Shown here piece by piece: positions 1-64,000 of a DNA stretch of 64,000 bases. The DNA comes from Escherichia virus TH40, in the sequence record MT446411.1; one strand, given 5' to 3'. The notes beneath the pieces are model-generated. The model ran no database searches, was not told where the DNA came from, and was given only the letters and a program-made list of their open reading frames with translations. Numbering within the stretch: position 1 is the stretch's first letter; each line of letters begins with the position of its first letter. The position numbers and the translations under genes were made by a program.

Positions 1-154
1 TTATGTTCATGATATCAGCATAAATCTGATGTTCAACATCAGTCTGGTCAGCAGTCATAGACCACTCACAAAGGTCTTTATCAAGTCCAGCAGTAACTGG
101 AGCTGTACCACATGATGCTACGGTAAGAATTGCCGCGATTAATAACTTTTTCAT
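1..154 (-). CDS. Partial ORF (N-terminal part only; continues past window start), lipoprotein-like signal peptide
   Basis: Hand translation from ATG at 154: MKKLLIAAILTVASCGTAPV... (lipobox LTVASC); GAGGAG SD upstream; not in ORF track because no in-window stop. Confidence 0.45.
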   Translation of the reverse strand, partial: MKKLLIAAILTVASCGTAPVTAGLDKDLCEWSMTADQTDVEHQIYADIMNI

Positions 155-211
155 TTCAATCTCCTCAGTAGTTGATAGGGATAATATACAGCATTATCCC
201 TTTGTTGTACA

Positions 212-451
212 CTATTTTAATGCATCTTTCAGATAAATTTTGCGGAATTTGCGTTTTGTCTGACGAATCTGACGCTTAGTAGGTTTCACAGGAAAATCGA
301 AGAACTCTACGTATTCTTGTTCATAATCATTGTGGCCGACTGAAAGAACTAGTTCCCAGCTGCTTACGGTGCGTTGGATAAACATATTATGCTTACCAAA
401 AGATTTATTCCAAAAAGAACTAGGGGTAGGTTTCATTAATGCGATATTCAT
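212..451 (-). CDS. Hypothetical small protein (79 aa), basic C-terminus
   Basis: ORF track; tightly packed same-strand cluster downstream of gene 41 (T4 61.x-equivalent position). Confidence 0.45.
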   Translation of the reverse strand: MNIALMKPTPSSFWNKSFGKHNMFIQRTVSSWELVLSVGHNDYEQEYVEFFDFPVKPTKRQIRQTKRKFRKIYLKDALK

Positions 452-655
452 TTAAATTTCCTCAATGCGGGCATCATATTCAAAAACTTTATTGTCATTA
501 ACAAAGGCTTTAACCAGCGCATTATTCACTTCTGCATACTGCACTGTAACCCATTCAATCATATTTTGGTCACTAACATCCAGCGCGGTTTCTTTGGTAA
601 ACATATTACCATTTTCAAACCAACCAATAAACACTACGTTCTCTAATTTATACAT
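452..655 (-). CDS. Hypothetical small protein (67 aa); positional candidate for a Dmd (61.5)-like protein
   Basis: ORF track; position in the small-ORF cluster after gene 41; no motif evidence. Confidence 0.45.
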   Translation of the reverse strand: MYKLENVVFIGWFENGNMFTKETALDVSDQNMIEWVTVQYAEVNNALVKAFVNDNKVFEYDARIEEI

Positions 656-973
656 TTAGATTTCCTCACAAAACGCCCAGGCGGCGTGATAAACTGTGGC
701 GCCTTTAGTATCATTTAAACAAACCACGTCAACAGGTGCAATCACACGATAAAGACGGGGTTCTCCTCCATATGAGCGGGCTGCTCTTCCTGCATAGATA
801 CGGGCCAAACCAATATCTTCAGTAAAAAACACACGCCCTAAATTTTTCTTGCGCCCAACTTCTGACAGAACACCAGTTGCATCAGGAGGGCAAAGCATAT
901 TTTGGATTCCAGCATTAGAGCTTGAGCCATGATAATAAACTTTGTATTCCGCCTTGCAATCAATAGTTTTCAT
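656..973 (-). CDS. Hypothetical protein (105 aa) with an H-G-S-S motif
   Basis: ORF track; preceded by type-A promoter-leader at ~980-1010; motif YYHGSSS noted but unverified. Confidence 0.5.
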   Translation of the reverse strand: MKTIDCKAEYKVYYHGSSSNAGIQNMLCPPDATGVLSEVGRKKNLGRVFFTEDIGLARIYAGRAARSYGGEPRLYRVIAPVDVVCLNDTKGATVYHAAWAFCEEI

Positions 974-1002
974 TTTATTCTCCAGTAGTTGATAGGGTCA
1001 TT

Positions 1003-1022
1003 ATAACATAAGAAAAAGGGGC
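1003..1022 (-). terminator. Intrinsic terminator-like hairpin after gene 41 (GC stem GGGGC..GCCCC with flanking U-run on both strands)
   Basis: Forward sequence aaaaaGGGGCTGTAAGCCCCtttt read directly. Confidence 0.5.
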
Positions 1023-1044
1023 TGTAAGCCCCTTTTAAAATATT

Positions 1045-2484
1045 TTAAAATTTCATTTGAGCAGCAAGGTCATCCAGGTCGCTCCTGTTGACCCTGGTTT
1101 GTCGATTCATTTCGGCCTGGCGATTCATCTCACCGGTGGCTTCTTTAACCGTAGGGCCTTGTTTAGGAGCCGAATCATCATCAACCTCATACCAGCGCTG
1201 ATTACCTTTCTTAACACCCATCTTGAATTTATTATAGTAGTTCTTATCACCATAACGAGACTTAAGCTGTTTGATTAACTGCAGCCCCATTTGAGCGAAT
1301 TCTTCGGTCTCAACAACACCCAACATAAAGTCAGCCGTGTGAGCAATACCAAAGGATTCTGCAATGTCAGCCATATCAATCTCAGCTGCAACGTTCGCGC
1401 CTCTGGTCGTCTGTGCCGCAGTCCACAGGACCACATTTTTCTCGACTGCCAGGCCACGAAGTTCTTCTGCAACCATCTTAATCAGACCGTAACTGTTTTC
1501 GGTAAACGTTTTCAGTCTTGAGCTTGCACAGATTGCCAGGTAGTCAACAATAATCACATCCGGCACAAACCCTTGCTTCAGTTTGTACTCGTTCAGTAAT
1601 GCACGGAAAGTATCCGCATGAGCACCACCAGTTGGATATTGTTTTATCTTCAGAGTCCCGAGAGTCCCGGAAGCACGCCATTTTTCCATCTTAGCTTTAT
1701 ATTCTGCCCATGATATATGACCTTCATCAATATCATCCAGAGATACATCCAGCAAGTTGGCATCAATACGTTTGGCACATACTTCTTCGGCCATTTCCAT
1801 GCTTATATAAAGAACATTATGACCAGTCTGAAGATAGTCAGCAGCTAACGAACAAAGTCCAAGGGATTTACCGACATTCGTCCCGGCCAGTAAAACGTTT
1901 TCTGTGCCATACTCAACTCCACCCTTCGTGATTTTATTCAGGATGTTAATGCGGAACGGAACCTTCTTCGATTTGTTCAGATAAGTCTGGAATCGAGCTT
2001 CGTAATCGTTTAACCAGTCATGGCCCAGGGCAGAGTCAAAACAGATAGACAATGCATCACGCATGATGTCAGGGATAGCACCGATATCCGGGATTCGTTT
2101 ATCACGTTTATCTTTAGGAAGTTCGGCATTACTCTGGATTTCGATAATCCGGGATGTGGCATTAAACATCGCAGACTTCTGTACATATTTCTCGGTTTCT
2201 TTAACCAACCATTCCTGGTCTTCTGGAGTATCAACCAGGGCTCCTAAGAGTTTCTTTGTGCCTTCATATTCGACTTCAGAAAGGTCAGAACCGTCGAGCG
2301 CGATATCAAGTGCAGTCTTAGTTGGAACTGCTTGATATTCTTTTACATGTTCGTTAATCGTATTAAAAAGGGTCTTCGCTGGACCCTTTTCAAAATATGT
2401 GCTATTCAGATATGGCCAGACTTTAACAAAATATTCCTTGTTAAAGAGTAGCTGGGATAAAATAGTTTCTACCACTTCCACCAC
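1045..2484 (-). CDS. 41: Replicative DnaB-family DNA helicase (T4 gp41-like)
   Basis: 479 aa; Walker A GTNVGKS; N-terminus and overall sequence match my recollection of T4 gp41; synteny uvsX-40-41. Confidence 0.93.
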   Translation of the reverse strand: MVEVVETILSQLLFNKEYFVKVWPYLNSTYFEKGPAKTLFNTINEHVKEYQAVPTKTALDIALDGSDLSEVEYEGTKKLLGALVDTPEDQEWLVKETEKYVQKSAMFNATSRIIEIQSNAELPKDKRDKRIPDIGAIPDIMRDALSICFDSALGHDWLNDYEARFQTYLNKSKKVPFRINILNKITKGGVEYGTENVLLAGTNVGKSLGLCSLAADYLQTGHNVLYISMEMAEEVCAKRIDANLLDVSLDDIDEGHISWAEYKAKMEKWRASGTLGTLKIKQYPTGGAHADTFRALLNEYKLKQGFVPDVIIVDYLAICASSRLKTFTENSYGLIKMVAEELRGLAVEKNVVLWTAAQTTRGANVAAEIDMADIAESFGIAHTADFMLGVVETEEFAQMGLQLIKQLKSRYGDKNYYNKFKMGVKKGNQRWYEVDDDSAPKQGPTVKEATGEMNRQAEMNRQTRVNRSDLDDLAAQMKF

Positions 2485-2813
2485 CTCTTTTTCATTTTAA
2501 TCTTATCAATTTCATCTTGTATTTGCATTGTAACACACTTTTCTACATGCACTGCAAGCTCCGCTTTGCGGTCTTCAGAAGGGGTGCCGAAATCAACTGA
2601 AACTTTTCCAGATGGTTCAATTTTAATTCCGGTTACGTACACAATGTGATTGGACCCATCAGGGAGTGATAACAGAATTTCCTGCCGTACAGTTCCCATG
2701 GATTGCCGGATAATCTCCAAACTTTTTTCGTAGTAAGGTACAGAAGGAGCCTTAGCTCCCTCCGCATCTTTCTCGAAATTATCTAAATCAGATAAATCGA
2801 TATCATTCATCAA
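2469..2813 (-). CDS. 40: gp40-like head vertex assembly protein
   Basis: 114 aa ORF between uvsX and 41, the position and size of T4 gene 40. Confidence 0.6.
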   Translation of the reverse strand: MMNDIDLSDLDNFEKDAEGAKAPSVPYYEKSLEIIRQSMGTVRQEILLSLPDGSNHIVYVTGIKIEPSGKVSVDFGTPSEDRKAELAVHVEKCVTMQIQDEIDKIKMKKRWWKW

Positions 2814-3981
2814 GGTCTTCCATCATATCTAAATCGTTTTCGATATCTGCCGCAGACGGTTTTGTCTTACCTTCAGGAGCAGAGTATTTTTCAACCTTGG
2901 AGGCAATAAGCGCATCAACTTCGGCGTCAACAACAGCATTGCTATCGATTGCACCCAGCTGGTAATGTCGTTTGATTGCATCACGGAAAGGTTCGTGCTT
3001 GAACAACGGACCCCAGAATTCGGTACAGTTAGTATCTTTTGCGCGCCATGATTTTTCTTCGCGGACCATTTCACCGGTCTCAACATCAAGATATTCACGG
3101 TTATACCAACCAACTTTCGGTTTCACCACAAATCCGATTTCCATTGCCATATCAAGCAGGCCAGAATACGGGTCAATACCACCATCGAATTTTACATCAA
3201 TGAAGAATTTACTTTTCTCTTTGACCATACGAGATTTTTCGGCGTTCAGAACAAATTGGAAACCTTCAAGTTCTTTACCGGTTTCTTTAATCTGGCGTTT
3301 GCCGATAATGAATACGGTGTCCGCAGAATACATAACACCTGTACCACCGGTCATAACGGTTTTGCTGTACATCTCAATCGTCTCGATTGTATGGTTAACC
3401 GCGACACAAGGAATATCCTTGATACTAAAATACGGGGTAACAATACGGAACAGAGATTTCAAGGATTTAGCACGAGTCATATCGCCAACGACTTTTTCGT
3501 TCATCGCATCTTCTGTTTCTTTTTTAGACGCCATGTTACCGATTGAGTCAATAAAGATAATGACTTTTTCACCGCGCTCAATTGCTTCAAGCTGGTTAAC
3601 CATATCAACTTTCAATTGTTCAACCGACTGGATTGGTGTATGGATAACACGCTCCGGGTCTACTTTCATTGCACGAAGATAAGCTTCGGTGATACCAAAT
3701 TCTGAATCATAGAACAAACAGATTGCGTCGGGGTATTTGTTCATATATGCAGAGACCATCGTTAAACCCATATTGGATTTAAAGTGTTTTGACGGACCAG
3801 CAAAAATAGTCAAACCTGACTGCATACCACCATCTAGTGCACCGCTGATTGCAATGTTCAGCATCGGGATTTTTGTACGAACTACATCTTTATCATTAAA
3901 AAACTTGGACTTAGTAAGAGTCGCAGTCATTTTGGATGTAGAAGCTTTAATCAAACGGGATTTCAAATCTGCAATAGACAT
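2803..3981 (-). CDS. uvsX: UvsX RecA-like recombinase
   Basis: 392 aa; RecA-fold ATP-binding loop GPSKHFKS; strong resemblance to T4 UvsX as recalled. Confidence 0.93.
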   Translation of the reverse strand: MSIADLKSRLIKASTSKMTATLTKSKFFNDKDVVRTKIPMLNIAISGALDGGMQSGLTIFAGPSKHFKSNMGLTMVSAYMNKYPDAICLFYDSEFGITEAYLRAMKVDPERVIHTPIQSVEQLKVDMVNQLEAIERGEKVIIFIDSIGNMASKKETEDAMNEKVVGDMTRAKSLKSLFRIVTPYFSIKDIPCVAVNHTIETIEMYSKTVMTGGTGVMYSADTVFIIGKRQIKETGKELEGFQFVLNAEKSRMVKEKSKFFIDVKFDGGIDPYSGLLDMAMEIGFVVKPKVGWYNREYLDVETGEMVREEKSWRAKDTNCTEFWGPLFKHEPFRDAIKRHYQLGAIDSNAVVDAEVDALIASKVEKYSAPEGKTKPSAADIENDLDMMEDLDE

Positions 3982-4060
3982 TCATTTTTTCCATAGGCAC
4001 CATTATATTTTTCTCACAGGTTTAAGATAGGATAATTATATCACTGTATTTTTAGAGCAA

Positions 4061-4189
4061 TTAACGATTGAATCCACGATTAATTGCACGTTCAACAATC
4101 TTCCGGGTCTGACGTTTGTCCCACCAGTACATAAAACCAATACCAAATGCAGACAACAGCCACAGACTAATCAATAGCATACCAATCAT
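4061..4189 (-). CDS. Possible 42-aa single-TM peptide (hand-called, below ORF-track cutoff)
   Basis: Hand translation MIGMLLISLWLLSAFGIGFMYWWDKRQTRK...; no clear SD. Confidence 0.25.
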   Translation of the reverse strand: MIGMLLISLWLLSAFGIGFMYWWDKRQTRKIVERAINRGFNR

Positions 4190-4216
4190 AATATTTTTCT
4201 CGCAGTTCGGAGTAAT

Positions 4217-4324
4217 TTAGTAAACGTTTCCGCGTTTCCAGTTTTCTTCAGCCAAATGCTTATTACGCTTTTCTAATAGCAGCAAACCAATTACTGTTCC
4301 AACAATCAGAAGTAATAATAGCAT
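4217..4324 (-). CDS. Possible 35-aa single-TM peptide, start overlaps lipoprotein stop (TGATG)
   Basis: Hand translation MLLLLLIVGTVIGLLLLEKRNKHLAEENWKRGNVY; 1-nt stop/start overlap suggests coupling. Confidence 0.3.
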   Translation of the reverse strand: MLLLLLIVGTVIGLLLLEKRNKHLAEENWKRGNVY

Positions 4325-4827
4325 CAGTTAATACCTTGGCGTGCTTTCTCTTTAGCTATACATTTATTAATATAGCTCAGACGGTTTTGAGCAGAACGCT
4401 GATACATATCGCGATACTCATTGGCTTTTGGAGAACCCGTCTCTGCTGCCTGATAAGCTTCCGCGCGCATGATGTTTATCTGCATATTGATGTATGACAT
4501 GCAGACCTGTGAAATCTGGTTAACAGTATCCAGGTCATTTTGGCGCTTGGTTTCTGCTTCCAGTTTAGCAATGATTTCGTCATGCTTCGCAGCTTGTTCG
4601 CGTTTGTACTCAATTTCACGTTGAGCATATTTCGCGCAGTTATTTCCACATTGATTGTTGTCGCGTTTGTAGATAAGTCCAGTACCACCTTTGAAATCAA
4701 AGGAACCATTATGCACCTGACGGTCTGCAGCAATTCGCGCTTTACCAATCTCATTGGCATTAACAACATCGCCCTGGTAAGCACAACCAGATAGCAGCAT
4801 AACAGCTGCGATAGCTAACTTTTTCAT
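4324..4827 (-). CDS. Lipoprotein with coiled-coil region (start taken at MKKLAIAAVMLLSGC)
   Basis: Signal peptide plus lipobox LLSGC; GAGGAAA SD before internal Met; ORF track gives 4324..4854. Confidence 0.6.
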   Translation of the reverse strand: MKKLAIAAVMLLSGCAYQGDVVNANEIGKARIAADRQVHNGSFDFKGGTGLIYKRDNNQCGNNCAKYAQREIEYKREQAAKHDEIIAKLEAETKRQNDLDTVNQISQVCMSYINMQINIMRAEAYQAAETGSPKANEYRDMYQRSAQNRLSYINKCIAKEKARQGIN

Positions 4828-4977
4828 TGTATTTTCCTCAATTAAAACATTCATAACGGGCTTGGAGTCCCAAAAATACCCAACCCAAAATTAAAGTTGG
4901 AATCATATGCGGAGTCATTATTGCCCAATAGATTGACATACTAAAAAATGCAATCAGTACAATAATTGTAATTATCT

Positions 4978-5220
4978 TCATTTGGTTTCCTTGATGATAA
5001 TTACATGTGCATTTGATTTACGCTCAGCAACGAGTGCCCAGATAAATGCAATAAACCATCCGACCATTGTCCAACCTAACAGGAGGTTAACAAAGAAGAT
5101 TCCGCAATTACTTTTGGTTCCTCGCAGTAGCGCGATAATCCACGGCAGAAAATATGCCAGTGCAGCCAGGAAGAAAGAACCAGCACCAAGAACAACAGTA
5201 CCTGCAATTAATGTTTCCAT
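4978..5220 (-). CDS. imm: Superinfection-immunity (Imm)-like two-TM membrane protein
   Basis: 80 aa, two hydrophobic helices, LLGWTMVGW..WAL motif; located just downstream of gene 43 as imm is in T4. Confidence 0.6.
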   Translation of the reverse strand: METLIAGTVVLGAGSFFLAALAYFLPWIIALLRGTKSNCGIFFVNLLLGWTMVGWFIAFIWALVAERKSNAHVIIIKETK

Positions 5221-5240
5221 TTTAATATCCTTAATTTAAT

Positions 5241-5290
5241 CATCAGTAGTTGATGGAGTAATCATACGGCAATCCTTTGCCGTTGTAAAC
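5241..5290 (-). promoter_or_regulatory. T4-early-type promoter plus conserved leader (type A) upstream of imm
   Basis: Minus strand reads GTTTACA ... cATAAT-like ... CCATCAACTACTGA ... AAGGA ATG; seen directly. Confidence 0.5.
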
Positions 5291-5292
5291 AC

Positions 5293-8007
5293 TTAAAAAT
5301 CAAACATATCAAAAAGAGATGCTTTTTTCTCGTAATCAACCTTAGCTGCTTCAGAGAACCCTGTTAACGGTTTGACAAAAGTCTTCTGGAACAGTGTGTT
5401 GTAGTCCATCCACTGCAGAACCTGGTCACGAATTTCAATCGGGAGTTCAATCCCTGATGGCCATGCAATCACGGTTTCGCCAAACGGGTTACCAACTTTA
5501 AGAGGAAGCACATACACCTTTTCCCCTTCCATGATTTGTGGAACAGTCTTCAGCCCTTTAGTTGCACGCATATATGCAAGCACACCTTTGATATGAGCCG
5601 GGCACTTAAATCCAGGGAAACCACCCTCATTATATTTCTGGATGTTGTTAACTGATGATACACCCGCGATGGTCATGTAGTTAAGCTCATTAAATTCCTT
5701 ATTGAATTCCTTGAAGTATGTCTGCAGAGATTCTTCACCTTCTTGCAGCATGCGACGGATACATTCTTTCAGAGCTTTCTGGCATGCTTTTGGGGTGCTC
5801 GACTTTTGAGTTTCCAGACCCATGATTTTAAGTTTCGGAACAGCATATCGTGTGCCTTCCATATCGTACACATTCAGAGCATAACGCTTCTTCGCTGTCC
5901 AGAATCCACCAACACCTTTAGAACCCAGCGGAGGGCATGCAATCGCTTCACGGTCCATAAACATAAGGTGCTGTTTGTTGTTCATGTATTCAGCCAGCTC
6001 ACGGAAAGCTTTATCGATTGCCGGTTCCAGACGGTCTTTCGCAAACTTGTCCATGAAGTCAACCAGGTGGTTTGTATCGCGGAATTTAGATTCGCCACCA
6101 ACCTTTTTAATCAGGTTATCGCACTGAATATAAATGGAGTCAGTATCGCCATAGAATACATATGTTTCACCACTTGTACCACAAACACTATCAAAATATT
6201 CGTTAACTTTACGCTCAATCCACTGCAATGCAAGTTGACCAAAAGATGTAATTGCGGTTGCATTTCGCAGGTCAAAATAACGGAACCAGATATTACCCAG
6301 AGCACCATAACAACTGTTGATAAGCAGTTTACGGTTAATCTGTGCGGTCATGCCTGCAACTTCTTCCATCTGCGCTTTGTACAACATACCATTCAGAACT
6401 GTTTGATTCAGACCATGCAAGGCTGTTTTCATATTGTCATCAAAGTCATAACGATAATCAACTTCAGGCTCGGTTGTACCAACTCCTGGATTACGCAGAG
6501 CTTCCTTAATCAGTTCACCATTACGTTGAGCCGCAAGCATATAACCTTTGTGCTCTTTACGCTGATTAAACACCTTGGTGACTTCTGTCGGAATAATACC
6601 TGCAACATCTTTAAAATACATCATACCGTTTGGAGCACAACTAAATGTATCAGATGGACGGTCAGCAGTTCCTGCGATGTATTCGTACATTGGCGCTGGT
6701 GCAAATGAGCCGGCAATCGTTTCTGGACTGATGTTAATCTGTCGGATGATGCTCGGATACAGAGATGTTAAGTCACAGCTCATAACGTATTTGTATGCGT
6801 TCGGAATCGGTTCCTTAACAAATGCACCAGGGAACGATTGGCGAACATGCGATTTGGTTTCCGGAATGACTTTGTTTTGAGTCTTCAGGCTGTTAAAGAT
6901 AATCGCATCCCAAGTTTTGATTGGGCTGAATACAGACTGAATCTGCATTTTTGCGTAATAACCCATTGACTGGCTAAGGTTAATAAACTGTCGTTTACGG
7001 TCAATCTGTACAACACGATAAACATCGATGATGTTATAAGAAATATACCGTTGGTGATTTGATTCACGCAGTTTAGAAATCGGACCATCATACGGGAGTT
7101 TACCAACACCCAGCTCAGATTCTGCAACATAATCCAACGAATAAGATGGTTGGTTTGTGAAGCTGAACTTTTTGTACAGGTCCAGATAATCCAGAACAGA
7201 GATACCCAGAATCTGAATGATTTCTTGTTCTTCACCGAAACCGTTGTTAATGACCTTAACTTTTGTACGACGATGTGGACTCAGTCGTTTTGCCGTAGCT
7301 TCACCAAATACATTTTTAAGGCGGTTGTAGATATATGGAATATCAAACTTCTCGATGTTCCAACCAGTTAACATAACCGGAGTTTTCTCGTTCCAGAATA
7401 CCAAATACTGCTGGAGCATTTCTTCTTCTGAATCGAAAGCCATATAAACAATTTTTTCCAGGATTTCTTCAGGGACTTCATCGCCGCCATCTTCTTGCAG
7501 CTTAGCAGCAATATCGATAGACCATTGCTCCACAGTGGCGTATGGTGAGCTCAAAAGGTCAAAGACATAGAATTTATCGTCTATCGAATCATAGTGCGTC
7601 AGGGCATCAATAGGGTGACGTGCTTCAGACGGCTCAGGGAACCCATCAGGAGATGTCACCTCGATATCGAAGTTAGCCACACGGATTTTACTTGAATCGT
7701 ATTTGATTTCGTGTGGGTAACGGTCGGACAAGTACGCGAGTTTAAAGTCATCCATACCCATAGCTTCGAGACCCATGTCATTCATTCGCTTCATCCACTG
7801 GGATGCATCACGCATGGAATCGAATTCTTTTTTCACACAACCTTTATTATAGATGTCTGTATACTTTGCAGCCTGGTCTTCGCGGGCATGCATAAACAGG
7901 CATGGAGCATAGGGGATTTCACGAACACGTTCATGACCATTCTTGTCAATGTATCGTTCGAGTAGGTTGTCACCGATTTGTTCGATAGTTAAATAAAATT
8001 CTTGCAT
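5293..8007 (-). CDS. 43: Family-B DNA polymerase with 3'-5' exonuclease (T4 gp43-like)
   Basis: 904 aa; exo motif FDIE, polymerase motif YGDTDS, overall T4 gp43-like. Confidence 0.96.
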   Translation of the reverse strand: MQEFYLTIEQIGDNLLERYIDKNGHERVREIPYAPCLFMHAREDQAAKYTDIYNKGCVKKEFDSMRDASQWMKRMNDMGLEAMGMDDFKLAYLSDRYPHEIKYDSSKIRVANFDIEVTSPDGFPEPSEARHPIDALTHYDSIDDKFYVFDLLSSPYATVEQWSIDIAAKLQEDGGDEVPEEILEKIVYMAFDSEEEMLQQYLVFWNEKTPVMLTGWNIEKFDIPYIYNRLKNVFGEATAKRLSPHRRTKVKVINNGFGEEQEIIQILGISVLDYLDLYKKFSFTNQPSYSLDYVAESELGVGKLPYDGPISKLRESNHQRYISYNIIDVYRVVQIDRKRQFINLSQSMGYYAKMQIQSVFSPIKTWDAIIFNSLKTQNKVIPETKSHVRQSFPGAFVKEPIPNAYKYVMSCDLTSLYPSIIRQINISPETIAGSFAPAPMYEYIAGTADRPSDTFSCAPNGMMYFKDVAGIIPTEVTKVFNQRKEHKGYMLAAQRNGELIKEALRNPGVGTTEPEVDYRYDFDDNMKTALHGLNQTVLNGMLYKAQMEEVAGMTAQINRKLLINSCYGALGNIWFRYFDLRNATAITSFGQLALQWIERKVNEYFDSVCGTSGETYVFYGDTDSIYIQCDNLIKKVGGESKFRDTNHLVDFMDKFAKDRLEPAIDKAFRELAEYMNNKQHLMFMDREAIACPPLGSKGVGGFWTAKKRYALNVYDMEGTRYAVPKLKIMGLETQKSSTPKACQKALKECIRRMLQEGEESLQTYFKEFNKEFNELNYMTIAGVSSVNNIQKYNEGGFPGFKCPAHIKGVLAYMRATKGLKTVPQIMEGEKVYVLPLKVGNPFGETVIAWPSGIELPIEIRDQVLQWMDYNTLFQKTFVKPLTGFSEAAKVDYEKKASLFDMFDF

Positions 8008-8066
8008 TTGGTTTCCTTTATAGTCGAGTGATTGACTTTTGTTTTATGACTTGATGTTATTATACT

Positions 8067-8086
8067 ACAAAAGGGACCGAAGTCCC
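8067..8086 (-). terminator. Hairpin GGGAC-TTCG-GTCCC followed by U-run, between the small ORF and gene 43
   Basis: Read directly from sequence 8067-8090. Confidence 0.45.
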
Positions 8087-8092
8087 TTTGCT

Positions 8093-8320
8093 TTAAATTT
8101 CTATTGTACGTCGTTCGATGGTTGGATTACCCTTTTCATCTTTAGTTCTAACCATAGCCTGGAAGACTCTCTGTCCAGGATGCAATAATTTCTTGAGTTC
8201 CTTTTGAAATTCTATTTGAAGTTCTTCGGAAAGGTCAAAAATGGTTTGAGTTGGGGAAAGTCCATATATTTCTTTAAGGCGTTCGCATGTTTCAATTTCA
8301 TACTTCATATCAATTACCAA
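8093..8320 (-). CDS. Hypothetical protein (75 aa) between regA and 43
   Basis: ORF track; same-strand, non-overlapping apart from a short overlap with regA. Confidence 0.45.
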   Translation of the reverse strand: MVIDMKYEIETCERLKEIYGLSPTQTIFDLSEELQIEFQKELKKLLHPGQRVFQAMVRTKDEKGNPTIERRTIEI

Positions 8321-8678
8321 TTGTATATTTGGCTACGAGCTTCCAGTCGTCTTTTTGTTTAAAGGAGATAACACGGAAGTTGTTTGTTACTGCGAACAAT
8401 TCATTACGCTCTTCTTCTTTGATAGTGATTAAGCCCCAGTCTTCGAGCAGTTGAGTGATGGAATCACGGCGCTGATAGTCTTCACCATCAATATCCACCT
8501 GGCGACCATCCATACGCAACATTTCTTTGAAGTGAACAATATAATAACGGCCTTGCTTCTGGAGGATGTGGCAGCTCTGGTACAGCACACGGTCTTTATT
8601 ATTTGCGATGCCCATACGGGTCAGAGTTTCTTTAACTTTCAGGAAGTCTTCAGGTTGCTTTAATGTAATTTCAATCAT
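8310..8678 (-). CDS. regA: RegA translational repressor
   Basis: 122 aa; position between 62 and 43; sequence resembles T4 RegA as recalled. Confidence 0.8.
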   Translation of the reverse strand: MIEITLKQPEDFLKVKETLTRMGIANNKDRVLYQSCHILQKQGRYYIVHFKEMLRMDGRQVDIDGEDYQRRDSITQLLEDWGLITIKEEERNELFAVTNNFRVISFKQKDDWKLVAKYTIGN

Positions 8679-8679
8679 T

Positions 8680-9258
8680 TTACCATTCCAATATTTGTTT
8701 TTTAATTTCTTTTTGTTCTTTCACATTACTGGTAACTGTCTTTAAGAATTCATCCGTTACCAGACCTTTTGTCTTTTTCAAAACATCTTTAAGACTACCT
8801 TTGACTTTCAATGTTTCCATATACATCAAAGCATCATCAGCATTAATTGTATAATATTTCATTAAAAGCTTTAACACAAGCTGGACGCTGACTACATCCG
8901 GTTCAGCCTTTGCCCATTTACCATAACGTTTGCCTTGTGGAACCGCATGCAGCAAATAATTATAATGCTGCTGGTCTGTTAACCCGGCACCGATTAAGTT
9001 CATCACATTGACCTGCATAATGCAATCGACATGTTGGCTCAATGCGTTTTCTAACCAGAATTTATTGTAGTTTTCCGATTGAATCAGGTTTCGTGGTTTT
9101 TTACTAACGGTTATATCATTAAGAATCGCGAACAATTCATTTTCTGCTTTCTCTTTGTATGAATCGGACAATTCCTGAATTTTGTTAAAGTCGCGTGATT
9201 TCCACGCAACCTCATGTTCGTTTAATTGAACGTCATCATCAAAGAGACTTACAGCCAT
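8680..9258 (-). CDS. 62: Clamp loader small subunit (gp62-like)
   Basis: 192 aa ORF immediately downstream of gene 44 with overlapping stop/start; synteny. Confidence 0.75.
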   Translation of the reverse strand: MAVSLFDDDVQLNEHEVAWKSRDFNKIQELSDSYKEKAENELFAILNDITVSKKPRNLIQSENYNKFWLENALSQHVDCIMQVNVMNLIGAGLTDQQHYNYLLHAVPQGKRYGKWAKAEPDVVSVQLVLKLLMKYYTINADDALMYMETLKVKGSLKDVLKKTKGLVTDEFLKTVTSNVKEQKEIKKQILEW

Positions 9259-10208
9259 TTCATTTCCCCAGCCAGTTGAGCAAACAGATAAGTCAAGTGA
9301 ACTTCGGTATTAGCTGCAATGCCATGGTACTGATTATTCTCACCCACAATCTCATACATACGGATGATGCTTGCACCAGTCAGTTTGCCGTACATTTCAT
9401 CAGCCAGCTTTGCAATGAAGTTTGAATAATCATTTGCGTGTTTAGGAGCCAGACCACGAAGAACTTTAAAGTTACGGTCCTTAAGGGCATCAATCACGTC
9501 ATCAATTGGCGTGCGATTGTTTGTCACGATGCTTAGAATACCGGAATCGATAACACCCTTTGCAGAGTAACGGTCAAGCTCATTAATTGTCTTACGCAGG
9601 TCCGGGAAGTTATGCTTAACCAGAGCAGCAACAACTTTCAGGTCTTCGATTTCAACGCCTTCGTTTTTACATATCGCGACTGCACGATGAATCATCTCTT
9701 TCATCATAGTGGTCTGGTCAGCTGGAGTTGCTTCACCAAACTTAATTACGCGACAACGAGACTGCAGCGGAGTGATGATGCCATCGATATTGTTCGCGGT
9801 CATAATGATTGAACAGTTGCTCGAATAAGCTTCCATAAAGCTACGAAGGTGTCGTTGTGATTCAGCCAGACCCGCGCGGTCGAACTCATCGATAACAATT
9901 ACCTTGCGGCGACCTTCGATTGATTTAGATGATGCAAAGCGAGTCAATTCATTACGCACAAAGTCAATTCGGCAATCGGAGCCGTTAACAAACAGCATAT
10001 CAGAATTCGTATCTGCGCACATAGCTTTTGCAACTGTTGTCTTACCAGTACCAGGGGAACTACTGACTAGAATCAAGTTAGGAATTAAACCTTTTTTAAC
10101 AATCGCCTCTAATGTTTCTTTATCATGAGCCGGGAGAATACACTCTGATAATGTACCTGGGCGGTATTTTTGTTCCCACATGAATTCTTTGTCATTAACC
10201 GTTAACAT
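9249..10208 (-). CDS. 44: Clamp loader AAA+ ATPase subunit (gp44-like)
   Basis: 319 aa; Walker A SSSPGTGKTT; Walker B VIVIDEFD; SRC motif LQSRC. Confidence 0.93.
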   Translation of the reverse strand: MLTVNDKEFMWEQKYRPGTLSECILPAHDKETLEAIVKKGLIPNLILVSSSPGTGKTTVAKAMCADTNSDMLFVNGSDCRIDFVRNELTRFASSKSIEGRRKVIVIDEFDRAGLAESQRHLRSFMEAYSSNCSIIMTANNIDGIITPLQSRCRVIKFGEATPADQTTMMKEMIHRAVAICKNEGVEIEDLKVVAALVKHNFPDLRKTINELDRYSAKGVIDSGILSIVTNNRTPIDDVIDALKDRNFKVLRGLAPKHANDYSNFIAKLADEMYGKLTGASIIRMYEIVGENNQYHGIAANTEVHLTYLFAQLAGEMKWL

Positions 10209-10264
10209 ATATTTTCCTCATATTAGTTTCTACTTTGTACTCCATGGGGCCGAAGCCCCATTTA

Positions 10265-10960
10265 TTAATCTTGGAATTCGTGGCTAGAGCCTTGTTCCAT
10301 TGCAATCACATAGCTTGCTTGTGTGCCTTCAAACTTCGTAGCAAATTTATCATCTTTCGCCCAAAGCATAACACGGTAATCAGCCGGAATCATTTTCATG
10401 TTCAGTTTGTTAATGATAAATTTAAACGCTGCATCACCTTCGTAGTCGCCGCACACCAGGGAATACAATGGACGCGCTAACTCTTTATCTTCGAGCTGAT
10501 TATAACCATGGATAACAATCTTACCGTCTTTGTTGGTGATTGCAAAAGTATCCAGAGACAAACCACCAGCCACACGCAGAAGTTGTTGCAGGTCACTACC
10601 TTTCAGGTCGAAAATAACCTTAGCTACCGGGAAAGGAATCTTCTTAGCAGGGAACACGATAGTGCTCGGGTCTGCTGCAGGCCAGTGAATCGTTGAACGT
10701 TGGTCTTTGATAATGATGTTTGATGCGTCTTCAGCCAGAGATACTTCAGCTTGGTCAGTTACCAGGCCCAGGATACTTAAGAAGCCGTTCAGGTCATAAA
10801 TTGCGGCTTCAAAGTCGATTGTATCATTGATTTCGGCTTCGCCATATGACGCTCCAGTTACGGAACGAGTCAGGATGGTATTACCTGGCTTAAGCATAAT
10901 GCCAGAGTAAATGGAAGTGAAGTTTTTCAGAACTGCGATAGTGTCTTTAGAGAATTTCAT
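10265..10960 (-). CDS. 45: Sliding clamp (gp45-like)
   Basis: 231 aa; strongly resembles T4 gp45 as recalled; synteny. Confidence 0.88.
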   Translation of the reverse strand: MKFSKDTIAVLKNFTSIYSGIMLKPGNTILTRSVTGASYGEAEINDTIDFEAAIYDLNGFLSILGLVTDQAEVSLAEDASNIIIKDQRSTIHWPAADPSTIVFPAKKIPFPVAKVIFDLKGSDLQQLLRVAGGLSLDTFAITNKDGKIVIHGYNQLEDKELARPLYSLVCGDYEGDAAFKFIINKLNMKMIPADYRVMLWAKDDKFATKFEGTQASYVIAMEQGSSHEFQD

Positions 10961-10990
10961 TTAATTACCTTTTATTCAAATCAAAATTAA

Positions 10991-11422
10991 TTAAGCAACA
11001 ACTGCCATTTGTTTGCGGATGGCTTCTGGAAGAGATTCAATATACTCTGGAAGTTGTGCAGCAATAATAGAACCAGCTTGCACCAGATGGTCGTCAGAGT
11101 TAACGCAATAATCATCTTCAAGACGTTCGGAACCATCACGGTCGATAACCAGTTTAGCACCAGCAGCTAGTGAATCGTTGTAGTGATTACGCATCAGTTC
11201 AATCCACTTATCAGATACATCAGTATCAATCACACCATACAGCATGAATTTAATTTCTTGCGGCAGAGACTGCAGACGGGTAGCAGATGCTTCATCGCAT
11301 GCCAGGACCCAGGATTTACGAACACGGTTTTGGTTATGCGGGTTAGCGTCAGTGCGGATGGTTTTAACTTGGATATCTTTAGCAGTTACGTTGTTCATAA
11401 TATTCTCTCTATTCATTATCAA
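10991..11422 (-). CDS. rpbA: RNA polymerase-binding protein RpbA-like
   Basis: 143 aa ORF in the rpbA position between 45 and 46; assignment by synteny only. Confidence 0.5.
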   Translation of the reverse strand: MIMNRENIMNNVTAKDIQVKTIRTDANPHNQNRVRKSWVLACDEASATRLQSLPQEIKFMLYGVIDTDVSDKWIELMRNHYNDSLAAGAKLVIDRDGSERLEDDYCVNSDDHLVQAGSIIAAQLPEYIESLPEAIRKQMAVVA

Positions 11423-11674
11423 TTAATCAAAGTATTCATATGCGAACCAGGCATTGTGTCTGTTCGCGATTATTTTAACATATTCTTCACCGAAAGCGTT
11501 TTGCAAGTCACGTTCAGTGACAAGGTGTTCATCTTTCGAAAAGGTATTAACTAACACATACCGTTTAATTTCAGGGACAGCCAATAAATGCTGCCCGGTT
11601 AAGAAGTCAGCCATAATAGCCTCTATTATAACATCCTTGTTTAAAGCATTATTCCATAACAGTGAATCGACCAA
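11423..11674 (-). CDS. Hypothetical protein (83 aa)
   Basis: ORF track; 45.x-equivalent position. Confidence 0.4.
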   Translation of the reverse strand: MVDSLLWNNALNKDVIIEAIMADFLTGQHLLAVPEIKRYVLVNTFSKDEHLVTERDLQNAFGEEYVKIIANRHNAWFAYEYFD

Positions 11675-13331
11675 CTTTTTTCATCTGGAGATGTTGCCCG
11701 TATGCTTCCGGGTCATGGTCTCGGTGACTGATAATAAAGATGTTGGTGTCTTCCAATTTGTTCAGGATGGTAGCAATTGCTTTAACACCCTCTACATCCG
11801 TGGCCGAGTCAAAAACTTCATCCAGAATCAAGGTGTTAATATTAACACCAGATACTTTCGCAGCAATATCACGCCATGTAAACAGCAATGCAATATCGAT
11901 ACGAGCTTTTTCACCCTGGCTAAATGATGCATAGCTGAAGTCTTCACGTCCACGAGATTTAATCGTTTCGTTGAACTCTTCATCTAACGTAAAACTATAA
12001 TCAGCTTCCATAACTTTAAGGTAAGCGTTTATCTGCTTATTAAAGATAGGAATATATTTCTTAATAATCGCGCCTTTGATACCGGAATCTTTCAACATAT
12101 CCGTTAGGATGCCACGTTGATATTTTTCCATCACAAGGTCGGATTTCTGTTTGACTATTTTATCAAGCTGGTCTTGAAGCATTTTAATGTCTGCTGCATG
12201 GTCAATAAATTCTGACTTAGCTTGCTCGATTAATGCTTTAACCTTTTTAGCTTTTTCGACAGTCTGGACTAAGGTTTGTTTCTTAGTTTGAATGTCTTGA
12301 GCTATTGTACGTTGTTTTTGTCTTGCAGCAGAATACGCATCAAATTGCTCCTGAACAGCTTTCTGGCGAGCTTTATGGTTATCAGCTGATACATTACATT
12401 CTTCAATCTTTGACTCAATCCTGGCGACAATAGGGTCTCCTGGATGCAACTGACTGGCACAAGTCTGACAACAACCACCTTTCTCGTACAGACCAACAAC
12501 CTTTCGGTAATCGTCTATCTTCGACTTAATCAGGAATGATTCCTGCTTTAACTTCGTTAGTTCATGCTCAGGGTCTTCTCCCAAGATTATCTCGGTCAGT
12601 CTTGTCGTTGCTTCTTCGATAGTTGTCTTAATTCCACGTGCTTCTGTGGCAAGTTCATCATACATCGTTTGCAGCCGCAACAGATTATCACCTGATAATT
12701 TTCTTTGACGGTCTTCGTTGTCCTGATAGATTTTAATCTGTTGAACAATACCATCATGCTGCACATCCATCACCTGGATTTGACTATTGACTTCGCGGAT
12801 AAGAGATTTGTTCAGCTTATCCATATCGGCCAGTACAGAAACCTCTAAAAGGTCTTCGACAAGTTTTCTTCTTGCAGGAGTGGATAGGCCCATAAAAGGG
12901 GTATATCCAGCTGTGCCGAGTACGACAATTTGTTTGAAACTGGCGTATGACATTCCGATAAGCTGTTCAAATTCCGCTTGGAAGTCTTTACTGCTGGCAG
13001 ATTCATCAAGACGTTTACCGCCACAAGAGATTTCAAAAACATTGGGTTTTTGCCCGCGTTTGATATAGTATTCTTTTCCATCATATTCCATCCACAATTC
13101 AACGAGCATATCTTTTTTGTTGCTCGAGTTAATCAACTGGCCTTTCTTTACATCACGGAAAGGCTTACCGAACATAGCAAAGGTAACCGCTTCAAGGAAC
13201 GTAGATTTACCTGCACCATTCTTACCGGTGACCAGAGTTTTCTGGACTTTATCCAGTTCAACAGTAATCGGTTGAGCACCAACCGACATAATATTTTTAT
13301 AGATAACTTTCTTAAGCTTAAAATTCTTCAC
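11649..13331 (-). CDS. 46: Rad50/SbcC-like recombination ATPase (gp46-like)
   Basis: 560 aa; Walker A GKNGAGKST; long coiled coil with CxxC zinc hook (CCQTC); C-terminal LILDEVFD. Confidence 0.9.
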   Translation of the reverse strand: MKNFKLKKVIYKNIMSVGAQPITVELDKVQKTLVTGKNGAGKSTFLEAVTFAMFGKPFRDVKKGQLINSSNKKDMLVELWMEYDGKEYYIKRGQKPNVFEISCGGKRLDESASSKDFQAEFEQLIGMSYASFKQIVVLGTAGYTPFMGLSTPARRKLVEDLLEVSVLADMDKLNKSLIREVNSQIQVMDVQHDGIVQQIKIYQDNEDRQRKLSGDNLLRLQTMYDELATEARGIKTTIEEATTRLTEIILGEDPEHELTKLKQESFLIKSKIDDYRKVVGLYEKGGCCQTCASQLHPGDPIVARIESKIEECNVSADNHKARQKAVQEQFDAYSAARQKQRTIAQDIQTKKQTLVQTVEKAKKVKALIEQAKSEFIDHAADIKMLQDQLDKIVKQKSDLVMEKYQRGILTDMLKDSGIKGAIIKKYIPIFNKQINAYLKVMEADYSFTLDEEFNETIKSRGREDFSYASFSQGEKARIDIALLFTWRDIAAKVSGVNINTLILDEVFDSATDVEGVKAIATILNKLEDTNIFIISHRDHDPEAYGQHLQMKKVGRFTVME

Positions 13332-13546
13332 AAAAGATTCCTTTTAATGTATCTTTTAGACCATTCTATCATATCATCATAATCTAAAAAGCATTCATCA
13401 AATTCAGCCATGCAAACAACACCTTGTGCTGCTTTTGATGTGATATAAATTATTCCAATATATCTAGAATCTTCTTCGGTATAATCAATATTTGCTACGA
13501 ATTCATCACCAAGATTAAATTCAAAAGTCTTCATCATAATAAGCAT
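13328..13546 (-). CDS. Hypothetical protein (72 aa)
   Basis: ORF track; between 46 and 47. Confidence 0.4.
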   Translation of the reverse strand: MLIMMKTFEFNLGDEFVANIDYTEEDSRYIGIIYITSKAAQGVVCMAEFDECFLDYDDMIEWSKRYIKRNLL

Positions 13547-13784
13547 CCTTGATGCATGATTCAGCCATATGAATTAATGTCTCTGGAGTATCATCTTCCA
13601 TTACATTAAAGCTAAATTCTACGGCCCAATCGGTGACTACATAGACTTTGATAAGTTGACCGGTTTCCCGGTCAGTGATAGCTTCAAACCAATACTTAAT
13701 AGTATTCGGTTGATTATCGTCGTCAACCACATCACATTCGCGGATATGTTCAAGCCCCGCTTCATTAAAATCATAAAGTCTCAT
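13521..13784 (-). CDS. Hypothetical acidic protein (87 aa)
   Basis: ORF track; between 46 and 47. Confidence 0.4.
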   Translation of the reverse strand: MRLYDFNEAGLEHIRECDVVDDDNQPNTIKYWFEAITDRETGQLIKVYVVTDWAVEFSFNVMEDDTPETLIHMAESCIKDAYYDEDF

Positions 13785-14800
13785 GGTTGCACCTCAAGAT
13801 ATAATTTGTTAGCCAATGCTTTGAGAGCTTTTGATTCTTTCTCATTGGCATCAGGCAATGCATCGATATATTCTGCCATCATATCAGTTAAGCGTTTTAT
13901 GTCTAACTCTTCTTCGGAGTCAGTCGTATCAACACTGTTATCAACCTTATTGACAACACGCAATTCATGCACACGCTTTTCTAATTCGGATTCGAACTTG
14001 GTCAGGTCTTTATCGACTTTTTCTACAATAACACGGACTGATAAGTCTTTGAAGTCGTCGTAGTTAATAGTTTCGTTTGGATAGAAAATCTTCCGATGCC
14101 AGGTGGTTTCATTCGGAATAAATTTCATCTCTTCGGTTTCGGTATCAAATTCCCAGAACCCACGCGGGTCGTTCTCATCACCCGCTGTTAATGTCCATGG
14201 TGTCCCGATGTACTTAACGTTCGCAGCTTCTGAAATGGTATGGAAGTGCCCAGACCAAACTTGTTTGTACTTCTTAAGGAAATCAGGCTCAAGCCCGTGG
14301 GATTTCAGTCCTTTATAGAAATAAAACCCGGTTAATTCCCAGTGACCGATGCAATATTCAGCCCCAGAAGTTTTGATGTGTTGATGAATGTCAGTCGCGT
14401 TCTCGTCACACATCCATGGAATCATATCAATCTGGCAACCGTCAAAATCAACAGTCGTTGGCTTATCGTAGATTTTAACATGGTCATACTTATTCAGGAG
14501 CTCAGTGATAGCATTAGGATGAATCTTATTCTTCAGATTCATGTCATGGTTCCCGACTATCGTGTGCATAGTAATTCCTGCTTCACGAAGGAGTTCCATA
14601 ATCTCACGGCTGAATTCCATCGTCTTATGCGTTACGGCCTTACGGACGTCAAAAATATCACCATACTGAATCCAGACTTTAATTCCATTCGCTTTGGAAT
14701 ATGCAATCGCCTGTAAAATACCATCACGTTGAATGTTTTGAGCCCATGGGTCGTCAGCTTTGACCCCTAAGTGCCAATCACCTAAATTTAAAATTTTCAT
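13781..14800 (-). CDS. 47: Mre11/SbcD-like nuclease (gp47-like); start taken at MKILNLGDWHLG
   Basis: Phosphoesterase motifs GDWHLG, GDIFD, GNHD; ORF track extends to 14827 but internal Met matches T4 gp47 N-terminus. Confidence 0.88.
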   Translation of the reverse strand: MKILNLGDWHLGVKADDPWAQNIQRDGILQAIAYSKANGIKVWIQYGDIFDVRKAVTHKTMEFSREIMELLREAGITMHTIVGNHDMNLKNKIHPNAITELLNKYDHVKIYDKPTTVDFDGCQIDMIPWMCDENATDIHQHIKTSGAEYCIGHWELTGFYFYKGLKSHGLEPDFLKKYKQVWSGHFHTISEAANVKYIGTPWTLTAGDENDPRGFWEFDTETEEMKFIPNETTWHRKIFYPNETINYDDFKDLSVRVIVEKVDKDLTKFESELEKRVHELRVVNKVDNSVDTTDSEEELDIKRLTDMMAEYIDALPDANEKESKALKALANKLYLEVQP

Positions 14801-15436
14801 AAGCCAAGCACCGTTATCGCAATGCAAAATAAAATTACTGAAATGAACCCGTCAGGAGTAGAAAAGAATCCTATCCAACAAGCTCTTGTGAATGTGTAGA
14901 ATGCCATGAATAGCACGACATATCCTAAAAATAATTCCATATACTCTCCTCAGTTGGTTCATTTTATCATCCCGAATATAAAGCAAAAAAGGAAGCACTA
15001 GGCTTCCTTTCCAATTAATACACCGTACAGAGGTTCGTGAGAAGACCTGAACTTGATAGGCTTATAGGTAATAGTACCTTCATTTTCTGCTTTAATACGA
15101 GCAGCTTCAAATTGAAGTATCATCTCATTTTTGTCAGATTTAATCTTATCAAAATCCGTCGAATTCGTCATTCATATAGCCTCTTAAACTTTTTCGTATT
15201 CGTCATTCATAAGTTTAAAAATCCGGGTGTTCGTCTTCAAAGCAACCGATATTCATCGCTGCCACCACTTCTTAAGTTGATGTGAATCCACCCAAACCTT
15301 GGCCACGGGCTCAATCTGAAAAATACCATCAGAATACTGCCCAACCATTTTATATTCGGTTTCGGTCTGCTTGATACAGATATTACCATATGAGCGAAGT
15401 CTGAAAGCGGCTCCAACAAGAAGCCGTTTAAAAGGT

Positions 15437-15748
15437 TTATTTACTAATGCCATTTACGATTTCCCAAATTTGTTTGCGAGTAGTTTCCCACATCAACTTA
15501 ATCAGGTCTTCCGTAACTGGTTGACGGTAAATTCCACGCAGTTTAACTAAAGCATATTTGTATGCTTCAAAATTGTTTTCCAGCACTGCGCCTTGAGCAT
15601 GTTTATTCAGACGTGCAATTTCACGAGCATTCTTTTTCAGAATCTTCGCTGCTTGACTGGTTGCTTCGAGCGCGTTCGCTTCTTCGAGACGTTCCTGTGC
15701 TTCTTCAATCTGCTTATCGGTCAGTTGAGAAATATCTGGAGCTTGCAT
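15437..15748 (-). CDS. Hypothetical protein (103 aa)
   Basis: ORF track; between 47 and 55. Confidence 0.4.
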   Translation of the reverse strand: MQAPDISQLTDKQIEEAQERLEEANALEATSQAAKILKKNAREIARLNKHAQGAVLENNFEAYKYALVKLRGIYRQPVTEDLIKLMWETTRKQIWEIVNGISK

Positions 15749-15749
15749 A

Positions 15750-16001
15750 TTAATCCTTGGGAGTTAACTCAATTGTAAAATATAGATTAGCATTATCTAC
15801 ATGATAACGGTAATCAACGTTATTATCCGGTGAAGTAAATTCCAGATTCCGGACGTTTAAAGGGTCGATATCAATTGGAAGACCTTTTATGTCTCGCAGA
15901 TAAAGTTTAATGAAATATGGGAGCGCAGTAAAGTCTTCCTCGATTTTATCTAAAAAATCGGTAATATCAAATTGATGTTCCATATAAAAAATCCAAATCA
16001 C
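15750..16001 (-). CDS. Hypothetical protein (83 aa)
   Basis: ORF track; short overlap with gene 55 end. Confidence 0.4.
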
Positions 16002-16524
16002 CTTCTTTATCTTTGGCGCTCTTATCAGACCCTGGCGCTTTAACTAAAGAGGATTCGTACTGTGTCATTTTGTCATAGATGTCCTGGATAAATGTTTCAT
16101 CAGCCAGAGCCACCATATCGTCGTCACGTGAATCATATACGTTATGGACGAAGTAGCTATATTTCTTTGCCATTTCTTTACGTTCTTTTTTGATACGCTG
16201 AACGAAAGCATTGAAGCAAGCCATTGTTATGTAAGCATGTGGATTATCGTATTTTGTTTCGTCGAAGTTGTGAAGACCTTTTATTGCGGCCTCAATTCCG
16301 TCTGCTATCATTTCTTGCTTCCAGGATTGGGTATATCCGGAGAAGTTGAAACGTTTGCTAAGACCTTCGGCTATAAGCATAATCGCCAGACCAATAACAT
16401 CGTTCTGGCGAATAATTTTGTTCGGGTTGGTGTTCGCATTCAGCTTCTGTTTCCACTCCGAAATAGCTTTCAAAAGCTCTTTATTATTTACATAGTTATT
16501 CTTGGTTAATTTAATTTCGTTCAT
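15967..16524 (-). CDS. 55: Late transcription sigma factor gp55
   Basis: 185 aa; long stretches match my recollection of T4 gp55 (e.g. [28 protein letters not shown]). Confidence 0.88.
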
Positions 16525-16572
16525 ATCGCCTCACTTAGTATATGAATATTATATCATCCTTAATACAAAGCA

Positions 16573-16839
16573 TTAGCGAAGTAAACAGTAAGCCTGAAAG
16601 ACCTTCTCCATAATTGCCTTAAATTCATGGATGTCAATATAAGGGATAACCTCGGCATCGCTAATGAATTCCATCAAACGGTCATGCTCGTTGCGGTATT
16701 GTCCTTCATTCAGCATACCGATATGGGACTCCCAAGAGCCATACCCTTCTGCGTGCGGGAAGAATGTTATTTTCATAAATTCATCCACCCAAAACGTTCC
16801 CAGGTCCTGGACGGATATCATTGTATGATTGATGTGCAT
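16573..16839 (-). CDS. Hypothetical protein (88 aa)
   Basis: ORF track. Confidence 0.4.
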   Translation of the reverse strand: MHINHTMISVQDLGTFWVDEFMKITFFPHAEGYGSWESHIGMLNEGQYRNEHDRLMEFISDAEVIPYIDIHEFKAIMEKVFQAYCLLR

Positions 16840-17105
16840 CAGTACACCATCTGGGCAGCTTCTAAAACATCGTCAAGCTTATCAAACTGGTCAACATAAT
16901 CAATCCCACCAACTTCATCTTTGGCATACAACCAATACTGATGGAATTCATATTCAATAATAAAGTGGTCACCTTCAATCTGGAGAACACCAACATCATT
17001 AAATTGAACTGCATAACCCGTCAAGCGGACATCATTCAGGAGTTCTTCTTTCATAGTAATCATTTCCAGGTTTTTATCGTAATTAGAGAGTTTTATTTTA
17101 ATCAT
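16839..17105 (-). CDS. Hypothetical protein (88 aa)
   Basis: ORF track. Confidence 0.4.
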   Translation of the reverse strand: MIKIKLSNYDKNLEMITMKEELLNDVRLTGYAVQFNDVGVLQIEGDHFIIEYEFHQYWLYAKDEVGGIDYVDQFDKLDDVLEAAQMVY

Positions 17106-17361
17106 TTAAGTAGTCCAGGAATTCGTCTAATGTCATGCCTTCCGCCCAAGCTTCCCAAGCATCGATTTTAGTGTACTTGGTTTTAGCACACATAGGATAG
17201 ATTCTGAATTCATATCCCATTGAAATGAAATAATTTAAAGTCCTTTGTAAATAGCAACCGTGACTAATTTTATGAGCTCGGCGAATTCCATTAGCATACT
17301 TATGTTTGTAAGATACTATTACCGCAACACCTTCAGGTAATTCAATAGCAGGGCACATCAT
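17098..17361 (-). CDS. Hypothetical protein (87 aa)
   Basis: ORF track. Confidence 0.4.
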   Translation of the reverse strand: MMCPAIELPEGVAVIVSYKHKYANGIRRAHKISHGCYLQRTLNYFISMGYEFRIYPMCAKTKYTKIDAWEAWAEGMTLDEFLDYLND

Positions 17362-17684
17362 TTCGCACCCTTAACAATTTTTAGGTCAACAAAACCTTTC
17401 TTGCGCTGGGACTTCATACGCTTGATGGCTTTGTCAGAAACTTCTTTGTTTTCACGTGGAAGCGGCAGGCCAAACGCTACTACATCAAATTCATTCAGGA
17501 TATACTGGACAAGGCTTTCACGAATACGCGCTTTACCCATTGTCTGACCTTCTGCAATAATCAGTTTCTGTACATCGCCTTCCCACTGGTCCAGAATCTC
17601 AGGGGTAACAAAACCAGATTTCATCAGAGTGTTAACTTTAGCAAATGCAAAATTAGCGATGATGTTAGTGATAGATGCAGTCAT
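17358..17684 (-). CDS. Hypothetical protein (108 aa)
   Basis: ORF track. Confidence 0.4.
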   Translation of the reverse strand: MTASITNIIANFAFAKVNTLMKSGFVTPEILDQWEGDVQKLIIAEGQTMGKARIRESLVQYILNEFDVVAFGLPLPRENKEVSDKAIKRMKSQRKKGFVDLKIVKGAK

Positions 17685-17757
17685 GATATATTCCTCAGTC
17701 TCATTAAATTAAAATTTTATTATCCTGGGGGTCATTATACCATGACCCCGTTGGTTT

Positions 17758-17955
17758 TTACTGCGCTTTAGCGCCTTTCCAACCTTCGTACATCAATGCG
17801 GCCGATAATAATATTGTTCCTGCACATTTTGAATAATAGAGATTCCAAAACCAGTTCAGAAAAACTTCATCATCAATACCTTGAGCTATCATATTTTCAA
17901 AGAACTGACGACGAGATTCAGCAATTCGCTGTGATAATTTAGATTCAGGATTCAT
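17758..17955 (-). CDS. Hypothetical protein (65 aa)
   Basis: ORF track. Confidence 0.35.
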   Translation of the reverse strand: MNPESKLSQRIAESRRQFFENMIAQGIDDEVFLNWFWNLYYSKCAGTILLSAALMYEGWKGAKAQ

Positions 17956-18094
17956 TTAAATTTTCCAGTTACCGTTTTCATCAATAAATTTAATCCAGTC
18001 ATTTACTGACCACTTAGTCGTATCGCCTTTTGGAGCAGAATTTAAAGCGTATAATCCTTGTTTAAAAAGCATTCGTTTGATATTCATGTTTTCC

Positions 18095-18388
18095 TCAGCT
18101 GTAACGATAACATTCGTTTGATTTACGTTTTGCAACACGATGAGAAGTATTGTAATCCAAATCATCCTCAACGTATACATCTTTTTTCAACTGACGAACT
18201 TCTTTACGCAGTTGACGATTCATCTCATTCTTGACTTCTGAATCAACGCCACAAAAACGTTTCCATTTGTCCGAACGGAAGATATTTTTATTCAAAGTTT
18301 CTTCTGATACACCGTCAGGTGCTTTACGTCTAGCTATGCAATTAAAATCTTTAGAAGACAATTCTTTACGACGGATAGTTTTACCCAT
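18095..18388 (-). CDS. Hypothetical basic protein (97 aa)
   Basis: ORF track; overlaps the 17956..18180 ORF, one of the two likely uses a later start. Confidence 0.4.
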   Translation of the reverse strand: MGKTIRRKELSSKDFNCIARRKAPDGVSEETLNKNIFRSDKWKRFCGVDSEVKNEMNRQLRKEVRQLKKDVYVEDDLDYNTSHRVAKRKSNECYRYS

Positions 18389-18390
18389 AG

Positions 18391-18645
18391 TTACCTCAAC
18401 AGTTTGTATCCAATAAGATTTTTAATGTACTGGATATCTTTGACATCCAAATCCAACTTAAGGTCTTTCAGACGGTCGCACAGGGTCAAAAAGGTTACAT
18501 GCTTCCAATTCTTCACTGGGCAGCAATAAGTCTTAGGACCATTTGCAATTTCAATATTCTTATCAGTGACGGTGAGAAAAATTAGGCGCTCATCATCCAG
18601 ATTAAGGGTAATGATATTTTTCATTGAGTGTAATTTCAGGCTCAT
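18391..18645 (-). CDS. Hypothetical protein (84 aa)
   Basis: ORF track. Confidence 0.4.
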   Translation of the reverse strand: MSLKLHSMKNIITLNLDDERLIFLTVTDKNIEIANGPKTYCCPVKNWKHVTFLTLCDRLKDLKLDLDVKDIQYIKNLIGYKLLR

Positions 18646-18818
18646 AATTTAATTTCCTTAGCTATCGAACAAAACACTCCACGGTCACAAATCATTTTAA
18701 TACCAAGGTCAATTATGGTATACCACACATCCAGGCTAGATATTTCAGTTACTAAAACAGCTTTGCCGTTGATTGAATAATACTGGTTGACTTTAATTTC
18801 TTTATCTTCAATAACCAT
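18642..18818 (-). CDS. Hypothetical protein, start taken at internal Met (MVIEDKEIKV...)
   Basis: GAGGAAA SD and type-A promoter-leader at 18829-18878 sit upstream of the internal Met; ORF track gives 18642..18896. Confidence 0.4.
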   Translation of the reverse strand: MVIEDKEIKVNQYYSINGKAVLVTEISSLDVWYTIIDLGIKMICDRGVFCSIAKEIKL

Positions 18819-18828
18819 TTTGTTTTCC

Positions 18829-18878
18829 TCATCAGTAGTTGATGGGATAATGATACACCGTTCAAAGGGGCTTGTACA
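18829..18878 (-). promoter_or_regulatory. Type-A early promoter-leader cassette overlapping a GC hairpin
   Basis: Forward cctcatcagtagttgatgggataatgatacaccg...ggggcttgtacacccc read directly. Confidence 0.45.
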
Positions 18879-18885
18879 CCCCTTT

Positions 18886-19203
18886 TTAATCTTCAATTAA
18901 GTCCTGGTCATACCCCAGGGATATCAGTTTTGTTTTAAAGGCAGGAATATTTGTCATTTTTTCATCATTGACAAAAATCACTGGGTAACGAATGTTAAGG
19001 GTAGGATATCCAGCACGCTTAGCCAAAGACACGATTAAAGGCCTGTCATAAGCGATTTCAGAGCCTTGTTTGTTAAGGACTGAATAGAATGTATAAGGAA
19101 GGTTTAAGGAGCCCAGAAGGCTCCTGACGTGCATACAACCAGGGCATCGACCGACTTCTTCGGGGATACCATAGATTTCAATCTTAGTCGAGTTTTGGCC
19201 CAC
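18886..19203 (-). CDS. Glutaredoxin/NrdH-like small redoxin (CPGC motif)
   Basis: 105 aa; CxxC after a beta-strand-like IEIYG; located beside nrdG/nrdD as nrdH is in T4. Confidence 0.45.
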   Translation of the reverse strand: MGQNSTKIEIYGIPEEVGRCPGCMHVRSLLGSLNLPYTFYSVLNKQGSEIAYDRPLIVSLAKRAGYPTLNIRYPVIFVNDEKMTNIPAFKTKLISLGYDQDLIED

Positions 19204-19483
19204 AGGAAATCACTCCTTGGTAGTTCCAGGTTTTAATAACTTCTTCATCGCTGGCGGTTGCATACGGGACATAAATCTGAATAAGGAAACCTGTGTCATC
19301 GAAAGAGAAATAAACCGTCGGTTTGATTCCATGAATCTCAGATAGAGCATAGATATCTTTAAGGTCTTCTTCTTTATCAGCAAAGAATTTCGGGTCCAGG
19401 TCACAGTCATGGAAGTACCATTCATCACCGAACTTGTCCCATGCGGTCCAATTAGTAGCTACATATTCTTCGAAACGTTTCAT
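19184..19483 (-). CDS. Hypothetical protein (99 aa)
   Basis: ORF track. Confidence 0.4.
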   Translation of the reverse strand: MKRFEEYVATNWTAWDKFGDEWYFHDCDLDPKFFADKEEDLKDIYALSEIHGIKPTVYFSFDDTGFLIQIYVPYATASDEEVIKTWNYQGVISCGPKLD

Positions 19484-19719
19484 TCTTTCACCTTCATCAT
19501 TTTAGCAATAACACTATGGACAGCCTGGATTCGTTTGTCGAACTCAGACCCTTCAAGGCCCTTTTCAGTACTCAGGGCACCAATCATCACAAACAGCAAT
19601 CCAAATGGGATAACCAGGATTAAAAGGCACACAATAAACAGGGCAAATGTAATATTGGCCAGGATATCAGAAACAGCATTACGAAATTTATTCATATTTA
19701 CCCTTAATTGATTAACCAA
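19480..19719 (-). CDS. Hypothetical membrane protein (79 aa)
   Basis: ORF track; long hydrophobic stretch. Confidence 0.4.
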   Translation of the reverse strand: MVNQLRVNMNKFRNAVSDILANITFALFIVCLLILVIPFGLLFVMIGALSTEKGLEGSEFDKRIQAVHSVIAKMMKVKE

Positions 19720-19809
19720 GCATTGATAAGCACTAAACTATATTGTGAATAAAATTCTGGACCAAAATGAAAAATCATATCATTTATAGTATCCATAATA
19801 TAATTAAAT

Positions 19810-20280
19810 TTAATCATGTTTCCACACCCCATCGGTATTTGACCAAAGTCGCTGATTATCTGACCCTCGCCACAGTTTTTTGGTCGGAAGATTTTTATCA
19901 TACTTCCCATCAATAATAACATCAACATATTTAAGCATTTCTAGTTGTTTAATATCTTCAAACTTATATCCTGTCCACATCCAAATACTTTTATTTGGAT
20001 AAAGATTTTTAACAGTTTGAACCACAGAGTGAATAACCTCTCGGTTATCGGGATAGAGAGGGTCTCCTCCAGTTATAGTTAATCCTTCTATATAATCATT
20101 ATTCAAACATTCAATTAATTGTTCTAGTGTTTCACCAGTGAATGGAACTCCATTTCTAGCATTCCATGTTGATTTATTATAACACCCTTCGCATTTATGC
20201 AAACAACCTGTGACGAAAAGAACGACCCTGCATCCAGGGCCATTAATAAAATCACAAGGATAAATTCTATCATAATTCAT
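19810..20280 (-). CDS. nrdG: Anaerobic ribonucleotide reductase activating enzyme (radical SAM)
   Basis: 156 aa; CxxxCxxC cluster motif (CLHKCEGC); directly downstream of nrdD. Confidence 0.9.
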   Translation of the reverse strand: MNYDRIYPCDFINGPGCRVVLFVTGCLHKCEGCYNKSTWNARNGVPFTGETLEQLIECLNNDYIEGLTITGGDPLYPDNREVIHSVVQTVKNLYPNKSIWMWTGYKFEDIKQLEMLKYVDVIIDGKYDKNLPTKKLWRGSDNQRLWSNTDGVWKHD

Positions 20281-22094
20281 TGGTGTTTAACCCTATGCAT
20301 GATTTCTTTATTTTTGCCGAGATTAAATCCGCGTTCGTTCGGATTTCCCAAATAACCGCAAGTTCTTCTTATTGTGTTCATCTTTTTAGGGTCAGTTTCT
20401 CCACAAATAGAACAAACAAATCCGTTTTCAGTAGGAGTCATTTCATGGGTACTTCCACACGTAAAACATTTATCTACTGGCATGTTAACACCAAAATAAT
20501 CTAAATGTTGCGCAGCATAATCCCATACAGCCTCAAGACCTTTTAAGTTATTTTTCATATCAGGAAGTTCAACATAAGAAATGTGACCACCTGTCGCAAT
20601 GAAATGATATGGAGCTTCGCGGGAAATCTTTTCAAACGGGGTGATATTTTCTTCTACTGAAACATGGAAACTATTAGTGTACCAGCCTTTATCAGTAACA
20701 TCCTTTACACTTCCATATTTTTCAGTATCAAGTTTACAGAAGCGATAACAAAGGTTTTCAGCAGGTGTAGAATACAAACTAAAAGCAAAACCGGTTCTTT
20801 CAGTCCACTGCTTAAGACGAGCATTCATTTTAGTTAAAATTTCTTGCCCAATATCACGACCGGCAAGAATATTCAATTCGTGAATACCAATGTATCCCAA
20901 AGACACTGAACTTCTACCGTTTTTAAATAACTCAATTATATCATCATCAGGTTTAAGACGAACCCCGAATGCACCTTCTTGGTAAAGAATAGGAGCAACA
21001 GTCGCTTTAACTCCTTTTAAAGAACTAATTCTACACATCAAAGCTTCAAAACACAAATCCATTCGCTCATTGAACAATTCGATAAATTTCTGTTCATTGA
21101 ACTGTGTTCCAATATAAGAATCTAACGCAATGCGAGGAAGATTCAGTGTTACAACGCCAAGATTATTACGTCCATCAAGAATTTCATTGCCAGTCGAATC
21201 TTTCCATACGCTCAAGAAACTACGACATCCCATTGGAGAAACAGGAATAGATGAGCCGGTGATAGCTTTATTGTTCTTAGCTGAAATAATATCAGGATAC
21301 ATTCTTTTGCTTGCACACTCTAGAGCAAGCTGCTTAATATCATAGTTCGGGTCGTCTTTATAAAGATTAACACCTTCTTCAACGAACATAACAAGTTTAG
21401 GGAAAATAGGAGTTATCCCATCGCGACCAAGACCTTTGATACGATTTTTCAGAATTGCTTTCTGAATCATTCGTTCAGTCCAGTCAGTTCCCGTGCCAAA
21501 CGTAATTGTCACAAAAGGCGTTTGCCCATTTGAACTAAAGAGCGTATTTACTTCATATTCATAAGCTTGGAATGCATCGTATACGTCTTTTTCTGTTTTA
21601 GATTGGGCATAATTCAATGCATCAGTGATTTGCCATTTTTCTGCATCTTCAATATGTTTTGCGTATGTACGTTTAACATAAGGAGAAAATACTTTGTCTA
21701 CATTAGCAAAAGTCGTTCCACCATATTGGTGAGAAGCAACCTGTGCAGTAATTTGTGCCATAATTGCAGTAGCAACACCAATTGATTTAGGAGTTTCAAT
21801 CTGCGCATTACCGAGCTTAAACCCGTTCTCAAGCATTCCTTTTAAATCTACTAAACAGCAATTAGTAAATGGAAGAGCAGGGGAATAATCAATATCATGG
21901 AAATGAATAATTCCACTTTCATGTGCTTTCATAATAAAAGACGCGACCATATTTTTGGCAATGTGTTTAGATACAATACCAGCCATAAGGTCCCGTTGAG
22001 TTGGAAAAACACGAGAATCTTTATTAGCATTCTCGTTTAAAAGGTCTTTATTAGTTTTATGAATCAATCCTTCAATTTCGTTTTCAATTGTCAT
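20277..22094 (-). CDS. nrdD: Anaerobic ribonucleoside-triphosphate reductase (class III)
   Basis: 605 aa; C-terminal glycyl-radical motif RTCGY and Cys-rich zinc site; uninterrupted reading frame. Confidence 0.95.
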   Translation of the reverse strand: MTIENEIEGLIHKTNKDLLNENANKDSRVFPTQRDLMAGIVSKHIAKNMVASFIMKAHESGIIHFHDIDYSPALPFTNCCLVDLKGMLENGFKLGNAQIETPKSIGVATAIMAQITAQVASHQYGGTTFANVDKVFSPYVKRTYAKHIEDAEKWQITDALNYAQSKTEKDVYDAFQAYEYEVNTLFSSNGQTPFVTITFGTGTDWTERMIQKAILKNRIKGLGRDGITPIFPKLVMFVEEGVNLYKDDPNYDIKQLALECASKRMYPDIISAKNNKAITGSSIPVSPMGCRSFLSVWKDSTGNEILDGRNNLGVVTLNLPRIALDSYIGTQFNEQKFIELFNERMDLCFEALMCRISSLKGVKATVAPILYQEGAFGVRLKPDDDIIELFKNGRSSVSLGYIGIHELNILAGRDIGQEILTKMNARLKQWTERTGFAFSLYSTPAENLCYRFCKLDTEKYGSVKDVTDKGWYTNSFHVSVEENITPFEKISREAPYHFIATGGHISYVELPDMKNNLKGLEAVWDYAAQHLDYFGVNMPVDKCFTCGSTHEMTPTENGFVCSICGETDPKKMNTIRRTCGYLGNPNERGFNLGKNKEIMHRVKHQ

Positions 22095-22564
22095 TTTAAA
22101 CTCTTTCTAAGCTGCTTCTTAAATGAAGCCATTAATTGTGTTTTTGTGTCAGATTCATTATAAGTCATACCGTTCAAAAGCATTTCCCGAATCATTTCTT
22201 CTTTCCCCAGACGGCCAAACTCTTTGGCTTTGTCTGTTACAAAATTGGGGTGAATATTGTTTTCGGTATAATCAGATTTCAGATAGACAAGCAAACTCTC
22301 CAACCATTCCAGGTAGTCAACATCACGACCTTTCAGACCCGAACGGCTGAACTTATGCTTCATTTGCCCTTCTGTTCCATTGCACAGATTGCATAGTAAC
22401 CCGCGAACCTTACCAGCTTTTGGCCCGTTCAATTCGTGGTCATGGTCAAGATGGTTGGCCTGAACATCAGAGTCCAAATCACGGTGGCAAATTGGACACT
22501 TACCAGCTTGTGCATCATAAAGTTTTTGTTTTTCTTCTTTGTATAATTTGCCAGTCAACAACAT
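22091..22564 (-). CDS. 49: Endonuclease VII (Holliday junction resolvase, gp49-like)
   Basis: 157 aa; CPICHRDL and HLDHDHE H-N-H/zinc motifs typical of T4 endo VII. Confidence 0.88.
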   Translation of the reverse strand: MLLTGKLYKEEKQKLYDAQAGKCPICHRDLDSDVQANHLDHDHELNGPKAGKVRGLLCNLCNGTEGQMKHKFSRSGLKGRDVDYLEWLESLLVYLKSDYTENNIHPNFVTDKAKEFGRLGKEEMIREMLLNGMTYNESDTKTQLMASFKKQLRKSLK

Positions 22565-22599
22565 AATAAACCCTTACCATTATTAGATAAGGGTATTTA

Positions 22600-22785
22600 T
22601 TATTTTTCAAATGTGCTATAGAACGAACGATGCAACCGTTTAAATTGACGAATCATCTTTTTGGTAGGACGAGTATACAATCCCACACAGGTGGCCATAA
22701 ACTGGTCAGTAGGGCTTCCTTTGATAAGGAGTTTCCAGACCTTGTCACCGTTTAACTTTTCGGTATAGACTAATGCAGTTTTCAT
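22600..22785 (-). CDS. Hypothetical basic protein (61 aa)
   Basis: ORF track. Confidence 0.35.
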   Translation of the reverse strand: MKTALVYTEKLNGDKVWKLLIKGSPTDQFMATCVGLYTRPTKKMIRQFKRLHRSFYSTFEK

Positions 22786-23057
22786 TAAACAATCCTAAAA
22801 CAAGGATAATGACATTCAACGTTACCATTATCAATTATCATATACTCAGTGATACAGGTCCATGACCCTTCAATTTCTATGGTATCAAAAAGGTATTCAT
22901 CTGTTTCAACAACGTCCCAAACATTACATTCAACATCAGGGTCAAAACGTTGTCTTAATGCCTGGATAACATCGCCATTTTTAAATCCTGCGTCTTGAAG
23001 CTCTTTCATAAATCCTGATTGAGCAGCCGCATGAATATTAACAATTTCTAAAAACAT
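22785..23057 (-). CDS. Hypothetical protein (90 aa)
   Basis: ORF track. Confidence 0.4.
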   Translation of the reverse strand: MFLEIVNIHAAAQSGFMKELQDAGFKNGDVIQALRQRFDPDVECNVWDVVETDEYLFDTIEIEGSWTCITEYMIIDNGNVECHYPCFRIV

Positions 23058-23248
23058 TAAAAGGCCTCATCAGAAAAGCGGAGTTGAGCTTCAAGCCAAT
23101 GAATATAGTCAGCTGCAGCAAAAATTAAAGCAGATTCTTCATCGGGTAACTTACGAGAATCTGACAATTCGTAAAGTGAATGTTCAATCAAACGGCCTTT
23201 GTGGCGGCCAACTTCAATTTTGGTACTCATATCCAAACTCCATATCAA
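23057..23248 (-). CDS. Hypothetical protein (63 aa)
   Basis: ORF track. Confidence 0.35.
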   Translation of the reverse strand: MIWSLDMSTKIEVGRHKGRLIEHSLYELSDSRKLPDEESALIFAAADYIHWLEAQLRFSDEAF

Positions 23249-23347
23249 TTAACTCATTGTTTGAAGGTTCATTATACTCTATTTCGGAATCGTTGTAAAC
23301 AGGTTCCTCTGGCTCGACGGTTTCCCATCGAGCGGTATACCATGGTT

Positions 23348-23668
23348 TTATAGCGTAATCCATTCTCTGATAGTTTGGGTTACGACACGTTCTTGGGGCT
23401 TAACCAGTTCAACAGTCGGGACCATATGGTCCCAGTCGGTATGATAAGAACCGGTACGAGTTTCGTTTACAGCCACATGCACATTATGTTTTTTGCTGAA
23501 ATAAATTGCCTGGCGATATTGGTATTTGCCGGTTTGTGTCCATTCGCCTAATTCAACCGGAACCAGGTAGTCCGAAAATTCAAACTCGTATGATTCAGTA
23601 AACGCATCATGGTCTTCAATGATTTCGCTTAAAACAGCATCAACATCTAATTCATTTTCAATAGTCAT
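23348..23668 (-). CDS. Hypothetical protein (106 aa)
   Basis: ORF track. Confidence 0.4.
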   Translation of the reverse strand: MTIENELDVDAVLSEIIEDHDAFTESYEFEFSDYLVPVELGEWTQTGKYQYRQAIYFSKKHNVHVAVNETRTGSYHTDWDHMVPTVELVKPQERVVTQTIREWITL

Positions 23669-23973
23669 TGGTCACTCCAATAGCTTGATACTTCAAAATC
23701 AGGCTCGCCGTCGTCCCAGTACCAAGGACCAACCGGATGCCAATCGCCATGCTTATCTTCTTCATATTCTTCAGATTCAAGCCCAACGTATTGCCATTGG
23801 ACTTCATAAGCAGTGCCACCAATTACGACAGTGTTTTCACCATACGGGTTAGCCACAGCAAAGTCAATGCCTTCTTCTTTCGCCAGGGCTACCATGTATT
23901 CATAGAGTTTATATTCCAGGTCGTCTTCGTTACCATCGCCCAGATAAATTGTTTGTCCACTTAATTCACTCAT
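23665..23973 (-). CDS. Hypothetical acidic protein (102 aa)
   Basis: ORF track. Confidence 0.4.
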   Translation of the reverse strand: MSELSGQTIYLGDGNEDDLEYKLYEYMVALAKEEGIDFAVANPYGENTVVIGGTAYEVQWQYVGLESEEYEEDKHGDWHPVGPWYWDDGEPDFEVSSYWSDQ

Positions 23974-24159
23974 AATTCCACCATAAATTCGTCAATCATT
24001 TAAAGTTCCAGAATGAAGCACCGACCAGAAATAAAGGCCAACAAATCATTGACGTCAGCCACCAACAAAAATCACCTGCACCGAAATCATCTAATTTAGC
24101 TAGGGTCTTAGCATAGCCAATACCAATGATAATATACAAAACACCCAACATTAATTCAA

Positions 24160-24423
24160 TCATTTGAAATATTCTCGCAGTTGGTCGAAGCCACCAATAT
24201 GACTTCCGTCAGGAGCAAACACTTGTGGCATAGTCAAACCAATTTGAGATTCGCGACCAAGTGCAGCCAGGAGTTGGGTAATCTTCTCATCATCAAACAC
24301 ACCTTTTTCTGGCATAACGTTGATGAATTCGTAAGGTTGTTTTTTAACATCCAAAAAACGTTTTGCATTATCACAGAAAACACAGCGATGGATAGATGAA
24401 TCGTAACCATATACTTTAAACAT
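24160..24423 (-). CDS. nrdC: Phage glutaredoxin/thioredoxin (NrdC-like)
   Basis: 87 aa; active-site CVFC near N-terminus; size and position match T4 nrdC. Confidence 0.8.
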   Translation of the reverse strand: MFKVYGYDSSIHRCVFCDNAKRFLDVKKQPYEFINVMPEKGVFDDEKITQLLAALGRESQIGLTMPQVFAPDGSHIGGFDQLREYFK

Positions 24424-24424
24424 A

Positions 24425-24682
24425 TTATTCCTTAATTCCTAATACTTGTTTGAAGGTCTCAGTATAATCGGGGTATTGACCGGTTTGTTCTTTATGTTTG
24501 ACCATAATACCATAAACTTCTGAACGCATATTATTATATGAACGAGTTAAAGCAGATTTCAATACTGAATAACTATCCGGAAGTTTACCGTGTTCTTTAT
24601 AATAGGCCAGAGTTAATTCACGGACCACTCTTTCAGCGGTCTCAACATATTCTTTACGCTTTGCCATTTTCTTCTCGCTCAA
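24425..24682 (-). CDS. Hypothetical protein (85 aa)
   Basis: ORF track. Confidence 0.4.
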
Positions 24683-24878
24683 ATCGGTGTTTACAATGTC
24701 TGCATTTATATTGAAGCGGAGAGCTACGCCAATAAGTCAATTGGACCTGTTCAGTTCCGCATTCAGGGCAGTTCGGAACGTTTTTAGAAGCTTGTTCACG
24801 TCGTTCGACAATTTTAATAATCGCATTCCAATCAGGAATCCCGTATTCTGCGATATCTTCTCTTAAACGTTGTTTCAT
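24654..24878 (-). CDS. Small zinc-ribbon protein (CPEC ... CRHC)
   Basis: 74 aa; two CxxC pairs. Confidence 0.4.
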
Positions 24879-25867
24879 TTCAGCAGCTCCAGAGCCTGTT
24901 CCAGTTTATCCAGACGATTGGTTGATTCTTCCCAAAGTCGCTTGGCTTTTGTATAGTCTTCCGTTGCCTTTTTATTAACAGCAAGAGCTTCATTATACGC
25001 TGTTTCCAGGGCAACAATTTCAGGCGCTTTTTGTTTCACTGGTTCATTATTCAGATTATCAATCAGGTCTTCAAGGGTGGTAACTTCTTGCGGTGTATTC
25101 ATAATTTCCTCATTTTTCTTTTTATAGATTTCTGCAATAGTTGGTTGTTTTGCGCATTTAACTTCGCGTAATGTCACCGCAATTTTCCAACCTTTCCAAC
25201 CATGAGCACTGGTGATAGGGTCTACTTTAATTTTTTCAACAGTGCGCATATAATTAAGGGCACACTGCACCTGATGAGTAAGCGTACAGGCAGCATCAAG
25301 ATACTTTTTAACATTTTCTGGAGTAGCCACCGGCGTAAAGAATTCATACTTAACTGTAATAATTACCTGGTTTTCACCAGACTCTTTAACATTTATCATG
25401 TTCTCAGCTAAATGGGAGATAGTGCGAAAATCACCGCCCATCAATTTTGTCGCTGATTTTATGATAGACATTTTGTTATCTCTGAATTCACGAGACCAGC
25501 AATTTGCGAATTCAGAAACAGCATAGCCTTGCTTATCAAGGTAGTATTTTTCAACATCACCAAACCAATGATATCCAATTGTACCTTTACCGCGTCTGGA
25601 TTCAACACCAAACTTATTAAGAAGGTCCTTATTAACCAGGTATGCCAGGACTCGGGAACCTTTAAAAGTTTTCTTGATATCATCTTTACCTGCACGATTC
25701 GCAATAGCCGCAATGTCTTTCTTGAAGCGGCCAGATGCAACAATCGTCGAGTCAATCTGATTTAACCAGAAATTGATAATTGAAATGATAGCCGATTCAC
25801 CTGTTAATGGTTTTACTTTTGTATCGATAGTGGTGTTAAAAGCCTGGATATATTCGTTACGCGTCAT
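24875..25867 (-). CDS. Hypothetical protein (330 aa) with C-terminal coiled coil
   Basis: ORF track; heptad-like C-terminus (..[13 protein letters not shown]). Confidence 0.5.
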   Translation of the reverse strand: MTRNEYIQAFNTTIDTKVKPLTGESAIISIINFWLNQIDSTIVASGRFKKDIAAIANRAGKDDIKKTFKGSRVLAYLVNKDLLNKFGVESRRGKGTIGYHWFGDVEKYYLDKQGYAVSEFANCWSREFRDNKMSIIKSATKLMGGDFRTISHLAENMINVKESGENQVIITVKYEFFTPVATPENVKKYLDAACTLTHQVQCALNYMRTVEKIKVDPITSAHGWKGWKIAVTLREVKCAKQPTIAEIYKKKNEEIMNTPQEVTTLEDLIDNLNNEPVKQKAPEIVALETAYNEALAVNKKATEDYTKAKRLWEESTNRLDKLEQALELLK

Positions 25868-25925
25868 AGTGTTCTCCTCATAAAGTAGGAATTCATTATA
25901 CTCCCTCCATCCTTGGAAGTAAACA

Positions 25926-26882
25926 TTATTTTAATGCTTTGATTGCAGCTTGCAATTTATTGCGTTGTTTTTCCATGTTCTTGATGCGATTCAGGACGTC
26001 CTGAATACCCTTTTTCTCATCTTCAATCAGACCATTTAAGCGGTTGACTGATTCCTGGATAGCATCAGCATGATGGCTCTCAATAGGTTTCATTGATGGG
26101 TTAAAGATTCCAAGAGAGCTGGATGGCTGGACATTCCATTTGTACATATTTTTAACGTCATGCGGTGAAATTTTAGTCTGGTCATAAGATTTAAACTGGC
26201 CTGCAAATGCTGGGCCATATGAGGCAGATGATGCAGTAGGGTTTTCCATTTCTGGTTCCTTTTTCTCTTCTGGTTCATTTTTCTCTTGATAAGGAGCATA
26301 AGACAAAAGATATTCTTTAGTTAATTTAATATCAATAGCTATAGTTTTGAAGAATTTTTCAGTCTGATGAATATAATTGGTATCTTCATCAAATGTATAT
26401 CCTTCAACGGCGTGCCGCATATAAAACAGTGCAATACCCATAACCTCTTTAAAGTTATGACAAAGAGCAACATCGCCCTTGGTAGTTGGTTTGAACTTAA
26501 TCTGTACACCATCATTCTTAATATTGATAATCAAGTTGTCAGAGTTAAAATTATAGTTCTTGATGTTAACCGGAGCTTTGCGAATACGAAATCCGCCGGC
26601 CAGAATTTCCTTGATACTCTTACGAACCGTGGCACCAAACAAAAACGCTGGGCGGCGGCAGTAATCATTCAGAGAGTTAATTCTTACAATACGTTGACCA
26701 TACCCCTGGGTAGCAGAACCTGATTTGATTTTGCCAAAGTTAACCAAAGAATTCATTGCGATAAGACGAGTCACACGACCGTCATGTGGTTCATAACTAC
26801 TAGCATATTCTTTACGTGTTTTAATTTTCATATCATAGTCCAAATAATTTTTCATAGAATTTAGCAATTGGCCAAAACACAA
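25926..26882 (-). CDS. Hypothetical protein (318 aa) with C-terminal coiled coil
   Basis: ORF track; C-terminus ..NRIKNMEKQRNKLQAAIKALK. Confidence 0.5.
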   Translation of the reverse strand: MCFGQLLNSMKNYLDYDMKIKTRKEYASSYEPHDGRVTRLIAMNSLVNFGKIKSGSATQGYGQRIVRINSLNDYCRRPAFLFGATVRKSIKEILAGGFRIRKAPVNIKNYNFNSDNLIINIKNDGVQIKFKPTTKGDVALCHNFKEVMGIALFYMRHAVEGYTFDEDTNYIHQTEKFFKTIAIDIKLTKEYLLSYAPYQEKNEPEEKKEPEMENPTASSASYGPAFAGQFKSYDQTKISPHDVKNMYKWNVQPSSSLGIFNPSMKPIESHHADAIQESVNRLNGLIEDEKKGIQDVLNRIKNMEKQRNKLQAAIKALK

Positions 26883-27048
26883 TCATAATTGCCAAAGCAA
26901 ACCAAAGCAGAGGCCATACTAGTGTAATGAATACTGCATCATAGCTTGATTCAATTTCGATTGGATTCCAATCACCCGATTTATGAATGATAATGGTCGT
27001 CATGAATCCTAGCACAAAGTAAAGGAGAATAAAACCTACAATTTCCAT
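26833..27048 (-). CDS. Hypothetical small membrane protein (71 aa)
   Basis: ORF track; two hydrophobic segments. Confidence 0.35.
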   Translation of the reverse strand: MEIVGFILLYFVLGFMTTIIIHKSGDWNPIEIESSYDAVFITLVWPLLWFALAIMIVFWPIAKFYEKLFGL

Positions 27049-27132
27049 ATTAACCTACAATATTTGAGAATATAAGCCACAGAATACCTGTGGCAACGAA
27101 TACATAACCAAGAACGGCGAGCCATTCCATAA

Positions 27133-27981
27133 TTAATCCTTAAGCAATTTAATAACGTTCATCAGTTTATGACGTTCAGCTTTTGCTGCACTGTTCAGTC
27201 CTGACAGGCGGAAAATTTCATCATCTTGTTGCTGGATGGTGATGTTAAGTTCTTCAATCTGTTTAGTGAAAAGCTCAATTTGCTCTGAATATTTTTCATT
27301 GCTTCGCACTGGAACAGGTTCCATTTTAGGAGCTTGTTCTGAAGGACTCTCAACTACAACTCGGTCTTTAATTTGGCATAATTTAATACGCTGGACGCCT
27401 CCAGTTTTAACATCATAGAAGGTAAGAACCCCATGATGTTCGAGTTCAGACAAAGCCAAACGGAGGTGGAATTTCCAGTTTTCGTATTGACATCCGCTAA
27501 AAGAAGAAATACTGTATTCGCCTTCATTTTGACCTTTAATAACATTAAATAGTTTGTAATCTAAAGAATTATTGGTTTTAAAGGTCATTTGTTTATCTTG
27601 ACCGCTTGCCAGACGAGCACCAAGAGCTAATAAACGTCGTTGGTTAGTATGAAGGTCTTTGACCACTTCATCAAATGTCATGGTGCTAATCGCACGACCA
27701 TAAAGGTCATAACCTTTATTATAATTTTTAAGTAAAATTTTGGCATTAGCACGAGACAACATACCCGAACGTTGAAGAGATTTCATGACTCGGTCTTCTA
27801 ATGTAAGCAAGCCCGTTGTTTTATTAAAGATTTTAGTGAATTCAGCAGAATTAGTACAAACATTGAACTTATTCCACATCATATATAAAACATTTAAAAC
27901 CACATCTTTAGTGCTCGGAATACTGTTAAATTTAACAACTTTTTTAACTTCAGAACGAATTTCATTAATTGCTTGTGACAT
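27133..27981 (-). CDS. Hypothetical protein (282 aa) with C-terminal coiled coil
   Basis: ORF track. Confidence 0.5.
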   Translation of the reverse strand: MSQAINEIRSEVKKVVKFNSIPSTKDVVLNVLYMMWNKFNVCTNSAEFTKIFNKTTGLLTLEDRVMKSLQRSGMLSRANAKILLKNYNKGYDLYGRAISTMTFDEVVKDLHTNQRRLLALGARLASGQDKQMTFKTNNSLDYKLFNVIKGQNEGEYSISSFSGCQYENWKFHLRLALSELEHHGVLTFYDVKTGGVQRIKLCQIKDRVVVESPSEQAPKMEPVPVRSNEKYSEQIELFTKQIEELNITIQQQDDEIFRLSGLNSAAKAERHKLMNVIKLLKD

Positions 27982-28043
27982 ATTATTTTCCTCAATAGAT
28001 TATCAAAGGTCAGAACCATTATACCATCCTTGGTATAAAGCGT

Positions 28044-28568
28044 TTATGCGAGAACCGTCTTTAAACGCTCTTCAAACTTCTGAAGGAGTACCTGGCGCTC
28101 TACTCTTTGTTTGGTATAGGTTTCAATACGCTCTGAAGTGAGATTGTATTGTTCATTAACTGATTCCCGCATGAATTCAGGAATCTCTTTACATGCTTTG
28201 ATTTCATTAAACTTATCAAGCACTGCTTGTTGTTCAGCAATCAGACCATCATAATATTGGATATCTGATTTGATGTTTTGTACATCAGATTCAGTAGGCA
28301 TATTTTTCTTTGCTCTTGCCGCCTGGTACTCAGCATTAGTCTCTCTTGACCAGAACAAAGAGCGGTTTTTGTTGGTGTTTTTATACACATCAACAATACC
28401 AACTGAATCAACATTCACAATCCAGTTCCAGGCGTTTTTATAAGTTTGACCACCTGATACTGTAATCTCACCCGCACAAGCAACATCATTAAAGAACTTG
28501 CTTTGTGCTTCTGATTTAAAATTACCATTATTGTAATTAATCAGATTAAAGATTGATTTAGCTTCCAT
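28044..28568 (-). CDS. Hypothetical protein (174 aa)
   Basis: ORF track; preceded by type-B promoter-leader. Confidence 0.5.
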   Translation of the reverse strand: MEAKSIFNLINYNNGNFKSEAQSKFFNDVACAGEITVSGGQTYKNAWNWIVNVDSVGIVDVYKNTNKNRSLFWSRETNAEYQAARAKKNMPTESDVQNIKSDIQYYDGLIAEQQAVLDKFNEIKACKEIPEFMRESVNEQYNLTSERIETYTKQRVERQVLLQKFEERLKTVLA

Positions 28569-28574
28569 TTTATT

Positions 28575-28634
28575 CTCCAGTATTTGGTAACTCAGTATGG
28601 GAACATTATACGTCTATCCCCATACCATGTACAC
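28575..28634 (-). promoter_or_regulatory. Type-B early promoter-leader cassette
   Basis: Forward tatttggtaactcagtatgggaacattata...tgtacac read directly; near-identical copies at 29160, 48663, 49172, 49683. Confidence 0.45.
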
Positions 28635-28636
28635 AT

Positions 28637-28939
28637 TTAATTAAAAGTTCTTTCAGTATTTTCACCACTGAACCAGGCGCTCTTAACGGCTTGCTGTGCG
28701 CGTTGTAGCTGTTCTGCCATGTAAACACTAAGGGCTTCTGCTTTTCTTGTTCTGTGAGCTTCTGCGGCGACTATTTGCAACTTATCCATCATGATAAGAG
28801 CTTTACATTTCTCCTTCAGAGCATATCGCTTCTTCTCTTCTGGGGTTTTGACCATCCCTCTTAACTTGTGCATTTTCAACTTAAAATGGTCAGCAGATTT
28901 CAGACATGCCTCAATCATGTCAAGTTCATACTTTTTCAT
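28637..28939 (-). CDS. Hypothetical protein (100 aa)
   Basis: ORF track. Confidence 0.4.
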   Translation of the reverse strand: MKKYELDMIEACLKSADHFKLKMHKLRGMVKTPEEKKRYALKEKCKALIMMDKLQIVAAEAHRTRKAEALSVYMAEQLQRAQQAVKSAWFSGENTERTFN

Positions 28940-28945
28940 AATTCC

Positions 28946-29152
28946 TCACTTGCGACGACGTTTTGGTAATGGTTTAGGGAAGAACATTGCTTTACCTGCA
29001 GGGGTCAAAGTCACATGCAAAGCATTACCAATACCAAGGGATGCTTTAACCAGACCTTTAGCTTTTAACTCACCAAATGCTTGACGTTGTTCAGGGTCAC
29101 GAGTGTTAACCATCAGACCTTTTTCACCAGCAGCTTTGATTAATTCTAACAT
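28946..29152 (-). CDS. Hypothetical basic protein (68 aa)
   Basis: ORF track; preceded by type-B promoter-leader. Confidence 0.45.
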   Translation of the reverse strand: MLELIKAAGEKGLMVNTRDPEQRQAFGELKAKGLVKASLGIGNALHVTLTPAGKAMFFPKPLPKRRRK

Positions 29153-29159
29153 TTTATTC

Positions 29160-29223
29160 TCCGTTTGTTTATTTGGTAACTCAGTATGGAATCATTATGC
29201 ATCATGACCATCTGGTTGTACAC
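29160..29223 (-). promoter_or_regulatory. Type-B early promoter-leader cassette
   Basis: Forward tttatttggtaactcagtatggaatcattatgc...ttgtacac read directly. Confidence 0.45.
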
Positions 29224-29269
29224 ATATACTAAATAAAAATACTTAATAAAACCATAAAGGAGAAAGTTT

Positions 29270-30016
29270 ATGATTTTATCCGGAAGAACTGTTGATGAAC
29301 TCAATGAAAAAGTCCAGGCTGCCTTGGCTGATAATTGGTATTTGTTTGGTTCTACTATGGTGTTGCCGAATACCCCTACAGATAGCAAAGAGCGTTTTTT
29401 CCAAACTATGTCCAGCTCGGAAACTCAGATACCGGGTCCGCCTGGTCCCAAAGGAGAACCGGGTGTACCAGGACCAAAAGGAGACCCAGGTGGGGATGGA
29501 AAATCTTCTTATCAGATATGGCTTGACTTGGGAAATACAGGAACTGTTGATGATTTTTTAACTGATACAGCAGGAAAGAGGGAAAAATCCGAGGTGTTTT
29601 GGAGTGGTATAAACGTTCTATTAACTAATGGTACGACTTCAAACATAATTAGTGTTTTAAAGGGGATTCCACCGACTGCAGGGACTCTATCTCCGTTTTT
29701 TAGAACCACTGATGATAAGTTGTGGCCATATAACCAAGACAGAAGCCTAATGTTTAAACTCAACCTTATTGGTAATTTTGCAGGAGCCTCGCAAGCTCGA
29801 AGTATAACATTAAATTTCGTTGGAACCAACGGAAACACTTATATACAGAATCGTCCGGAAAATGCTACAGATATTTTGTCTTTTACAACGTTCTTTAGCA
29901 TTGATAAAGATGGGGCAATGGCAACCAATGGTACAGCTATAACTGTTATGCCAAATGGCGGCAACTTTACAATAACCTCTGCATTGTTAGTAGCCGAACA
30001 AACAGCGACTTCATAA
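29270..30016 (+). CDS. Collagen-like repeat protein with tail-fibre-type motif (plus-strand island)
   Basis: 248 aa; GPPGPKGEPGVPGPKGDPGGDG Gly-X-Y run followed by KSSYQIWLDLGNTGTVDDFL; AAAGGAGAAAG SD; opposite strand to all neighbours. Confidence 0.6.
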   Translation: MILSGRTVDELNEKVQAALADNWYLFGSTMVLPNTPTDSKERFFQTMSSSETQIPGPPGPKGEPGVPGPKGDPGGDGKSSYQIWLDLGNTGTVDDFLTDTAGKREKSEVFWSGINVLLTNGTTSNIISVLKGIPPTAGTLSPFFRTTDDKLWPYNQDRSLMFKLNLIGNFAGASQARSITLNFVGTNGNTYIQNRPENATDILSFTTFFSIDKDGAMATNGTAITVMPNGGNFTITSALLVAEQTATS

Positions 30017-30017
30017 A

Positions 30018-30038
30018 CAAAAAAGGGCCGTATGGCCC
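30018..30038. terminator. Bidirectional terminator hairpin GGGCC-GTAT-GGCCC between convergent genes
   Basis: Forward acaaaaaaGGGCCGTATGGCCCtt; U-run is on the minus-strand transcript side. Confidence 0.45.
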
Positions 30039-30281
30039 TTAGATTGCACTCCAAAAATTATGGAATCTTATAGTATTGATAGCCCAGTTAACAAACCTGC
30101 GAGTTTGCTTGGGAGTTGGTTTGCATGTGTACTTGATATTGTCCCGACGACCAGTTTCACGACAGACTGCTTCGAGATACCAGCGGCGACCTTTATGAGG
30201 TCTTCCATACGATAAGAAGACCTTGATTTCCTGGTTATCGATAATAGGAATTGTGGTTGTCAAGATATACCTCCTCAACAA
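30039..30281 (-). CDS. Hypothetical basic protein (80 aa)
   Basis: ORF track; overlaps the end of the nucleotidyltransferase gene. Confidence 0.35.
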   Translation of the reverse strand: MLRRYILTTTIPIIDNQEIKVFLSYGRPHKGRRWYLEAVCRETGRRDNIKYTCKPTPKQTRRFVNWAINTIRFHNFWSAI

Positions 30282-31245
30282 ACTTGTCCCAGAACTTCAT
30301 GTCCACCTTCGCAGGCATACCGTTCTTATGAGCCCAGATGGCATTAGTTTCGACTTCATCAACGATAGCTTCAAGTTCAGCCTGTACATCTTTAAAAGCA
30401 TGTAGCCCTTGTTTGATTTCAAGGATAAACGGTGCTGTTCGTAAAGGATATTGAAGGTCACCGGTCATATAAATTTCCTTCAGCTGATATCCAGCACGAT
30501 AAGCATGGCTCAGAGCTTTCCAATCAATGCCTTCATTAGCTTCGGCCTTACGAGCACGTTCACCATATTCAGCATCAAGTTTATTCAGAGATTGCTTGAG
30601 CTCGATTAAGGACAAAGTGGTTTGGTATTTACGACCGAGGACAGTATAGAACGTTTGAGGACCTGTTTTCTCATGGTTATGGAATACCCATTCACAGAAC
30701 TCGTTTTCGGGGAGTCGGTGCTTAATATCTTCTACCTTAGTTCGACGTTGCTTAACAGAACCATCTTCTTGATAATCGACCCACTGTTCAGGAATCTGGT
30801 TAACTATAGCTAGTACACCACGCAGTGCAGCCAGACGAGAACCTTTAACACCATATTTGGAAGCTTGCTTACGGACGTACCCTAAATAGGCTTTCATGTT
30901 AGTTGTATAGAACCGCGAACGGTTGTCTTGAATAAACTTCCATACATCTGGTAAATCGGATTTGACTACCAGGTCAGCCGGTGTGTGAATCATATCCAGG
31001 GCAACGGTTTCACCTTCGGCTGCCAGTTTAAAGAAATATTTCAGGCTATAAAGTTCATGGTCAACATCGTCTTTTGTGTTCTTTGATGCAGTGTTATTCG
31101 TGCTCAGGTTTGTATGGTTCATCGCGGTTCCGAGCAGGATATCTCGCGGATGTGGAACAAAGATTTCTTTAAAATCGACATCAGATTCTGGAGTACTTGT
31201 TCCATAAAGGTGGGAGCCAAAATATCCCTTCATAACTGTTTTCAT
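30235..31245 (-). CDS. Pol-beta-superfamily nucleotidyltransferase-fold protein
   Basis: 336 aa; N-terminal GSHLYGTSTPESDVDF matches the G[SG]-x(9-13)-D-x-[DE] NTase signature. Confidence 0.6.
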   Translation of the reverse strand: MKTVMKGYFGSHLYGTSTPESDVDFKEIFVPHPRDILLGTAMNHTNLSTNNTASKNTKDDVDHELYSLKYFFKLAAEGETVALDMIHTPADLVVKSDLPDVWKFIQDNRSRFYTTNMKAYLGYVRKQASKYGVKGSRLAALRGVLAIVNQIPEQWVDYQEDGSVKQRRTKVEDIKHRLPENEFCEWVFHNHEKTGPQTFYTVLGRKYQTTLSLIELKQSLNKLDAEYGERARKAEANEGIDWKALSHAYRAGYQLKEIYMTGDLQYPLRTAPFILEIKQGLHAFKDVQAELEAIVDEVETNAIWAHKNGMPAKVDMKFWDKFVEEVYLDNHNSYYR

Positions 31246-32048
31246 TATTCACCTCTTTCATAGTCTTCAATAAATTGCATAATTAAACGCTGATAATTGG
31301 ATTTAGGGTATCCTAATTTACTAATATGAGTACCAAAAGCTCCACGCTTTGGCCTATTTAATTTAAGCCATAACGAGTAAAGCAAATCATAATCTTGCCA
31401 CTGTTTTCCTATTCTTTGTTTTGCTTTAGAAGCATCAGATTGTCTCTTTTTAGTCTCTGGATTATTTAAAGATTTCTTAACAGCATTCGAATGACGTTCT
31501 CTAACATCTGGCCGTTTAAATGCTTCTTTAATCGCTTTAGAAATTTTCTCTTTAACTTCAGGACGGTTTTGGGCTTCTATTTGAACAGCCGACATTTTAT
31601 CCTTTATTTTGGGCAGACTCATAGTTATAGAGCGTTTGTTTCTATATTCTTTGGTCTTCCATATTTCTTTCATTGTATTCGAATGAATTTCTGAAAATTT
31701 TTCTCTAACTAATTGGTATCCCCTAGAAGTTAATTTAAGGTTTCTTCCCAGAGAATCTTCGCCGAAGTTATAAAATGACCACCAGGCATAAATTAATCCA
31801 GAAGAATCGGAATGAATTCTAGCTAGAAGCCAGTGTGCTATAAAATGTTCTCTAGCTGTCAACAGAACCAAATTATTAGGTTCATCACTCCCGCCAATAC
31901 ATGACGGGATTATATGATGGGACTCTGTATAAAAATTTAATTTGGATTTGTCTAATCCTCTAAGTTTACCTCTTTGGATTAGACTATCATAAAGCTTGAT
32001 ATAATTCATTATGAATTTGTTTTGTTCTCGAAGTGGATTACCGGACAC
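31245..32048 (-). CDS. HNH homing endonuclease with NUMOD-like C-terminal repeats (mob-like)
   Basis: 267 aa; HHIIP..GGSDEPNNLVLL..EHFIAHW HNH core; repeated RPEVKEK / RPDVRERH / NPETKKR modules; AT-rich. Confidence 0.8.
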   Translation of the reverse strand: MSGNPLREQNKFIMNYIKLYDSLIQRGKLRGLDKSKLNFYTESHHIIPSCIGGSDEPNNLVLLTAREHFIAHWLLARIHSDSSGLIYAWWSFYNFGEDSLGRNLKLTSRGYQLVREKFSEIHSNTMKEIWKTKEYRNKRSITMSLPKIKDKMSAVQIEAQNRPEVKEKISKAIKEAFKRPDVRERHSNAVKKSLNNPETKKRQSDASKAKQRIGKQWQDYDLLYSLWLKLNRPKRGAFGTHISKLGYPKSNYQRLIMQFIEDYERGE

Positions 32049-32467
32049 ATCTTAGATTTACGAGCTTTAATATATTGAATGAAAACATTTTCTTTAATTT
32101 CCTTTCCTTCACGTTTAGCTTTAATGCGTTCCCATTCTTTTTCTTCTTTACGTAAATCGTACCAGGCCCATAAATTCATTAGACCATACATTAGACCAAA
32201 TGCTACCGTCAGAATAAGAGCCAGTGTAGCTAGTCCTAAAATAAACCCTAAGCCTAAACCGACCGGGGTGCTTAATACAAAGAAATGCTCTAATACACCT
32301 GCACCCGCGACAGTTAATCCAAAAACCATACTACCGATAAAAACGGCACAAACAAAACAAGCCCAAACCATTTTCCAGAAATAAGCACACAAAGAGTGTG
32401 GACGAGAATGACGGTCATAAAAACGGTCGTGGAAACGAGCATGCCATGAGTTTGTATTGATAATCAT
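32009..32467 (-). CDS. Hypothetical multi-TM membrane protein (152 aa)
   Basis: ORF track; several hydrophobic helices. Confidence 0.45.
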   Translation of the reverse strand: MIINTNSWHARFHDRFYDRHSRPHSLCAYFWKMVWACFVCAVFIGSMVFGLTVAGAGVLEHFFVLSTPVGLGLGFILGLATLALILTVAFGLMYGLMNLWAWYDLRKEEKEWERIKAKREGKEIKENVFIQYIKARKSKMCPVIHFENKTNS

Positions 32468-32478
32468 AATAATTTTCC

Positions 32479-33039
32479 TTAAGAGTTCATAGTTGGGATA
32501 ACAGAGTTCAGATAAGAGACTAAAACTTTTAGCTCGTCCTTAGTAAATACCACTTCATTAAAACCATCGTGTACTTGGGTAATACATAGTTGGTCACGGC
32601 CGCCATGTTGAACAACAGCCAGTTCAGTATTATAATTCAATTCTTCTTCGTCGCCATCAAAGGTTTCACTGGAGTGAATCAGCGCATCTTGACCTGGCAC
32701 TTTCCATTCAACTTCTGGCTTACATTCTTCCTGGAAGAGTTTGAAAATACAATCAAAGAATTTATCAGAATCGCTGATACTTAGACATTTTTCATCTGTT
32801 TCAATATTAAACCCGCCATCGTGCTTATAAATGCGAGCGCATACGTCATCGTTAATATCAAATACACCACTAAAACTACCGCTAAGATATTCATCTTTAT
32901 CCAAAACCTTTAAATCATAAAGTGGTTTGATATCTTGGATAGTCAGTACGATTTTATCGTCTTCTTGACAAAGCTCAATTGCGTTATTAACTACTTTAGC
33001 GGTCAGTTCGCCAAACAATTCAGTTGTTTCAATAATCAT
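32479..33039 (-). CDS. Hypothetical acidic protein (186 aa)
   Basis: ORF track. Confidence 0.45.
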   Translation of the reverse strand: MIIETTELFGELTAKVVNNAIELCQEDDKIVLTIQDIKPLYDLKVLDKDEYLSGSFSGVFDINDDVCARIYKHDGGFNIETDEKCLSISDSDKFFDCIFKLFQEECKPEVEWKVPGQDALIHSSETFDGDEEELNYNTELAVVQHGGRDQLCITQVHDGFNEVVFTKDELKVLVSYLNSVIPTMNS

Positions 33040-33051
33040 TTTAATTTCCTC

Positions 33052-33342
33052 TTAACGGTTATGTTTTAAAATACTATAAAGAGCTTCTACTTGGCTTGCA
33101 TCCAGGTAAATAACATCATCATCTTGCTCAATGGAAATACCACCAGTATTACCTGCAACAAAATTACATTCGCACACTTCAACGGGACGGTATACGTCAC
33201 CAACTGGATGCTCAGGCTCCAGAACAATAATACCATTTTCAGAATTACCACTAGGGTCATATAACATTACAGTTTCCTCGCTAACCATGAAAAGAATAAA
33301 CCAATTAAAACAGGCCCTACAGCCATTATTAACCAAGCCCAA
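33052..33342 (-). CDS. Hypothetical protein (96 aa)
   Basis: ORF track. Confidence 0.4.
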   Translation of the reverse strand: MGLVNNGCRACFNWFILFMVSEETVMLYDPSGNSENGIIVLEPEHPVGDVYRPVEVCECNFVAGNTGGISIEQDDDVIYLDASQVEALYSILKHNR

Positions 33343-33358
33343 GGTTCAAGATAGTAAA

Positions 33359-33616
33359 TCATCTCATGCTCCTATGCCAACAGTTTCTTGGTTCACGTTT
33401 AAAAACTTTATCATGCATTGATTGGCAACCAACACAATATATCACACCTTTAATCGCTTGTCTCCGCGCTTCAGGAATTTTTTCATCGCAGTCAAAACAG
33501 AATTCAGCAGACTCCCTTTCAACTGCAACCTGTGCTCTTGCATGGGTGATAGCGGCTTGTACAACCGCTTCCATCTCTAACTGTTCAGCGCCATCTTTTG
33601 CAAATCCAACAGCCAT
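33359..33616 (-). CDS. TraR/DksA-type C4 zinc-finger protein
   Basis: 85 aa; CFDCDEKIPEARRQAIKGVIYCVGCQ (CxxC-x17-CxxC). Confidence 0.5.
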   Translation of the reverse strand: MAVGFAKDGAEQLEMEAVVQAAITHARAQVAVERESAEFCFDCDEKIPEARRQAIKGVIYCVGCQSMHDKVFKREPRNCWHRSMR

Positions 33617-33798
33617 TATGCTTTCAACTCATTCAGATACTCAACCAAGGCTGCTTTAGAGTTAGCCAAATCTCGTTTACACTGCTCTATTCCGGAATAT
33701 GAATATCCTTCACAATGTTCTACTGCAATATCATAAGAATCACGTTCAATAGCAGTAGCAAGTTTAAGGATTTTTTCAATTTGTTCTAAAGTAATCAT
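33616..33798 (-). CDS. Hypothetical protein (60 aa)
   Basis: ORF track. Confidence 0.35.
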   Translation of the reverse strand: MITLEQIEKILKLATAIERDSYDIAVEHCEGYSYSGIEQCKRDLANSKAALVEYLNELKA

Positions 33799-33801
33799 AT
33801 G

Positions 33802-34005
33802 TCACCAGTATTTGTTAATGGTAGAAATTAATTCTTGGACTTGAGTATTTTTCAGTTTACACCCACAACTTTTTAATGTTTCTTTAAAAAGTTCAACATC
33901 TTTAAGTTGTTCCTTTTCCAGGCGGATTCTGTACCCCCCTGTAATCAGCAAATATACTTCTGTCATCAAATATCTTAATTTCAAGAATATGATTATTGGT
34001 TTCAT
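33802..34005 (-). CDS. Hypothetical protein (67 aa)
   Basis: ORF track. Confidence 0.35.
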   Translation of the reverse strand: MKPIIIFLKLRYLMTEVYLLITGGYRIRLEKEQLKDVELFKETLKSCGCKLKNTQVQELISTINKYW

Positions 34006-34038
34006 ATTCCAATGAAACCATGGTATTTGTAAGTTTCA

Positions 34039-34242
34039 TTATTCCACCACATATGATAATGAGAAAATTGCTGATGAAAGATGAGTAGCATCTTCTTCAC
34101 ACAGTTCAAATGGAGCTTTCTGTAAGAGTTCAACCACTTCTTCATCAGTGGCACTGTCCATAAAGATTGCATAATCATTAAGATAGATAACAACCTCATC
34201 ACCAGTATTAACTGCATCAATCTTGATATTTTTAATTCTCAT
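34039..34242 (-). CDS. Hypothetical acidic protein (67 aa)
   Basis: ORF track; type-A leader upstream. Confidence 0.4.
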   Translation of the reverse strand: MRIKNIKIDAVNTGDEVVIYLNDYAIFMDSATDEEVVELLQKAPFELCEEDATHLSSAIFSLSYVVE

Positions 34243-34341
34243 TGTGTTCTCCTCAGTAGTTGATGGGATAATAGTACACCCTTTTTATGAGGATGTAAAC
34301 CCCTAAATGAAAAAGGTCCACCCGAAGGCAGACCTTTTGAA

Positions 34342-34725
34342 TTACTCTAGTGTTAACAGATACTTAGTTTGAAAGAAAACTCCAACGATATCGTCCAGAG
34401 TCGATTGAATAGCCTTAGGTACAACTTTATAGACTCTTTCAGAGCTTTTAATCATTTCATCTAAAAACAAAATTGTATCTTTCGGCAAGTCCGAGGCGGA
34501 CGGTAATGCAGCTTTGTATTGTTTCCCACTGTAACCTAACCATTGTTCACTGAACTGGTCGAGTGGACCTTGGATTTCTGTGAAGTAGAAATCATAAGCT
34601 TTATGGCGGGCGTAACTTTTGGTTTCAAGATGGGCGGACTTAAAATATGCTAAAGAGGTTAATAGCCACCCAATGTATGAATCCACCTCAGACCCACGAC
34701 CTGTTACGAAATCATCGAATTTCAT
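34342..34725 (-). CDS. Hypothetical protein (127 aa)
   Basis: ORF track. Confidence 0.4.
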   Translation of the reverse strand: MKFDDFVTGRGSEVDSYIGWLLTSLAYFKSAHLETKSYARHKAYDFYFTEIQGPLDQFSEQWLGYSGKQYKAALPSASDLPKDTILFLDEMIKSSERVYKVVPKAIQSTLDDIVGVFFQTKYLLTLE

Positions 34726-35056
34726 CTTCCAATTTTACCTTCATTAATTTAGCGTATTCGACTGCAGCAGCCCGGCCATCAATTTGACATGTGATTTCAT
34801 TTACACATTGACTCTTATTGTTCCATTCAGTTTTAATAAAAGCCCAAAATTGTTCGGACTGCTCGACGCTGGGTTCTTTGAATTGCGAATAGATTTGCAT
34901 CGCACTATCTGCATATTGTGTAAATTTACCATCTGTAGCAGAGGACAGATTTGGGCCTAAACAGCCCATTAGTAATAGACTTAGAGAAAGTCCTCGAATA
35001 AGGTCCATAAAGGACTCCTTATTGTTGGTCATGATTACGCTTTGCAGCCTTAACAT
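34712..35056 (-). CDS. Putative lipoprotein (lipobox LLMGC); late-promoter-like TATAAATA upstream
   Basis: ORF track; LSLSLLLMGC signal; minus-strand TATAAATA at 35080-35087. Confidence 0.45.
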   Translation of the reverse strand: MLRLQSVIMTNNKESFMDLIRGLSLSLLLMGCLGPNLSSATDGKFTQYADSAMQIYSQFKEPSVEQSEQFWAFIKTEWNNKSQCVNEITCQIDGRAAAVEYAKLMKVKLEDEIR

Positions 35057-35082
35057 AGCGGAATACTAGTTAGTAACTGTAT

Positions 35083-35358
35083 TTATAATCTTTTAAACTT
35101 GAAACAATATATTGCAAATAAATCAGAAAAATGTCTATCAACCCATATTCTTTGCACTGGACTAGTAACAGTCAGCATATAATGTGCTTTTTGTAAATTT
35201 ATTCCATTTTTATTCGGGCATTCTTTATTAACAGAATGGTACGTGCTTGCTACTATTTCAATTTCCCTTTCATATCTCTCGCTATCTGTTTGTGTGGGGA
35301 TAAATGCAATTCCAGCAATAACAAAAATAGAGATATACGTCCAAATCTTATATATCAT
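35083..35358 (-). CDS. Hypothetical protein with N-terminal signal anchor (91 aa)
   Basis: ORF track. Confidence 0.4.
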   Translation of the reverse strand: MIYKIWTYISIFVIAGIAFIPTQTDSERYEREIEIVASTYHSVNKECPNKNGINLQKAHYMLTVTSPVQRIWVDRHFSDLFAIYCFKFKRL

Positions 35359-35365
35359 AAGGACC

Positions 35366-35938
35366 TCAGCTTGTCAATTCGAGCCAATGTTTCCTGCATA
35401 AAGATACGTACGATTCATTCCCACCAACTAACACTTGCTCGCCGTCCTTTACAGCAGCACCGTCGATTACTCGAGCGGTCATGGTTGCTTTCCGGCCGCA
35501 ATGGCAGACGCCCTTTAATTCAACCAGTTTATCCGAAATAGCCAGAAGTCTGGCTGAACCGGGAAATAACTGACCCCGAAAATCTGTTCTTAGCCCGTAA
35601 CACATAACGGGGATATTGTAATTATCAACCACTCGTGCTAACTGGTCAATTTGCTCTGGTAGCAAAAATTGAGCTTCATCGACCAGGACACAATGGATAT
35701 CCTTTTGAGACTCGGCCCATTTATAGAATTCAAACAGGTTCATGTCGGCCGTTACCAGGTTTGCTTCCTGGCTAATACCAATACGTGATTTAATTTCAGA
35801 TTCCGAGTCCCGATTATCAATAACAGGTTTTAGCAAAAGCACACTCATTCCACGCTCTTTATAGGAATAAGCTGCAGTCAGCAATGAAGCTGTTTTGCCT
35901 GCATTCATTGCTGCGTAATGATAAATTAAACTCGCCAT
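35366..35938 (-). CDS. tk: Thymidine kinase
   Basis: 190 aa; P-loop MNAGKT, zinc-site CHCGRKA..C, overall TK1 family pattern. Confidence 0.9.
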   Translation of the reverse strand: MASLIYHYAAMNAGKTASLLTAAYSYKERGMSVLLLKPVIDNRDSESEIKSRIGISQEANLVTADMNLFEFYKWAESQKDIHCVLVDEAQFLLPEQIDQLARVVDNYNIPVMCYGLRTDFRGQLFPGSARLLAISDKLVELKGVCHCGRKATMTARVIDGAAVKDGEQVLVGGNESYVSLCRKHWLELTS

Positions 35939-35947
35939 ATCACCTTC

Positions 35948-36133
35948 TTATTCTGTAATACTTTCCAGATAATTTTCTAAATCGTCTGAAGCCTTATTAA
36001 GGGCTTCTAGCGCTTTATAATAGTCTTCACGGGAGTAATATTCTGTATGAAGTTCTTCGTCGTATTCGCTTTTAGCATCAACAACAGTTTCAATCATATC
36101 CAGAATTTTATTTTTCTGTTCTTTAGTAATCAT
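35948..36133 (-). CDS. Hypothetical acidic protein (61 aa)
   Basis: ORF track. Confidence 0.35.
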   Translation of the reverse strand: MITKEQKNKILDMIETVVDAKSEYDEELHTEYYSREDYYKALEALNKASDDLENYLESITE

Positions 36134-36141
36134 AATATACC

Positions 36142-36327
36142 TTAAAGAGTATTCACATAAGCAATTAATTCGTTTTCTTTCTCATCAAACCGATTAGCAA
36201 ATTCTTCCTGATGTTCGGCATCTATCGGGCCGTATCCATCATAAAAAGCGTTCGCTTCCGTATGCTCGTCCAAAAGCTCATGGATAAGCTCAAACAATCT
36301 ACTTTTCTGACTAATACTTAAACTCAT
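36142..36327 (-). CDS. Hypothetical acidic protein (61 aa)
   Basis: ORF track. Confidence 0.35.
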   Translation of the reverse strand: MSLSISQKSRLFELIHELLDEHTEANAFYDGYGPIDAEHQEEFANRFDEKENELIAYVNTL

Positions 36328-36530
36328 TTCGGTTCACCTTGTTTTACAAAGTCTGGATACGGTTGAAACCCGGAATAGAAACCAGCGCCTGCATGATTCA
36401 CACACCCTTTATTAGAACAATAGCACCAATAATCAAAGTCACATATCATTTCATCGTTGCATAAAGCAAAAACAACTGGCCATTTACACTTTTCACAGTG
36501 AGCATTTTTAAGAATACTAGTTTGACTCAT
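36324..36530 (-). CDS. Cys-rich small protein (68 aa)
   Basis: ORF track; many Cys/His (CEKC..C..C..C.C..C..H). Confidence 0.4.
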   Translation of the reverse strand: MSQTSILKNAHCEKCKWPVVFALCNDEMICDFDYWCYCSNKGCVNHAGAGFYSGFQPYPDFVKQGEPK

Positions 36531-36981
36531 AATCCACCACTATCAAATCAATATCAGGAGTAAACATATCAATTAACCGGGAAACCTTATCCCAATCACC
36601 ACCTGCAATACCACAACCAATCCTGGGAATATAAATCACAGGCTTGAACAAAAGTGATTCTGCTTGTCGATTTAATTCTATCATGCAATTTACTAAAGCA
36701 CCATAATCCAGATTTGGACCCGGTTCATACTGGGTATAAAGGTTATAACACATACCAAATCCAGTTGGTTTATGTTTAAAAACGATAGACATATCACCGA
36801 GTTTTTCCCGGGAACCGTACTCAGTTGATGTCTTATCCATTTCTAAAATTTTTGGGTAAGCCTTTGCCAGTTGACCAGCAACGCCTGAACCCATTGTATG
36901 GAAGCAGTTACAGCCATGAGCTATGATGTTTCCTTCGAGAAAGAGGGCGACAATATCGCCCTTAATATAGTTAACAATCAT
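36517..36981 (-). CDS. Macro-domain protein (ADP-ribose binding/hydrolase fold)
   Basis: 154 aa; GDIV..NIIAHGCNCFHTMGSGVAGQL and later GCGIAGGDW match macro-domain glycine-rich loops. Confidence 0.65.
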   Translation of the reverse strand: MIVNYIKGDIVALFLEGNIIAHGCNCFHTMGSGVAGQLAKAYPKILEMDKTSTEYGSREKLGDMSIVFKHKPTGFGMCYNLYTQYEPGPNLDYGALVNCMIELNRQAESLLFKPVIYIPRIGCGIAGGDWDKVSRLIDMFTPDIDLIVVDYESN

Positions 36982-37337
36982 TTAGAGTTCAATCCTCTAT
37001 TATAGGAATCGACTAACCTGTCAACCATACTGGTGCAGGCCGCTTTATATTTGGCACTCGACAGAATACAATCCATTTCAAATAGTTTCTTTTCATATTT
37101 GTTGGATAAAGTACTCTTTTTCATAAGAGTGTGTTCAACATCATTTTGGCCGTCTTTATATGCCGCGGTGAGCTTGGCACTAAACCGGATTACACAATCC
37201 ACATTGCTTGATGCGCAATAATCTTTGGCCGTCCTCGTTGCATATTCTATGATGCTATTATTATCATCGCTCTGTACTGAAGCTATTCCTCCCGTGCTGA
37301 ATACTAACCCTATGGCTAAAGTTATGACTCTTACCAT
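36978..37337 (-). CDS. Hypothetical secreted protein (119 aa)
   Basis: ORF track; N-terminal signal peptide. Confidence 0.4.
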   Translation of the reverse strand: MVRVITLAIGLVFSTGGIASVQSDDNNSIIEYATRTAKDYCASSNVDCVIRFSAKLTAAYKDGQNDVEHTLMKKSTLSNKYEKKLFEMDCILSSAKYKAACTSMVDRLVDSYNRGLNSK

Positions 37338-37880
37338 TTAATCCACCATTTTTAATAGGCCTCGTGATTTTAAGTAGTTAGCTTTTTCTAGGACCTGTGA
37401 AGCATACGTATTTCCAGCTTTCACATTCCACCCTGCGTTATATGATGATAGTGTTTTTCTTATGTCCCCCTTGTGAATGTTCAACCAGTATGAAAGCTCA
37501 ATATAAGCCCAGCGCGCGCTGTTTTCTCTCTTGCTTATCATCTTGATTATTTCTTTATCTGTCATTGTCCACCCAACCTGTTTCACGCGTTCGCGCACGG
37601 TTGGAAGATAATTTTGGAATATACCATATGCATGATGCTTATCTTTATTTAATCCTGTATTAACACCAGCAGATGATTCCTGCCAGGTTAAACCAGCCAT
37701 GATATATCCCAAACCATTATGTTGGTGCGGATTTTCTTTGTACTTACCATTTTTCTGGAACTGTTCTCCAAATGCATACGCATATTGAAGATTTTCCATC
37801 TGTTCATTACTGAAAGTAGGCTCTACGCTATGGGCAGACATACTAACTGTCAATAGTAAGGTGGCGATTACTTTTTTCAT
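37338..37880 (-). CDS. Secreted lytic-transglycosylase-like (SLT domain) protein
   Basis: 180 aa; signal peptide; catalytic-region motif WQESSAG ... AYGIFQ. Confidence 0.55.
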   Translation of the reverse strand: MKKVIATLLLTVSMSAHSVEPTFSNEQMENLQYAYAFGEQFQKNGKYKENPHQHNGLGYIMAGLTWQESSAGVNTGLNKDKHHAYGIFQNYLPTVRERVKQVGWTMTDKEIIKMISKRENSARWAYIELSYWLNIHKGDIRKTLSSYNAGWNVKAGNTYASQVLEKANYLKSRGLLKMVD

Positions 37881-37890
37881 GAATTCCTCA

Positions 37891-38349
37891 TTAGATATAA
37901 ATCACTTTTGTGCTAATTTTTCCTTCCAGACGATTAGAGTTAACAAACGCCATACGACAACACATGGTCGGAGACTTCCCAGGAAGAGCCGGGTTAACTG
38001 TCATTCCTAGCCATAAGTTCTTGTCTGTGATTTCCAGACGAAGTGGACGGTAGTTCACATTCGGGTCAATTTGTGCTTCAACTTCTGGAAGCGGTTCCAT
38101 TTTTAAGAATTCAACAATTTCTTTTACATGTGGTGTGATTTTTCCAAACAAGTCAAAAACATATTGTTCGTCAATTTCACGTTGGATTGCACGGTCCAAC
38201 AGGTGCGGACTGTACTTAATGAAGAATGCTTCAAGGCCTGCTTCTTTACAAGCCTTGTTGATAGCATTATTAATTTTGAGGAACTCCGTTTCAAAAATAC
38301 GACGAAGTTTATTGCGGCGAATGTAAACACTTGAATCGATAGTAGTCAT
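37891..38349 (-). CDS. regB: RegB-like sequence-specific endoribonuclease (start at internal Met MTTIDSS)
   Basis: Resembles T4 RegB as I recall it (..VYIRRNKLRR.., ..HLLDRAIQREIDE..); AAGGAG SD before internal Met; ORF track gives 37891..38406. Confidence 0.5.
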   Translation of the reverse strand: MTTIDSSVYIRRNKLRRIFETEFLKINNAINKACKEAGLEAFFIKYSPHLLDRAIQREIDEQYVFDLFGKITPHVKEIVEFLKMEPLPEVEAQIDPNVNYRPLRLEITDKNLWLGMTVNPALPGKSPTMCCRMAFVNSNRLEGKISTKVIYI

Positions 38350-38403
38350 GATTATCTCCTTTTGTTTGATGGGATAATCATAACTCATTTCAACCTGCTT
38401 GTA
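38350..38403 (-). promoter_or_regulatory. Type-A early promoter-leader cassette upstream of regB
   Basis: Forward ctccttttgtttgatgggataatcataactc...ttgtacac read directly. Confidence 0.45.
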
Positions 38404-38405
38404 CA

Positions 38406-38753
38406 CTATTCTTTAAAACGAATTAGCTTATTTAATGACTGTGAGACTTCAGCACGAACAGCGTGTAAATTCTTAAGCTGTTCAAGGCGTTGCTCGTAGT
38501 AAGCAATTTCATCTTCTTCAAGACAGTCGTTTGAATCTTCTTTAAGATAGTTCCCGTAGTCCTGAAAGGCCTTACGAATAACTTCTTGGAAATCGTCTAG
38601 ACTTTGAATTTTTGGTTGTTTCGATGTGAATCCAAACGGATTGGAATCATTTATGCGGCGATGAGAAGCGGTTGATAACTCATAACCAAAACCAGAATTA
38701 ATCTGCGCCATTAGTATTTTTCCTCGGGTCGAAATACTGCACGACATGCCCAC
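38406..38753 (-). CDS. Hypothetical protein (115 aa)
   Basis: ORF track. Confidence 0.4.
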
Positions 38754-39031
38754 ATGCTGGCTTCTTTTAGATGTTGCTTAGCATACTTAAGAGCCTGCAC
38801 TGCATCCATATCTTCTTTGGTTTGTTGCTCTGTTTCATTTTCTTTCAAGATATATGCTTCTTCAATCAGAGCATCAAACATCAATCCAAGACGGACTTCT
38901 GCATCTTTAATAGCGTTCACTTTACCGATTTTATCATCGGTATGTGGCTTGTAACCTTTGATATCTTCAATCATTTCACTTCCTCGCCAGTTGCGATATC
39001 GTATTCTACCAAACGAAGTCCGTCGGTCCAC
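38711..39031 (-). CDS. Hypothetical protein (106 aa)
   Basis: ORF track. Confidence 0.4.
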
Positions 39032-39204
39032 CCTTGCACGGAGATATAAGTGCTAGGATAAACCAGTTCTTTACCGTTCCACTGACCACCGTCCCAAACT
39101 TCCAGAAAGTCTTGTTCGCCCGGGCCATTAAACCATTCAACGAATCTTTTCAAGGCTGCATCAGAGCCTTCAATCGTCAGTTTAGACATATTTTTTCCAG
39201 TCAC
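38971..39204 (-). CDS. Hypothetical protein (77 aa)
   Basis: ORF track. Confidence 0.4.
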   Translation of the reverse strand: MTGKNMSKLTIEGSDAALKRFVEWFNGPGEQDFLEVWDGGQWNGKELVYPSTYISVQGWTDGLRLVEYDIATGEEVK

Positions 39205-39478
39205 TAATTAATCGCACATCCTGGTCATACGTCAGGAGGCTACGAGTTATAATACCCTTACATGGTCCAGAAATAAATTCCAGAGTAAAGTAAGGAACCA
39301 ACTTCATCAAGCGAATACTCGGAGCAGTGCAACGAAATCTGGACCCAATAAAAGGTCCAGACAAAAACACATACTCAAAGAAATTAGCTTTATTAAAGAT
39401 TTCAAAATTCTTTACGAAATCCTCAGACCTAACCTTTGGAATAAAATAGATTTGGTCAAAAAGCTCTTCATGGGTCAT
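39182..39478 (-). CDS. Hypothetical protein (98 aa)
   Basis: ORF track. Confidence 0.4.
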   Translation of the reverse strand: MTHEELFDQIYFIPKVRSEDFVKNFEIFNKANFFEYVFLSGPFIGSRFRCTAPSIRLMKLVPYFTLEFISGPCKGIITRSLLTYDQDVRLISDWKKYV

Positions 39479-40023
39479 TATTGCATTCCAATCACAAAAA
39501 ATTGAGGACGAACTGTTTCACCCGTTTTAAAACAATGAGCATGACAGCAGTGTTGTACAGTTTTCATATGGATATCGTAAATCTTGTCCATATCAGGAGC
39601 TTTAATAGGTTCATCAATTATATACAATACGCGTGAAAGTGCAAGGCCACGGAATTTAGAACCTTCATTACCGATAAAGCTACGTAATGAATCATGGAAA
39701 AGCCGGTAACGAATATCTTCCGCGCTAAAACGAATAAAATCATTTTTGATAGAATCGGATGAAATTCTTGCATAAGCCGAGGTATTAGACAGGACAATTA
39801 CTGTACCTCCGTCATAAATCCAGTTAGCGGCAAAATTAGTTACTGCAGTAGATTTACCTGATTGTCGCCCGCCATCCATACGGAGTGTGCAGTATTCTTT
39901 GAGCAAGACTTCCATTGGAGGAATATAACAATCGGTCTTACAAAGTTCTTCTATTCGAGCATCAGAATGGTGGGTAAAAGCATTCATCAGGGATAGATAA
40001 GGTCCAGTTAAAAAAGTTCTCAT
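39478..40023 (-). CDS. Small P-loop NTPase
   Basis: 181 aa; Walker A GGRQSGKST; Walker B-like VLYIIDEP. Confidence 0.5.
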   Translation of the reverse strand: MRTFLTGPYLSLMNAFTHHSDARIEELCKTDCYIPPMEVLLKEYCTLRMDGGRQSGKSTAVTNFAANWIYDGGTVIVLSNTSAYARISSDSIKNDFIRFSAEDIRYRLFHDSLRSFIGNEGSKFRGLALSRVLYIIDEPIKAPDMDKIYDIHMKTVQHCCHAHCFKTGETVRPQFFVIGMQ

Positions 40024-40187
40024 ATTGTTTCTCTTAAGGTTTTGGGGCCATTCCTTGGCACATTAATTCGTCCATGTATCCGAATGTAAACCCCTTACCG
40101 CACTCGGGCTCGACCTTATTACAGGTAGGGAAAGGTCCATCACTCAGAGGACACGACGTTCATGAGGAGAGGGTCGGTTTGCCTTTA

Positions 40188-40487
40188 TTAAAAAGAACCA
40201 GAGCCTTTAATTGTGTTCTGGCGACCTTTATTTTCGAATTCAGAATGGTCGATTTCGTATGCTTGTGCTACGCCAAAGGCCTTTTTAACTTTAGCTAAAG
40301 AACCTTTAGTTGTAACAATATTAAAAGTATTGCCTTTGGTAAAATCAACCAAATCCACTTGCACCCCTTGTTTACCAAGGCTTGCTACAATAGCATCAAC
40401 ATATTGTTGGTCTAAATTGCCTTGAACCCCAATTTGAAATGCTTTAGGAACTTTGGCTTCTGTGATAAATTCTTGATATGTTTTCAT
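40188..40487 (-). CDS. Internal-protein-like (capsid-targeting N-terminus MKTYQEFITE)
   Basis: 99 aa; N-terminal 10 residues match the T4 IP capsid targeting sequence MKTYQEFIAE. Confidence 0.65.
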   Translation of the reverse strand: MKTYQEFITEAKVPKAFQIGVQGNLDQQYVDAIVASLGKQGVQVDLVDFTKGNTFNIVTTKGSLAKVKKAFGVAQAYEIDHSEFENKGRQNTIKGSGSF

Positions 40488-40500
40488 ATTGTTTCTTTAA

Positions 40501-40815
40501 TCAAGCTTTAGGGAAATCGCGCAAAAATGCATCATAAAGTTTATTACCAATGCGACGAAATGCTTTTGCTGCATGAACGTTATCTGGGTTTGCAATTTTA
40601 ATCTGCATTACATGACTACCAGCCCATGATTTAGCTTCGTCATAATAACCTTTAATTTCTTTAATAGTCTTGCGTTTTCCACCAGGACCATCAACAGTAA
40701 TTTTCCACGAACCAGTGCTTGTTTCACTTGGTGGGGTTAACTGTTCAATCCAGACATAACCACCTTCAACACGTTGTTGAGTAGATTCAGTAATAAATTC
40801 TTGATAAGTTTTCAT
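40501..40815 (-). CDS. Internal-protein-like (start at internal MKTYQEFITES)
   Basis: ORF track gives 40501..40854; conserved CTS begins at the internal Met. Confidence 0.6.
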   Translation of the reverse strand: MKTYQEFITESTQQRVEGGYVWIEQLTPPSETSTGSWKITVDGPGGKRKTIKEIKGYYDEAKSWAGSHVMQIKIANPDNVHAAKAFRRIGNKLYDAFLRDFPKA

Positions 40816-40863
40816 TTTATATTCCATTGTTTGGTTGATAAAATCATTATACAACCTTTTTAG

Positions 40864-41280
40864 TTAAGCGTACACAGCTTTCCCATAGTATTTGTACCAG
40901 GTAGGCTTTTGAGAAATTTTCTCATTCAGTCTGGCTTGACTGATTTCAATTGACCAGATTGATGGTTGATAATCATTCTTCCATTCATCAGGAATATCAT
41001 TTAAATCTTGGGTAGAAATATCTTTTATATTAAACCCTCGCTTTAAACATTCAGCAATAAGTTCTTGATGACGGTTTTTAAGGAACAAAAGCTTATCATA
41101 AAAGAAGGTGACATGACCAGTCCCTAAAAGAAAAGATGATGGGATTTTAAAGTCAGACACCTTTTTACCATTTTGTACATGCTTACGAACAGCACCAAAC
41201 ACGCGAGGAAGCTCACGATATTCAGCCATAAGGTGTTGGTCAGCAAGTTCAGATACCAGGGTTAAATTAATGCGAGTCAT
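40864..41280 (-). CDS. denV: Endonuclease V (pyrimidine dimer DNA glycosylase, DenV)
   Basis: 138 aa; N-terminus [28 protein letters not shown] and most of the length match T4 endo V as recalled. Confidence 0.88.
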
Positions 41281-41287
41281 GTTTGTT

Positions 41288-41336
41288 CTCCGTAGTTGAT
41301 AGGGTCATTATAACCCTATCGTTTGGAGATGTAAAC
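41288..41336 (-). promoter_or_regulatory. Type-A early promoter-leader cassette upstream of denV (with GTTTACA -35)
   Basis: Forward ctccgtagttgatagggtcattataaccc...gatgtaaac read directly. Confidence 0.45.
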
Positions 41337-41824
41337 TAATAAGCGTCAAAAGTTCCAGTACGGAAAGTTTCAATAACTCGTTTGGCCCGGTTCGGAGTCT
41401 GGACTTTATACCATCTTGAGTCCGCCAGTTCCTTAGCAGCAGCTTCCCATGATTTAGCCTTGAGCAATCGCATACCCTTAGGAAAACCAGCAACACCAGC
41501 TACACCCATTTGGAATACCATATTAATGAGTGCGCAACGACGAACTTCATCCAGTACATCATAAACAGGTTTTAAGACAGGATGTTTCAAGATTCCAGAT
41601 TTAGCTTTTTCGACCGAACGATTAAACAATGTTTCGGCTTCGTGCTGGGTTATACGGCCATTACAGACGCGACCCATGAGCTTATCGAGCTCGGCACGAG
41701 CAACATCTTTCGATGGGTTCTTAGTTATCAGTTGTCCGATACCAATGGTCCAATAACCTTCGGTATCTTTATACAAATCCAACTTACAACCTTCATCTAT
41801 GCGTAACATTTCGAATATATTCAT
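41336..41824 (-). CDS. e: T4-type lysozyme (endolysin e)
   Basis: 162 aa; [25 protein letters not shown].. closely resembles T4 lysozyme. Confidence 0.93.
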
Positions 41825-41850
41825 AATACCCCCTTATATAGGGGTATTTA

Positions 41851-42312
41851 TTATCCGAAAATTTGAGTCAAAACCTTATACATCGATTTACCCATTACGT
41901 ATTGCCATTGACTTGGTTTAATCAGAGCAAATGCATCAAACTCTGGGACCGAACTACCATCCGGGAAGGTATGATATGCGGAGCATTTACTATGTCTGAA
42001 TTGCTCATGCTCGACCGGAACCGTGTACAAAAACAGGTGAAGGTTTTTATTATCTGAATAACGAAACTCGCCTAGGTCTTTTAAGAATGCCGGGTCATAC
42101 TTGGTAAAACCTGTTTCTTCTTCACATTCACGCATAGCTGCTTCAATCAGGGATTCACCGGCTTCAACATGACCCTTAGGGATATCCCATTTATGCGCAG
42201 GCATACCCGGTTTGCGAGAACCAGTCACGCGCCCCATGAATAACTCTTTATCTTCAGTCATGAAAATAATACCAGCAGATAATTCTTTCGCCGCGTTTTT
42301 CTTACTCATCAT
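41851..42312 (-). CDS. nudE: Nudix hydrolase (NudE-like), start taken at internal Met
   Basis: Nudix box GHVEAGESLIEAAMRECEEETGF; ORF track gives 41851..42438. Confidence 0.75.
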   Translation of the reverse strand: MMSKKNAAKELSAGIIFMTEDKELFMGRVTGSRKPGMPAHKWDIPKGHVEAGESLIEAAMRECEEETGFTKYDPAFLKDLGEFRYSDNKNLHLFLYTVPVEHEQFRHSKCSAYHTFPDGSSVPEFDAFALIKPSQWQYVMGKSMYKVLTQIFG

Positions 42313-42538
42313 CACGTTCCCAAGATTTTTTAAAGATTTCAGCCATAATAATTTCAATGCGTGTTTCTGTTGAAGGAGATTCACTACTAGAAGTTTGAAC
42401 TCTGTATTCAGAAATCGGGCGGAACAAGTCCAGGTCAATTTCTAAATCATCTTTGATTTCAACTTCGGGTGTACCTTTATCATAGGAATACAGGTAAGAA
42501 TCACATGACTCTGATTTAATATAAATTGCAATACTCAT
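42302..42538 (-). CDS. Hypothetical acidic protein (78 aa)
   Basis: ORF track. Confidence 0.35.
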   Translation of the reverse strand: MSIAIYIKSESCDSYLYSYDKGTPEVEIKDDLEIDLDLFRPISEYRVQTSSSESPSTETRIEIIMAEIFKKSWERDDE

Positions 42539-43116
42539 TTACGACATTCCTCAATAAAAGAGTTCAATGTATTTTTCTTTGTGATATTGTCATATACCTT
42601 TTTAACTTTAGAAATACGAAAAGGTACTTCAATAATCGCAGTCCATAAAAATGAGGCGATAATACCTGCAATGGCCGCAGTCACTGCTGCCCCGAATATG
42701 CAAATTGGCAAGTCATTTTTCGTTGTCAGGAAAAACCACAGGATTGGAAAAAATAGTATTCCCATCCAGGCATAGAACCTGGAGCACACTAACTTGTCAT
42801 ATTCATCGCTCCATGTACGAAAACCATATTTTTCACTATAACAAATCAATGGGTCAGGTGTTTGTTCTTTATGTGGTTCTGGTTGCCAACCTTTAACGAT
42901 GTGCTTCATTTTATATTCCTCAATTAAAAGCTCTTTCATATGGCGATTGCATCGCGACCAATCAACGTTTTCCACCTTGATTCCTTCATCGCCATCATCA
43001 AGGTCAGCCCAATATCTTTTGGTAATCATAAATTCATCCCTTGGAACTGGAATACCTGCACATCCTTGTGGACCTTTCATATCACCCATGCAACCGGGTT
43101 CATACATCATTACCAT
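42535..43116 (-). CDS. Hypothetical membrane protein (start uncertain; alternative start at 42908)
   Basis: ORF track; TM helices in C-terminal half; ends ..SFIEECRK. Confidence 0.45.
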   Translation of the reverse strand: MVMMYEPGCMGDMKGPQGCAGIPVPRDEFMITKRYWADLDDGDEGIKVENVDWSRCNRHMKELLIEEYKMKHIVKGWQPEPHKEQTPDPLICYSEKYGFRTWSDEYDKLVCSRFYAWMGILFFPILWFFLTTKNDLPICIFGAAVTAAIAGIIASFLWTAIIEVPFRISKVKKVYDNITKKNTLNSFIEECRK

Positions 43117-43796
43117 CCCTCCATAGGGAATTCCAGATATACTTGAGCATTAACGCGGATTTCATTGGTAATATTTTTAACACGGTCAGTGTTACGAGAT
43201 ACACGACCAAACCAGCGCCAACCGTTACTTACTGCACGAGAACCTGTATGCCATGTCTGCCAATCAAACTGGAGCAACGTGCGGTCAGGAGCATCCCACT
43301 TGGTTAATTCATTGGACTCAATTTTTTCCAGAACTTCTTTATGCCACTGGCGATAGATAAGTTCGCCTTCAGGAATCTGACTAAATTGTGCAGTTCCGGT
43401 TGCAAAATAAGTAGGGCACACATCAGCGTTAACAAGACCAAGAATATGTTCAGAATGGTAACGAGGATTATCATAATCAGGTTGCCCTGCAGTAATAAAG
43501 TGTTGACCAACCGGAATATCCGGGCGTGGTACATCGTCATGATGATAGCCAGGGATAGCTGGATACCAACCAGGCATCAACATATGAACCCGAGAATCAA
43601 ACACAACATGTTGATTAGTCCAATCAATTGGGAGATTGGCAATAAAGCTACGAGTGATTGGCCCGCCATTATCCCAAGCAAAACTCAAATCACAGTTAAA
43701 GAACATTGGTTCATTTTTGATTTGGTCATTTTGTACGTTATGTGCAAAACCACCTACTGCACGAGCTTGACTATTAAAAGTTTTAGGACCGTTCAT
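43110..43796 (-). CDS. Hypothetical protein (228 aa)
   Basis: ORF track; type-A leader upstream. Confidence 0.5.
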   Translation of the reverse strand: MNGPKTFNSQARAVGGFAHNVQNDQIKNEPMFFNCDLSFAWDNGGPITRSFIANLPIDWTNQHVVFDSRVHMLMPGWYPAIPGYHHDDVPRPDIPVGQHFITAGQPDYDNPRYHSEHILGLVNADVCPTYFATGTAQFSQIPEGELIYRQWHKEVLEKIESNELTKWDAPDRTLLQFDWQTWHTGSRAVSNGWRWFGRVSRNTDRVKNITNEIRVNAQVYLEFPMEGW

Positions 43797-43855
43797 AATA
43801 TTTTCCTCATTGATTGTGGGACCATTATGTCATAGCCCCATTTGGTTGTACACAC

Positions 43856-44866
43856 TTATTTTGAAAAAGGACGAATTAAATGTTGGTTAGCCTTGAAACG
43901 TTTAACATAGTCTTCGCGACCCAGGGTGTTGTACATATTCACTACTTCCTGGTAATGTTCCCAGGCATACTCACGAAACCATCCAGAAGTAATGGAGGTG
44001 CAGACTTTTTCCAGAGCAATATGGAAGCTCACGGATGGAGAGATACTAAACTCGTTAGGAACCTGCGAACGCTCCAGAGCGAGCACACATGCTTCTTCAT
44101 AAACCCCTGCCAGTTTAATAACATCAGGGAGTGCTTCAAATTTTTCACGCGAGGTCATGACTTCCGAATCATCCTTCATATAGAACTTATATGCAGGCTT
44201 ATCAGCAAGCGCCACGGCCTCGTGGATGGAGTCATGGTCAAGGGTATAGATTGTATCATTAAAGAAAGTTTTCTTGCCCACGTCTAGTTTAGGGTGGCTA
44301 TATGACAGTGTTTCTGCCTGACGTTGTAACATAATTTTCTGCAGTTCATCATTAAGAACAACACCCTTATTACGAAGGTAATTAATATGGCTCATGGTCT
44401 TCAGGAAGAATGGATTGTTCTTCAGGTAACGATGAGACAATTTAATTGCCAGACAAATATCAGGGGTCGCCCAATAGAAACCTGTAAGACGGTCTTTCTT
44501 AATATGATTTTCAGCGTATTTCAAGAGACGATAACTTGAGGTGAAATCTTCATCTTGAAGCTCACCAGTAATTTCTCGTACGTTGGTCAGGGCACGGACA
44601 ATATAAGCTTCAAAATAGGTTTCTTTGCCATTGTACATACATTTAAAAGCTTGGACATCAGGGTTATCCACAGGAACATGAGCACCGAACATACGTGCTT
44701 TAAAGTGGTTCCATGAGCCCTGGTCAGCGATGAAGTCCCAATCAGAGTTTTCAATTTTCTGACTTTCAATCAGACCAGCGTTATGTAATGCACGAGAACC
44801 AATAACTAACATCATAATATTTTCCTCAGATAACTTAAATTTCAGCAGCAGAGATATTAGATTCAT
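43856..44866 (-). CDS. Hypothetical protein (336 aa), possible nucleotidyltransferase-like N-terminus
   Basis: ORF track; N-terminal VIGSRALHNAGL..SDWDF loosely fits the NTase GS..D.D pattern. Confidence 0.5.
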   Translation of the reverse strand: MNLISLLLKFKLSEENIMMLVIGSRALHNAGLIESQKIENSDWDFIADQGSWNHFKARMFGAHVPVDNPDVQAFKCMYNGKETYFEAYIVRALTNVREITGELQDEDFTSSYRLLKYAENHIKKDRLTGFYWATPDICLAIKLSHRYLKNNPFFLKTMSHINYLRNKGVVLNDELQKIMLQRQAETLSYSHPKLDVGKKTFFNDTIYTLDHDSIHEAVALADKPAYKFYMKDDSEVMTSREKFEALPDVIKLAGVYEEACVLALERSQVPNEFSISPSVSFHIALEKVCTSITSGWFREYAWEHYQEVVNMYNTLGREDYVKRFKANQHLIRPFSK

Positions 44867-45065
44867 CTATCATCTCGGAGGCGGACCCCTTAACGATAGG
44901 AACCAATTTGCCATAGAGGTCTTCATTATAAGGGTCGTTGATACAGTGCGCATCTTCAAAACGAACACCGTAATCAGACTTCTTATAAACGAGACCGTAA
45001 ATCTTTGTAAACTTAGCGCGACTAATTTTTACGGGCTCATCAGCCATTGGAGCATAATACCACAT
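44835..45065 (-). CDS. Hypothetical protein (76 aa)
   Basis: ORF track; type-A leader upstream. Confidence 0.4.
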   Translation of the reverse strand: MWYYAPMADEPVKISRAKFTKIYGLVYKKSDYGVRFEDAHCINDPYNEDLYGKLVPIVKGSASEMIDESNISAAEI

Positions 45066-45168
45066 AATATTTTCCTCATTAGTTGACGAGATAATGATAC
45101 TACGTTTCTTTAGGCTTGTACACTAAATTTCTGCGCATAAGTCCTCCTATCACATCCTTGTGATTAAA

Positions 45169-45396
45169 TTATTTTCCTAACGAAATACGAGTAGGTTTTT
45201 TACCGAAATATTCTTCATAGGAACCATCTAAACGGCCCGCTTTAGACCGACAGTACGAATCATACTTTTTGTAATAAGTCAACTCTGTATTGTAACGTGG
45301 ATGTCTATCAGCCATAATAATACTTAACGGCCAACCTTTGGCGTAATCACGAAGACCATTTATTTTACGAATATATCTTTTCTTTAATTTTAACAT
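45169..45396 (-). CDS. Hypothetical basic protein (75 aa)
   Basis: ORF track. Confidence 0.4.
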   Translation of the reverse strand: MLKLKKRYIRKINGLRDYAKGWPLSIIMADRHPRYNTELTYYKKYDSYCRSKAGRLDGSYEEYFGKKPTRISLGK

Positions 45397-45614
45397 GAGC
45401 TCGGATACCAGATTTTACCATCCGGGTGAGCAACAAAGGTGCGTCCAGCTTCTTCACCATAACAAGAGCTATTCAACCAGTCTTCAAGACGAACTTCACC
45501 ATCATAATCGTCGAGCTCAATACCGAAATCTTGGGCAGAAGCCATATCTTTAACTTTCTTATACAGCGCAGCCAGTTCAAGAGCTGCTTTTTCTAATTCA
45601 TTAATATCAGACAT
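45390..45614 (-). CDS. Small protein, member of W-x-S-S-x-x-C C-terminal family (ends WYPSSC)
   Basis: 74 aa; C-terminal motif shared with the three following ORFs. Confidence 0.45.
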   Translation of the reverse strand: MSDINELEKAALELAALYKKVKDMASAQDFGIELDDYDGEVRLEDWLNSSCYGEEAGRTFVAHPDGKIWYPSSC

Positions 45615-45623
45615 TTTTATTCC

Positions 45624-45821
45624 TTAGCATTCGTAAGAGGAGGACACCCAAGAGGTACCACTAATAGTAATACAACCGTTATAAAGCGTGATATGTCGTT
45701 CTAGGTCACGAACACCGTCGATATAGATATCAGCTTCTTCTCGTTCTTCTTTACAAATCTGGATAACGTTTTCAATAGCTGCGGCTGCAGTACGGATTGC
45801 ACAATCTAATTCACGAGACAT
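45624..45821 (-). CDS. Small protein, W-V-S-S-S-x-E-C C-terminal family
   Basis: 65 aa; ends SWVSSSYEC; 3' nucleotide block conserved with neighbours. Confidence 0.5.
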   Translation of the reverse strand: MSRELDCAIRTAAAAIENVIQICKEEREEADIYIDGVRDLERHITLYNGCITISGTSWVSSSYEC

Positions 45822-45830
45822 AATAATTCC

Positions 45831-46112
45831 TTAACATTCAGAAGAGGAGGACACCCAACCACCTTTTTCCAGGTCAGTTGTATAGTCATGTTGGTTAACG
45901 ATAGCGTATTGGGCTTCACCGTAGTTTTCCCAATGAGCAAGGTCAGCTTTCAGGGCGCCAGGAGAATAATAGTCACCGCCCATACCGCGAGCAGGGTATA
46001 TATTAAAATGAGTCTCATATTTGTTTGCAATTTCCTCGGCACGACGAATAGCTTTATGGATATCATTTACTGCGTTGGCCAGTTCTTTATTTTTACTGTA
46101 ATCGTTCATCAT
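45831..46112 (-). CDS. Small protein, W-V-S-S-S-x-E-C C-terminal family
   Basis: 93 aa; ends GWVSSSSEC. Confidence 0.5.
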   Translation of the reverse strand: MMNDYSKNKELANAVNDIHKAIRRAEEIANKYETHFNIYPARGMGGDYYSPGALKADLAHWENYGEAQYAIVNQHDYTTDLEKGGWVSSSSEC

Positions 46113-46121
46113 ACCATTTCC

Positions 46122-46412
46122 TTAACACATCTCAGAAGAGGAGACCCAAGCACCAACGGTAACAACACCATTTTCAACCCGACCGCCATTGGCTTCAATA
46201 TGATGGGTAAACCATTCAGAGCATTCATAACCAACTGGATGATATGTACGGCCGGTGCCGTAATCACCAGTGCTGAATTCGATACCATATTCATCTGCGA
46301 TTTCTTCACAGTGTTTTTCAATTTCAGAGGTCTTATTTAGAAGAGAATAGATAGCTTTTTCTGCAGATTTCTCATCATAATACTTGGGGATAGCAATTTC
46401 AATTTTATTCAT
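46122..46412 (-). CDS. Small protein, W-V-S-S-S-x-E-C C-terminal family
   Basis: 96 aa; ends AWVSSSEMC. Confidence 0.5.
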   Translation of the reverse strand: MNKIEIAIPKYYDEKSAEKAIYSLLNKTSEIEKHCEEIADEYGIEFSTGDYGTGRTYHPVGYECSEWFTHHIEANGGRVENGVVTVGAWVSSSEMC

Positions 46413-46762
46413 GATTTACATTCCTTAATAAAGGTTTCAAGGTCATTACGTTTTGTTTTGTCTAGGAACTTATTATACTCAGCCATTGCTGAAGCATATC
46501 TCTTATATATGGGAGCATTCAAGGCGTTTGTATAACAGATATCATACACAACCGGGATAAAATAGGCCACAACAGCCGGAGCAATTATCATAAAGAAGCC
46601 CATCTCAATAGGCATGACTCCCTCGATTGCAGCCATAACCGTGGTCATTACCAGACCAACCAGACCACCGAGCATGGCAGTGACAATCCCTAATAATAAA
46701 TTGGCACCAATATCATATTCAGCCAATTGATAAACATGTGATGCAAGACTAGGCCGTTCCAT
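46409..46762 (-). CDS. Hypothetical membrane protein (start at internal Met with AAGGAGG SD)
   Basis: ORF track gives 46409..46855; strong SD before MERPSLASH; ends ..ETFIKECKS. Confidence 0.45.
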   Translation of the reverse strand: MERPSLASHVYQLAEYDIGANLLLGIVTAMLGGLVGLVMTTVMAAIEGVMPIEMGFFMIIAPAVVAYFIPVVYDICYTNALNAPIYKRYASAMAEYNKFLDKTKRNDLETFIKECKS

Positions 46763-47108
46763 TACGAACCTCCTTAATAAATTCTTCGGCACATTTAATT
46801 TTGTGCTCTTCTTGTAGGGAAACACATTTTTGTTCCCACTCTTTAACTCGTCCACGATATCCTTTATTCATATGATTTTGATGCCACACATTTATCAATA
46901 TCATACACAAGACCGTAATAAAAGGAGCGGCGATTATTAGTGCCCAGGCAACTCCAACACTAATGATATCCATATCCCCACAAAGCACCATCATTATAAC
47001 CCCAACAATGCATATAGACAGAGCCCCAAATGGAGGCATAAGGTCTTTATCAATTTTGTCTGCGTATACAAATTTTTCTGGTTTACTTGGTAGATATAGC
47101 GTTCGCAT
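46749..47108 (-). CDS. Hypothetical membrane protein (start at internal Met)
   Basis: ORF track gives 46749..47282; SD before MRTLYLPSK; ends ..EEFIKEVRNGTA. Confidence 0.4.
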   Translation of the reverse strand: MRTLYLPSKPEKFVYADKIDKDLMPPFGALSICIVGVIMMVLCGDMDIISVGVAWALIIAAPFITVLCMILINVWHQNHMNKGYRGRVKEWEQKCVSLQEEHKIKCAEEFIKEVRNGTA

Positions 47109-47655
47109 TTTGAGCCCCTTTAGCATATTCACGACATTCAGTAATAAAACGATTAAGCTTCCGTTGTTGTTTACGACTCTCTGATGTGTATTCAGCCGCC
47201 AAATCAAGAAGTTCAGCTTTATCATAATTTTTAATATCAGCATAAGCTGGACGACGGTCAACCATTCCAAAGTGGTCACCATTTTCTAACATCAAATAAC
47301 ATACCAAATGGTCATCATCATCCGCATCAATAAGTCGTTTATAATCGCTTGGGTCGTTTAATGCATACACTGAATAACGTAGTCCAGCGAATTCCACTCG
47401 TTGGATACCCAGATTTACGTCAATAATTTCCAAGGCATCTGCAAAAGAAAGGTCTTCAGCTAAAGCAAAAATAAAAGGCAATTTTGTAGTATCACCACGG
47501 CTAGTTGTTCTTCTTAAGAAATCATTGGAATAACCTAGGTCACCACGGATTCTATAAAGAACTGTATTAGTTTCAGTGGCAAGACCACTACCGCCAAACC
47601 ATTCTACATTTGATATAAGATTATCGTATGAAGTCATAATATTCTCCTCTCCCAA
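47083..47655 (-). CDS. Hypothetical protein (190 aa)
   Basis: ORF track; contains ..NRFITECREY.. near C-terminus. Confidence 0.45.
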   Translation of the reverse strand: MGEENIMTSYDNLISNVEWFGGSGLATETNTVLYRIRGDLGYSNDFLRRTTSRGDTTKLPFIFALAEDLSFADALEIIDVNLGIQRVEFAGLRYSVYALNDPSDYKRLIDADDDDHLVCYLMLENGDHFGMVDRRPAYADIKNYDKAELLDLAAEYTSESRKQQRKLNRFITECREYAKGAQNANAISTK

Positions 47656-47681
47656 TTAAGGGGGCAAAGCCCCCTTTTATC

Positions 47682-48275
47682 TTACTTAAGTGAATTGATG
47701 TATTCTTCAATGTCAGCGGATGTGGTATCCACACCGACCTGCGGGCCTTTGAAGGTTTCAACACGCATCAGAGTGTCTTCAATATCAATCTTAGTCAATG
47801 CAGCGATTTCAACAACATCATCTGCAGTCGCAATACCCAGGGCAGATACCTTACGAGTTTCGCGGATGTATTCCAGTTTAACAGCTAGTTCCTGACGAGA
47901 ATCATCCAGCTCTTTAACTTTCAATTTAATTTCATTACGCATTTCAACATAATCATCTGCCTTCTTACGAAGTTGTTTAGCAGTGCGACGATACAGAAGA
48001 CCCAGTTTAGCATGGACTTGCACATCTGCTCCATCAGCAATCAGTTTACGGATTTCACGCTCTTTTGAAGCAGCGAGCTGGTCTTTTTCATTCGCTAACT
48101 CGCGGATGCGTTTTTCTTCATTAACAGACTTAACGTGGGCAGTCTGGAGCTCAGTAATCTTGTCAATCAGGGTAGAAGCCGCTTTGGTATACTGGTCTTC
48201 AATAGACAGGTTTTGTGCCATTGCAGTACCCAGTTTGGAGCGGATGAATTCAACAAGTTTCTTTAAAGTATTCAT
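47682..48275 (-). CDS. Hypothetical coiled-coil protein (197 aa)
   Basis: ORF track; heptad-rich, charged. Confidence 0.45.
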
Positions 48276-48351
48276 GGTATTTCCTTCAGTTGGTTAATGT
48301 TTTATTATCCAGGGAACATACTATCATGTTCCCGTTAAAGCGTACACTGAT

Positions 48352-48657
48352 TTAGATTTTATTTTCCTGCACACCATAATACAGTTCATCAGATACAATA
48401 TTCAGGATGTGGCGAACATATTCATCATGGTATTGACAGTCAAAATCAAATGCAACAGTAGTTTCCGCTTCACGAGTGAATTTAACTTGCACATTCAGGT
48501 GATTAGTAACGTGAGTTAATTTATCAGTAAAGAACTCTTTTGCTACCGCCTGCTGGACTTGCACTTTGAACTTGGTGTTGCGAATCATATTTTCAGCAGA
48601 TGCGAAATTACCAGTTTTATCAAAGTCAACAAGCGCCAGGTTGATGATGAATTTCAT
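48352..48657 (-). CDS. Hypothetical protein (101 aa)
   Basis: ORF track; type-B leader upstream. Confidence 0.45.
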   Translation of the reverse strand: MKFIINLALVDFDKTGNFASAENMIRNTKFKVQVQQAVAKEFFTDKLTHVTNHLNVQVKFTREAETTVAFDFDCQYHDEYVRHILNIVSDELYYGVQENKI

Positions 48658-48662
48658 TTTAT

Positions 48663-48726
48663 TCTCCAGTTTTATTTGGTAACTCAGTATGGAATCATTA
48701 TGCCTTAAAGCAGGGGGCTTGTATAC
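48663..48726 (-). promoter_or_regulatory. Type-B early promoter-leader cassette
   Basis: Forward ttctccagttttatttggtaactcagtatggaatcattatgc read directly. Confidence 0.45.
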
Positions 48727-48737
48727 CCCCTTTTGAA

Positions 48738-49169
48738 TTAAATTTCAAATTCTTTGCGGAAGTTGGAAGCATAAGATTGAACTGATGCTTTGTTGAATCC
48801 AAACTCACGCACAATCATATCAATAACAGCTCTGCGAGCAGCACCATTAGACATATTAACAGTTTTGAACATATCATAGCATAAATCTTTGTTGCTCATA
48901 CCGGAGCGTTTAGGTGCCTTACGCTCAGCTTTTGGTTCAGCTTTAGGAGTAGGTTTAACCTGTCCATCATTCAGACCTTTAAAAATTTTACCCGCCAGAG
49001 TTGCCAGTTTAGCAGCTTCGCCACGAGTGATACCAAATACTGCCGGGTTAAATGAAATACCTTCAGCTGTTAAACGTTTGAAGAACATACGCGCTGCGGA
49101 TTGCGCTTCAGCTTCAGAAGAGTTGTTTAATGCCAGTTTAACGTACTTAATCAGTTTTGAAGTTTTCAT
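48738..49169 (-). CDS. Hypothetical protein, paralog of 49253..49678 (shared C-terminal ..VQSYASNFRK)
   Basis: ORF track gives 48738..49220; type-B leader sits before internal Met MKTSKL. Confidence 0.45.
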   Translation of the reverse strand: MKTSKLIKYVKLALNNSSEAEAQSAARMFFKRLTAEGISFNPAVFGITRGEAAKLATLAGKIFKGLNDGQVKPTPKAEPKAERKAPKRSGMSNKDLCYDMFKTVNMSNGAARRAVIDMIVREFGFNKASVQSYASNFRKEFEI

Positions 49170-49171
49170 TT

Positions 49172-49245
49172 TATTATCCCGTTTGTTTATTTGGTAACTC
49201 AGTATGGGATAATTATACACTATCCCACCTGGAAGTAAAACACTT
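49172..49245 (-). promoter_or_regulatory. Type-B early promoter-leader cassette
   Basis: Forward cccgtttgtttatttggtaactcagtatgggataattatacac read directly. Confidence 0.45.
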
Positions 49246-49252
49246 TTCTCAA

Positions 49253-49678
49253 TTATTTTTGAGCTTTGCGGAAGTTAGAAGCATAAGACTGAACAACAGT
49301 CTTTTTGATATCATGGGTAGTAACCAGAACATCAATCAGAGCGCGGCGAGCTGCATTATCATTCATATCAATTTCTGCAAATGCCTGGAAGCAAATGTCA
49401 CGGGCGTTACCAGATTTGGACTGGATTTTTTCTTCTTTAACTTCTTCAATTGGGAATTCAATCATTTCAGCTTGGATTAATTCAATGATGGACTCTTTTG
49501 ACTGTTTGGTGTTTACCTTCAGTTCAGAATTAAGGGACTTAGCGATGGCAACAATCTGGGTTGAAGTCAGATGGATAAGGGCATCTTCACGAATGCAGAT
49601 TTCACATACTTCGTCAGCAACCATTTTGTTAGTGATGCGGGTAACAGAAAATGCAGAGGTCAGGGTCAGAAAGTTCAT
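49253..49678 (-). CDS. Hypothetical protein, paralog of 48738..49169
   Basis: 141 aa; C-terminal ..NAARRALIDVLV...VVQSYASNFRK matches neighbour. Confidence 0.45.
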   Translation of the reverse strand: MNFLTLTSAFSVTRITNKMVADEVCEICIREDALIHLTSTQIVAIAKSLNSELKVNTKQSKESIIELIQAEMIEFPIEEVKEEKIQSKSGNARDICFQAFAEIDMNDNAARRALIDVLVTTHDIKKTVVQSYASNFRKAQK

Positions 49679-49682
49679 TTTA

Positions 49683-49758
49683 TTTCTCCAAAGTTTTTGT
49701 GATTCAGTGTGTAACTCAGTATGGAATCATTATGCACCCGGTCAATTCGGATGTACAC
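49683..49758 (-). promoter_or_regulatory. Type-B early promoter-leader cassette
   Basis: Forward gtgtaactcagtatggaatcattatgcacccg...gatgtacac read directly. Confidence 0.45.
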
Positions 49759-49805
49759 TACTTTTTGAAGAAATATTAAAAATAAACCCGCCGGAGCGGG
49801 TTTGA

Positions 49806-50360
49806 TTAGTTCTTATAAAAACGGAAGGGATTGATATGAAAGGCTAACATAGCTTTCGGGATAGGACGGGACAGAAGACTTTTTAGCTTCCAACCACAAT
49901 ACACGCGCAGATAAAAGGTGATTCCACCAACTTTAAGATAAGGTACGGAAGCGAACACGCCCCATGCATTATCATTCCACATCCAGAGCCAGCCATGGTG
50001 AGCTTTATCCGGGGAGCCCGATTCAACATCAGGATTACCTTTATAATGGAATTTAGAATCACAATCGCGGCCCAGCTTATGATAAGCAAAATTGTAGGCT
50101 TTGTTTCGCCAGAGCCAGGCCACTCGCTGGAAGTAAACGCCTAACGGCCATTTTCTGATTTTTTCCCAGCGTTTAACATGACCACGGTCGCCATCAATTG
50201 GGTTGTCGTATGTCATCATCCAGTCAAATCCAAACGGAAGCTTACCAGTCTTTTTGTTATGGAACGGCACTACAAATGGTGTAAGGATAACAGCCAGAAT
50301 CATGGAGATAAAATCCAGTGGCACTAACAGAATCCAGCTTAGATATTTTAAAAGTTTCAT
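49806..50360 (-). CDS. Hypothetical membrane-anchored protein (184 aa), late-promoter-like TATAAATA upstream
   Basis: ORF track; N-terminal TM; minus-strand TATAAATA at 50387-50394. Confidence 0.45.
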   Translation of the reverse strand: MKLLKYLSWILLVPLDFISMILAVILTPFVVPFHNKKTGKLPFGFDWMMTYDNPIDGDRGHVKRWEKIRKWPLGVYFQRVAWLWRNKAYNFAYHKLGRDCDSKFHYKGNPDVESGSPDKAHHGWLWMWNDNAWGVFASVPYLKVGGITFYLRVYCGWKLKSLLSRPIPKAMLAFHINPFRFYKN

Positions 50361-50393
50361 AAATTTCCTTAGTTATGGGTACGTTATATTTAT

Positions 50394-50421
50394 AAAAAAG
50401 CCCCAACCTTTCGGAAGGGGC
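50394..50421 (-). terminator. Rho-independent terminator (GC hairpin followed by U6 on minus-strand transcript)
   Basis: Forward aaaaaaGCCCCAACCTTTCGGAAGGGGC read directly; follows the 127-aa gene. Confidence 0.55.
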
Positions 50422-50459
50422 TATACCTTGTCGGGGTTCCACCTGCAAGGCAAGTGTTC

Positions 50460-50843
50460 TTATCCGCGGGCGAATGCCATTGCAGCGCGTTCGTTGGCAC
50501 GGTCAGTGATGTTCAAGAATTTATCACGAGCGATTTCGATTGGAGCGCCAACCCAGTCAGCGGCTCCATTACCTGGAGATTGTTTAGGACGAACCATATA
50601 AGTTGAAACTTTGGAACCAGCTAGTTTAGCACCAGGTGCAGCGGCATTCTTAACGTCTTTAGCTTTGATACCAAAACCAGTTACAATGCCCCAAGAAACA
50701 CCATTAACTGGTTTCTTGAACATAACACGGTCGCCAATTGAAACCCCAGCTTTTTCTGGAGCTACTAAAGAAAATTTACCGGCTTCAGTCAGTACGGATT
50801 CGGTGATGGTATTGCGATTTAAAAATTCTGCATATGTAAGCAT
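50460..50843 (-). CDS. Hypothetical protein (127 aa) with CTS-like N-terminus MLTYAEFLNR
   Basis: ORF track; N-terminus loosely resembles MKTYQEFI; GC-richer codon usage than neighbours. Confidence 0.45.
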   Translation of the reverse strand: MLTYAEFLNRNTITESVLTEAGKFSLVAPEKAGVSIGDRVMFKKPVNGVSWGIVTGFGIKAKDVKNAAAPGAKLAGSKVSTYMVRPKQSPGNGAADWVGAPIEIARDKFLNITDRANERAAMAFARG

Positions 50844-50899
50844 TTTGTTTTTCCATTATTAGGGTTGTTGTTAATATTTATATTCCATAGTACCGGATG

Positions 50900-50985
50900 C
50901 ACCACCCGCTCGGATTTCTCATACTACCGGGCGCACCGCCCGCTCTGGAAAAACTCCGTAAAAGGTGCGCCGTTTCAGCTGTGAT
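50900..50985. repeat. GC-rich non-coding stretch with a tandem direct repeat and an 8-bp inverted repeat
   Basis: accggatgcaccacccgctc / accgggcgcaccgcccgctc direct copies; ggcgcacc ... ggtgcgcc inverted; no ORF of 60 aa or more. Confidence 0.4.
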
Positions 50986-51084
50986 ATAAGGGGCCATTAA
51001 CAAAACATAAAGATTTATTAATGTCAGTCCTTAAACAGGGAACTTCAGTCCGACGACTTACCGGTAGCGACCCGGTTTCTTGTT

Positions 51085-51160
51085 TGGTCGAGACAGTAGG
51101 AATCGAACCTACGACCCAGGACTTAGAAGGTCCTTGCTCTTCCTTCTGAGCTATGCCTCG
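51085..51160 (-). tRNA. tRNA-Arg (anticodon UCU)
   Basis: Manual fold of reverse complement: 7-bp acceptor CGAGGCA/UGUCUCG, anticodon loop CUUCUAA, T-loop UUCGAUU, encoded CCA. Confidence 0.7.
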
Positions 51161-51293
51161 TGCTTGTTCATAGCGGGGTGGACTCGAACCACCAATATTA
51201 AGTCACTCATGCTCCAAGCATGCAGGGCACTTACCCCGGACGGAATCGAACCGCATCTACAATACCTATCGCCATGATAATTTAAAATAAGTT
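51161..51293 (-). ncRNA. tRNA-like structured RNA candidate (two T-arm-like hairpins, no canonical cloverleaf)
   Basis: GGUUCGAUUCC and GGUGGUUCGAGUCCACC T-arm-like elements between two tRNAs; could not be folded into a standard tRNA by hand. Confidence 0.3.
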
Positions 51294-51367
51294 TGGTGGC
51301 CCTGGGTGGAATCGAACCACCATCCAGCGATTATGAGTCGCTCGCTTGACCGTCCAGCTACAGGGCC
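51294..51367 (-). tRNA. tRNA with CAU anticodon (Met or lysidine-type Ile)
   Basis: Manual fold: acceptor GGCCCUG/CAGGGCC, anticodon stem-loop AGCGA-CUCAUAA-UCGCU, T-loop UUCGAUU, encoded CCA. Confidence 0.7.
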
Positions 51368-51445
51368 TTAATTCTATTATGAAAGGCTCTTTGAGGGAAG
51401 AACCTTTGGTAATAGAGGGTACTTATTAATAATAACGCGTTTTTA

Positions 51446-51922
51446 TTAAAGCATATCAAGTGCTTTAACGTTCAGGATTTGGATTTCTTCTTCGATGATG
51501 TATAATTTCACCCACGAAACTACGCGTATAAAATCACTATCATATTCCACTGGCTCGCCCAGCAATTCCTGGAGAGAACACAATAATTCAAATTCCTGGT
51601 CATTGTCACCTTCAACCAGATTTTCAATACAAAGTGTTTTGTTAATGAATTCAGGAGTTAATTGACCAGATTTTACACCAGATTCAATGTGTGCGATAAT
51701 CAAGTCTTTAACTATGTCCCATTCTGAATTACCACATTTATTGCGGTTATTACAATGAGAGCCTTGAAAAAGTTCCAGGATATATTTGTACTGCTGGATT
51801 TCTTGTTCTTCTACACCAAATATTGTCTGGGTTTTATAGTTGTCACCATCATTTTCCAAGGTTTCAATTTCAATCACATAACCTTTAGGGATGGTCTGAC
51901 CAAATTTAATATTCATAATCAA
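51446..51922 (-). CDS. Hypothetical acidic protein (158 aa)
   Basis: ORF track. Confidence 0.45.
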   Translation of the reverse strand: MIMNIKFGQTIPKGYVIEIETLENDGDNYKTQTIFGVEEQEIQQYKYILELFQGSHCNNRNKCGNSEWDIVKDLIIAHIESGVKSGQLTPEFINKTLCIENLVEGDNDQEFELLCSLQELLGEPVEYDSDFIRVVSWVKLYIIEEEIQILNVKALDML

Positions 51923-52347
51923 CCTTCATCAACAATAGTATGGGTATTAGCATTAACAATCTGCCACCAGTCAAAACGGTTAGAACCATATTGAGGCTTA
52001 TTCTCGTTTTCTTTAATGATATCACGCAGTTCATCTTCGGTAGCGGCTTTTGCGATTAGGTCTGCATAACCGCCACGGGGATAATAGTTATCGCCAGCAA
52101 AGAGTAAAAAGTTTGTTTTGATATTCTTGAATTCTTCAAGAGTAATAACCGTTCCAGATGGTTGAACAATATCTACGTAACTATATCCTAATTTCTGGGC
52201 ATTATCTACCGCTTCAAGCAGGGTGTCATGTGCCCACCCAATTTGACATTCTGGTTTTTCAGATGGATTTGCCTGATAATCTGCATACACTTTATACATT
52301 TTACTCACCTTTAGAGATTTTATCCATAACGAAAGAGATTGAACCAA
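51919..52347 (-). CDS. Hypothetical protein (142 aa)
   Basis: ORF track. Confidence 0.45.
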   Translation of the reverse strand: MVQSLSLWIKSLKVSKMYKVYADYQANPSEKPECQIGWAHDTLLEAVDNAQKLGYSYVDIVQPSGTVITLEEFKNIKTNFLLFAGDNYYPRGGYADLIAKAATEDELRDIIKENENKPQYGSNRFDWWQIVNANTHTIVDEG

Positions 52348-52486
52348 TTAAGAATGCAACTACTAAAGAGATTATATTCTCAGAAGTTGAAAGCATATTC
52401 AACATAAAGCCAGCAAACATGCTAAAACCAAAAGCGGTAACAGCAACAAGGGCAGTAACATTTCTAATTAATTCGCAACGTTTCAT
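52301..52486 (-). CDS. Hypothetical small membrane protein (61 aa)
   Basis: ORF track; type-A promoter-leader immediately upstream supports expression. Confidence 0.4.
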   Translation of the reverse strand: MKRCELIRNVTALVAVTAFGFSMFAGFMLNMLSTSENIISLVVAFLIGSISFVMDKISKGE

Positions 52487-52492
52487 TTTATT

Positions 52493-52543
52493 CTCCTCAG
52501 TAGTTAATGGGATAATTATGCACTATCCCATTCAAAAGTACAC
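52493..52543 (-). promoter_or_regulatory. Type-A early promoter-leader cassette
   Basis: Minus strand reads GTGTAC -17 nt- CATAAT TATCCCATTAACTACTGAGGAG; seen directly. Confidence 0.5.
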
Positions 52544-52777
52544 TTATTTTTTACGGAAAATTGATTTATACTGTTTAGCCCATTTCTCGATAACTTCTGC
52601 CGGACCCTGGATAACAAAATAGTCCCCAAACTCTTCACCGCCGAGCTGACCGTAATTATCTAAGGCGTCGCGGAGAGTTCCATAAGGCATTTCGCCCATT
52701 TTATCTTTCTTGCCGGTGTAAATGAATTGCACTTTAACATCAGCAGTTTCATTAATAAATTCTTGATAAGTTTTCAT
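52544..52777 (-). CDS. Internal-protein-like (CTS MKTYQEFINE)
   Basis: 77 aa; T4 IP-type capsid targeting N-terminus; GGAGA SD. Confidence 0.65.
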   Translation of the reverse strand: MKTYQEFINETADVKVQFIYTGKKDKMGEMPYGTLRDALDNYGQLGGEEFGDYFVIQGPAEVIEKWAKQYKSIFRKK

Positions 52778-52778
52778 G

Positions 52779-52830
52779 TTGTCTCCAGTAGTTGATGGGA
52801 TAATTATACTGCAGTTATCCCAGCGCGTAT
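52779..52830 (-). promoter_or_regulatory. Type-A early promoter-leader cassette upstream of an ip-like gene
   Basis: Forward ctccagtagttgatgggataattatactgcagttatccc read directly. Confidence 0.45.
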
Positions 52831-52832
52831 AC

Positions 52833-53075
52833 TTATTTTAAGTCTTCCAGACGTTTTTTCATCTTGGTACCATTCTTAGCAATTTCGCCTGCATCAGAAC
52901 AAAGAGCAAGGAGAGCTTTAACTTTACCCTGGTCGCCTTTAAAAGATGATGCATCTACAGAATCAGCAAGTTCTTTGATGCGAGCAAACAGACGCTCTGC
53001 TTCAGCAAGGGCTTGACCAAGTTTAACTTCCATACCATGAGAAGATTCATTAATAAATGTTTGATAAGTTTTCAT
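52833..53075 (-). CDS. Internal-protein-like (CTS MKTYQTFINE)
   Basis: 80 aa; CTS-like N-terminus. Confidence 0.6.
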   Translation of the reverse strand: MKTYQTFINESSHGMEVKLGQALAEAERLFARIKELADSVDASSFKGDQGKVKALLALCSDAGEIAKNGTKMKKRLEDLK

Positions 53076-53083
53076 TTGAAATC

Positions 53084-53356
53084 CTATTTTAGATAAATTG
53101 CGTATTTTTTATACCCAGCTGTCTCATGGCGGAGACCCTTGTCATTGGCAAAACGCTCAATGTTATTAATTTGGTTCTGGTCAAGTTCTGAAATGTCAAA
53201 CGCGAAAAAGTTGCGTTTGTTTCCAATTGTTATATGGTCAGTTAAGTCAATGCTATACAGGTGATTGATATTGTCAATCATAGCTTTGACTGCTTTACTA
53301 ATTTTTACTTCTTCATTCAGTTGGGACTCGTTGAAAAGTTCATTAAAAGTTTTCAT
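53084..53356 (-). CDS. Internal-protein-like (N-terminus MKTFNELFNE)
   Basis: 90 aa; diverged CTS; minus-strand TATAAATA late-promoter-like box at 53366-53373. Confidence 0.55.
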   Translation of the reverse strand: MKTFNELFNESQLNEEVKISKAVKAMIDNINHLYSIDLTDHITIGNKRNFFAFDISELDQNQINNIERFANDKGLRHETAGYKKYAIYLK

Positions 53357-53364
53357 AAGAAACC

Positions 53365-53697
53365 TTATTTATACAGTTTAGCTAGTTCTTTACGTCCGCG
53401 AGCAGACATAATGAATTGTTCATCACCAATTTTGAAATAAGCCATGCCGCCGTCAACAGCGATACCAATTTCTTTAGTACCTTCTTTACCTTTCCACTTG
53501 CCACCAGATTTTAGGACAGCTTCAACTGCAGCTTTGGAATATTTGGATGTTTGAAAACGTTCATTACCAATCTGAAAGAAAACACCATCTGCATTTTTGG
53601 ATAAACCAAATTTCAGAGAGCCTTCACTATCATCAATTGATTTAGTCTCATTGATGGCGGATTCGGCTAAAAACTCATTATAAGTCTTGATGTTCAT
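53365..53697 (-). CDS. Internal-protein-like (start at internal MNIKTYNEFLAE)
   Basis: ORF track gives 53365..53730; GGAG SD before internal Met; CTS-like N-terminus. Confidence 0.55.
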   Translation of the reverse strand: MNIKTYNEFLAESAINETKSIDDSEGSLKFGLSKNADGVFFQIGNERFQTSKYSKAAVEAVLKSGGKWKGKEGTKEIGIAVDGGMAYFKIGDEQFIMSARGRKELAKLYK

Positions 53698-53757
53698 TTT
53701 AACTCCGTTTGTTCGTTGGTGTAGGAACATAATACTGTGCCTACACTCATTTGTACA

Positions 53758-54448
<691 letters not shown>

Positions 54449-54449
<1 letters not shown>

Positions 54450-55126
54450 TATATTACCTTATTAATTTTATCAAAAAGTTCTTCGAGTGTGCCATCGTTT
54501 TTAATAACAATGTCACTAGCTAGTGGTGGAAGTCCAGCTTCCGTAATGTGTGTATCAGTAGAATGATTTGCTTCATCGCGTTCTACAAAGATTATTGTAG
54601 CACCCATCGCCCGAAGCGAATCAAGTTCGTTCTTTTGGCGAACATCAGGGACAACGTAATATTTATATCCAGAATAGAGGTTGTCAAGATAATCGCACGC
54701 AAAAGTTTTAATCCAAAACATGCTGTCGAACTCTGTACAAACGATGTCAGTTCCAAGGGTCTGCATGAAACGTCTAACTGTCCAGGGCTCAACATTATTT
54801 AGTGTGTGAAATTCAATGATTTTACGAACCATATCTGGATTCGGAAGGTCAAGATTATATTGTTGTTTTAACCATTCAAGAGCATCAACCAGAAGAATAT
54901 AAGCTTCGGTATTGTTCATTATCAAGGTTTTTTCACGGTCATAACCTTGTCCATCAAAATTTTCCAGGGTCAAATTGTGTGGCAGGTCTTGACGAACCCA
55001 CGCTTTATAAAGCGCTTCTTTAATTGGACCAGCAAGTTGCCACTTTGTTCCGTTTTGACTAATAACATAATCAGCGGTCGTATCTTTACCACTGCGTTTT
55101 TTACCCACAATCGCAATTAATTTCAT
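54449..55126 (-). CDS. 1: Deoxynucleoside monophosphate kinase (gp1)
   Basis: 225 aa; P-loop GKKRSGKDT; N-terminus similar to T4 gp1. Confidence 0.8.
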
Positions 55127-55722
55127 ACGTTTCTCATAGATGGATGCATTGACTTAGACCTGATTTCCTGTTGCATTGCTGCATTACTATCAATCTGTGG
55201 TCTACCTTCTATTATTATACCATCAATTTCTACAGCAAAAGACTTAAAGTTAAAAGTTGCTGTTGCGTTGATAGCAGGGTCAGAATCTTCTTTATATGAA
55301 TACTGAATCTCTGACAGGTCGGACGGCCATGCTCCATAGTAATGGATTGACATGACAATTTTGTCCTTGTTGTTATCTAAGATATGAAGCGTGACCGCTT
55401 CGGGACGACCCTTTGGATGCCATGCCTTTGATTCGTGTGTGATGTAGTTATTAAGCGAGAGCATCCATTTATAGATATCAAGCCATGCTCTTAAGTCTTT
55501 GTCACACAGAAAGTTAACAATCAGCGGGTCGAATTCTATTGTACTACCAGGAAGGCTGGAGCGATTTATACCTTGCGTTCCGCCGGGGACATCTGTAACA
55601 GGAATGTGAACTCCTGGGAGGGTAACGTCTTGAACGTTGAGTTTAAAAGTCTGTGTGAGGTTTGAGTCGCTTACCTCTAATATAAAGTTAGTCGTGTTAG
55701 TTTGATTATATAAACCTGACAT
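55123..55722 (-). CDS. 3: gp3-like tail completion protein (start at internal Met)
   Basis: ORF track gives 55123..55887; assigned by synteny (1-3-2-4); start uncertain. Confidence 0.5.
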   Translation of the reverse strand: MSGLYNQTNTTNFILEVSDSNLTQTFKLNVQDVTLPGVHIPVTDVPGGTQGINRSSLPGSTIEFDPLIVNFLCDKDLRAWLDIYKWMLSLNNYITHESKAWHPKGRPEAVTLHILDNNKDKIVMSIHYYGAWPSDLSEIQYSYKEDSDPAINATATFNFKSFAVEIDGIIIEGRPQIDSNAAMQQEIRSKSMHPSMRNV

Positions 55723-55807
55723 AGTGCACCTTGTTTGCTTTAAACCAATCAGTGTTATAATGGTTCTAGACCTTTTGTCCTTACCAATAACACTGACCGA
55801 TAATAGA

Positions 55808-56641
55808 TTATGAATTTCTCCATACTTTCTGGGAAGAGAATCTTTTGCCTTTCGACATGAACTGCTGAAGGGGGAGTAATACCACATTTGCCCAGTCGCT
55901 GGGCTTGATTTCAGTGATACTACCTTTTATATTACCAGGTATATATGCTTTAATCATCTGGTCAGCCCCTTTAAATCCCTTCACCTTTGACCAATCAATC
56001 TTCAGATGAGTCTTGTTTGTAATCGTAGGAGTATTAGCATATTGCTTAAGAAGTTCCTCAAGGAACTCTTGACGTGCCTTCGGTGGAATATAGTGCAAGT
56101 TCAAACCGTACATCAAATTATGCTTACCTAGACCAAGATAAATGATTAACGGATATTTATCCCAGTATGGAAGAGTATCCTTATGCTTTGCATCATAGAT
56201 ATAAGCATAAAGTTTGCCTGGTTGAGGTTTAGCCGTTACGTGACCGCGAACTGATTTCTTAATTGTCTCTGCGAACCATCTGGCGGATTTGGTGTTGCTT
56301 GCAGCGCCTTCGTTAGCAATCTTATCTCTTATGCTCTTCCTAAAGCTATTCACCATTATCAGCTGGCGTTCCGCCTTCGTAAGTTTACCAGCAGGTTTCT
56401 TTTTGAGCTTAGATACTTTATAAGCAGTCTGAATTCTTGAATGATACCTCGACATGCTTTTGGTAAAGGTCGAATAGTTGATTCCTTTCTCTTCAGCAAA
56501 CTTCTTCGAGGTCATTCCTTTTTCTTTTGCTGTATAAAATTCAACCCCTATCTCAACCCATTGTTGTTCGGATTTACTGGGTTTCGGACCTGGTTTATCT
56601 GCAGATTCATTGATAAATGTAAAAATACTCATCCTTTCCAT
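55808..56641 (-). CDS. 2: gp2-like DNA end protector protein
   Basis: 277 aa; synteny between 3 and 4. Confidence 0.55.
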
Positions 56642-57078
56642 CCTAATTTTTTCAGTGAGTTTTCAGTGATTATCCTGAACGTTATACCCATCTTATCCGC
56701 GGTAGCTTGCGCAGCTTTCCATTTGTCAGAGTTAACGCTCCAGGTGTACATCTCGTTAATAAATCTCTTTTTACTCGCGGCTGTATTATTAACCGGTTTG
56801 GTTGGAGGTCTTGTTTCTTTTAATGGCTTAACTTCAAAAAAGAACTGTTGTCCTGTATCAAACTTAACCCAGAAATCCATATAATATCTGCGCTTTTTCC
56901 CTTCAGCATTGCAGAAGTATGGAATAATCACAGTCTCAGAGCCCCATTGAACAACGTTCGGATGGTTGTCGAGCCATCTCATCAACCAAGCCTCCCAGCT
57001 TGACCGGTATTGTATTTTCTTCCAGTCGCCCTTATATTTTTCTATATTAGTGGGCTTAAATTTCCCGGAGTATGCCAT
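56629..57078 (-). CDS. 4: gp4-like head completion protein
   Basis: 149 aa; synteny; TATAAATA late-promoter box upstream on minus strand. Confidence 0.6.
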
Positions 57079-57106
57079 ATAGCCTCCTAATAAATATTGA
57101 TATACT

Positions 57107-57118
57107 TATTTATAAATG
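57107..57118. promoter_or_regulatory. Overlapping divergent late-promoter boxes (minus TATAAATA for gene 4; plus TATAAATG for gene 53)
   Basis: Forward cttatttataaatgga; T4 late promoter consensus TATAAATA is established knowledge. Confidence 0.55.
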
Positions 57119-57126
57119 GAGGCTTT

Positions 57127-57729
57127 ATGCTTTTTTCATTTTTTAACCCAATTGATTATGATGCTAAAACAATCAGAAAAAACTCGGCATCATTAACGAA
57201 AGAAGATGTCTTAAGCATCCCAATGACTGACATCTTCAGAAACTATCGTGCGTATTTTGATAAGGTTGCGGTTAATTATACACCGAAAACATATTACATC
57301 GCCGGAGCTCCGAGACCTGAAGAACTTGCATATCAGCTCTATGGTAATACTCAACTCTATTGGGTTCTCCTTATGCTTAATAATATCTATGACCCGTATT
57401 ATGGTTGGATATGTTCACAAGAATCATCATATCAGGCATCAATTCAACGCTATTCGAATATAGGTGGTAATCAGGTTCTTTATCATGTAAATGAAGATGG
57501 TGAAAAATTCTGGAATCTTGTTTCTTATCCTGATAATCCATACACATGGTATGATAAAGGTGATAAGAACAAATTATACCCACAGTATGAAGGCCCATTA
57601 GCTGCAGTGGATATCTACGAAGATGCTATTCGCAAAAATGAATATAAACGAGAAATAAAGATAATCGACCCTAATGATATCGAATCATTTATTTCGGCAT
57701 TAATCCGCGAGATGGAGAAGGCGCTATGA
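57127..57729 (+). CDS. 53: Baseplate wedge protein gp53 (start at MLFSFFNPIDY)
   Basis: ORF track gives 57097..57729; internal Met with GGAGG SD matches T4 gp53 N-terminus as recalled. Confidence 0.8.
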   Translation: MLFSFFNPIDYDAKTIRKNSASLTKEDVLSIPMTDIFRNYRAYFDKVAVNYTPKTYYIAGAPRPEELAYQLYGNTQLYWVLLMLNNIYDPYYGWICSQESSYQASIQRYSNIGGNQVLYHVNEDGEKFWNLVSYPDNPYTWYDKGDKNKLYPQYEGPLAAVDIYEDAIRKNEYKREIKIIDPNDIESFISALIREMEKAL

Positions 57730-59468
57730 TTAATATGTCAGATAGTGTAAGTTGGTTCGTCGGTGTTGTCGAAGACCGAATGGACCCACTTCAACAAGGT
57801 CGTGTTCGTGTTCGGGTATGGGGTATGCATCCATATGAGAAATCACAAGGGCCTGTAAAAGGTATCAGAACTGAAGACCTACCATGGATGTCCGTACTGA
57901 TGCCAACATCATCTGCATCGGTTTCCGGTATTCAAACTGCCATGACTGGTATGGTACCAGGGACTCAGGTATATGGTCACTTTTTGGACAAGTGGAAGCT
58001 CAATGGATTAGTCCTTGGTACATATGGCTCAGCATCAAGACAGAAGGCAAACACAACAGAAGGTTTTAGTGACCCCACAGGGCAATATCCACTTTATGTG
58101 GGCAATGATGCTGCTGCGCTTAACCGAGGCGGTGAGGTCGGTTATGATGACACTTCAAACGTAATACAAGATGCAAACACTGATGTAGGTATTAATCCAG
58201 ACGGGTTAGATTTAAGCCAAGTTAAGCCTGATGATAATCCTAATTTCACAATAGAAAACATGCTTCACCGCGATGAAGGTCTTCGTCTGAAAGTATATTG
58301 GGACACTGAAGGTTATCCTACTATAGGTATAGGACACTTAATTACACCACAACCTATTAGAGATATGAATCAGATAAACAAAATATTATCTAATCAAATA
58401 GGCCGTGAAGTTAAAGGTAACCCTGGTGCAATATCAATGGACGAGGCTTCTAAGTTATTCCAAGAAGACCTTAAAAAAGTCCAAAATGATATAGGTAGAC
58501 ATAGTGTTGTAGGTCCGGTTTACAATAAAGAAAACCGTTCAAGACAAATGGCTCTTGAAAACATGGCTTTCCAAATGGGATTAGGTGGACTTGCTAAATT
58601 CCGTGGAATGCTTAGTGCAATGTTAATAGGCGATTATAAAAAGGCATTTGAAGAAGCTCGCAATTCAGTATGGTTTAACCAAACTAAAGGACGTGCATCA
58701 AGGGTATCAATGATTATCCTCACCGGTAATATGGAATCATACGGTATTATGGCCCCAAAAGAAATGGAATTTAATGGGCGTTCTTATAGGATGATTCAAA
58801 CCTTTGCAGCCCCTACAAATTCCGACCCGGCCGACCCGTGGACTCCAGAAGATACGAGGATTCTGTTTAAAGAGCCAGAATCAAGTTACAAGGGCGAATA
58901 TCCTTATGTGCAGACAATGCAAACTGAAGGCGGTCATATTCAGGAATTCGATAACACTCCAGGACAAGAACGTTATCGACTGATTCATCCGACCGGTTCC
59001 TATGAGGAAGTTGCACCAGATGGTCGTAAGACTTCGAAGACGGTAGCCGATGGCTATTATATGACCCAGGGCGATTCAAGCACTTATGTTGGTGGGAATA
59101 ATAAAGTCAACGTTGGTGGTGATGAAACCTATTACAATATGGCTAACGTTCGTCGTCAGACCGATGGAAACGAAACCATCCATATTCGTGGTAACGAAGA
59201 GAAAACTGTAGAAGGTAATGGAACACTCAGAGTTAAAGGCAACGTTACTGTTATTGTTGAAGGAAATGCTGATGTTACTGTTAAGGGTGATGCGACTACC
59301 TTAGTAGAAGGTAATGAAACTCGCACGACTAATGGTAATTTAAACTGGACTGTAAATGGTACCGTATCTTGGACTTGTGCAGGTGCTTGGTCCGAGACTA
59401 TGGCTTCAATGAGTTCTATTACATCTAGTCAATATACTATTGATGGTTCGAGGATTGACATTGGCTAA
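57726..59468 (+). CDS. 5: Baseplate hub/cell-puncturing protein with lysozyme domain (gp5)
   Basis: 580 aa; internal T4-lysozyme-like domain (HRDEGLRLKVYWDTEGYPTIGIGH); C-terminal VxGxxxxx beta-helix repeats. Confidence 0.93.
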   Translation: MINMSDSVSWFVGVVEDRMDPLQQGRVRVRVWGMHPYEKSQGPVKGIRTEDLPWMSVLMPTSSASVSGIQTAMTGMVPGTQVYGHFLDKWKLNGLVLGTYGSASRQKANTTEGFSDPTGQYPLYVGNDAAALNRGGEVGYDDTSNVIQDANTDVGINPDGLDLSQVKPDDNPNFTIENMLHRDEGLRLKVYWDTEGYPTIGIGHLITPQPIRDMNQINKILSNQIGREVKGNPGAISMDEASKLFQEDLKKVQNDIGRHSVVGPVYNKENRSRQMALENMAFQMGLGGLAKFRGMLSAMLIGDYKKAFEEARNSVWFNQTKGRASRVSMIILTGNMESYGIMAPKEMEFNGRSYRMIQTFAAPTNSDPADPWTPEDTRILFKEPESSYKGEYPYVQTMQTEGGHIQEFDNTPGQERYRLIHPTGSYEEVAPDGRKTSKTVADGYYMTQGDSSTYVGGNNKVNVGGDETYYNMANVRRQTDGNETIHIRGNEEKTVEGNGTLRVKGNVTVIVEGNADVTVKGDATTLVEGNETRTTNGNLNWTVNGTVSWTCAGAWSETMASMSSITSSQYTIDGSRIDIG

Positions 59469-60000
59469 TATACTTCCGATGAGCACTGACCTAGGAGACT
59501 CCATGGAAGGAGCCTCAATCGATGTTACGTTTACAGCTCAATTAGAAACAAACGAAACATTAGTCGAAATAAATATAACTGAATATGAGGCCACCCCTGG
59601 CGTTAATGTTGAGGGAAATCATCTTTATGGTGTTTATGAATCCGTGTTCGGATTTGCAGATGATGCACTTAAATATCGGCTTAATGATGAATTTAAAACT
59701 GCTGGTTCATGGGAAGACCTTCCTACCGATAAGAGTACTCAATTGTATCTCTGGAGGGCCCCATCGAGCCTCCAGAAGGTCTTTTCATACACGGTAACCC
59801 TAACCTATGATTTTCAAGAAGAGAGCTCTGGTGGAGACACAGGGAACTCTGGTGGCAGTAATAGCCGTACAGGTAATGAGACCGACCCACCTCCTGCTCC
59901 AGTAAGAAAGACAATGACAAAAGTTTACACAAAAACTATCGTTGGCAACTGGTCAAGATGGGCCGATAAATTGCGTTCATACGTATACGCGAGGGATTAA
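59440..60000 (+). CDS. 5.1: gp5.1-like protein
   Basis: 186 aa ORF between 5 and 5.4; synteny; start uncertain. Confidence 0.5.
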
Positions 60001-60293
60001 TGGCTGGATTAAGTTTTAATCAATGTGTTACAGCAGGCCACGAAGCATGGCCGCCGACTGTAATTAATGCAACTCAAGGTAAAGTATTCACCGGGGGAAT
60101 TCCAGTATTAGTTGCCGGAGACCCTATTACCGAGCATACCGAAATTAAAAAACCATATGAAACCCACGGCGGAGTAACACAACCGCGTACATCAAAGGTA
60201 TTCGTTACCGGTAAGAAAGCTGTTCAAATGGCAGACCCGATTTCATGTGGTGATACTGTGGCTCAAGCCTCATCAAAAGTCTTTATAAAATAG
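60000..60293 (+). CDS. 5.4: PAAR-repeat spike tip protein (gp5.4-like)
   Basis: 97 aa; position after gene 5; Gly/Pro-rich repeats consistent with PAAR fold. Confidence 0.65.
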
Positions 60294-60301
60294 GAAATAA
60301 A

Positions 60302-62248
60302 ATGGCTACTCCTACGAATTACCAATTAACAAGAACCGTTAACGCTATCCCAAAAGTATTTGTGGGAGCTACGTTTGAAGAAATTAAAAAGAACATCATC
60401 GACTGGTTATCAAGCCAGGATGAATTTAAGGATTATGATTTCGTAGGTTCGCGAATGAATATCCTGATTGACATGCTTGCATATAATACATTGTATATGC
60501 AGCAGTTTGCTAATACAGCGGTTTATGAATCATTTATCGGAACTGCAAACTTAAGGTCTTCAGTTGTTCAGGCTGCGCAGGATAATGGATATCTTCCATC
60601 TTCTCGCTCGGCTGCAAAGACTTCGGTTATGTTGACATGTTCTCATGCTCTACAACCATCGAATATTGAAATCCCACGAGGAACTAAATTCCTGGCTTAT
60701 GCTCGTGATACATCAGCTGACCCTTATGTTTTTGTTACCACGGAAAACGTTATCGCGGTTAAAGATATTAACAACCAATACCTTCCGATTGTATCTCTGG
60801 CACAGGGTCGTATTATTCGTACGGAACTTTTATATGACCCGAAACAACCTATTCTTATCCGCGACCCGGATATTGACCGCAAAGAAGTTAAGTTATATGT
60901 GAATGGTGTTGAGTGGGATGACTGGACGAACAAATCAATGGTTCACGCTGGTTCGACTTCCACCATATTTTATATGCGTGAAACAATTGATGGCTATACC
61001 GAATTTTTCTTCGGTGAAGGTGAATCCACCAAATCTGTGGCCGGTGGCGTTATGGAAGCCAACTATATTGGCGGTCTTAAACCTGTGCAAGATTCAACAA
61101 TTGTTATTGAGTATCTTCGCACTTCCGGGGCAGATGCAAACGGCGCTGTTGATTTTAGTTATGCTGATACTTTGTCTTATATTACAGTGGATAAAATTAC
61201 CGAAAACTATAATAACGACCCTGATTATGTCGGTGCTGATGGTGGCGGTGACCCAGAAGATATCGAACGTATCCGTGAACTGGCTGTTGTTAAACGTGAA
61301 GCGCAGATGCGTGCTGTCACCGGAACAGATTATGATACCTTCGTATCCGAAAGATTTGGGTCAATTGTACAAGCCGTGCAGACGTTTACAGACGCTAATA
61401 AACCTGGATATGCGTTTATATCAGTTAAGCCTAAATCGGGCTTGTATCTCACTGCAGTGCAGCGTGAGGACATCCAGAACTACCTTAGCGAGTTCAACGT
61501 ATCAACAATTACACCATCGGTAATTTCTCCGGATTATTTGTTCCTTAAACATAATATCAAAGTGTCTTATGCGCTGAACAAATTGCAAGAATCTGAACAA
61601 TGGTTGCAAGCACAAATCATTAATCAGATTGACCGTTATTATATTGATGAAGTTGAAATCTTTAACAGAAGTTTTGCTAAGTCAAAAATGCTTACATACG
61701 TGGATAATACCGACCATAGTATTCTTGGCTCGTCTGCAACCATTTCGATGGTGCGTGAAGTCCTGAACTTCTTTAAGACTCCGGAATCCGGCATTAAATA
61801 CTATAACCAGTATGGCAACCGTTCAGTCGAATCAAGCGAATTTGAATTTGTTCCGACTACGGGTGAAGCCTATAACGTTCGCATTGTTGCAACTGATAAA
61901 GATTCTCGCGGTGATGGCAAAATGGTAATTGGTCCATTCCGTCCGGGTGATGTTATCGAAAACGTAAACATCCAGCCTTACCTACAAGATGACTTTAATA
62001 AAATGGAAGCTCCGGCTGACCAAACAGTTTATTACGCAATTGGCGAAATTGACTATTACTCTGACTATATTTTTTGGGATATCGCCGCGATTGGATTGAC
62101 ATCCGAGCGCTTTGAAGTTCAATCAATCGAACTTTATGCAAGTCCCAACCAAGATAATATATACACGCAAGATGGTTCACTGATTGTATTTGAGAATGAC
62201 CTTCGTCCGCAATATACAAAGATTGACCTTGAACCGATTACACTATAA
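60302..62248 (+). CDS. 6: Baseplate wedge protein gp6
   Basis: 648 aa; synteny 53-5-6-7. Confidence 0.8.
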   Translation: MATPTNYQLTRTVNAIPKVFVGATFEEIKKNIIDWLSSQDEFKDYDFVGSRMNILIDMLAYNTLYMQQFANTAVYESFIGTANLRSSVVQAAQDNGYLPSSRSAAKTSVMLTCSHALQPSNIEIPRGTKFLAYARDTSADPYVFVTTENVIAVKDINNQYLPIVSLAQGRIIRTELLYDPKQPILIRDPDIDRKEVKLYVNGVEWDDWTNKSMVHAGSTSTIFYMRETIDGYTEFFFGEGESTKSVAGGVMEANYIGGLKPVQDSTIVIEYLRTSGADANGAVDFSYADTLSYITVDKITENYNNDPDYVGADGGGDPEDIERIRELAVVKREAQMRAVTGTDYDTFVSERFGSIVQAVQTFTDANKPGYAFISVKPKSGLYLTAVQREDIQNYLSEFNVSTITPSVISPDYLFLKHNIKVSYALNKLQESEQWLQAQIINQIDRYYIDEVEIFNRSFAKSKMLTYVDNTDHSILGSSATISMVREVLNFFKTPESGIKYYNQYGNRSVESSEFEFVPTTGEAYNVRIVATDKDSRGDGKMVIGPFRPGDVIENVNIQPYLQDDFNKMEAPADQTVYYAIGEIDYYSDYIFWDIAAIGLTSERFEVQSIELYASPNQDNIYTQDGSLIVFENDLRPQYTKIDLEPITL

Positions 62249-62267
62249 GCCTCTTCGGAGGCTTTTT
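62248..62267 (+). terminator. Hairpin AGCCTCTTCGGAGGCT followed by TTTTT between genes 6 and 7
   Basis: Read directly from sequence. Confidence 0.4.
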
Positions 62268-62277
62268 AAGGAAACCA

Positions 62278-64000
62278 TGATGAGTGTTAAAGCCCCTTAT
62301 GTAACCAGCTTACGGATTGATAAACTATCTGCTAACCAGGTTAGCATAAAATGGGATAATGTTGGCGCCAACTTTTATTATTTTGTTGAGATTGCTACGA
62401 CAAAAGAAAATGGTGTTGCTATTCCAGAAGAAAATCTGTTATGGAGGAATTTAGGTTATACTCCAGACAATGAATGGTTCGAACAAAATTTTATTCGTCC
62501 AGTATCATTTTACAAAATGCGTGTTGCTGTTGCAGCAATGGGTTTTGAACAATCTGATTGGGTTTATACCGAAGAATTTGAAACCTTTGCAACTAACGCA
62601 TATACATTTGAGCACATGCGTGAATTTACATTAACAAATAAATTCATCGAAGAAAAATTTACAAACAATAACCAAGCTTATATCAACTTTAATAATGATG
62701 CAATTATGGCATCGCTGATGTCTGAAGATTTTAGCTTTACTCCTGCGTATTCTCATTTGTCTTCAATTTCAAACTATGTATTAAAAGAAGACCAATACCA
62801 CGAAATCCAGGGTAGCATTCAGCCGGTGTGTAACGATGTTAATCGTACGATGATTGCTGAACTCGGTGGCGTACTGTATTTGTTTGAACGATTCCAGACA
62901 ACTGTCAAAGTCTCCAATGATAAAGGGCAGAACTGGTATTATGTAAAATTGTTTAATGACCGTATCGGTAACCCGGTATCGCGCACAATTTATTATCAAT
63001 CAGATACGACAACTTATGTACTCGGGTATGACCGAATTTTTTACGGCCGCAAATCAAGTGACATAAGATGGTCTGCTGATGATATTCGATTCAGTTCCCA
63101 GGATATAACATTTGCAAAAATTGGTTCGGATATCAATCTTGGATTTGATATTGAAATATTTGGCACATACGCAAGACTTCCTGCTTATATCTCGACAATT
63201 GCCGAAGCAATCACTACGACCGATTCCATGATTTACGTTGCCGGGCGCGACCGCGTGTACAAAGCTAAATCTTCTGATGCTCCAATTGATAACGACCCCA
63301 ACTCCCCAACATTCGGTGAAAAATTATTTGAAGCTGGATATAGCACAATAAGTGGTAACCCAAAAGCTGTTTGTTATAAGATGGATGCAATTGATGGTGA
63401 AGTATTTGCATTAATCACGGGGGAAGTAAAAGAAGAGCGACAAGACCCGACTAAACCTGAAAACGTTGTCGATTCGTTATCTAAGGGCGTTTATAAATTA
63501 AATGCTGACACCGATACATGGACACGAGTTTTTGGTAACACAGAGGATGAACGTCGACGTATTGAACATGGTTACACAAGCATGTCAACCGACGGAATTG
63601 AACTTTTTATCAGTTCAAGTAACTTCCGTTATTCCGTAGAGCCGGATACTGAACTCCCTGCTAAGTATCCTGAAGAAGTTAATGAAGCAGTCAAATATGT
63701 GTATGACGAACAATGGATACATGACAAGCATTATTTGATGATGAGTTTTAGGTCGAATAAAGATTCAGGTTGGGAAGAGTTTAAACCTGGCCGTATGTCA
63801 TATTACGCTGAACCGTTCTTTAACTGGTCTCGTCGTGATGATACTCGTTGTTGGATTACTACGTCAGACAGAGCTCTGGTTGTATATAATGACATGCTGT
63901 ATCAAAAGATTATCGATACCTTTGGTGGTTCATCCCCTGAACGTATTGTACACGAATACTGGAATAAAGGTCAAGTAAAAGTTACTTCTCCTAACATCGA
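62278..64000 (+). CDS. 7: Baseplate wedge protein gp7 (N-terminal part; continues past window end)
   Basis: Hand-called from ATG 62278; MMSVKAPYVTSLRIDKLSANQV.. matches T4 gp7 N-terminus as recalled; no stop before window end. Confidence 0.8.

Follow-up and report, generated by a model that had tools for sequence, protein, structure and literature searches.

Seven candidate genes for T4-type internal proteins in the Gaprivervirus Escherichia virus TH40

Introduction

The concept of phage internal proteins that share a tag is reportedly already in print, going back to Repoila and colleagues in 1994, and an arms race between Ip proteins and GmrSD enzymes is said to have been described by Bair and colleagues in 2007. 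Mutational work on the capsid targeting sequence (CTS) has assigned residues 4 and 7 to targeting and residues 8 and 10 to processing, with L/I-x-E as the cleavage motif (PMC9026906). The protease and the scaffold, gp21 and gp22, are encoded by core genes of T4-related phages (PMC9026906). With regard to function, T4 Ip1, Ip2 and Ip3 are inhibitors of type IV restriction enzymes, each directed against a different GmrSD (Silas et al. 2025, PMC12373910), and IPIII is required for infection of ECOR17 (PMC9391042). Mature IPIII supplied in trans and lacking the tag reportedly rescues deletion phages on restrictive hosts. The internal proteins of T-even phages have been described as a diverse defense-countering set with the CTS alone in common (PMC3012670, PMC12373910). 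As far as the citation in PMC12373910 goes, the names Ip5, Ip6, Ip7, Ip9 and Ip10 come from Repoila et al. 1994; the known targets in this protein class are those of T4 Ip1-3 only, with none given for Ip5, Ip6, Ip7, Ip9 or Ip10 (PMC12373910). Since internal proteins act ahead of any phage gene expression, they rank among the foremost candidates for inhibition of first-line defenses.

Results

Seven internal-protein-like genes and their loci

We analyzed a 64,000-nucleotide stretch of DNA from Escherichia virus TH40 (MT446411.1), referred to here as the window. Within the T4-type myoviruses, the phage falls into the genus Gaprivervirus (VR7/VR26/SP18 group). An initial annotation, made from the letters alone, had reported six ORFs that start with MKTYQEFI(N/T)E or a near-variant; all six are present, on the minus strand and at the coordinates it gave. 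They are listed below together with a candidate seventh, a slash marking a predicted cleavage position.

40188..40487, minus strand: gene A, putative Ip7-family internal protein, 99 aa; tag MKTYQEFITE/A; predicted mature form 89 aa, pI 9.3
40501..40815, minus strand: gene B, putative Ip10-family internal protein, 104 aa; tag MKTYQEFITE/S; predicted mature form 94 aa, pI 9.6
50460..50843, minus strand: gene G, candidate seventh internal protein, 127 aa; N-terminus MLTYAEFLNRNTITE/SVLTE/A; predicted mature form ~107-112 aa, pI ~10.3
52544..52777, minus strand: gene C, putative Ip6-family internal protein, 77 aa; tag MKTYQEFINE/T; predicted mature form 67 aa, pI 7.8
52833..53075, minus strand: gene D, putative Ip5-family internal protein, 80 aa; tag MKTYQTFINE/S; predicted mature form 70 aa, pI 8.8
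53084..53356, minus strand: gene E, putative Ip9-family internal protein, 90 aa; variant tag MKTFNELFNE, followed by S
53365..53697, minus strand: gene F, VR7 gp156 orthologue, putative internal protein, 110 aa; N-terminus MN-IKTYNEFLAE/S (MNIKTYNEFLAE/S)

By synteny, A and B occupy the T4 ipII/ipIII locus (vs.8 / denV / e) and C-F the T4 ipI locus (trna.4 / 57B). This places six of the seven genes inside one or the other of these loci, with G between them in the tRNA / e.6 region. Gene 57B, which adjoins Ip genes, encodes the anti-CBASS protein Acb1. The prohead protease and scaffold genes (the head-gene cluster) are located outside the window.

The N-terminal tag and predicted protease sites

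The tag had been identified as the T4 capsid targeting sequence, and the comparison with T4 bears this out: IPII and IPIII both begin MKTYQEFIAE, while the N-terminus of IPI reads MKTFKEFTSTTTPVSTITE/A. Translated in six frames, the window matches the pattern KT[YF]x[ET][FL][ILF]xE six times, each time at the start of one of these ORFs, and 200 shuffles of the window gave 0 matches. When the proteins are read in tag register, with F shifted by two, the residue at position 4 is aromatic throughout (Y or F), and at position 7 six of the proteins carry F and E (Ip9) carries L.

The initial annotation had proposed looking for prohead-protease sites behind the tag, and had held that their absence would speak against its reading. 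A sequence scan places a predicted L/I-x-E site within the first 10-20 residues of every member (within 15 in A-F, within 20 in all seven). In A, B, C and D, the predicted site is formed by residues 8-10 (ITE/A in A) and in F by residues 10-12; G has predicted sites at residues 13-15 and 18-20. In E, the canonical site is LNE/E at residues 13-15 only, residues 8-10 being the non-canonical FNE.

Orthologues of A-E are already named

GenBank records of VR7 (HM563683) and VR26 (KP007362), which we used as annotated references, already apply the names ip7, ip10, ip6, ip5 and ip9 to the orthologues of A-E, and identities to these named orthologues are 97-100%. Gene A is 97-98% identical to ip7 of VR26 and VR7, C is 97-100% identical to ip6 of the same two phages, D is 97.5% identical to VR26 ip5, and E is 100% identical to ip9 of VR7 and VR26. 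These four also match PHROGs families labeled internal head or virion protein, with E-values of 1e-41 to 1e-56: phrog_2667 'internal head protein' for A (3.6e-42), phrog_8111 'internal virion protein' for C (2.5e-51), phrog_3499 'internal head protein' for D (2.3e-41) and phrog_7673 'internal head protein' for E (3.3e-56). Gene B is 100% identical to VR7 gp128, annotated as 'putative internal head protein Ip10', and its top database match is SP18 Ip10. As a separate observation, an exact TATAAATA is located 17 nt upstream of E; this motif shows no enrichment in the window.

The content of cassettes varies among seven close relatives, and gain and loss of cassettes is seen between phages that are ~92-95% identical at the DNA level.

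The cargos are unrelated in sequence

The proteins had also been said to diverge completely after the tag, which is true at the sequence level. In an all-versus-all BLASTP comparison of the tagless cargos (ten-sequence database), the best E-value was 0.008, and BLASTP against T4 IPI, IPII and IPIII gave no match better than 0.1. Sequence searches likewise detected no similarity of the cargos to any Pfam, NCBIfam or PDB entry, and membership in the T4 IPI, IPII or IPIII families was rejected on these grounds. The cargos could still work like those proteins, and given the lack of likeness, targets cannot be transferred to them from T4. A single family of B and F, each of which matches phrog_3966, was considered and rejected as well. 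An hhalign comparison of the F family (12 sequences) with the B family (3 sequences), whose alignments are shallow and leave room for very remote homology, aligned only 15 tag columns, and BLASTP likewise sees the tag alone. The shared match to phrog_3966 is therefore probably driven by the tag. The mature proteins have computed sizes of 7.5-11.1 kDa and pI values of 7.8-10.3, compared with 8-20 kDa and 9.0-9.7 for the T4 internal proteins.

Gene F, an orthologue of VR7 gp156

Gene F, whose tag begins at residue 3 behind two extra residues, is called 'hypothetical' in every GenBank record examined. With a GGAG Shine-Dalgarno sequence 5 nt ahead of it, the ATG at 53697, the start used in the initial annotation, is favored over the longer ORF to 53730 annotated in some records. 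Eleven homologous clusters were found, Edwardsiella phage PEi20 and Salmonella phage STP4-a among them, and all 11 begin MKTY[NQDK][ED]F (with an inserted V in one), followed by [LI]xE[SA]. In an AlphaFold model (pLDDT 76, pTM 0.63), the cargo appears as an internal duplication of four strands plus a helix, and its two halves align to each other with an E-value of 1e-5. Based on its N-terminus and that of its homologues, F is very probably an internal protein that has lacked annotation so far.

Gene G, a candidate seventh member

Gene G had been put forward as a possible diverged seventh member on the strength of its start, MLTYAEFLNR (MLTYAEFLNRNTITESVLTEA). The 127-aa ORF begins as described, and the suggestion gains support from remote homologues that carry CTS-like N-termini of their own. 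No Pfam, PHROG or NCBIfam match was obtained for G, which is found in 15 phage records only, all at least 99% identical. Its sole remote relatives, P0016 (MYTFKEFLVESELDLITEA...) and P0017 (MKSFKEFMLSEK...), come from syntenic T4-like metagenome contigs, where they are placed in the tRNA / e.6 region, as G is. Their cargos are 38-47% identical to that of G, and both have L/I-x-E sites and differently spelled tags (MYTFKEFLVE, MKSFKEFMLSE). In P0016, the tag and the G-homologous domain are ~85 extra residues apart, which indicates that conservation of the tag does not depend on the alignment. For the loose motif M.[TS][YF].EF, the window contains 4 occurrences where 0.045 are expected, an excess of ~90-fold. 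Taken on its sequence, G looks like a real but so far unannotated member of the internal-protein class.

Discussion

We are quite confident in reading the seven as genes for T4-type internal proteins, and consider the following mechanism the best explanation of their features. The N-terminal 10-20 residues would be a capsid targeting sequence that binds the prohead scaffolding core, and the prohead protease (a gp21 homologue) would cleave after the Glu of L/I-x-E, removing the tag. The mature products, small (7.5-11 kDa) and basic, would remain in the head with the DNA and enter the cell alongside it at infection. There, they would most likely neutralize first-line host defenses against the incoming DNA, each cargo probably with a distinct target of its own. 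The genes themselves would be cassettes that can replace one another, housed at two hypervariable loci (T4 ipII/ipIII and T4 ipI) and at a third site in the tRNA region. Since we found no virion proteomics for Escherichia virus TH40 or its genus in the searchable literature, we infer packaging from experiments in T4, by which the seven are probably packaged, processed and injected. For A-D and F, we hold packaging and processing to be very likely; for E (Ip9), with its variant tag, they are likely, if a little less so, and for G the balance tips in their favor. By analogy with T4, there is also a better than even chance that at least some of the seven are anti-defense proteins.

Could the tag be something other than an address? 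The 30 nt of DNA that encode it are almost identical, synonymous positions included, among A-D and T4 ipII/ipIII, with flanks that diverge at once, and cassettes appear to have been exchanged. Both points would fit conservation at the nucleic-acid level, as a translation-initiation region or a site of cassette recombination. However, E, F and G, and the homologues of F and G, keep the amino-acid pattern with other codons and spellings, and in T4 ten residues suffice to package foreign proteins, with point changes at positions 4 and 7 abolishing targeting (PMC9026906). A recombination role may coexist with targeting and does not replace it, and we regard a purely nucleic-acid explanation as very improbable. 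Doubt is more serious for G, which might not be an internal protein at all, its likeness to a CTS being due to chance or left over in a gene that was acquired horizontally and has a different function. It is part of neither array, belongs to a family of only three divergent members, has a GC content of 44.8% compared with 39.4% for the window, and gave a poor structure model (pLDDT 60); moreover, Leu2 and Arg10 leave it with no cleavage site at the canonical place. On the other hand, T4 IPI also lacks Glu10 and is cut at ITE/A, bona fide Ip7 of VR7 and VR25 likewise begins MLTY, and the tags and sites of both remote homologues, together with the excess of the loose motif, argue against coincidence. 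We therefore treat a different identity for G as a reasonable minority reading.

As to the role of the packaged proteins, they might serve the virion itself, by neutralizing DNA charge, by contributing to core or prohead assembly, or by helping ejection. All predicted mature forms are basic, a T4 head holds ~300 copies of each IP, IPIII mutants show slower head assembly and a smaller burst (PMC9026906), and lysines of internal proteins touch DNA phosphates (PMC3012670). Yet a generic role in charge or assembly predicts neither unrelated cargos nor the turnover of cassettes between such closely related phages, all three T4 IPs have specific defense targets (PMC12373910), and T4 without all three is viable on laboratory strains (PMC9026906), so that we find a virion role in place of anti-defense unlikely. 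A narrower version of the anti-defense reading is that all seven specifically inhibit GmrSD-type (type IV, modification-dependent) enzymes, the array being a panel matched to GmrSD subtypes. The non-homologous Ip1, Ip2 and Ip3 each block one GmrSD variant, and the authors of that work propose the diversity of GmrSD as the driving force behind Ip diversity at the hotspot (PMC12373910). Against it, the dCMP hydroxymethylase gene is reportedly missing from Gaprivervirus (PMC8056088, PMC12115623). In the window, gene 42 and beta-gt are absent between uvsX and imm, an interval that holds only an unassigned 176-aa ORF, and in VR7, gene 42, a-gt and b-gt are not annotated at their canonical positions. 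T4 Ip1-3 target GmrSD enzymes that depend on glucosyl-hmC, and with the hmC pathway reported missing in the genus, these enzymes may not be relevant here; if the DNA is without glucosyl-hmC, GmrSD of known specificity would not be the threat. An exclusively GmrSD-directed panel thus seems doubtful, and we retain the broader reading of injected proteins with distinct defense targets.

The tag, the loci, the cassette behavior and most of the gene names are already published and annotated in GenBank. What we suggest beyond this is tentative: G may found a new Ip family, with a long propeptide in the style of IPI and a location in the tRNA region that would be a third site for cassettes, and a genus reportedly devoid of the hmC-glucosylation pathway may keep seven injected proteins, at least some of them directed against defenses other than glucosyl-hmC-dependent GmrSD. 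The analysis yields seven candidates with predicted mature N-termini, ready for screening against defense systems. They represent Ip5, Ip6, Ip7, Ip9, Ip10, the family of gp156 (F) and the new family of G.

Comparison with known systems

Compared with the Ip5, Ip6, Ip7, Ip9 and Ip10 proteins of T-even-type phages, A-E show essentially no difference, being the same genes in a mosaic relative. T4 IPI, IPII and IPIII resemble the proteins described here in several respects: the tags of A-D are identical to those of IPII and IPIII at 8-9 of 10 residues, and the L/I-x-E gp21 site, the two genomic loci and the small, basic mature proteins are common to both sets. As in IPI (ITE/A, residues 17-19), the cleavage site of G and E lies further downstream. 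In contrast, the cargos are not detectably homologous to those of T4, there are seven genes rather than three, and the order at the first locus is Ip7-Ip10-denV-e, whereas T4 has denV-ipII-ipIII-e. The likeliest functional model, by analogy, is the arms race between Ip1, Ip2 and Ip3 and GmrSD, which likewise involves a hotspot of non-homologous injected proteins behind a common leader, although the target class may differ in a genus that reportedly lacks the hmC pathway. A more distant parallel is offered by the ejection or 'E' proteins of giant phages with gp21-like proteases (phiKZ, SPN3US), which are also injected head-internal proteins with cleavage after the Glu of a short motif, but are large and numerous, lack the MKTYQEF tag and follow other targeting rules.

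Six tagged ORFs in two arrays, and a candidate seventh

The initial annotation had placed six ORFs with a T4-like capsid targeting sequence (CTS, the N-terminal tag) in the window and proposed a diverged seventh. All six (A to F) were found where it had put them, on the minus strand. When we searched a six-frame translation of the 64 kb with a strict tag pattern, it matched 6 times, each time at the start of one of these ORFs, and not once in 200 shuffles.

Tagged ORFs: coordinates, strand, N-terminus (a slash marks a predicted cut), name in relatives' GenBank records and identity to them
A: 40188-40487, minus strand; MKTYQEFITE/A; ip7, 97-98%
B: 40501-40815, minus strand; MKTYQEFITE/S; ip10 (VR7 gp128, SP18 Ip10), 99-100%
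C: 52544-52777, minus strand; MKTYQEFINE/T; ip6, 97-100%
D: 52833-53075, minus strand; MKTYQTFINE/S; ip5, 97.5%
E: 53084-53356, minus strand; MKTFNELFNE/S; ip9, 100%
F: 53365-53697, minus strand; MNIKTYNEFLAE/S; no name
G: 50460-50843, minus strand; MLTYAEFLNRNTITE/SVLTE/A; candidate seventh member

For comparison, T4 IPII and IPIII begin MKTYQEFIAE/A, and IPI begins MKTFKEFTSTTTPVSTITE/A. The internal-protein phenomenon itself is textbook knowledge, and names already exist for five of the six genes; the names Ip5-Ip10 originate in Repoila et al. 1994, according to GenBank notes and citations in PMC12373910. Four of the six ORFs match PHROG families labelled internal head or internal virion protein (E 1e-41 to 1e-56), while none of the seven proteins had a match over threshold in Pfam, NCBIfam or PDB sequences.

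Predicted protease sites follow the tag

Mutational work on IPIII found that its first ten residues are enough for encapsidation, with residues 4 and 7 chiefly governing targeting and residues 8 and 10 governing processing; the T4 prohead protease gp21 cleaves after the Glu of an L/I-x-E motif, and the propeptides of internal proteins are 10-19 residues long (PMC9026906). Position 4 is Y or F and position 7 is F or L in all seven proteins. I-x-E occupies residues 8-10 of A to D, and F carries L-A-E at 10-12; in E, residues 8-10 are the non-canonical F-N-E, and L-N-E is found at 13-15. The similarity is thus not confined to a few residues lacking a protease site, the observation that the initial annotation had named as counting against its reading. 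The predicted mature proteins of the window's seven are 7.5-11 kDa with a pI of 7.8-10.3, versus 8-20 kDa and 9.0-9.7 for the T4 internal proteins. By analogy with T4, these proteins would be packaged, cleaved and injected. A literature search found no Gaprivervirus virion proteome.

Beyond the tag the cargos are unrelated by sequence, as had been claimed: all-against-all BLASTP gave no convincing match. Weak similarities, such as Ip6 versus F (27% over 71 residues), were not accepted as homology because the alignments included the tag and the database was tiny. Paralogy of B and F, which both match phrog_3966, was likewise rejected, since profile-profile comparison of the families aligns 15 tag columns only and BLASTP picks up the tag only. 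The 30 nt that encode the tag are almost identical in A to D and in T4 ipII/ipIII, and both flanks diverge at once, a pattern compatible with the tag doubling as a recombination anchor.

The arrays occupy the T4 internal-protein loci

Over 80-94% of a 14-kb stretch around the tagged ORFs, the sequence matches the Gaprivervirus genomes TH55, UPEC07, VR26, SP18 and VR7 with 91-95% identity. The gene order of the stretch follows that of T4: vs.8, two tagged ORFs, denV, e lysozyme, nudE and many small e.x-type ORFs, followed by tRNA-Arg, tRNA-Met, trna.3, trna.4, four tagged ORFs, 57B, 57A and gene 1.

Landmark genes
40864-41280: denV
41336-41824: e lysozyme
51085-51160: tRNA-Arg
51294-51367: tRNA-Met

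Given this flanking order, A and B occupy the T4 ipII/ipIII locus and C to F the T4 ipI locus. Together with the protease sites, this position supports the interpretation of the ORFs as putative T4-type internal proteins, as judged from sequence. Scans for sigma-70-like promoters and terminators around both arrays gave nothing over shuffle expectation. Upstream of both E and G there is an exact T4 late-promoter box (TATAAATA); in the window as a whole the box is not enriched (6 observed versus 4.8 expected).

Other genes of the region also caught our attention. Four tandem ORFs of 74, 65, 93 and 96 aa occupy 45390-46412 (minus strand), three of which terminate in W-V-S-S-S-x-x-C (GTSWVSSSYEC, GGWVSSSSEC and GAWVSSSEMC), while the fourth has the C-terminus WYPSSC and an internal WLNSSC. 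These small proteins, though divergent elsewhere, seem to share a motif at the C-terminus, mirroring the arrangement of the N-terminal tag, and the same type of tail is found on a metagenomic T4-like contig (L009). The ORFs at 48738-49220 and 49253-49678 (minus strand) are adjacent paralogues over about 65 C-terminal residues (46% identity, E 8e-17); both finish in VQSYASNFRK, and a Pfam search assigned neither to a family. The hypervariable stretch between the arrays also has two larger ORFs: 43856-44866 (minus strand), with a counterpart on L009, carries DUF7277 and DUF7275, and 49806-50360 (minus strand) carries DUF7338, all uncharacterised Pfam families.

F is an unlabelled tag-bearing protein

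The VR7 orthologue of F is gp156, and the relatives' records compared all label the protein 'hypothetical'. VR7 and VR26 are annotated with a 121-aa ORF, and ECML-359 and VR25 with the short form; a GGAG 5 nt upstream of the ATG at 53697 makes the 110-aa F preferable. Homologues of F fall into eleven protein clusters, including those of Edwardsiella phage PEi20 and Salmonella phage STP4-a, and all of these begin MKTY[NQDK][ED]F (one with an inserted V), followed by [LI]xE[SA]. In the lineage of the window, the ancestral Met codon is now ATC (Ile), and the ATG two codons upstream is the start. The canonical tags of the homologues and this start shift together identify F as a genuine tag-bearing protein that was never labelled as such, and we therefore add it here as a bona fide member of the class.

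F has an internally duplicated cargo, whose halves align with an E of 1e-5. In the AlphaFold model of F (pLDDT 76, pTM 0.63), the tag forms a helix, the predicted cleavage site lies in a disordered linker, and a unit of four strands and one helix follows, twice. Foldseek against the PDB returned only weak matches to PUR-alpha and MRP1/MRP2 (E >= 0.006, TM 0.45-0.60), which are nucleic-acid-binding folds with this same doubled arrangement of four strands and a helix. In BFVD, E <= 0.001 was reached only by the orthologue of F and by an uncharacterised protein from a Bacillus phage, the weaker matches being mostly uncharacterised proteins. These fold matches are suggestive of the topology of the modelled protein and too weak for assigning a function.

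G is a probable seventh member

G has no family in Pfam, PHROG or NCBIfam, is found in just 15 phage records, at identities of 99% or more, and has a GC content of 44.8% versus 39.4% for the window. Among 1.84 billion representatives searched exhaustively with HMMER, only P0016 and P0017 proved to be real relatives. Their contigs are T4-like, and the two genes share a genomic position: one adjoins a homologue of ORF 48738-49220, and the other lies between a tRNA end and e.6. On contig L008, the homologue of that ORF comes after the G-like gene. P0017 (125 aa, 38-42% identity to G) begins MKSFKEFMLSE/K, and P0016 (202 aa, 40-47% identity over the cargo) begins MYTFKEFLVE/SELDLITE/A. The tag of P0016 is set apart from the G-homologous domain by about 85 unrelated residues, so that the tag is conserved independently of the alignment.

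The start of G departs from the strict tag in two respects, each with a counterpart in recognized internal proteins. The true Ip7 of VR7 (L006, 2677-2976) and VR25 (L007, 6677-6976) begins MLTYQEFITE rather than MKTY, so Lys2-to-Leu is tolerated in a conserved internal-protein gene; and T4 IPI, like G, is without Glu10 and is cut further downstream, at ITE/A. A loose tag pattern occurs in the window about 90-fold above expectation. The model of G (pLDDT 60, from a five-sequence alignment) is of too low quality to be interpreted, and its fold matches were meaningless (E >= 0.13). On balance, we rate the proposed seventh member as probably an internal protein, in which case it would define a new family and occupy a third cassette site; the CTS-like N-termini of its relatives provide homologue-based support for this reading.

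The cassette varies among relatives

Across seven Gaprivervirus genomes, Ip7, Ip9 and F are constant and the other members vary. Ip10 is absent in TH55 and ECML-359, both of which have a 47%-identical variant instead of Ip6, itself missing in SP18. Ip5 is missing in VR7 and SP18, and VR25 has a 50%-identical version of it between denV and e. An 87-aa tagged protein like RB69 ORF125c, not found in the window, occurs in VR7, VR25, SP18 and ECML-359; a 92-aa tagged protein is restricted to VR7 and SP18, and one of 89 aa is unique to TH55. TH55 and ECML-359 carry G, which VR7, VR25, VR26 and SP18 lack. The window thus combines VR26-like arrays with a TH55-type G gene.

Likely function and comparison with T4

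In T4, mature IPI (IPI*) inhibits GmrSD of strain CT596 (PMC3012670), and IPIII is needed to infect ECOR17 and is active in tagless form if the host expresses it (PMC9391042). Silas et al. 2025 found that Ip1, Ip2 and Ip3 block GmrSD type IV enzymes, a different one in each case; at least ten Ips have been reported from the tag alone, none with a known target beyond Ip1-3 (PMC12373910). Rao and Black describe the internal proteins of T-even phages as diverse, directed against host defences and having only the CTS in common (PMC3012670). In the window, the array C to F directly adjoins another counter-defence gene, 57B (53758-54213, minus strand), whose product matches Acb1, an anti-CBASS protein, over the full length (Pfam PF23474, E 1.2e-59). 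Considering the T4 targets and this neighbour, injected anti-defence proteins are the best-supported model for what the seven may be, by analogy with T4.

Gaprivervirus is reported to be without dCMP hydroxymethylase while keeping dCTPase, DenA, DenB and Alc, and a non-canonical base of unknown nature has been suggested for its DNA (PMC8056088, PMC12115623). The VR7 annotation lists neither gene 42 nor a-gt nor b-gt in their canonical positions. In the window, the interval from uvsX (2803-3981) to imm (4978-5220) (within 2803-5293, minus strand) contains no gene 42 and no beta-glucosyltransferase, only a 176-aa ORF (4324-4854, minus strand) with no Pfam match. Since the hmC synthase is reported absent, the glucosyl-hmC-dependent enzymes hit by T4 Ip1-3 may not be relevant here, and the Ips of the window may face different enemies.

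What the first reader, a model, noticed from the sequence alone, without database searches (positions are those of the whole stretch)
45390..46412. Tandem family of four small proteins sharing a C-terminal W-x-S-S-x-x-C tail and a conserved 3' nucleotide block
Four consecutive ORFs end in WYPSSC, SWVSSSYEC, GWVSSSSEC and AWVSSSEMC. The underlying DNA (ttaacaTTCxGAAGAGGAGGACACCCAA on the forward strand) is nearly identical at three of the gene ends, while the N-terminal parts differ. The pyrimidine-rich coding block UCCUCCUCUUC lies directly beside the next gene's ribosome-binding site. That points either to recent duplication or gene conversion, or to a sequence with a second role at the RNA level.
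Basis: seen in the sequence. Interest (0 to 1): 0.6.

Follow-up and report, generated by a model that had tools for sequence, protein, structure and literature searches.

The report
Cysteine-tailed small proteins partnered with nucleotidyltransferase
The four small genes are old members of a very large, unnamed phage protein family that ends in G-W-x-S-S-x-x-Cys, and in the phage loci examined that family nearly always lies just upstream of one uncharacterised nucleotidyltransferase gene, which points to an unstudied two-part phage system rather than an RNA signal.

Summary
In detail: four minus-strand ORFs (45390-46412) end in WYPSSC, WVSSSYEC, WVSSSSEC and WVSSSEMC. In the 64 kb window no other stop-to-stop frame carries this ending.

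The conservation acts on the protein, not the RNA.
- In other genera the same residues use freely varying Ser codons (TCN and AGY).
- The four junctions fold no better than shuffles, RNAalifold finds no pairs, and Rfam finds nothing.
- The paralogue types keep type-specific tails across genera, so the duplication is old.

The family has 959 clusters at 50% identity. Of 138 new representatives, 133 end exactly in G-W-x-[SPA]-S-S-x-x-C. It has no Pfam, NCBIfam or PDB relative.

My inference is that the exposed tail is the docking or acceptor element for this enzyme.

The shared DNA block is tail codons, then a stop overlapping the Shine-Dalgarno site, then ATG.

The parts
46122..46412 (-). g4, type-A family member (96 aa, pI 4.75), tail AWVSSSEMC
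   Evidence: ORF; PHROG 899 E 1e-22; orthologues in 488 phage records by tblastn at E<=10, which includes weak hits
45831..46112 (-). g3, type-B family member (93 aa), tail GWVSSSSEC, core motif PARGMGGDYY
   Evidence: PHROG 899 E 2e-20. AF2 pLDDT 91.3: helix 9-32, hairpin 35-49, helices, strand 84-88 (GGWVS); the last 3 residues have pLDDT about 53
45624..45821 (-). g2, type-D family member (65 aa), tail SWVSSSYEC
   Evidence: PHROG 4882 E 2e-36
45390..45614 (-). g1, type-C family member (74 aa) with the motif twice: internal DWLNSSC (45462-45479) and terminal IWYPSSC (45393-45410)
   Evidence: PHROG 899 E 6e-10. The double motif is conserved in L003, L005, L006, L008, L009, L040 and L066
45609..45651 (.). 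Junction block g2/g1: tail codons, TAA overlapping the Shine-Dalgarno site GGAA, spacer, ATG TCT
   Evidence: Direct repeat family D1; indel breakpoints of relatives fall here
45816..45858 (.). Junction block g3/g2 (86% identical to the g2/g1 block)
46107..46149 (.). Junction block g4/g3 (63% identical)
43856..44815 (-). Partner gene: 319-aa DUF7277+DUF7275 protein, a pol-beta-type nucleotidyltransferase with a MenT/AbiEii-like fold. Invariant G6 S7, D25 x D27, E69, plus a very conserved helical C-terminal domain
44835..45065 (-). Intervening 76-aa ORF (PHROG 3723, unknown function) between the array and the NTase gene
   Evidence: it is present in Mosigvirus ST0 but not in all genera, so it is probably not a core part
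45169..45396 (-). Intervening 75-aa ORF (PHROG 7065, unknown function); its ATG overlaps the end of g1

Best explanation
Shown. The four ORFs are old paralogues of one large, phage-restricted family of small acidic alpha/beta proteins. The family hallmark is a protein-level C-terminal signature, G-W-x-[S/P/A]-S-S-x(0-2)-Cys-COOH. The family is a near-obligate genomic partner of the gene that follows it, a DUF7277+DUF7275 nucleotidyltransferase with a MenT/AbiEii-like fold.

Inferred. The Trp and the first Ser close the small beta-sheet. The last residues are flexible and present the invariant Ser-Ser and terminal Cys to the enzyme. I commit to this reading: the tail is a common docking and acceptor peptide. 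Through it one enzyme recognises several differently built small proteins, and it most likely transfers a nucleotidyl or phosphoryl group to the invariant Ser. The bodies of the small proteins then act on different host or phage targets.

The nucleotide similarity at the gene ends has three causes: the shared motif, the compact stop/Shine-Dalgarno/ATG junction, and short-tract recombination between these junctions. That recombination also drives gain and loss of whole cassettes in the array.
For: Selection acts on the protein:
- 86 distinct tails from 28 sources use all six Ser codons. Outside the Dhaka/Gapriver clade the UCCUCCUCU block is absent.

Family size and terminal position:
- 959 clusters at 50% identity reach E<=1e-3.
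- 133 of 138 new representatives end exactly in W-x-[SPA]-S-S-x-x-C.

Linkage to the enzyme:
- All 27 first loci and 60 of 63 further IMG/VR loci found through the NTase carry 1-5 tail ORFs.
- All of these are on the same strand, and 127 of 138 lie within 2 kb upstream of the NTase gene. The opposite strand has 0 of 4122 frames with the tail.
- In reverse, 30 of 32 loci found through the small-protein motif carry the NTase 0.2-2 kb downstream. The other two are truncated contigs.

Enzyme identity:
- The NTase motifs G-S, D-x-D and E are invariant.

Tail exposure:
- In g3 the strand 84-88 is confidently modelled, and the last three residues have pLDDT about 53.

Several paralogues per genome (1-7) share one tail on different bodies, and type C carries the motif twice. 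This fits several substrates sharing one tag.

Precedent: NTases of the DUF1814 group act on a protein serine. AbiEii auto-phosphorylates on antitoxin binding (bioRxiv 10.64898/2026.01.19.700257), and toxin phosphorylation neutralises Rv1045 (PMC7205606, abstract).

The phiR1-RT homologues g126-g128 are not toxic alone (relative CFU 0.94, 0.69, 1.08; supplement of PMC6893735).

Junction recombination: indel breakpoints lie exactly in the junction block.
Against: No direct evidence exists of a physical or chemical interaction. I could not model the complex.

Synteny alone can reflect co-regulation or common descent, and many loci are phylogenetically related, so the counts are not independent events.

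The W and the Ser-Ser are predicted to be part of, or right next to, the folded core. Their invariance could therefore be structural.

In type C the first motif is internal, so a free C-terminus is not always needed.

A few loci have the NTase and no recognisable tail ORF (L038, L088, L097; L070 has too little upstream sequence to judge).

Other ORFs, and in phAPEC8 an annotated terminator, lie between the array and the NTase gene.
Confidence: 0.5

Rival explanations
1. Antitoxin-like regulators. The small proteins are not substrates. They are partners that bind a MenT/AbiEii-like toxin NTase and switch it off, for example by inducing auto-phosphorylation of its own G-S serine, as in type VII toxin-antitoxin systems. 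The phage would use the enzyme against host tRNA and the partners to time or limit it.
Confidence: 0.2
2. The tail has a function of its own that is independent of the NTase: metal or redox chemistry, oligomer assembly through the terminal Cys, or binding of a host protein. The synteny would only reflect a shared early-gene cassette.
For: The W-x-S-S residues are within or right next to the folded core. The proteins are acidic, pI 4.3-5.2, like many phage inhibitors of host proteins. Other ORFs separate the array from the NTase gene.
Against: Linkage holds in both directions across very different phage groups whose flanking genes are otherwise unrelated: T4-like phages, Otagovirus, Phapecoctavirus, jumbo phages and uncultured contigs. 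Distant NTase homologues that lack this family sit next to a different small family instead of standing alone.
Confidence: 0.2
3. An RNA-level element. The pyrimidine block UCCUCCUCUUC pairs with the next gene's Shine-Dalgarno site or otherwise acts in the mRNA, for example in translational coupling or masking.
For: UCCU can pair with AGGA of UAAGGAA about 10-14 nt downstream, and the MFE folds of g2 and g3 draw such a 4-bp helix. The block is shared by three junctions in this clade.
Against: The folds are no better than shuffles: z -0.1, +1.05, +0.82, -1.2. RNAalifold predicts 0 pairs on 12 junctions. Rfam has no relevant match. Other genera encode the same tail with TCA, AGT or AGC codons and lack the block. 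Synonymous variants occur within the clade. g1 has the motif without the block.
Confidence: 0.04
4. Recent tandem duplication or gene conversion is the whole explanation for the shared gene ends.
For: The 43-nt junction repeat is 86% identical between g2/g1 and g3/g2. The rare TCC-TCC-TCT codons are shared by g2 and g3 in this clade only. Cassette indels break in the repeat.
Against: The paralogues are only 28-32% identical. Each type has orthologues with a type-specific tail in many genera. The motif is kept in about 959 clusters with unrelated codons. Conversion may homogenise a few codons locally, but it cannot explain the motif.
Confidence: 0.06

Closest known systems
MenT/MenA and AbiEii/AbiEi nucleotidyltransferase toxin-antitoxin systems (DUF1814 NTases)
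   Different: There is no sequence membership: Pfam finds only DUF7277 and DUF7275. The system is phage-encoded and essentially absent from bacterial genomes (2 MAG hits). The partner is an unrelated small fold with a Cys-terminal tail, not an AbiEi/MenA protein. Each enzyme has 1-7 partners. Toxicity and tRNA activity are untested.
HEPN-MNT type VII toxin-antitoxin systems (an NTase that poly-AMPylates its partner)
   Same: The concept is the same: a minimal NTase whose substrate is the protein encoded next to it, modified on a hydroxyl side chain.
   Different: The partner here has no HEPN fold or Rx4-6H motif. The enzyme is 319 aa with a large conserved helical domain. Modification is only inferred here.
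RlaP (PF10127) RNA-ligase-associated pol-beta NTases of phages (PMC7824862, PMC12776372)
   Same: It is a phage-borne pol-beta NTase. Distant DUF7275 homologues lie near RNA ligase and tRNA genes.
   Different: It is a different Pfam family. No RNA ligase lies next to the window's gene. RlaP has no described Cys-tailed partners.
PHROG 899 / PHROG 4882 (phage orthologous groups, function unknown)
   Same: The four ORFs are members by HMM score.
   Different: PHROGs gives both groups no function. The tail motif, the unity of the two groups and the link to the NTase are worked out here. I found no paper that describes them.
C-terminal Cys peptides of AviCys lanthipeptides (S-x-x-C-COOH)
   Same: A Ser two or three residues before a strictly C-terminal Cys (comparison from my own knowledge).
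   Different: The proteins here are folded 65-100-aa domains (pLDDT 91), not leader-core peptides. The Ser-Cys spacing varies from 0 to 3. No dehydratase or HFCD decarboxylase was found among the neighbours scanned.

Membership tests
PHROG 899 / 4882 small phage proteins | Significant match to the family HMM | tested here: met
   g1 6e-10, g3 2e-20 and g4 1e-22 to PHROG 899; g2 2e-36 to PHROG 4882
Cys-tailed family as delimited here | N-terminal helix, beta-hairpin ([FL]xF..YG.GG.Y) and a C-terminal G-W-x-[SPA]-S-S-x(0-2)-C at the very end of the protein | tested here: met
   Alignments A4 and A5. 133 of 138 new representatives end exactly in the motif. All four window ORFs carry it. g2 lacks the YG.GG hairpin motif.
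Cys-tailed family as delimited here | Location upstream of, and on the same strand as, a DUF7277+DUF7275 gene | tested here: met
   Window: the array at 45390-46412 lies 575 nt upstream of the NTase gene start at 44815. Elsewhere the linkage holds in 87 of 90 loci, and in 30 of 30 informative loci in the reverse search.
MenT/AbiEii (DUF1814) NTase toxins | Pol-beta NTase fold with G-[GS], [DE]-x-[DE] and a third acidic residue | tested here: met
MenT/AbiEii (DUF1814) NTase toxins | Sequence membership in the DUF1814/AbiEii Pfam family | tested here: not met
   The Pfam scan at E<=0.1 returns only DUF7275 and DUF7277. NCBIfam returns nothing. PADLOC returns no NTase model.
MenT/AbiEii (DUF1814) NTase toxins | Cognate AbiEi/MenA-type antitoxin encoded upstream | tested here: not met
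MenT/AbiEii (DUF1814) NTase toxins | Growth inhibition through nucleotide addition to tRNA 3' ends | not testable with these tools
   This needs expression and tRNA sequencing. The NTase homologue g125 of phiR1-RT does not appear in the supplement of the published screen, whereas g126-g128 do.
RlaP (PF10127) NTases | Match to PF10127 and adjacency to an RNA ligase gene | tested here: not met
   No PF10127 match. No RNA ligase appears among the annotated neighbours of the close relative vB_EcoM_RZ. Adjacency is seen only for distant homologues.
HEPN-MNT type VII TA | Partner with a HEPN domain (Rx4-6H) | tested here: not met
Shine-Dalgarno-masking / translational-coupling RNA hairpins | A stable, conserved helix that includes the Shine-Dalgarno site, supported by covariation | tested here: not met
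   Fold z-scores -0.1 to +1.05, with g1 at -1.2. RNAalifold predicts 0 pairs. Rfam finds nothing relevant.
RiPP precursors with C-terminal Cys (AviCys type) | Short leader-core peptide with dehydratase and HFCD decarboxylase genes nearby | tested here: not met
   The domain is folded, pLDDT 91. The seven neighbouring ORFs scanned have no such Pfam or PHROG families.

The most novel reading that the evidence does not exclude
A phage-encoded protein-tagging system. One MenT-like nucleotidyltransferase covalently nucleotidylylates or phosphorylates the invariant Ser, or the terminal Cys, of a shared C-terminal tag carried by a set of up to seven different small effector proteins, and so switches them on or off during infection. 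An alternative is that the enzyme uses the tail hydroxyl as a protein primer for nucleotide addition. This would be a new class of viral post-translational modification with dedicated, genome-encoded substrates, present in the 731 sequenced phage genomes where the enzyme was found.
Probability: 0.25. Interest if true: 0.85.

Novelty: new variant of a known kind. Interest (0 to 1): 0.62.

Why it matters
T4-like phages such as RB69, JS98 and phiR1-RT are among the best-studied viruses. Even so, this module is annotated throughout as "hypothetical protein". The enzyme is found in 731 sequenced phage genomes and the small-protein family has about 959 clusters at 50% identity.

This work gives three things that can be acted on:
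- a sharp, testable sequence signature, G-W-x-S-S-x-x-Cys at the very C-terminus;
- a near-obligate enzyme partner with a fold known from tRNA-modifying toxins;
- a set of natural variants, from 1 to 7 partners, including one type with a double motif.

If the tail is a modification or docking tag, this is a new way for phages to control a battery of small effectors. It would also give a first function to two Pfam DUFs. If the proteins are antitoxin-like, it would be a phage-borne type VII-like system.

It also shows how a conserved protein tail plus a compact gene junction can act as a recombination site for cassette shuffling.

Tried and rejected
RNA-level role. I folded the four junctions, ran RNAalifold on 12 junctions and searched Rfam. 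All were negative.

Homology between this family and the other small family found next to distant DUF7275 NTases. hhalign gave probability 0.2%, so I rejected it.

Covariation of NTase Cys residues with the Cys tail. C243 is Tyr in many loci that still have partners. C272, H174 and R281 separate only two deep clades, so the signal is phylogenetically confounded. I did not use it as evidence.

RlaP membership. It is a different Pfam family.

Bacterial homologues for context. Only two MAG contigs were found.

Promoter and terminator scan. It was uninformative: 13 promoter-like sites against 15 expected.

Toxicity literature. The toxic phiR1-RT proteins Gp136 and Gp137 are transmembrane proteins outside this module. 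The homologues g126-g128 were not toxic.

T4 itself. The first 50 kb hold neither the NTase nor the tail motif. The rest was not checked. nrdC.3, of similar length, is unrelated.

Papers. Searches for DUF7275/DUF7277 and for C-terminal cysteine with nucleotidyltransferase found nothing on this module.

The afdb50 fold library was not available.
Full report
WHAT IS THERE. The window is a T4-type phage of the Dhakavirus/Gaprivervirus group; the best DNA match is 92% to Escherichia phage ECML-359. Between 45390 and 46412 the minus strand carries four tightly packed ORFs:
- g4, 46122-46412, 96 aa, ending ..GAWVSSSEMC.
- g3, 45831-46112, 93 aa, ending ..GGWVSSSSEC.
- g2, 45624-45821, 65 aa, ending ..TSWVSSSYEC.
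- g1, 45390-45614, 74 aa, ending ..KIWYPSSC.

g1 also holds an internal copy of the motif, DWLNSSC, directly followed by YGEEAG. Each stop codon overlaps the next Shine-Dalgarno site (UAAGGAA), and 7-9 nt later the next ATG follows. The repeat finder reports the junctions as one family of 43 nt with 100/86/63% identity.

IS IT MORE THAN CHANCE. In the whole window only these four of 668 stop-to-stop frames of at least 40 aa end in W-x-x-S-x(1-4)-C. In 63 independent related loci, 142 of 3109 frames on the gene strand carry the tail, against 0 of 4122 on the opposite strand.

PROTEIN OR RNA.
- Across 86 distinct tails from 28 sources, the Ser codons are TCT 107, TCC 53, TCA 32, AGT 30, AGC 28 and TCG 9. 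Outside the Dhaka/Gapriver clade the same residues are written as, for example, TCA TCT AGT, AGT AGC TCA or TCT TCA AGC. TCN and AGY codons cannot be exchanged by single synonymous steps, so selection acts on the amino acids.
- Within the clade, synonymous variants occur in the tails, for example GTA TCA TCC TCT for g2 in L016 and L017, and TCT/TCG/TCA for the third Ser of g4.
- The four junctions fold no better than dinucleotide shuffles, with z -0.10, +1.05, +0.82 and -1.21.
- RNAalifold on 12 junctions from five phages predicts no pair.
- Rfam finds nothing relevant.

The RNA-level reading is not supported.

OLD OR RECENT. The four proteins are only 28-32% identical, but they belong together: g1, g3 and g4 match PHROG 899 and g2 matches PHROG 4882. 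Each paralogue type has orthologues in other genera with a tail signature of its own:
- Type A (g4): ..W[VLI]SSS[EDAS][ML]C.
- Type B (g3): ..GWVSS[ST]xEC.
- Type D (g2): ..W[VQTA]SSS[YS]xC.
- Type C (g1): a double motif, with the terminal ..W-x-x-S-S-C lacking a spacer.
- Type E (..GFW[FY]xSSMxC): present in relatives but absent from the window.

The duplications therefore predate the divergence of Dhaka-, Mosig-, Karam-, Marfa- and Tegunaviruses, Aeromonas T4-like phages and Phapecoctaviruses.

There is still a real DNA-level phenomenon. In an alignment of the array from seven close relatives, the whole-gene differences have their breakpoints exactly in the junction block TG[CT] TAA GG(A/T)AATAAA ATG. 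The window lacks the type-E gene, and L013 lacks g2. g2 and g3 also share the otherwise uncommon TCC TCC TCT codons only in this clade. The junction is thus used as a short homology for unequal recombination, and probably for short-tract conversion.

HOW BIG IS THE FAMILY.
- A word-indexed search with g4 alone found six proteins.
- A search with an alignment of 18 members found 128.
- An exhaustive HMMER search of 1.84 billion representatives with a 62-sequence profile found 959 clusters at E<=1e-3 and 442 at E<=1e-10.
- Of 138 new representatives, 133 end exactly in G-W-x-[S/P/A]-S-S-x-x-C, with W, the two Ser and the Cys invariant. Four more have one extra residue.
- The core is an amphipathic helix (..AE.[IL]AD..), a hairpin [LF]xFxF-PAYGMGGTYY, a variable and often very acidic linker, and the tail.
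- Members occur in Myxococcus phage Mx1, Pseudomonas Otagoviruses, Acinetobacter and Aeromonas T4-like phages, Phapecoctaviruses and jumbo phages.
- None has a Pfam, NCBIfam, PADLOC or PDB relative.

STRUCTURE OF THE SMALL PROTEIN. AlphaFold2 on g3 gives pLDDT 91.3 and pTM 0.79. The model has:
- helix 9-32;
- hairpin 35-41 / 44-49;
- helices 51-63 and 71-74;
- strand 84-88, which is GGWVS.

THE NEIGHBOUR. In every distant phage locus first inspected, the small ORFs lie directly upstream of a protein of about 300-320 aa. In the window this is 43856-44815 (-), 319 aa, starting MMLVIGSRAL. It matches Pfam DUF7277 (5e-26) plus DUF7275 (2e-75) and PHROG 2141.
- It is strongly conserved: 44-73% identity between T4-like phages, Otagovirus and Phapecoctavirus. 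Invariant residues are G6 S7, D25, D27, E69, H128, H194 D195, H198, E240 E241, E248 R249 and others.
- AlphaFold2 gives pLDDT 89.9.

It is thus a pol-beta-type nucleotidyltransferase of the MenT/AbiEii structural kind, although not a sequence member of DUF1814. It has 2836 relatives in the protein collection and hits in 731 phage records. Only two hits occur in 185,579 bacterial and archaeal genomes, both in metagenome bins.

LINKAGE.
- All 27 loci held at that point carry 2-5 tail ORFs. Eighteen came from the NTase scan and nine from annotated phage records.
- Of 63 further IMG/VR loci found with an NTase profile, down to 39% identity, 60 carry 1-5 tail ORFs.
- All are on the same strand as the NTase gene. 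By distance from its start: 90 within 1 kb upstream, 37 at 1-2 kb, 8 at 2-3.7 kb, 1 further upstream and 2 downstream.
- In the reverse direction, 30 of 32 loci found through the peptide GMGG[TSD]Y.. carry the NTase 0.2-2 kb downstream. The other two are contigs that end within 350 nt.
- The loci are not phylogenetically independent. But their flanking genes differ completely between phage groups, so the pairing is not just conserved synteny of a larger block.
- More distant DUF7275 enzymes (28-39% identity; Streptomyces, Gordonia, KVP40-like Vibrio phages and DSS3_VP1) lack the Cys-tailed family. They sit next to another small family instead (GGEGxGE...F[KR]K.G.Y.S[YW].G), often near RNA ligase, tRNA clusters or NadV. 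The two partner families are not detectably homologous (hhalign probability 0.2%).

MECHANISM, SHOWN AND INFERRED.

Shown:
- The motif is conserved at the protein level.
- The motif sits at the very C-terminus.
- The small-protein fold is predicted with high confidence and has a flexible end.
- The family is tightly linked to an NTase whose catalytic motifs are intact.

Inferred: the tail is the element through which the enzyme and the small proteins work together. I favour a shared docking and acceptor tag for four reasons:
- Genomes keep several paralogues with different bodies and one tail.
- Type C has the motif twice.
- The invariant residues are nucleophiles (Ser, Ser, Cys).
- Pol-beta NTases transfer to hydroxyl groups, and the structurally closest enzymes are known to act on a protein serine. 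AbiEii auto-phosphorylates (bioRxiv 10.64898/2026.01.19.700257), and phosphorylation neutralises the Rv1045 toxin (PMC7205606).

Three homologues (phiR1-RT g126, g127, g128) were not toxic in E. coli, with relative CFU 0.94, 0.69 and 1.08 against a threshold of 0.4 (supplement of PMC6893735). This fits substrates or regulators rather than toxins.

The main rival is an antitoxin-like role, in which partner binding switches the enzyme off. I cannot exclude it. A role of the tail independent of the enzyme also remains possible, because the Trp and Ser residues lie within or next to the fold.

COMPARISON WITH KNOWN SYSTEMS. In how it works, the module is closest to the NTase-plus-partner modules MenAT, AbiE and HEPN-MNT. 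It fails their membership tests on sequence family and on partner type. It is not RlaP (PF10127; PMC7824862, PMC12776372). It does not fit a RiPP precursor, because the domain is folded, the spacing is variable and no tailoring enzymes were found among the neighbours scanned. I found no paper on DUF7275, DUF7277 or on this tail.

VERDICT. The RNA idea is rejected. "Recent duplication" is rejected, but junction recombination is supported. The larger finding is an uncharacterised, widespread phage module: a Cys-tailed small-protein family plus a MenT-like nucleotidyltransferase. I rate it a new variant of a known kind (an NTase with protein partners), with interest 0.62. The covalent-tagging reading has probability about 0.25 and would be of high interest if true.

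Noticed in passing
window 46409-47655 (-): ORFs 47083-47655, 46749-47282, 46409-46855: The three ORFs just upstream of the array share a different C-terminal motif, [DE]-x-F-[IV]-x-E-[CV]-[RK]..LNRFITECREYAKG....AEEFIKEVRNGTA and ..LETFIKECKS. The same F-I-x-x-C-R ending recurs on many neighbouring small or membrane ORFs in other T4-like phages (L002-L006). This is a second family with a conserved tail in the same region.
   Followed up: no
window about 45963-46034 (g3 codons 27-50, KYETHFNIYPARGMGGDYYSP): A run of about 24 codons shows no synonymous change in 8 distinct Dhaka/Gapriver relatives, although the flanks vary (alignment). It is more conserved at the DNA level than the tails. The cause is unknown: a recombination sweep or a nucleotide-level constraint.
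   Followed up: partly
L091-L095 (Streptomyces phage Blueeyedbeauty, Gordonia phage Culver, Vibrio phages K354 and V09, DSS3_VP1): Distant DUF7277+DUF7275 NTases (about 250-300 aa) lack Cys-tailed partners. They are flanked by another conserved family of about 100-155 aa (GGEGxGE..F[KR]K.G.Y.S[YW].G..[YW]D..EV.P) and lie near RNA ligase, phosphoesterase, tRNA clusters or NadV. This hints at an RNA-related role for the enzyme superfamily.
   Followed up: partly
window 43856-44866 (-): The mechanical ORF starts 17 codons upstream (MNLISLLLKFKLSEENI-MMLVIGS..). Homologues all begin at M(M/L)L(V/I)IGSRA, so the true start is most likely 44815. The 76-aa ORF 44835-45065 would otherwise overlap it.
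   Followed up: yes
window 47657-47679: A perfect GC-rich palindrome, AAGGGGGC-AAA-GCCCCCTT, lies between the 197-aa gene (47682-48275) and the 190-aa gene (47083-47655). It looks like a terminator or a stem-loop of the kind found at T4-type gene-cassette borders.
   Followed up: no
window 51085-51367 (-): tRNA-Arg(tct) and tRNA-Met(cat) genes lie about 5 kb upstream of the array on the same strand.
   Followed up: no
NTase residues 171-190 (window about 44246-44305): The only lower-confidence stretch of the NTase model (pLDDT 65-72) contains the conserved H174, P175, F184 and F185. It may be a mobile, functionally important loop.
   Followed up: no
L131 (phage T4, bases 1-50000): The first 50 kb of T4 hold neither the NTase nor any tail-motif ORF. 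nrdC.3, of similar length, is unrelated. The rest of T4 was not examined.
   Followed up: partly

What the first reader, a model, noticed from the sequence alone, without database searches (positions are those of the whole stretch)
50860..51370. Small tRNA cluster with a tRNA-like RNA candidate and a GC-rich repeat-bearing non-coding stretch
Two tRNAs fold cleanly by hand (Arg-UCU at 51085..51160 and a CAU-anticodon tRNA at 51294..51367). The 133 bp between them has two T-arm-like hairpins but no canonical cloverleaf. T4 encodes tRNA-like stable RNAs in its tRNA region, so this may be a homologue. The adjacent 50860-51085 region is GC-rich, ORF-free and has a tandem direct repeat plus an 8-bp inverted repeat.
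Basis: seen in the sequence. Interest (0 to 1): 0.5.

Follow-up and report, generated by a model that had tools for sequence, protein, structure and literature searches.

The report
Conserved two-T-loop tRNA-like phage RNA
Between two ordinary tRNA genes of this T4-like phage lies an unannotated RNA gene of about 108 nt, with a tRNA-style closing stem and two T-loops, whose fold is kept by compensatory base changes in T4-like and N4-like phages; next to it lies the phage's copy of T4 'species 2' RNA, whose function is still unknown.

Summary
ARAGORN and Rfam confirm tRNA-Arg(UCU) at 51085-51160(-) and a CAU tRNA at 51294-51367(-); the CAU tRNA is probably tRNA-Ile2. Neither tool finds a tRNA in the 133-nt spacer.

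The spacer is not junk. A 108-nt element (51169-51276, minus strand) recurs, always unannotated, in three T4-like genera (Dhaka-, Kanagawa- and Karamvirus) and in N4-like Gamaleya- and Kaypoctavirus phages. It was absent from 5,426 E. coli genomes. In 23 distinct copies, five helices are 98% paired, and 14 of 26 pairs show compensatory changes. The helices are a 7-bp acceptor-like stem, a T-loop hairpin, a variable hairpin, a UUGGN-loop hairpin and a T-arm. It matches no Rfam family and shows no detectable homology to T4 rnaC, with which it shares only short motifs.

The adjacent "GC-rich stretch" has two parts:
- 50964-51083 is the orthologue of T4 rnaD (species 2 RNA).
- 50844-50963 holds two tandem 34-nt repeats, each with a covarying 6-bp GUG-triloop hairpin, plus a TATAAATA late-promoter motif. 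This is the 5' end of an orphan ORF cassette that sits where T4 carries rnaC.

The most likely function is a processed, stable tRNA mimic. That function is inferred, not shown.

The parts
51294..51367 (-). tRNA with CAU anticodon and encoded CCA. Called tRNA-Met by the tools, but probably tRNA-Ile2 (lysidine, reads AUA).
   Evidence: ARAGORN. Rfam tRNA 62.6 bits. The best matches in E. coli genomes are genes annotated tRNA-Ile, 80.5% identical over the full length. The KLB31 orthologue is annotated tRNA-Ile2.
51277..51293 (-). A/U-rich leader AACUUAUUUUAAAUUAU between the CAU tRNA and the element. It ends in AAUUAU, as does the stretch just before mature T4 rnaC.
   Evidence: Sequence. T4 rnaC boundary from the record annotation. 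N4-like copies have GAAUUA(A/U)G at this position.
51169..51276 (-). Two-T-loop tRNA-like RNA element, 108 nt, the main finding. Layout:
- P1, 7-bp acceptor-like stem: 51276-51270 with 51175-51169
- J1/2: 51269-51255, with invariant GG and GUAGAU
- P2: 51254-51251 with 51243-51240, loop UUCGAUU
- P3: 51237-51233 with 51228-51224
- P4: 51222-51218 with 51212-51208, loop UUGGA
- J4/5: 51207-51194, GACUUAAUA
- P5, T-arm: 51193-51189 with 51181-51177, loop UUCGAGU
- bulged C: 51176
   Evidence: Model R1 scores the window copy 112 bits, E=6e-30. In 23 distinct copies 98.2% of cells are paired and 14 of 26 pairs carry compensatory changes; with partners slid by 1-3 columns only 39-57% pair. RNAalifold finds the same five helices independently. 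Coordinates checked.
51161..51168 (-). 8-nt trailer AACAAGCA between the element and tRNA-Arg. No CCA is encoded.
   Evidence: Sequence.
51085..51160 (-). tRNA-Arg (UCU), with encoded CCA.
   Evidence: ARAGORN. Rfam tRNA 66.1 bits.
50964..51083 (-). Orthologue of T4 rnaD (species 2 stable RNA).
   Evidence: 84.7% identity to T4 rnaD over 118 nt, E=1e-30. Alignment with T4, JS98, SP18, VR5 and VR20. Present in 734 phage records. Consensus fold with a covarying central hairpin.
50920..50952 (-). Tandem repeat copy 1. Hairpin CGGGCG-GUG-CGCCCG: stem 50942-50937 with 50933-50928.
   Evidence: A G-C to A-U compensatory change in YenM_P8, EAWsc9 and TH54.
50886..50918 (-). Tandem repeat copy 2. Hairpin CGGGUG-GUG-CAUCCG: stem 50908-50903 with 50899-50894.
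   Evidence: It differs from copy 1 by a C-G to U-A change that keeps the stem. The other five aligned phages have a perfect CGGAUG/CAUCCG stem.
50875..50882 (-). TATAAATA, the T4 late-promoter consensus, 32 nt upstream of the ORF127 start codon.
   Evidence: Sequence. The motif occurs 6 times on the minus (coding) strand of the window and never on the plus strand. That TATAAATA is the late-promoter consensus is established T4 knowledge.
50460..50843 (-). ORF127, an orphan gene of the inserted cassette, in the slot where T4 and SP18 carry rnaC.
   Evidence: No Pfam or PHROG family. One near-identical cluster and three distant homologues. AF2 model pLDDT 70.6, small beta-barrel, no significant fold match. 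The same cassette is in 15 phage records.
50395..50458 (-). Conserved hairpin and terminator region that closes the tRNA/stable-RNA unit. It is homologous to the sequence 3' of T4 rnaC.
   Evidence: 80% identity to T4 over 76 nt, E=1e-15. Sequences.

Best explanation
The 133-nt spacer contains a real gene for a structured, tRNA-like small RNA of about 108 nt (51169-51276, minus strand).

Shown:
- A five-helix fold is conserved by covariation. A 7-bp acceptor-like stem (P1) lies next to a canonical T-arm (P5), separated by one bulged C; together they could stack into a tRNA-style acceptor/T minihelix. Where a tRNA has its D and anticodon arms there are three hairpins: P2, 4 bp with a second full T-loop UUCGAUU; P3, with a variable loop; and P4, with an invariant UUGGN loop.
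- Two junction strands carry invariant GG/GUAGAU and GACUUARUA.
- The element always lies on the same strand as the neighbouring tRNAs or genes.
- It is found in lytic T4-like and N4-like phages of enterobacteria, and not in the host genomes searched.

Inferred:
- It is co-transcribed with the tRNA cluster and excised by the host tRNA-processing enzymes (RNase P at the 5' side of P1, 3' trimming), as T4 tRNAs and T4 species 1 RNA are.
- Each of the two T-loops docks onto one of the two invariant GG dinucleotides (P4 loop and J1/2), as the D-loop G18-G19 does in tRNA. This would give a compact RNA with two tRNA-like elbows.
- The mature RNA acts in trans as a tRNA mimic. It is not decoded or aminoacylated. 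It binds or titrates a factor that recognises the tRNA acceptor/T/elbow region, most plausibly a host tRNA-targeting defence or tRNA-handling enzyme.

The rest of the flagged region is the rnaD orthologue, followed by the structured 5' end of an ORF cassette that replaced rnaC.
For: - Not a tRNA: ARAGORN and Rfam find nothing canonical in the spacer.
- Distribution: BLAST finds the element in 41 phage records. Hits are 94-98% identical in Dhaka-, Kanagawa- and Karamvirus and 71-79% in N4-like Gamaleyavirus. A second search adds Klebsiella Kaypoctavirus. Almost every hit lies under no annotated feature.
- Covariation: alignment A1 (19 sequences) is 97.8% paired, with 14 of 26 pairs changed on both sides; 0 of 500 shuffles reach this, and slid partners pair at only 40-60% with 0-3 such pairs. 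RNAalifold predicts the same helices independently. The 23-sequence alignment A5 is 98.2% paired. Compensatory changes also occur within clades: CkP1 and PEi20 against the window in P1, and CU10EC and L043 against G7C in P1, P3 and P5.
- Non-coding: indels of 1, 2 and 4 nt argue against a coding sequence.
- T-loops: both loops read U-U-C-R-A-N-U, the tRNA T-loop pattern.
- Strand and context: same strand as the tRNAs in the window, PEi20, KLB31, L011, VLCpiP4a and KP8, and as the flanking genes in G7C.
- Not in hosts: absent from 5,426 E. coli genomes. The only hit of the exact-pattern scan of GTDB representative genomes shows no resemblance beyond the pattern.
- Precedent: the annotated ends of T4 rnaC bracket a closing stem plus T-arm in the same way.
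Against: - No expression or processing data exist for this element in any phage.
- A single-sequence fold of the window copy is not more stable than shuffles (z = -1.2), so all support is comparative.
- The sequences fall into only three main clades. The number of independent compensatory events is therefore well below the cell counts.
- The window copy lacks the A between P3 and P4 that all 22 other copies have. It scores lowest among the T4-like copies and could be impaired, or the gap could be a sequencing error.
- The elbow contacts and the decoy function are inference only. No partner protein is indicated by gene neighbourhood.
- In Kanagawa- and Karamvirus the element lies 10-20 nt upstream of an ORF's ribosome-binding site, which fits a cis processing role equally well.
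Confidence: 0.72

Rival explanations
1. The element is a cis-acting processing module. It serves only as an RNase P / 3'-processing 'punctuation mark' that separates neighbouring tRNAs or frees the 5' end of a downstream mRNA, and the excised RNA has no function of its own.
For: - It always lies just 3' of a tRNA or within a tRNA-rich non-coding stretch.
- In PEi20, KLB31, CkP1 and L011 an ORF's ribosome-binding site and ATG follow within 10-20 nt.
- The P1 plus P5 minihelix is the minimal RNase P substrate (established knowledge).
Against: - The flanking tRNAs already supply processing sites.
- Invariance of the P2 T-loop, the P4 UUGG loop and both junction strands across phage families goes far beyond what a cleavage signal needs.
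- In Dhakavirus it lies between two tRNAs, and in G7C inside more than 1 kb of ORF-free sequence, with no mRNA to release.
Confidence: 0.15
2. The spacer is a decayed or rearranged tRNA: a pseudogene of the tRNA-Asn that JS98 and SP18 carry in this slot, or two fused tRNA fragments, with no present function.
For: - JS98, SP18 and many relatives have tRNA-Asn exactly between the CAU tRNA and tRNA-Arg.
- The two T-arm-like hairpins could be remains of two tRNAs.
- The window copy has a private 1-nt deletion.
Against: - 98% of pairs are kept, with 14 covarying pairs, across three T4-like genera and two N4-like genera.
- Copies are 94-98% identical in genera whose flanks are unrelated.
- Local alignment to 49 phage tRNAs matches only the T-arm, and tRNA-Asn does not stand out.
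Confidence: 0.04
3. The element is a divergent orthologue of T4 rnaC (species 1 RNA) that has moved from its usual place after rnaD to the slot between the two tRNAs. It would share rnaC's function, which is itself unknown.
For: - The window and VR5 lack rnaC at its usual place.
- Shared features: an AAUUAU leader, a 7-bp closing stem, ACUUAAUA plus 2 nt before a T-arm, and UAUUG..UAG on the 5' side, which in rnaC pairs with CUACUUAAUA.
Against: - BLAST at E<=1 does not link them.
- Model R1 gives only about 10 bits on the rnaC T-arm.
- Pairwise matches are 8-mers at most.
- rnaC has a different internal fold: one long hairpin plus a 10-bp hairpin, and no second T-loop.
- The analogous long-range helix in the element is only 78% paired, with no compensatory change.
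Confidence: 0.12
4. The element is an unusual decoding tRNA, or an aminoacylated tmRNA-like RNA, that takes part in translation.
For: It has an acceptor-like stem and a T-arm, and it lies in a tRNA cluster.
Against: - No hairpin has a conserved 7-nt anticodon loop. The P3 loop varies from about 4 to 10 nt in length and in sequence, and P4 closes to a 5-nt loop with a covarying closing pair.
- There is no D-arm.
- The 3' trailers have no conserved CCA or discriminator base.
- There is no G3-U70 pair (Ala identity).
- ARAGORN finds no tRNA or tmRNA, and Rfam tRNA/tmRNA matches are absent or fragmentary.
Confidence: 0.03

Closest known systems
Bacteriophage T4 rnaC (species 1 stable RNA, 139 nt)
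   Same: - Phage-encoded, non-decoding and tRNA-like.
- Lies in the tRNA / stable-RNA transcription unit.
- The mature ends bracket a closing stem stacked next to a canonical T-arm.
- Same AAUUAU leader, and same ACUUAAUA motif before the T-arm.
- Function unknown (PMC9697503).
   Different: - No statistically detectable sequence or profile similarity.
- rnaC has one T-loop and two long hairpins, where the element has two T-loops and three short hairpins.
- Different genomic slot.
- Not confined to T4-likes: the element also occurs in N4-like podoviruses.
Bacteriophage T4 rnaD (species 2 stable RNA, 119 nt)
   Same: Window 50964-51083 is its orthologue: 85% identical, in the same position directly 3' of tRNA-Arg, with the same 5' hairpin and the same GGCGCACC 3' end.
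   Different: Nothing notable for that stretch. The central hairpin sequence differs but stays paired. The spacer element is unrelated to rnaD.
Canonical tRNA (Rfam RF00005)
   Same: 7-bp acceptor-type stem, a 5-bp T-stem with a UUCRANU loop, and a location within a tRNA cluster.
   Different: - No D-arm and no anticodon arm with a 7-nt loop.
- 15-nt and 14-16-nt single-stranded junctions.
- An extra T-loop hairpin.
- One bulged nucleotide between the T-stem and the acceptor stem.
- No encoded CCA.
- Not detected by ARAGORN or by the Rfam tRNA model.
tRNA-like domains of tmRNA and of bacterial Y RNA (YrlA)
   Same: Acceptor or closing stem plus T-arm, with a reduced or stem-less D-loop analogue that supplies GG. 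These are non-decoding tRNA mimics made by the tRNA-processing machinery.
   Different: - No mRNA-like domain or tag reading frame.
- No Ro-binding helix.
- Rfam scores are far below threshold: tmRNA families 8-18 bits, YrlA 14.5 bits against a cut-off of 69.
- A second T-loop hairpin is present.
Double T-loop modules of T-box Stem I, RNase P and the ribosomal L1 stalk (PMC3664808, PMC4810234)
   Same: Two T-loop motifs in one small RNA domain. Those modules recognise the tRNA elbow.
   Different: In the known modules the two T-loops are 5-nt motifs interdigitated within one helical stack. Here they are complete 7-nt tRNA-type hairpin loops on separate helices. Whether they interdigitate, or instead each pair with a GG, cannot be tested with sequence tools.

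Membership tests
tRNA (RF00005) | Cloverleaf with a D-arm and an anticodon arm with a 7-nt loop, detectable by tRNA finders | tested here: not met
   ARAGORN finds only the two flanking tRNAs. Rfam tRNA gives no match in 51161-51293 even at E<=10. No hairpin has a conserved 7-nt loop.
tRNA (RF00005) | 7-bp acceptor stem adjacent to a 5-bp T-stem with a UUCRANU loop | tested here: met
   P1 and P5 are supported by covariation, 94% and 99% paired. One bulged C lies between them.
T4 rnaD (species 2 RNA), for window 50964-51083 | Significant sequence similarity to T4 rnaD over its full length | tested here: met
   84.7% identity over 118 nt, E=1e-30. Alignment. 581 phage records cover at least 80% of the query.
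T4 rnaD (species 2 RNA), for window 50964-51083 | Position immediately 3' of tRNA-Arg(UCU) on the same strand | tested here: met
   One nucleotide separates the tRNA-Arg CCA from the start of the homology, as in T4.
T4 rnaD (species 2 RNA), for window 50964-51083 | Accumulates as a stable small RNA during infection | not testable with these tools
   Shown for T4 only (PMC9697503, Northern blot).
T4 rnaC (species 1 RNA), for the spacer element | Significant sequence or profile similarity to rnaC | tested here: not met
   No BLAST hit at E<=1. R1 gives about 10 bits on the T-arm only. Only 8-mers at most are shared. No rnaC anywhere in the window.
T4 rnaC (species 1 RNA), for the spacer element | Position 3' of rnaD, before the conserved terminator region | tested here: not met
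   The element lies between the CAU tRNA and tRNA-Arg. The rnaC slot holds the ORF127 cassette.
T4 rnaC (species 1 RNA), for the spacer element | Closing stem plus T-arm preceded by ACUUAAUA, with an AAUUAU leader | tested here: met
   These are short motifs and do not prove homology.
tmRNA | tRNA-like domain plus a tag reading frame and pseudoknots, detectable by ARAGORN or Rfam | tested here: not met
   ARAGORN finds none. Rfam tmRNA-type matches score 8-18 bits, against cut-offs of 47-84, and cover only T-loops.
YrlA / bacterial Y RNA | Match to RF02553; a Ro-binding helix next to the tRNA-like module | tested here: not met
   14.5 bits against a cut-off of 69, and the match lies outside the element, at 51136-51195.
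New family: two-T-loop tRNA-like phage RNA | Five helices P1-P5 kept by compensatory changes; invariant UUCGAUU, UUGG, GUAGAU and GACUUARUA | tested here: met
   The window copy scores 112 bits with model R1.
New family: two-T-loop tRNA-like phage RNA | Sixth long-range helix between J1/2 and J4/5 (A5 columns 13-19 with 96-102) | tested here: inconclusive
   78% paired with no pair changed on both sides. The outer three pairs are compatible in 22 of 23 sequences, and the two middle pairs mostly break.

The most novel reading that the evidence does not exclude
The element founds an undescribed class of phage 'double-elbow' tRNA mimics. Each T-loop docks on a GG to form two tRNA-like elbows on one 108-nt RNA. 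The RNA was exchanged horizontally between myoviruses (Straboviridae) and podoviruses (Schitoviridae) of enterobacteria because it neutralises a host factor that recognises tRNA shape, for example a tRNA-cleaving anti-phage nuclease. If so, it may also hint at what the T4 species 1 RNA does, a question open for some 50 years, since the two share an ACUUAAUA/T-arm/closing-stem module.
Probability: 0.2. Interest if true: 0.8.

Novelty: new variant of a known kind. Interest (0 to 1): 0.58.

Why it matters
T4-type phages have long been known to make small stable tRNA-like RNAs (species 1 and 2), and their function is still unknown. This work adds a third family. It is supported by covariation, unannotated in every genome that carries it, and absent from Rfam. 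It is also shared at 71-79% identity between two unrelated, well-studied families of lytic phage, which points to horizontal spread and selection for a host-directed function. Its small size, clear fold and presence in culturable coliphages (VR5, G7C, KP8) make the question testable: delete it, pull it down, probe it. In practice, genome annotators should stop reading this locus as empty spacer. The neighbouring rnaD is also commonly missed, or over-called as a 'hypothetical protein'.

Tried and rejected
- Missed canonical tRNA or tmRNA in the spacer: rejected (ARAGORN, and Rfam at gathering and E<=10 thresholds).
- Decayed tRNA-Asn: no similarity beyond the T-arm, and tRNA-Asn does not stand out among 49 phage tRNAs.
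- Homology to T4 rnaC or rnaD: not detectable by BLAST, the covariance model or short-word BLAST.
- Host or prophage origin: the one hit of the exact-pattern scan of GTDB representative genomes shows no resemblance beyond the pattern, and there is no BLAST hit in 5,426 E. coli genomes. The metagenome scan returned only G7C-like copies plus chance hits.
- Conserved pseudoknot between the P3 loop and GACUUAAUA: the P3 loop is not conserved.
- Sixth helix between J1/2 and J4/5: inconclusive.
- The tandem-repeat hairpin as a dispersed regulatory motif: it occurs only in the ORF127 cassette; other IMG/VR hits lie in GC-rich sequence with no further similarity and look like chance matches.
- ORF127 function: no Pfam or PHROG hit, only three distant homologues, and a moderate AF2 model with no significant PDB match (best E = 0.07, small beta-barrel proteins). 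Nothing could be concluded about whether it binds the repeats.
- Literature searches for this element found nothing. The supplements of the large viral structured-RNA survey are not held, so overlap with its unnamed candidates cannot be excluded.
Full report
**Origin of the window.** The locus is 98% identical to Escherichia phages VR5, TH15 and TH22 (Straboviridae, Tevenvirinae, Dhakavirus). All genes here lie on the minus strand. The region is the counterpart of the T4 tRNA / stable-RNA region between trna.2-4 and e.8.

**Checking the observation.**
- ARAGORN finds exactly two tRNAs in the 64-kb window: tRNA-Arg(tct) at 51085-51160(-) and tRNA(cat) at 51294-51367(-).
- Rfam's tRNA model scores them 66.1 and 62.6 bits. 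Nothing else in the window reaches a gathering threshold.
- A permissive Rfam scan of 50700-51500 (E<=10) adds only fragmentary T-loop matches to tmRNA-type models, plus sub-threshold noise.
- The 133-nt spacer does contain two hairpins with tRNA T-loop sequences.
- The tandem repeat is real: two 26-nt copies, 34 nt apart, 85% identical, unique in the window, with 0 expected by chance.
- 50880-50999 is 53% G+C against 39% for the window.

The inverted repeats are 6 bp rather than 8 bp.

**The spacer is a conserved element.** Close relatives JS98, SP18 and many others carry tRNA-Asn in this slot. VR5, VR25, TH15, TH22 and the window carry the spacer element instead.

BLAST with the spacer alone gave 41 phage records:
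- The Dhakavirus copies are 98.5% identical.
- Klebsiella phage KLB31 and Edwardsiella phages PEi20/PEi26 (Kanagawavirus) and Citrobacter phage CkP1 (Karamvirus) are 94-97% identical, although their flanks are unrelated.
- About 30 N4-like podoviruses (Schitoviridae, Gamaleyavirus: G7C, pSb-1, EC1-UPM, PhAPEC5/7, St11Ph5 and others) are 74-80% identical over positions 34-124.

A second search seeded with the Klebsiella phage VLCpiP4a copy added the Kaypoctavirus group (KP8, VLCpiP4b, K60PH164C1, phi1_146050, PW7, JZBo1). Almost every hit lies under no annotated feature; the few exceptions are hypothetical-protein or pseudogene calls.

Pattern scans of IMG/VR and of metagenomes returned further copies of the same clades. 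The one hit of the pattern scan in 185,579 representative bacterial genomes shows no resemblance beyond the pattern. BLAST against 5,426 complete E. coli genomes found nothing.

The element is always on the same strand as the neighbouring tRNAs or genes:
- In PEi20, KLB31 and L011 it starts 4 nt after a tRNA's CCA.
- In the Kaypoctavirus genomes it follows a block of five tRNAs.
- In G7C it sits in about 1.2 kb of ORF-free sequence that ends in an annotated terminator.

**Structure.** An alignment of 19 distinct copies (A1) supports five helices:
- P1: a 7-bp closing stem.
- P2: 4 bp, with loop UUCGAUU.
- P3: 5-6 bp, with a loop that varies in length and sequence.
- P4: 5 bp, with loop UUGGN.
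- P5: 5 bp, with loop UUCGANU.
- One bulged C lies between P5 and P1.

On A1, 97.8% of cells are standard pairs and 14 of 26 pairs change on both sides. No shuffle out of 500 reaches these values. Sliding the 3' partners by 1-3 columns gives 40-60% pairing and 0-3 such pairs. RNAalifold, run without my structure, returns the same five helices.

A covariance model (R1) scores all family members at 101-140 bits, and the window copy at 112 bits. On the resulting 23-sequence alignment, pairing is 98.2%. That alignment is fitted to the model, so it leans towards it, but A1 was not fitted.

Compensatory changes occur within clades as well as between them. Examples are U-A / C-G / U-G at the third P1 pair among T4-like copies, and A-U to G-C and C-G to U-A in P1, and G-C to A-U in P3, among G7C-like copies. 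Indels of 1, 2 and 4 nt argue against a coding sequence.

Invariant single-stranded features are GG and GUAGAU in J1/2, GG in the P4 loop, and GACUUARUA in J4/5. A possible sixth helix between J1/2 and J4/5 is inconclusive: 78% paired, with no double change.

The window copy alone lacks the A between P3 and P4. On its own, the window sequence does not fold better than shuffles (z = -1.2), so all the evidence is comparative.

**What the element is not.**
- It is not a tRNA or tmRNA.
- It is not a decayed tRNA-Asn. Local alignment to 49 phage tRNAs matches only the T-arm, and tRNA-Asn does not stand out.
- It is not detectably rnaC or rnaD. R1 gives about 10 bits on the rnaC T-arm only, and BLAST links neither.

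It does share a design with T4 rnaC. The annotated rnaC ends bracket a CGAUUCG/CGUUUCG closing stem next to a T-arm. That T-arm is preceded by ACUUAAUA, and the mature RNA is preceded by AAUUAU. The window element has the same leader, the same motif and the same arrangement. I treat this as a shared module, and possibly distant kinship, not as membership.

**The adjacent 'GC-rich stretch'.** Window 50964-51083 is the orthologue of T4 rnaD (species 2 RNA). It is 84.7% identical, E=1e-30. It starts one nucleotide after the tRNA-Arg CCA, as in T4, and is present in 734 phage records. Its central hairpin differs in sequence between phage groups but stays paired. T4 RNAC and RNAD accumulate late in infection, and their functions are still unknown (PMC9697503).

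In T4 and SP18, rnaC follows rnaD. In JS98 and VR5, rnaD runs straight into the conserved hairpin-plus-terminator region. The window instead has about 505 bp inserted at that exact junction (50459-50963). The same cassette is found in VR20, MN01, TH54, YenM_P8 and others, 15 records in all at 94-97% identity.

The cassette contains, in order:
- The two tandem repeats.
- TATAAATA (the T4 late-promoter consensus) at 50875-50882. That motif occurs six times on the coding strand of the window and never on the other strand.
- ORF127 (50460-50843).

Each repeat holds a 6-bp stem with a GUG triloop. The stems differ between the two copies by a C-G to U-A change. Between phages, copy 1 differs by a G-C to A-U change. 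The hairpins are therefore under selection.

The repeat motif occurs nowhere else in the window or, apart from VR20, in IMG/VR. ORF127 is an orphan: no Pfam or PHROG family, three distant homologues, and a moderate AF2 model with no significant fold match. I cannot say what the hairpins do. They could mark the 3' boundary of rnaD processing, or they could be operators for a cassette protein.

**Mechanism.** What is shown is a conserved, covarying, non-coding fold with tRNA acceptor/T features, co-oriented with tRNAs, and restricted to lytic phages of enterobacteria from two unrelated families.

The following is inferred from what is known of T4 tRNA and stable-RNA maturation and of tRNA architecture (PMC4810234):
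- The element is transcribed within the tRNA precursor.
- RNase P cuts at the 5' edge of P1, and the 3' end is trimmed.
- The two T-loops each dock on one of the two invariant GG dinucleotides, giving two tRNA-like elbows.
- The stable product acts as a non-decoding tRNA mimic towards a protein that reads tRNA shape.

I put about 0.7 on 'processed, structured tRNA-like RNA gene', and much less (about 0.2-0.3) on the specific decoy function. The main rival is a purely cis-acting processing role. It fits the copies that lie just upstream of an ORF, but it does not explain the invariant internal loops.

**Novelty.** The general kind, phage tRNA-like stable RNAs of unknown function, has long been known from the T4 species 1 and 2 RNAs. 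This family, its two-T-loop architecture and its presence in both Straboviridae and Schitoviridae are not in Rfam 15. I did not find them in the literature available to me, but I could not check the unnamed candidates of the large viral structured-RNA survey.

Noticed in passing
window 51294-51367 (-): The CAU-anticodon tRNA that the tools call tRNA-Met best matches E. coli genes annotated tRNA-Ile (80.5% identical over the full length). The KLB31 orthologue is annotated tRNA-Ile2. It is probably the lysidine-modified tRNA that reads AUA, not a Met tRNA.
   Followed up: partly
window 50459-50963 (-): A cassette of about 505 bp (two hairpin repeats, TATAAATA, orphan ORF127) lies exactly where T4 and SP18 carry rnaC, between rnaD and the conserved terminator region. 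VR5 and JS98 have nothing there. The window thus combines a VR5-type spacer element with a VR20-type cassette.
   Followed up: yes
window 51223/51224 (-), between P3 and P4: The window copy of the tRNA-like element lacks an A that all 22 other distinct copies have. This could be a tolerated change, a defect or a sequencing error.
   Followed up: no
L012 1783-1928; also L017, L019 and L009 (IMG/VR contigs): An AT-rich, unannotated element of about 146 nt has a 7-bp closing stem (GCGGATA/TATCCGC) and ACTTAATATT followed by a T-arm. Its match to model R1 is weak (18 bits). It may be another phage tRNA-like RNA that shares the ACUUAAUA/T-arm module with T4 rnaC and the window element.
   Followed up: partly
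L005 (G7C) 1966-3190; L062 (KP8) 400-2210: N4-like phages carry the element inside more than 1 kb of ORF-free sequence. In G7C this stretch holds another T-arm-like hairpin. In KP8 it holds five annotated tRNAs, a further annotated 'tRNA-OTHER', and a sub-threshold tmRNA_permuted match (33 bits, L062 887-989). These may be a cluster of undescribed tRNA-like RNAs.
   Followed up: partly
window 50395-50458 (-): A hairpin (CACUUGCC-UUG-GCAGGUG) followed by a terminator stem is conserved with the region 3' of T4 rnaC (80% identity) in all relatives examined, whatever lies upstream. It is immediately followed by another TATAAATA at 50387-50394, upstream of the DUF7338 gene.
   Followed up: partly
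L003 1817-2056 (SP18); L047 872-1111 (VR20); L057 72-311 (MN01): Gaprivervirus relatives have an 80-aa ORF inserted between tRNA-Arg and rnaD, so rnaD does not have to abut the tRNA. In many records rnaD itself lies under a 'hypothetical protein' annotation.
   Followed up: no
window, whole: TATAAATA occurs six times on the minus strand (starting at 57114, 54667, 53373, 50882, 50394 and 35087) and never on the plus strand. This fits late promoters for a gene block that lies entirely on the minus strand.
   Followed up: no
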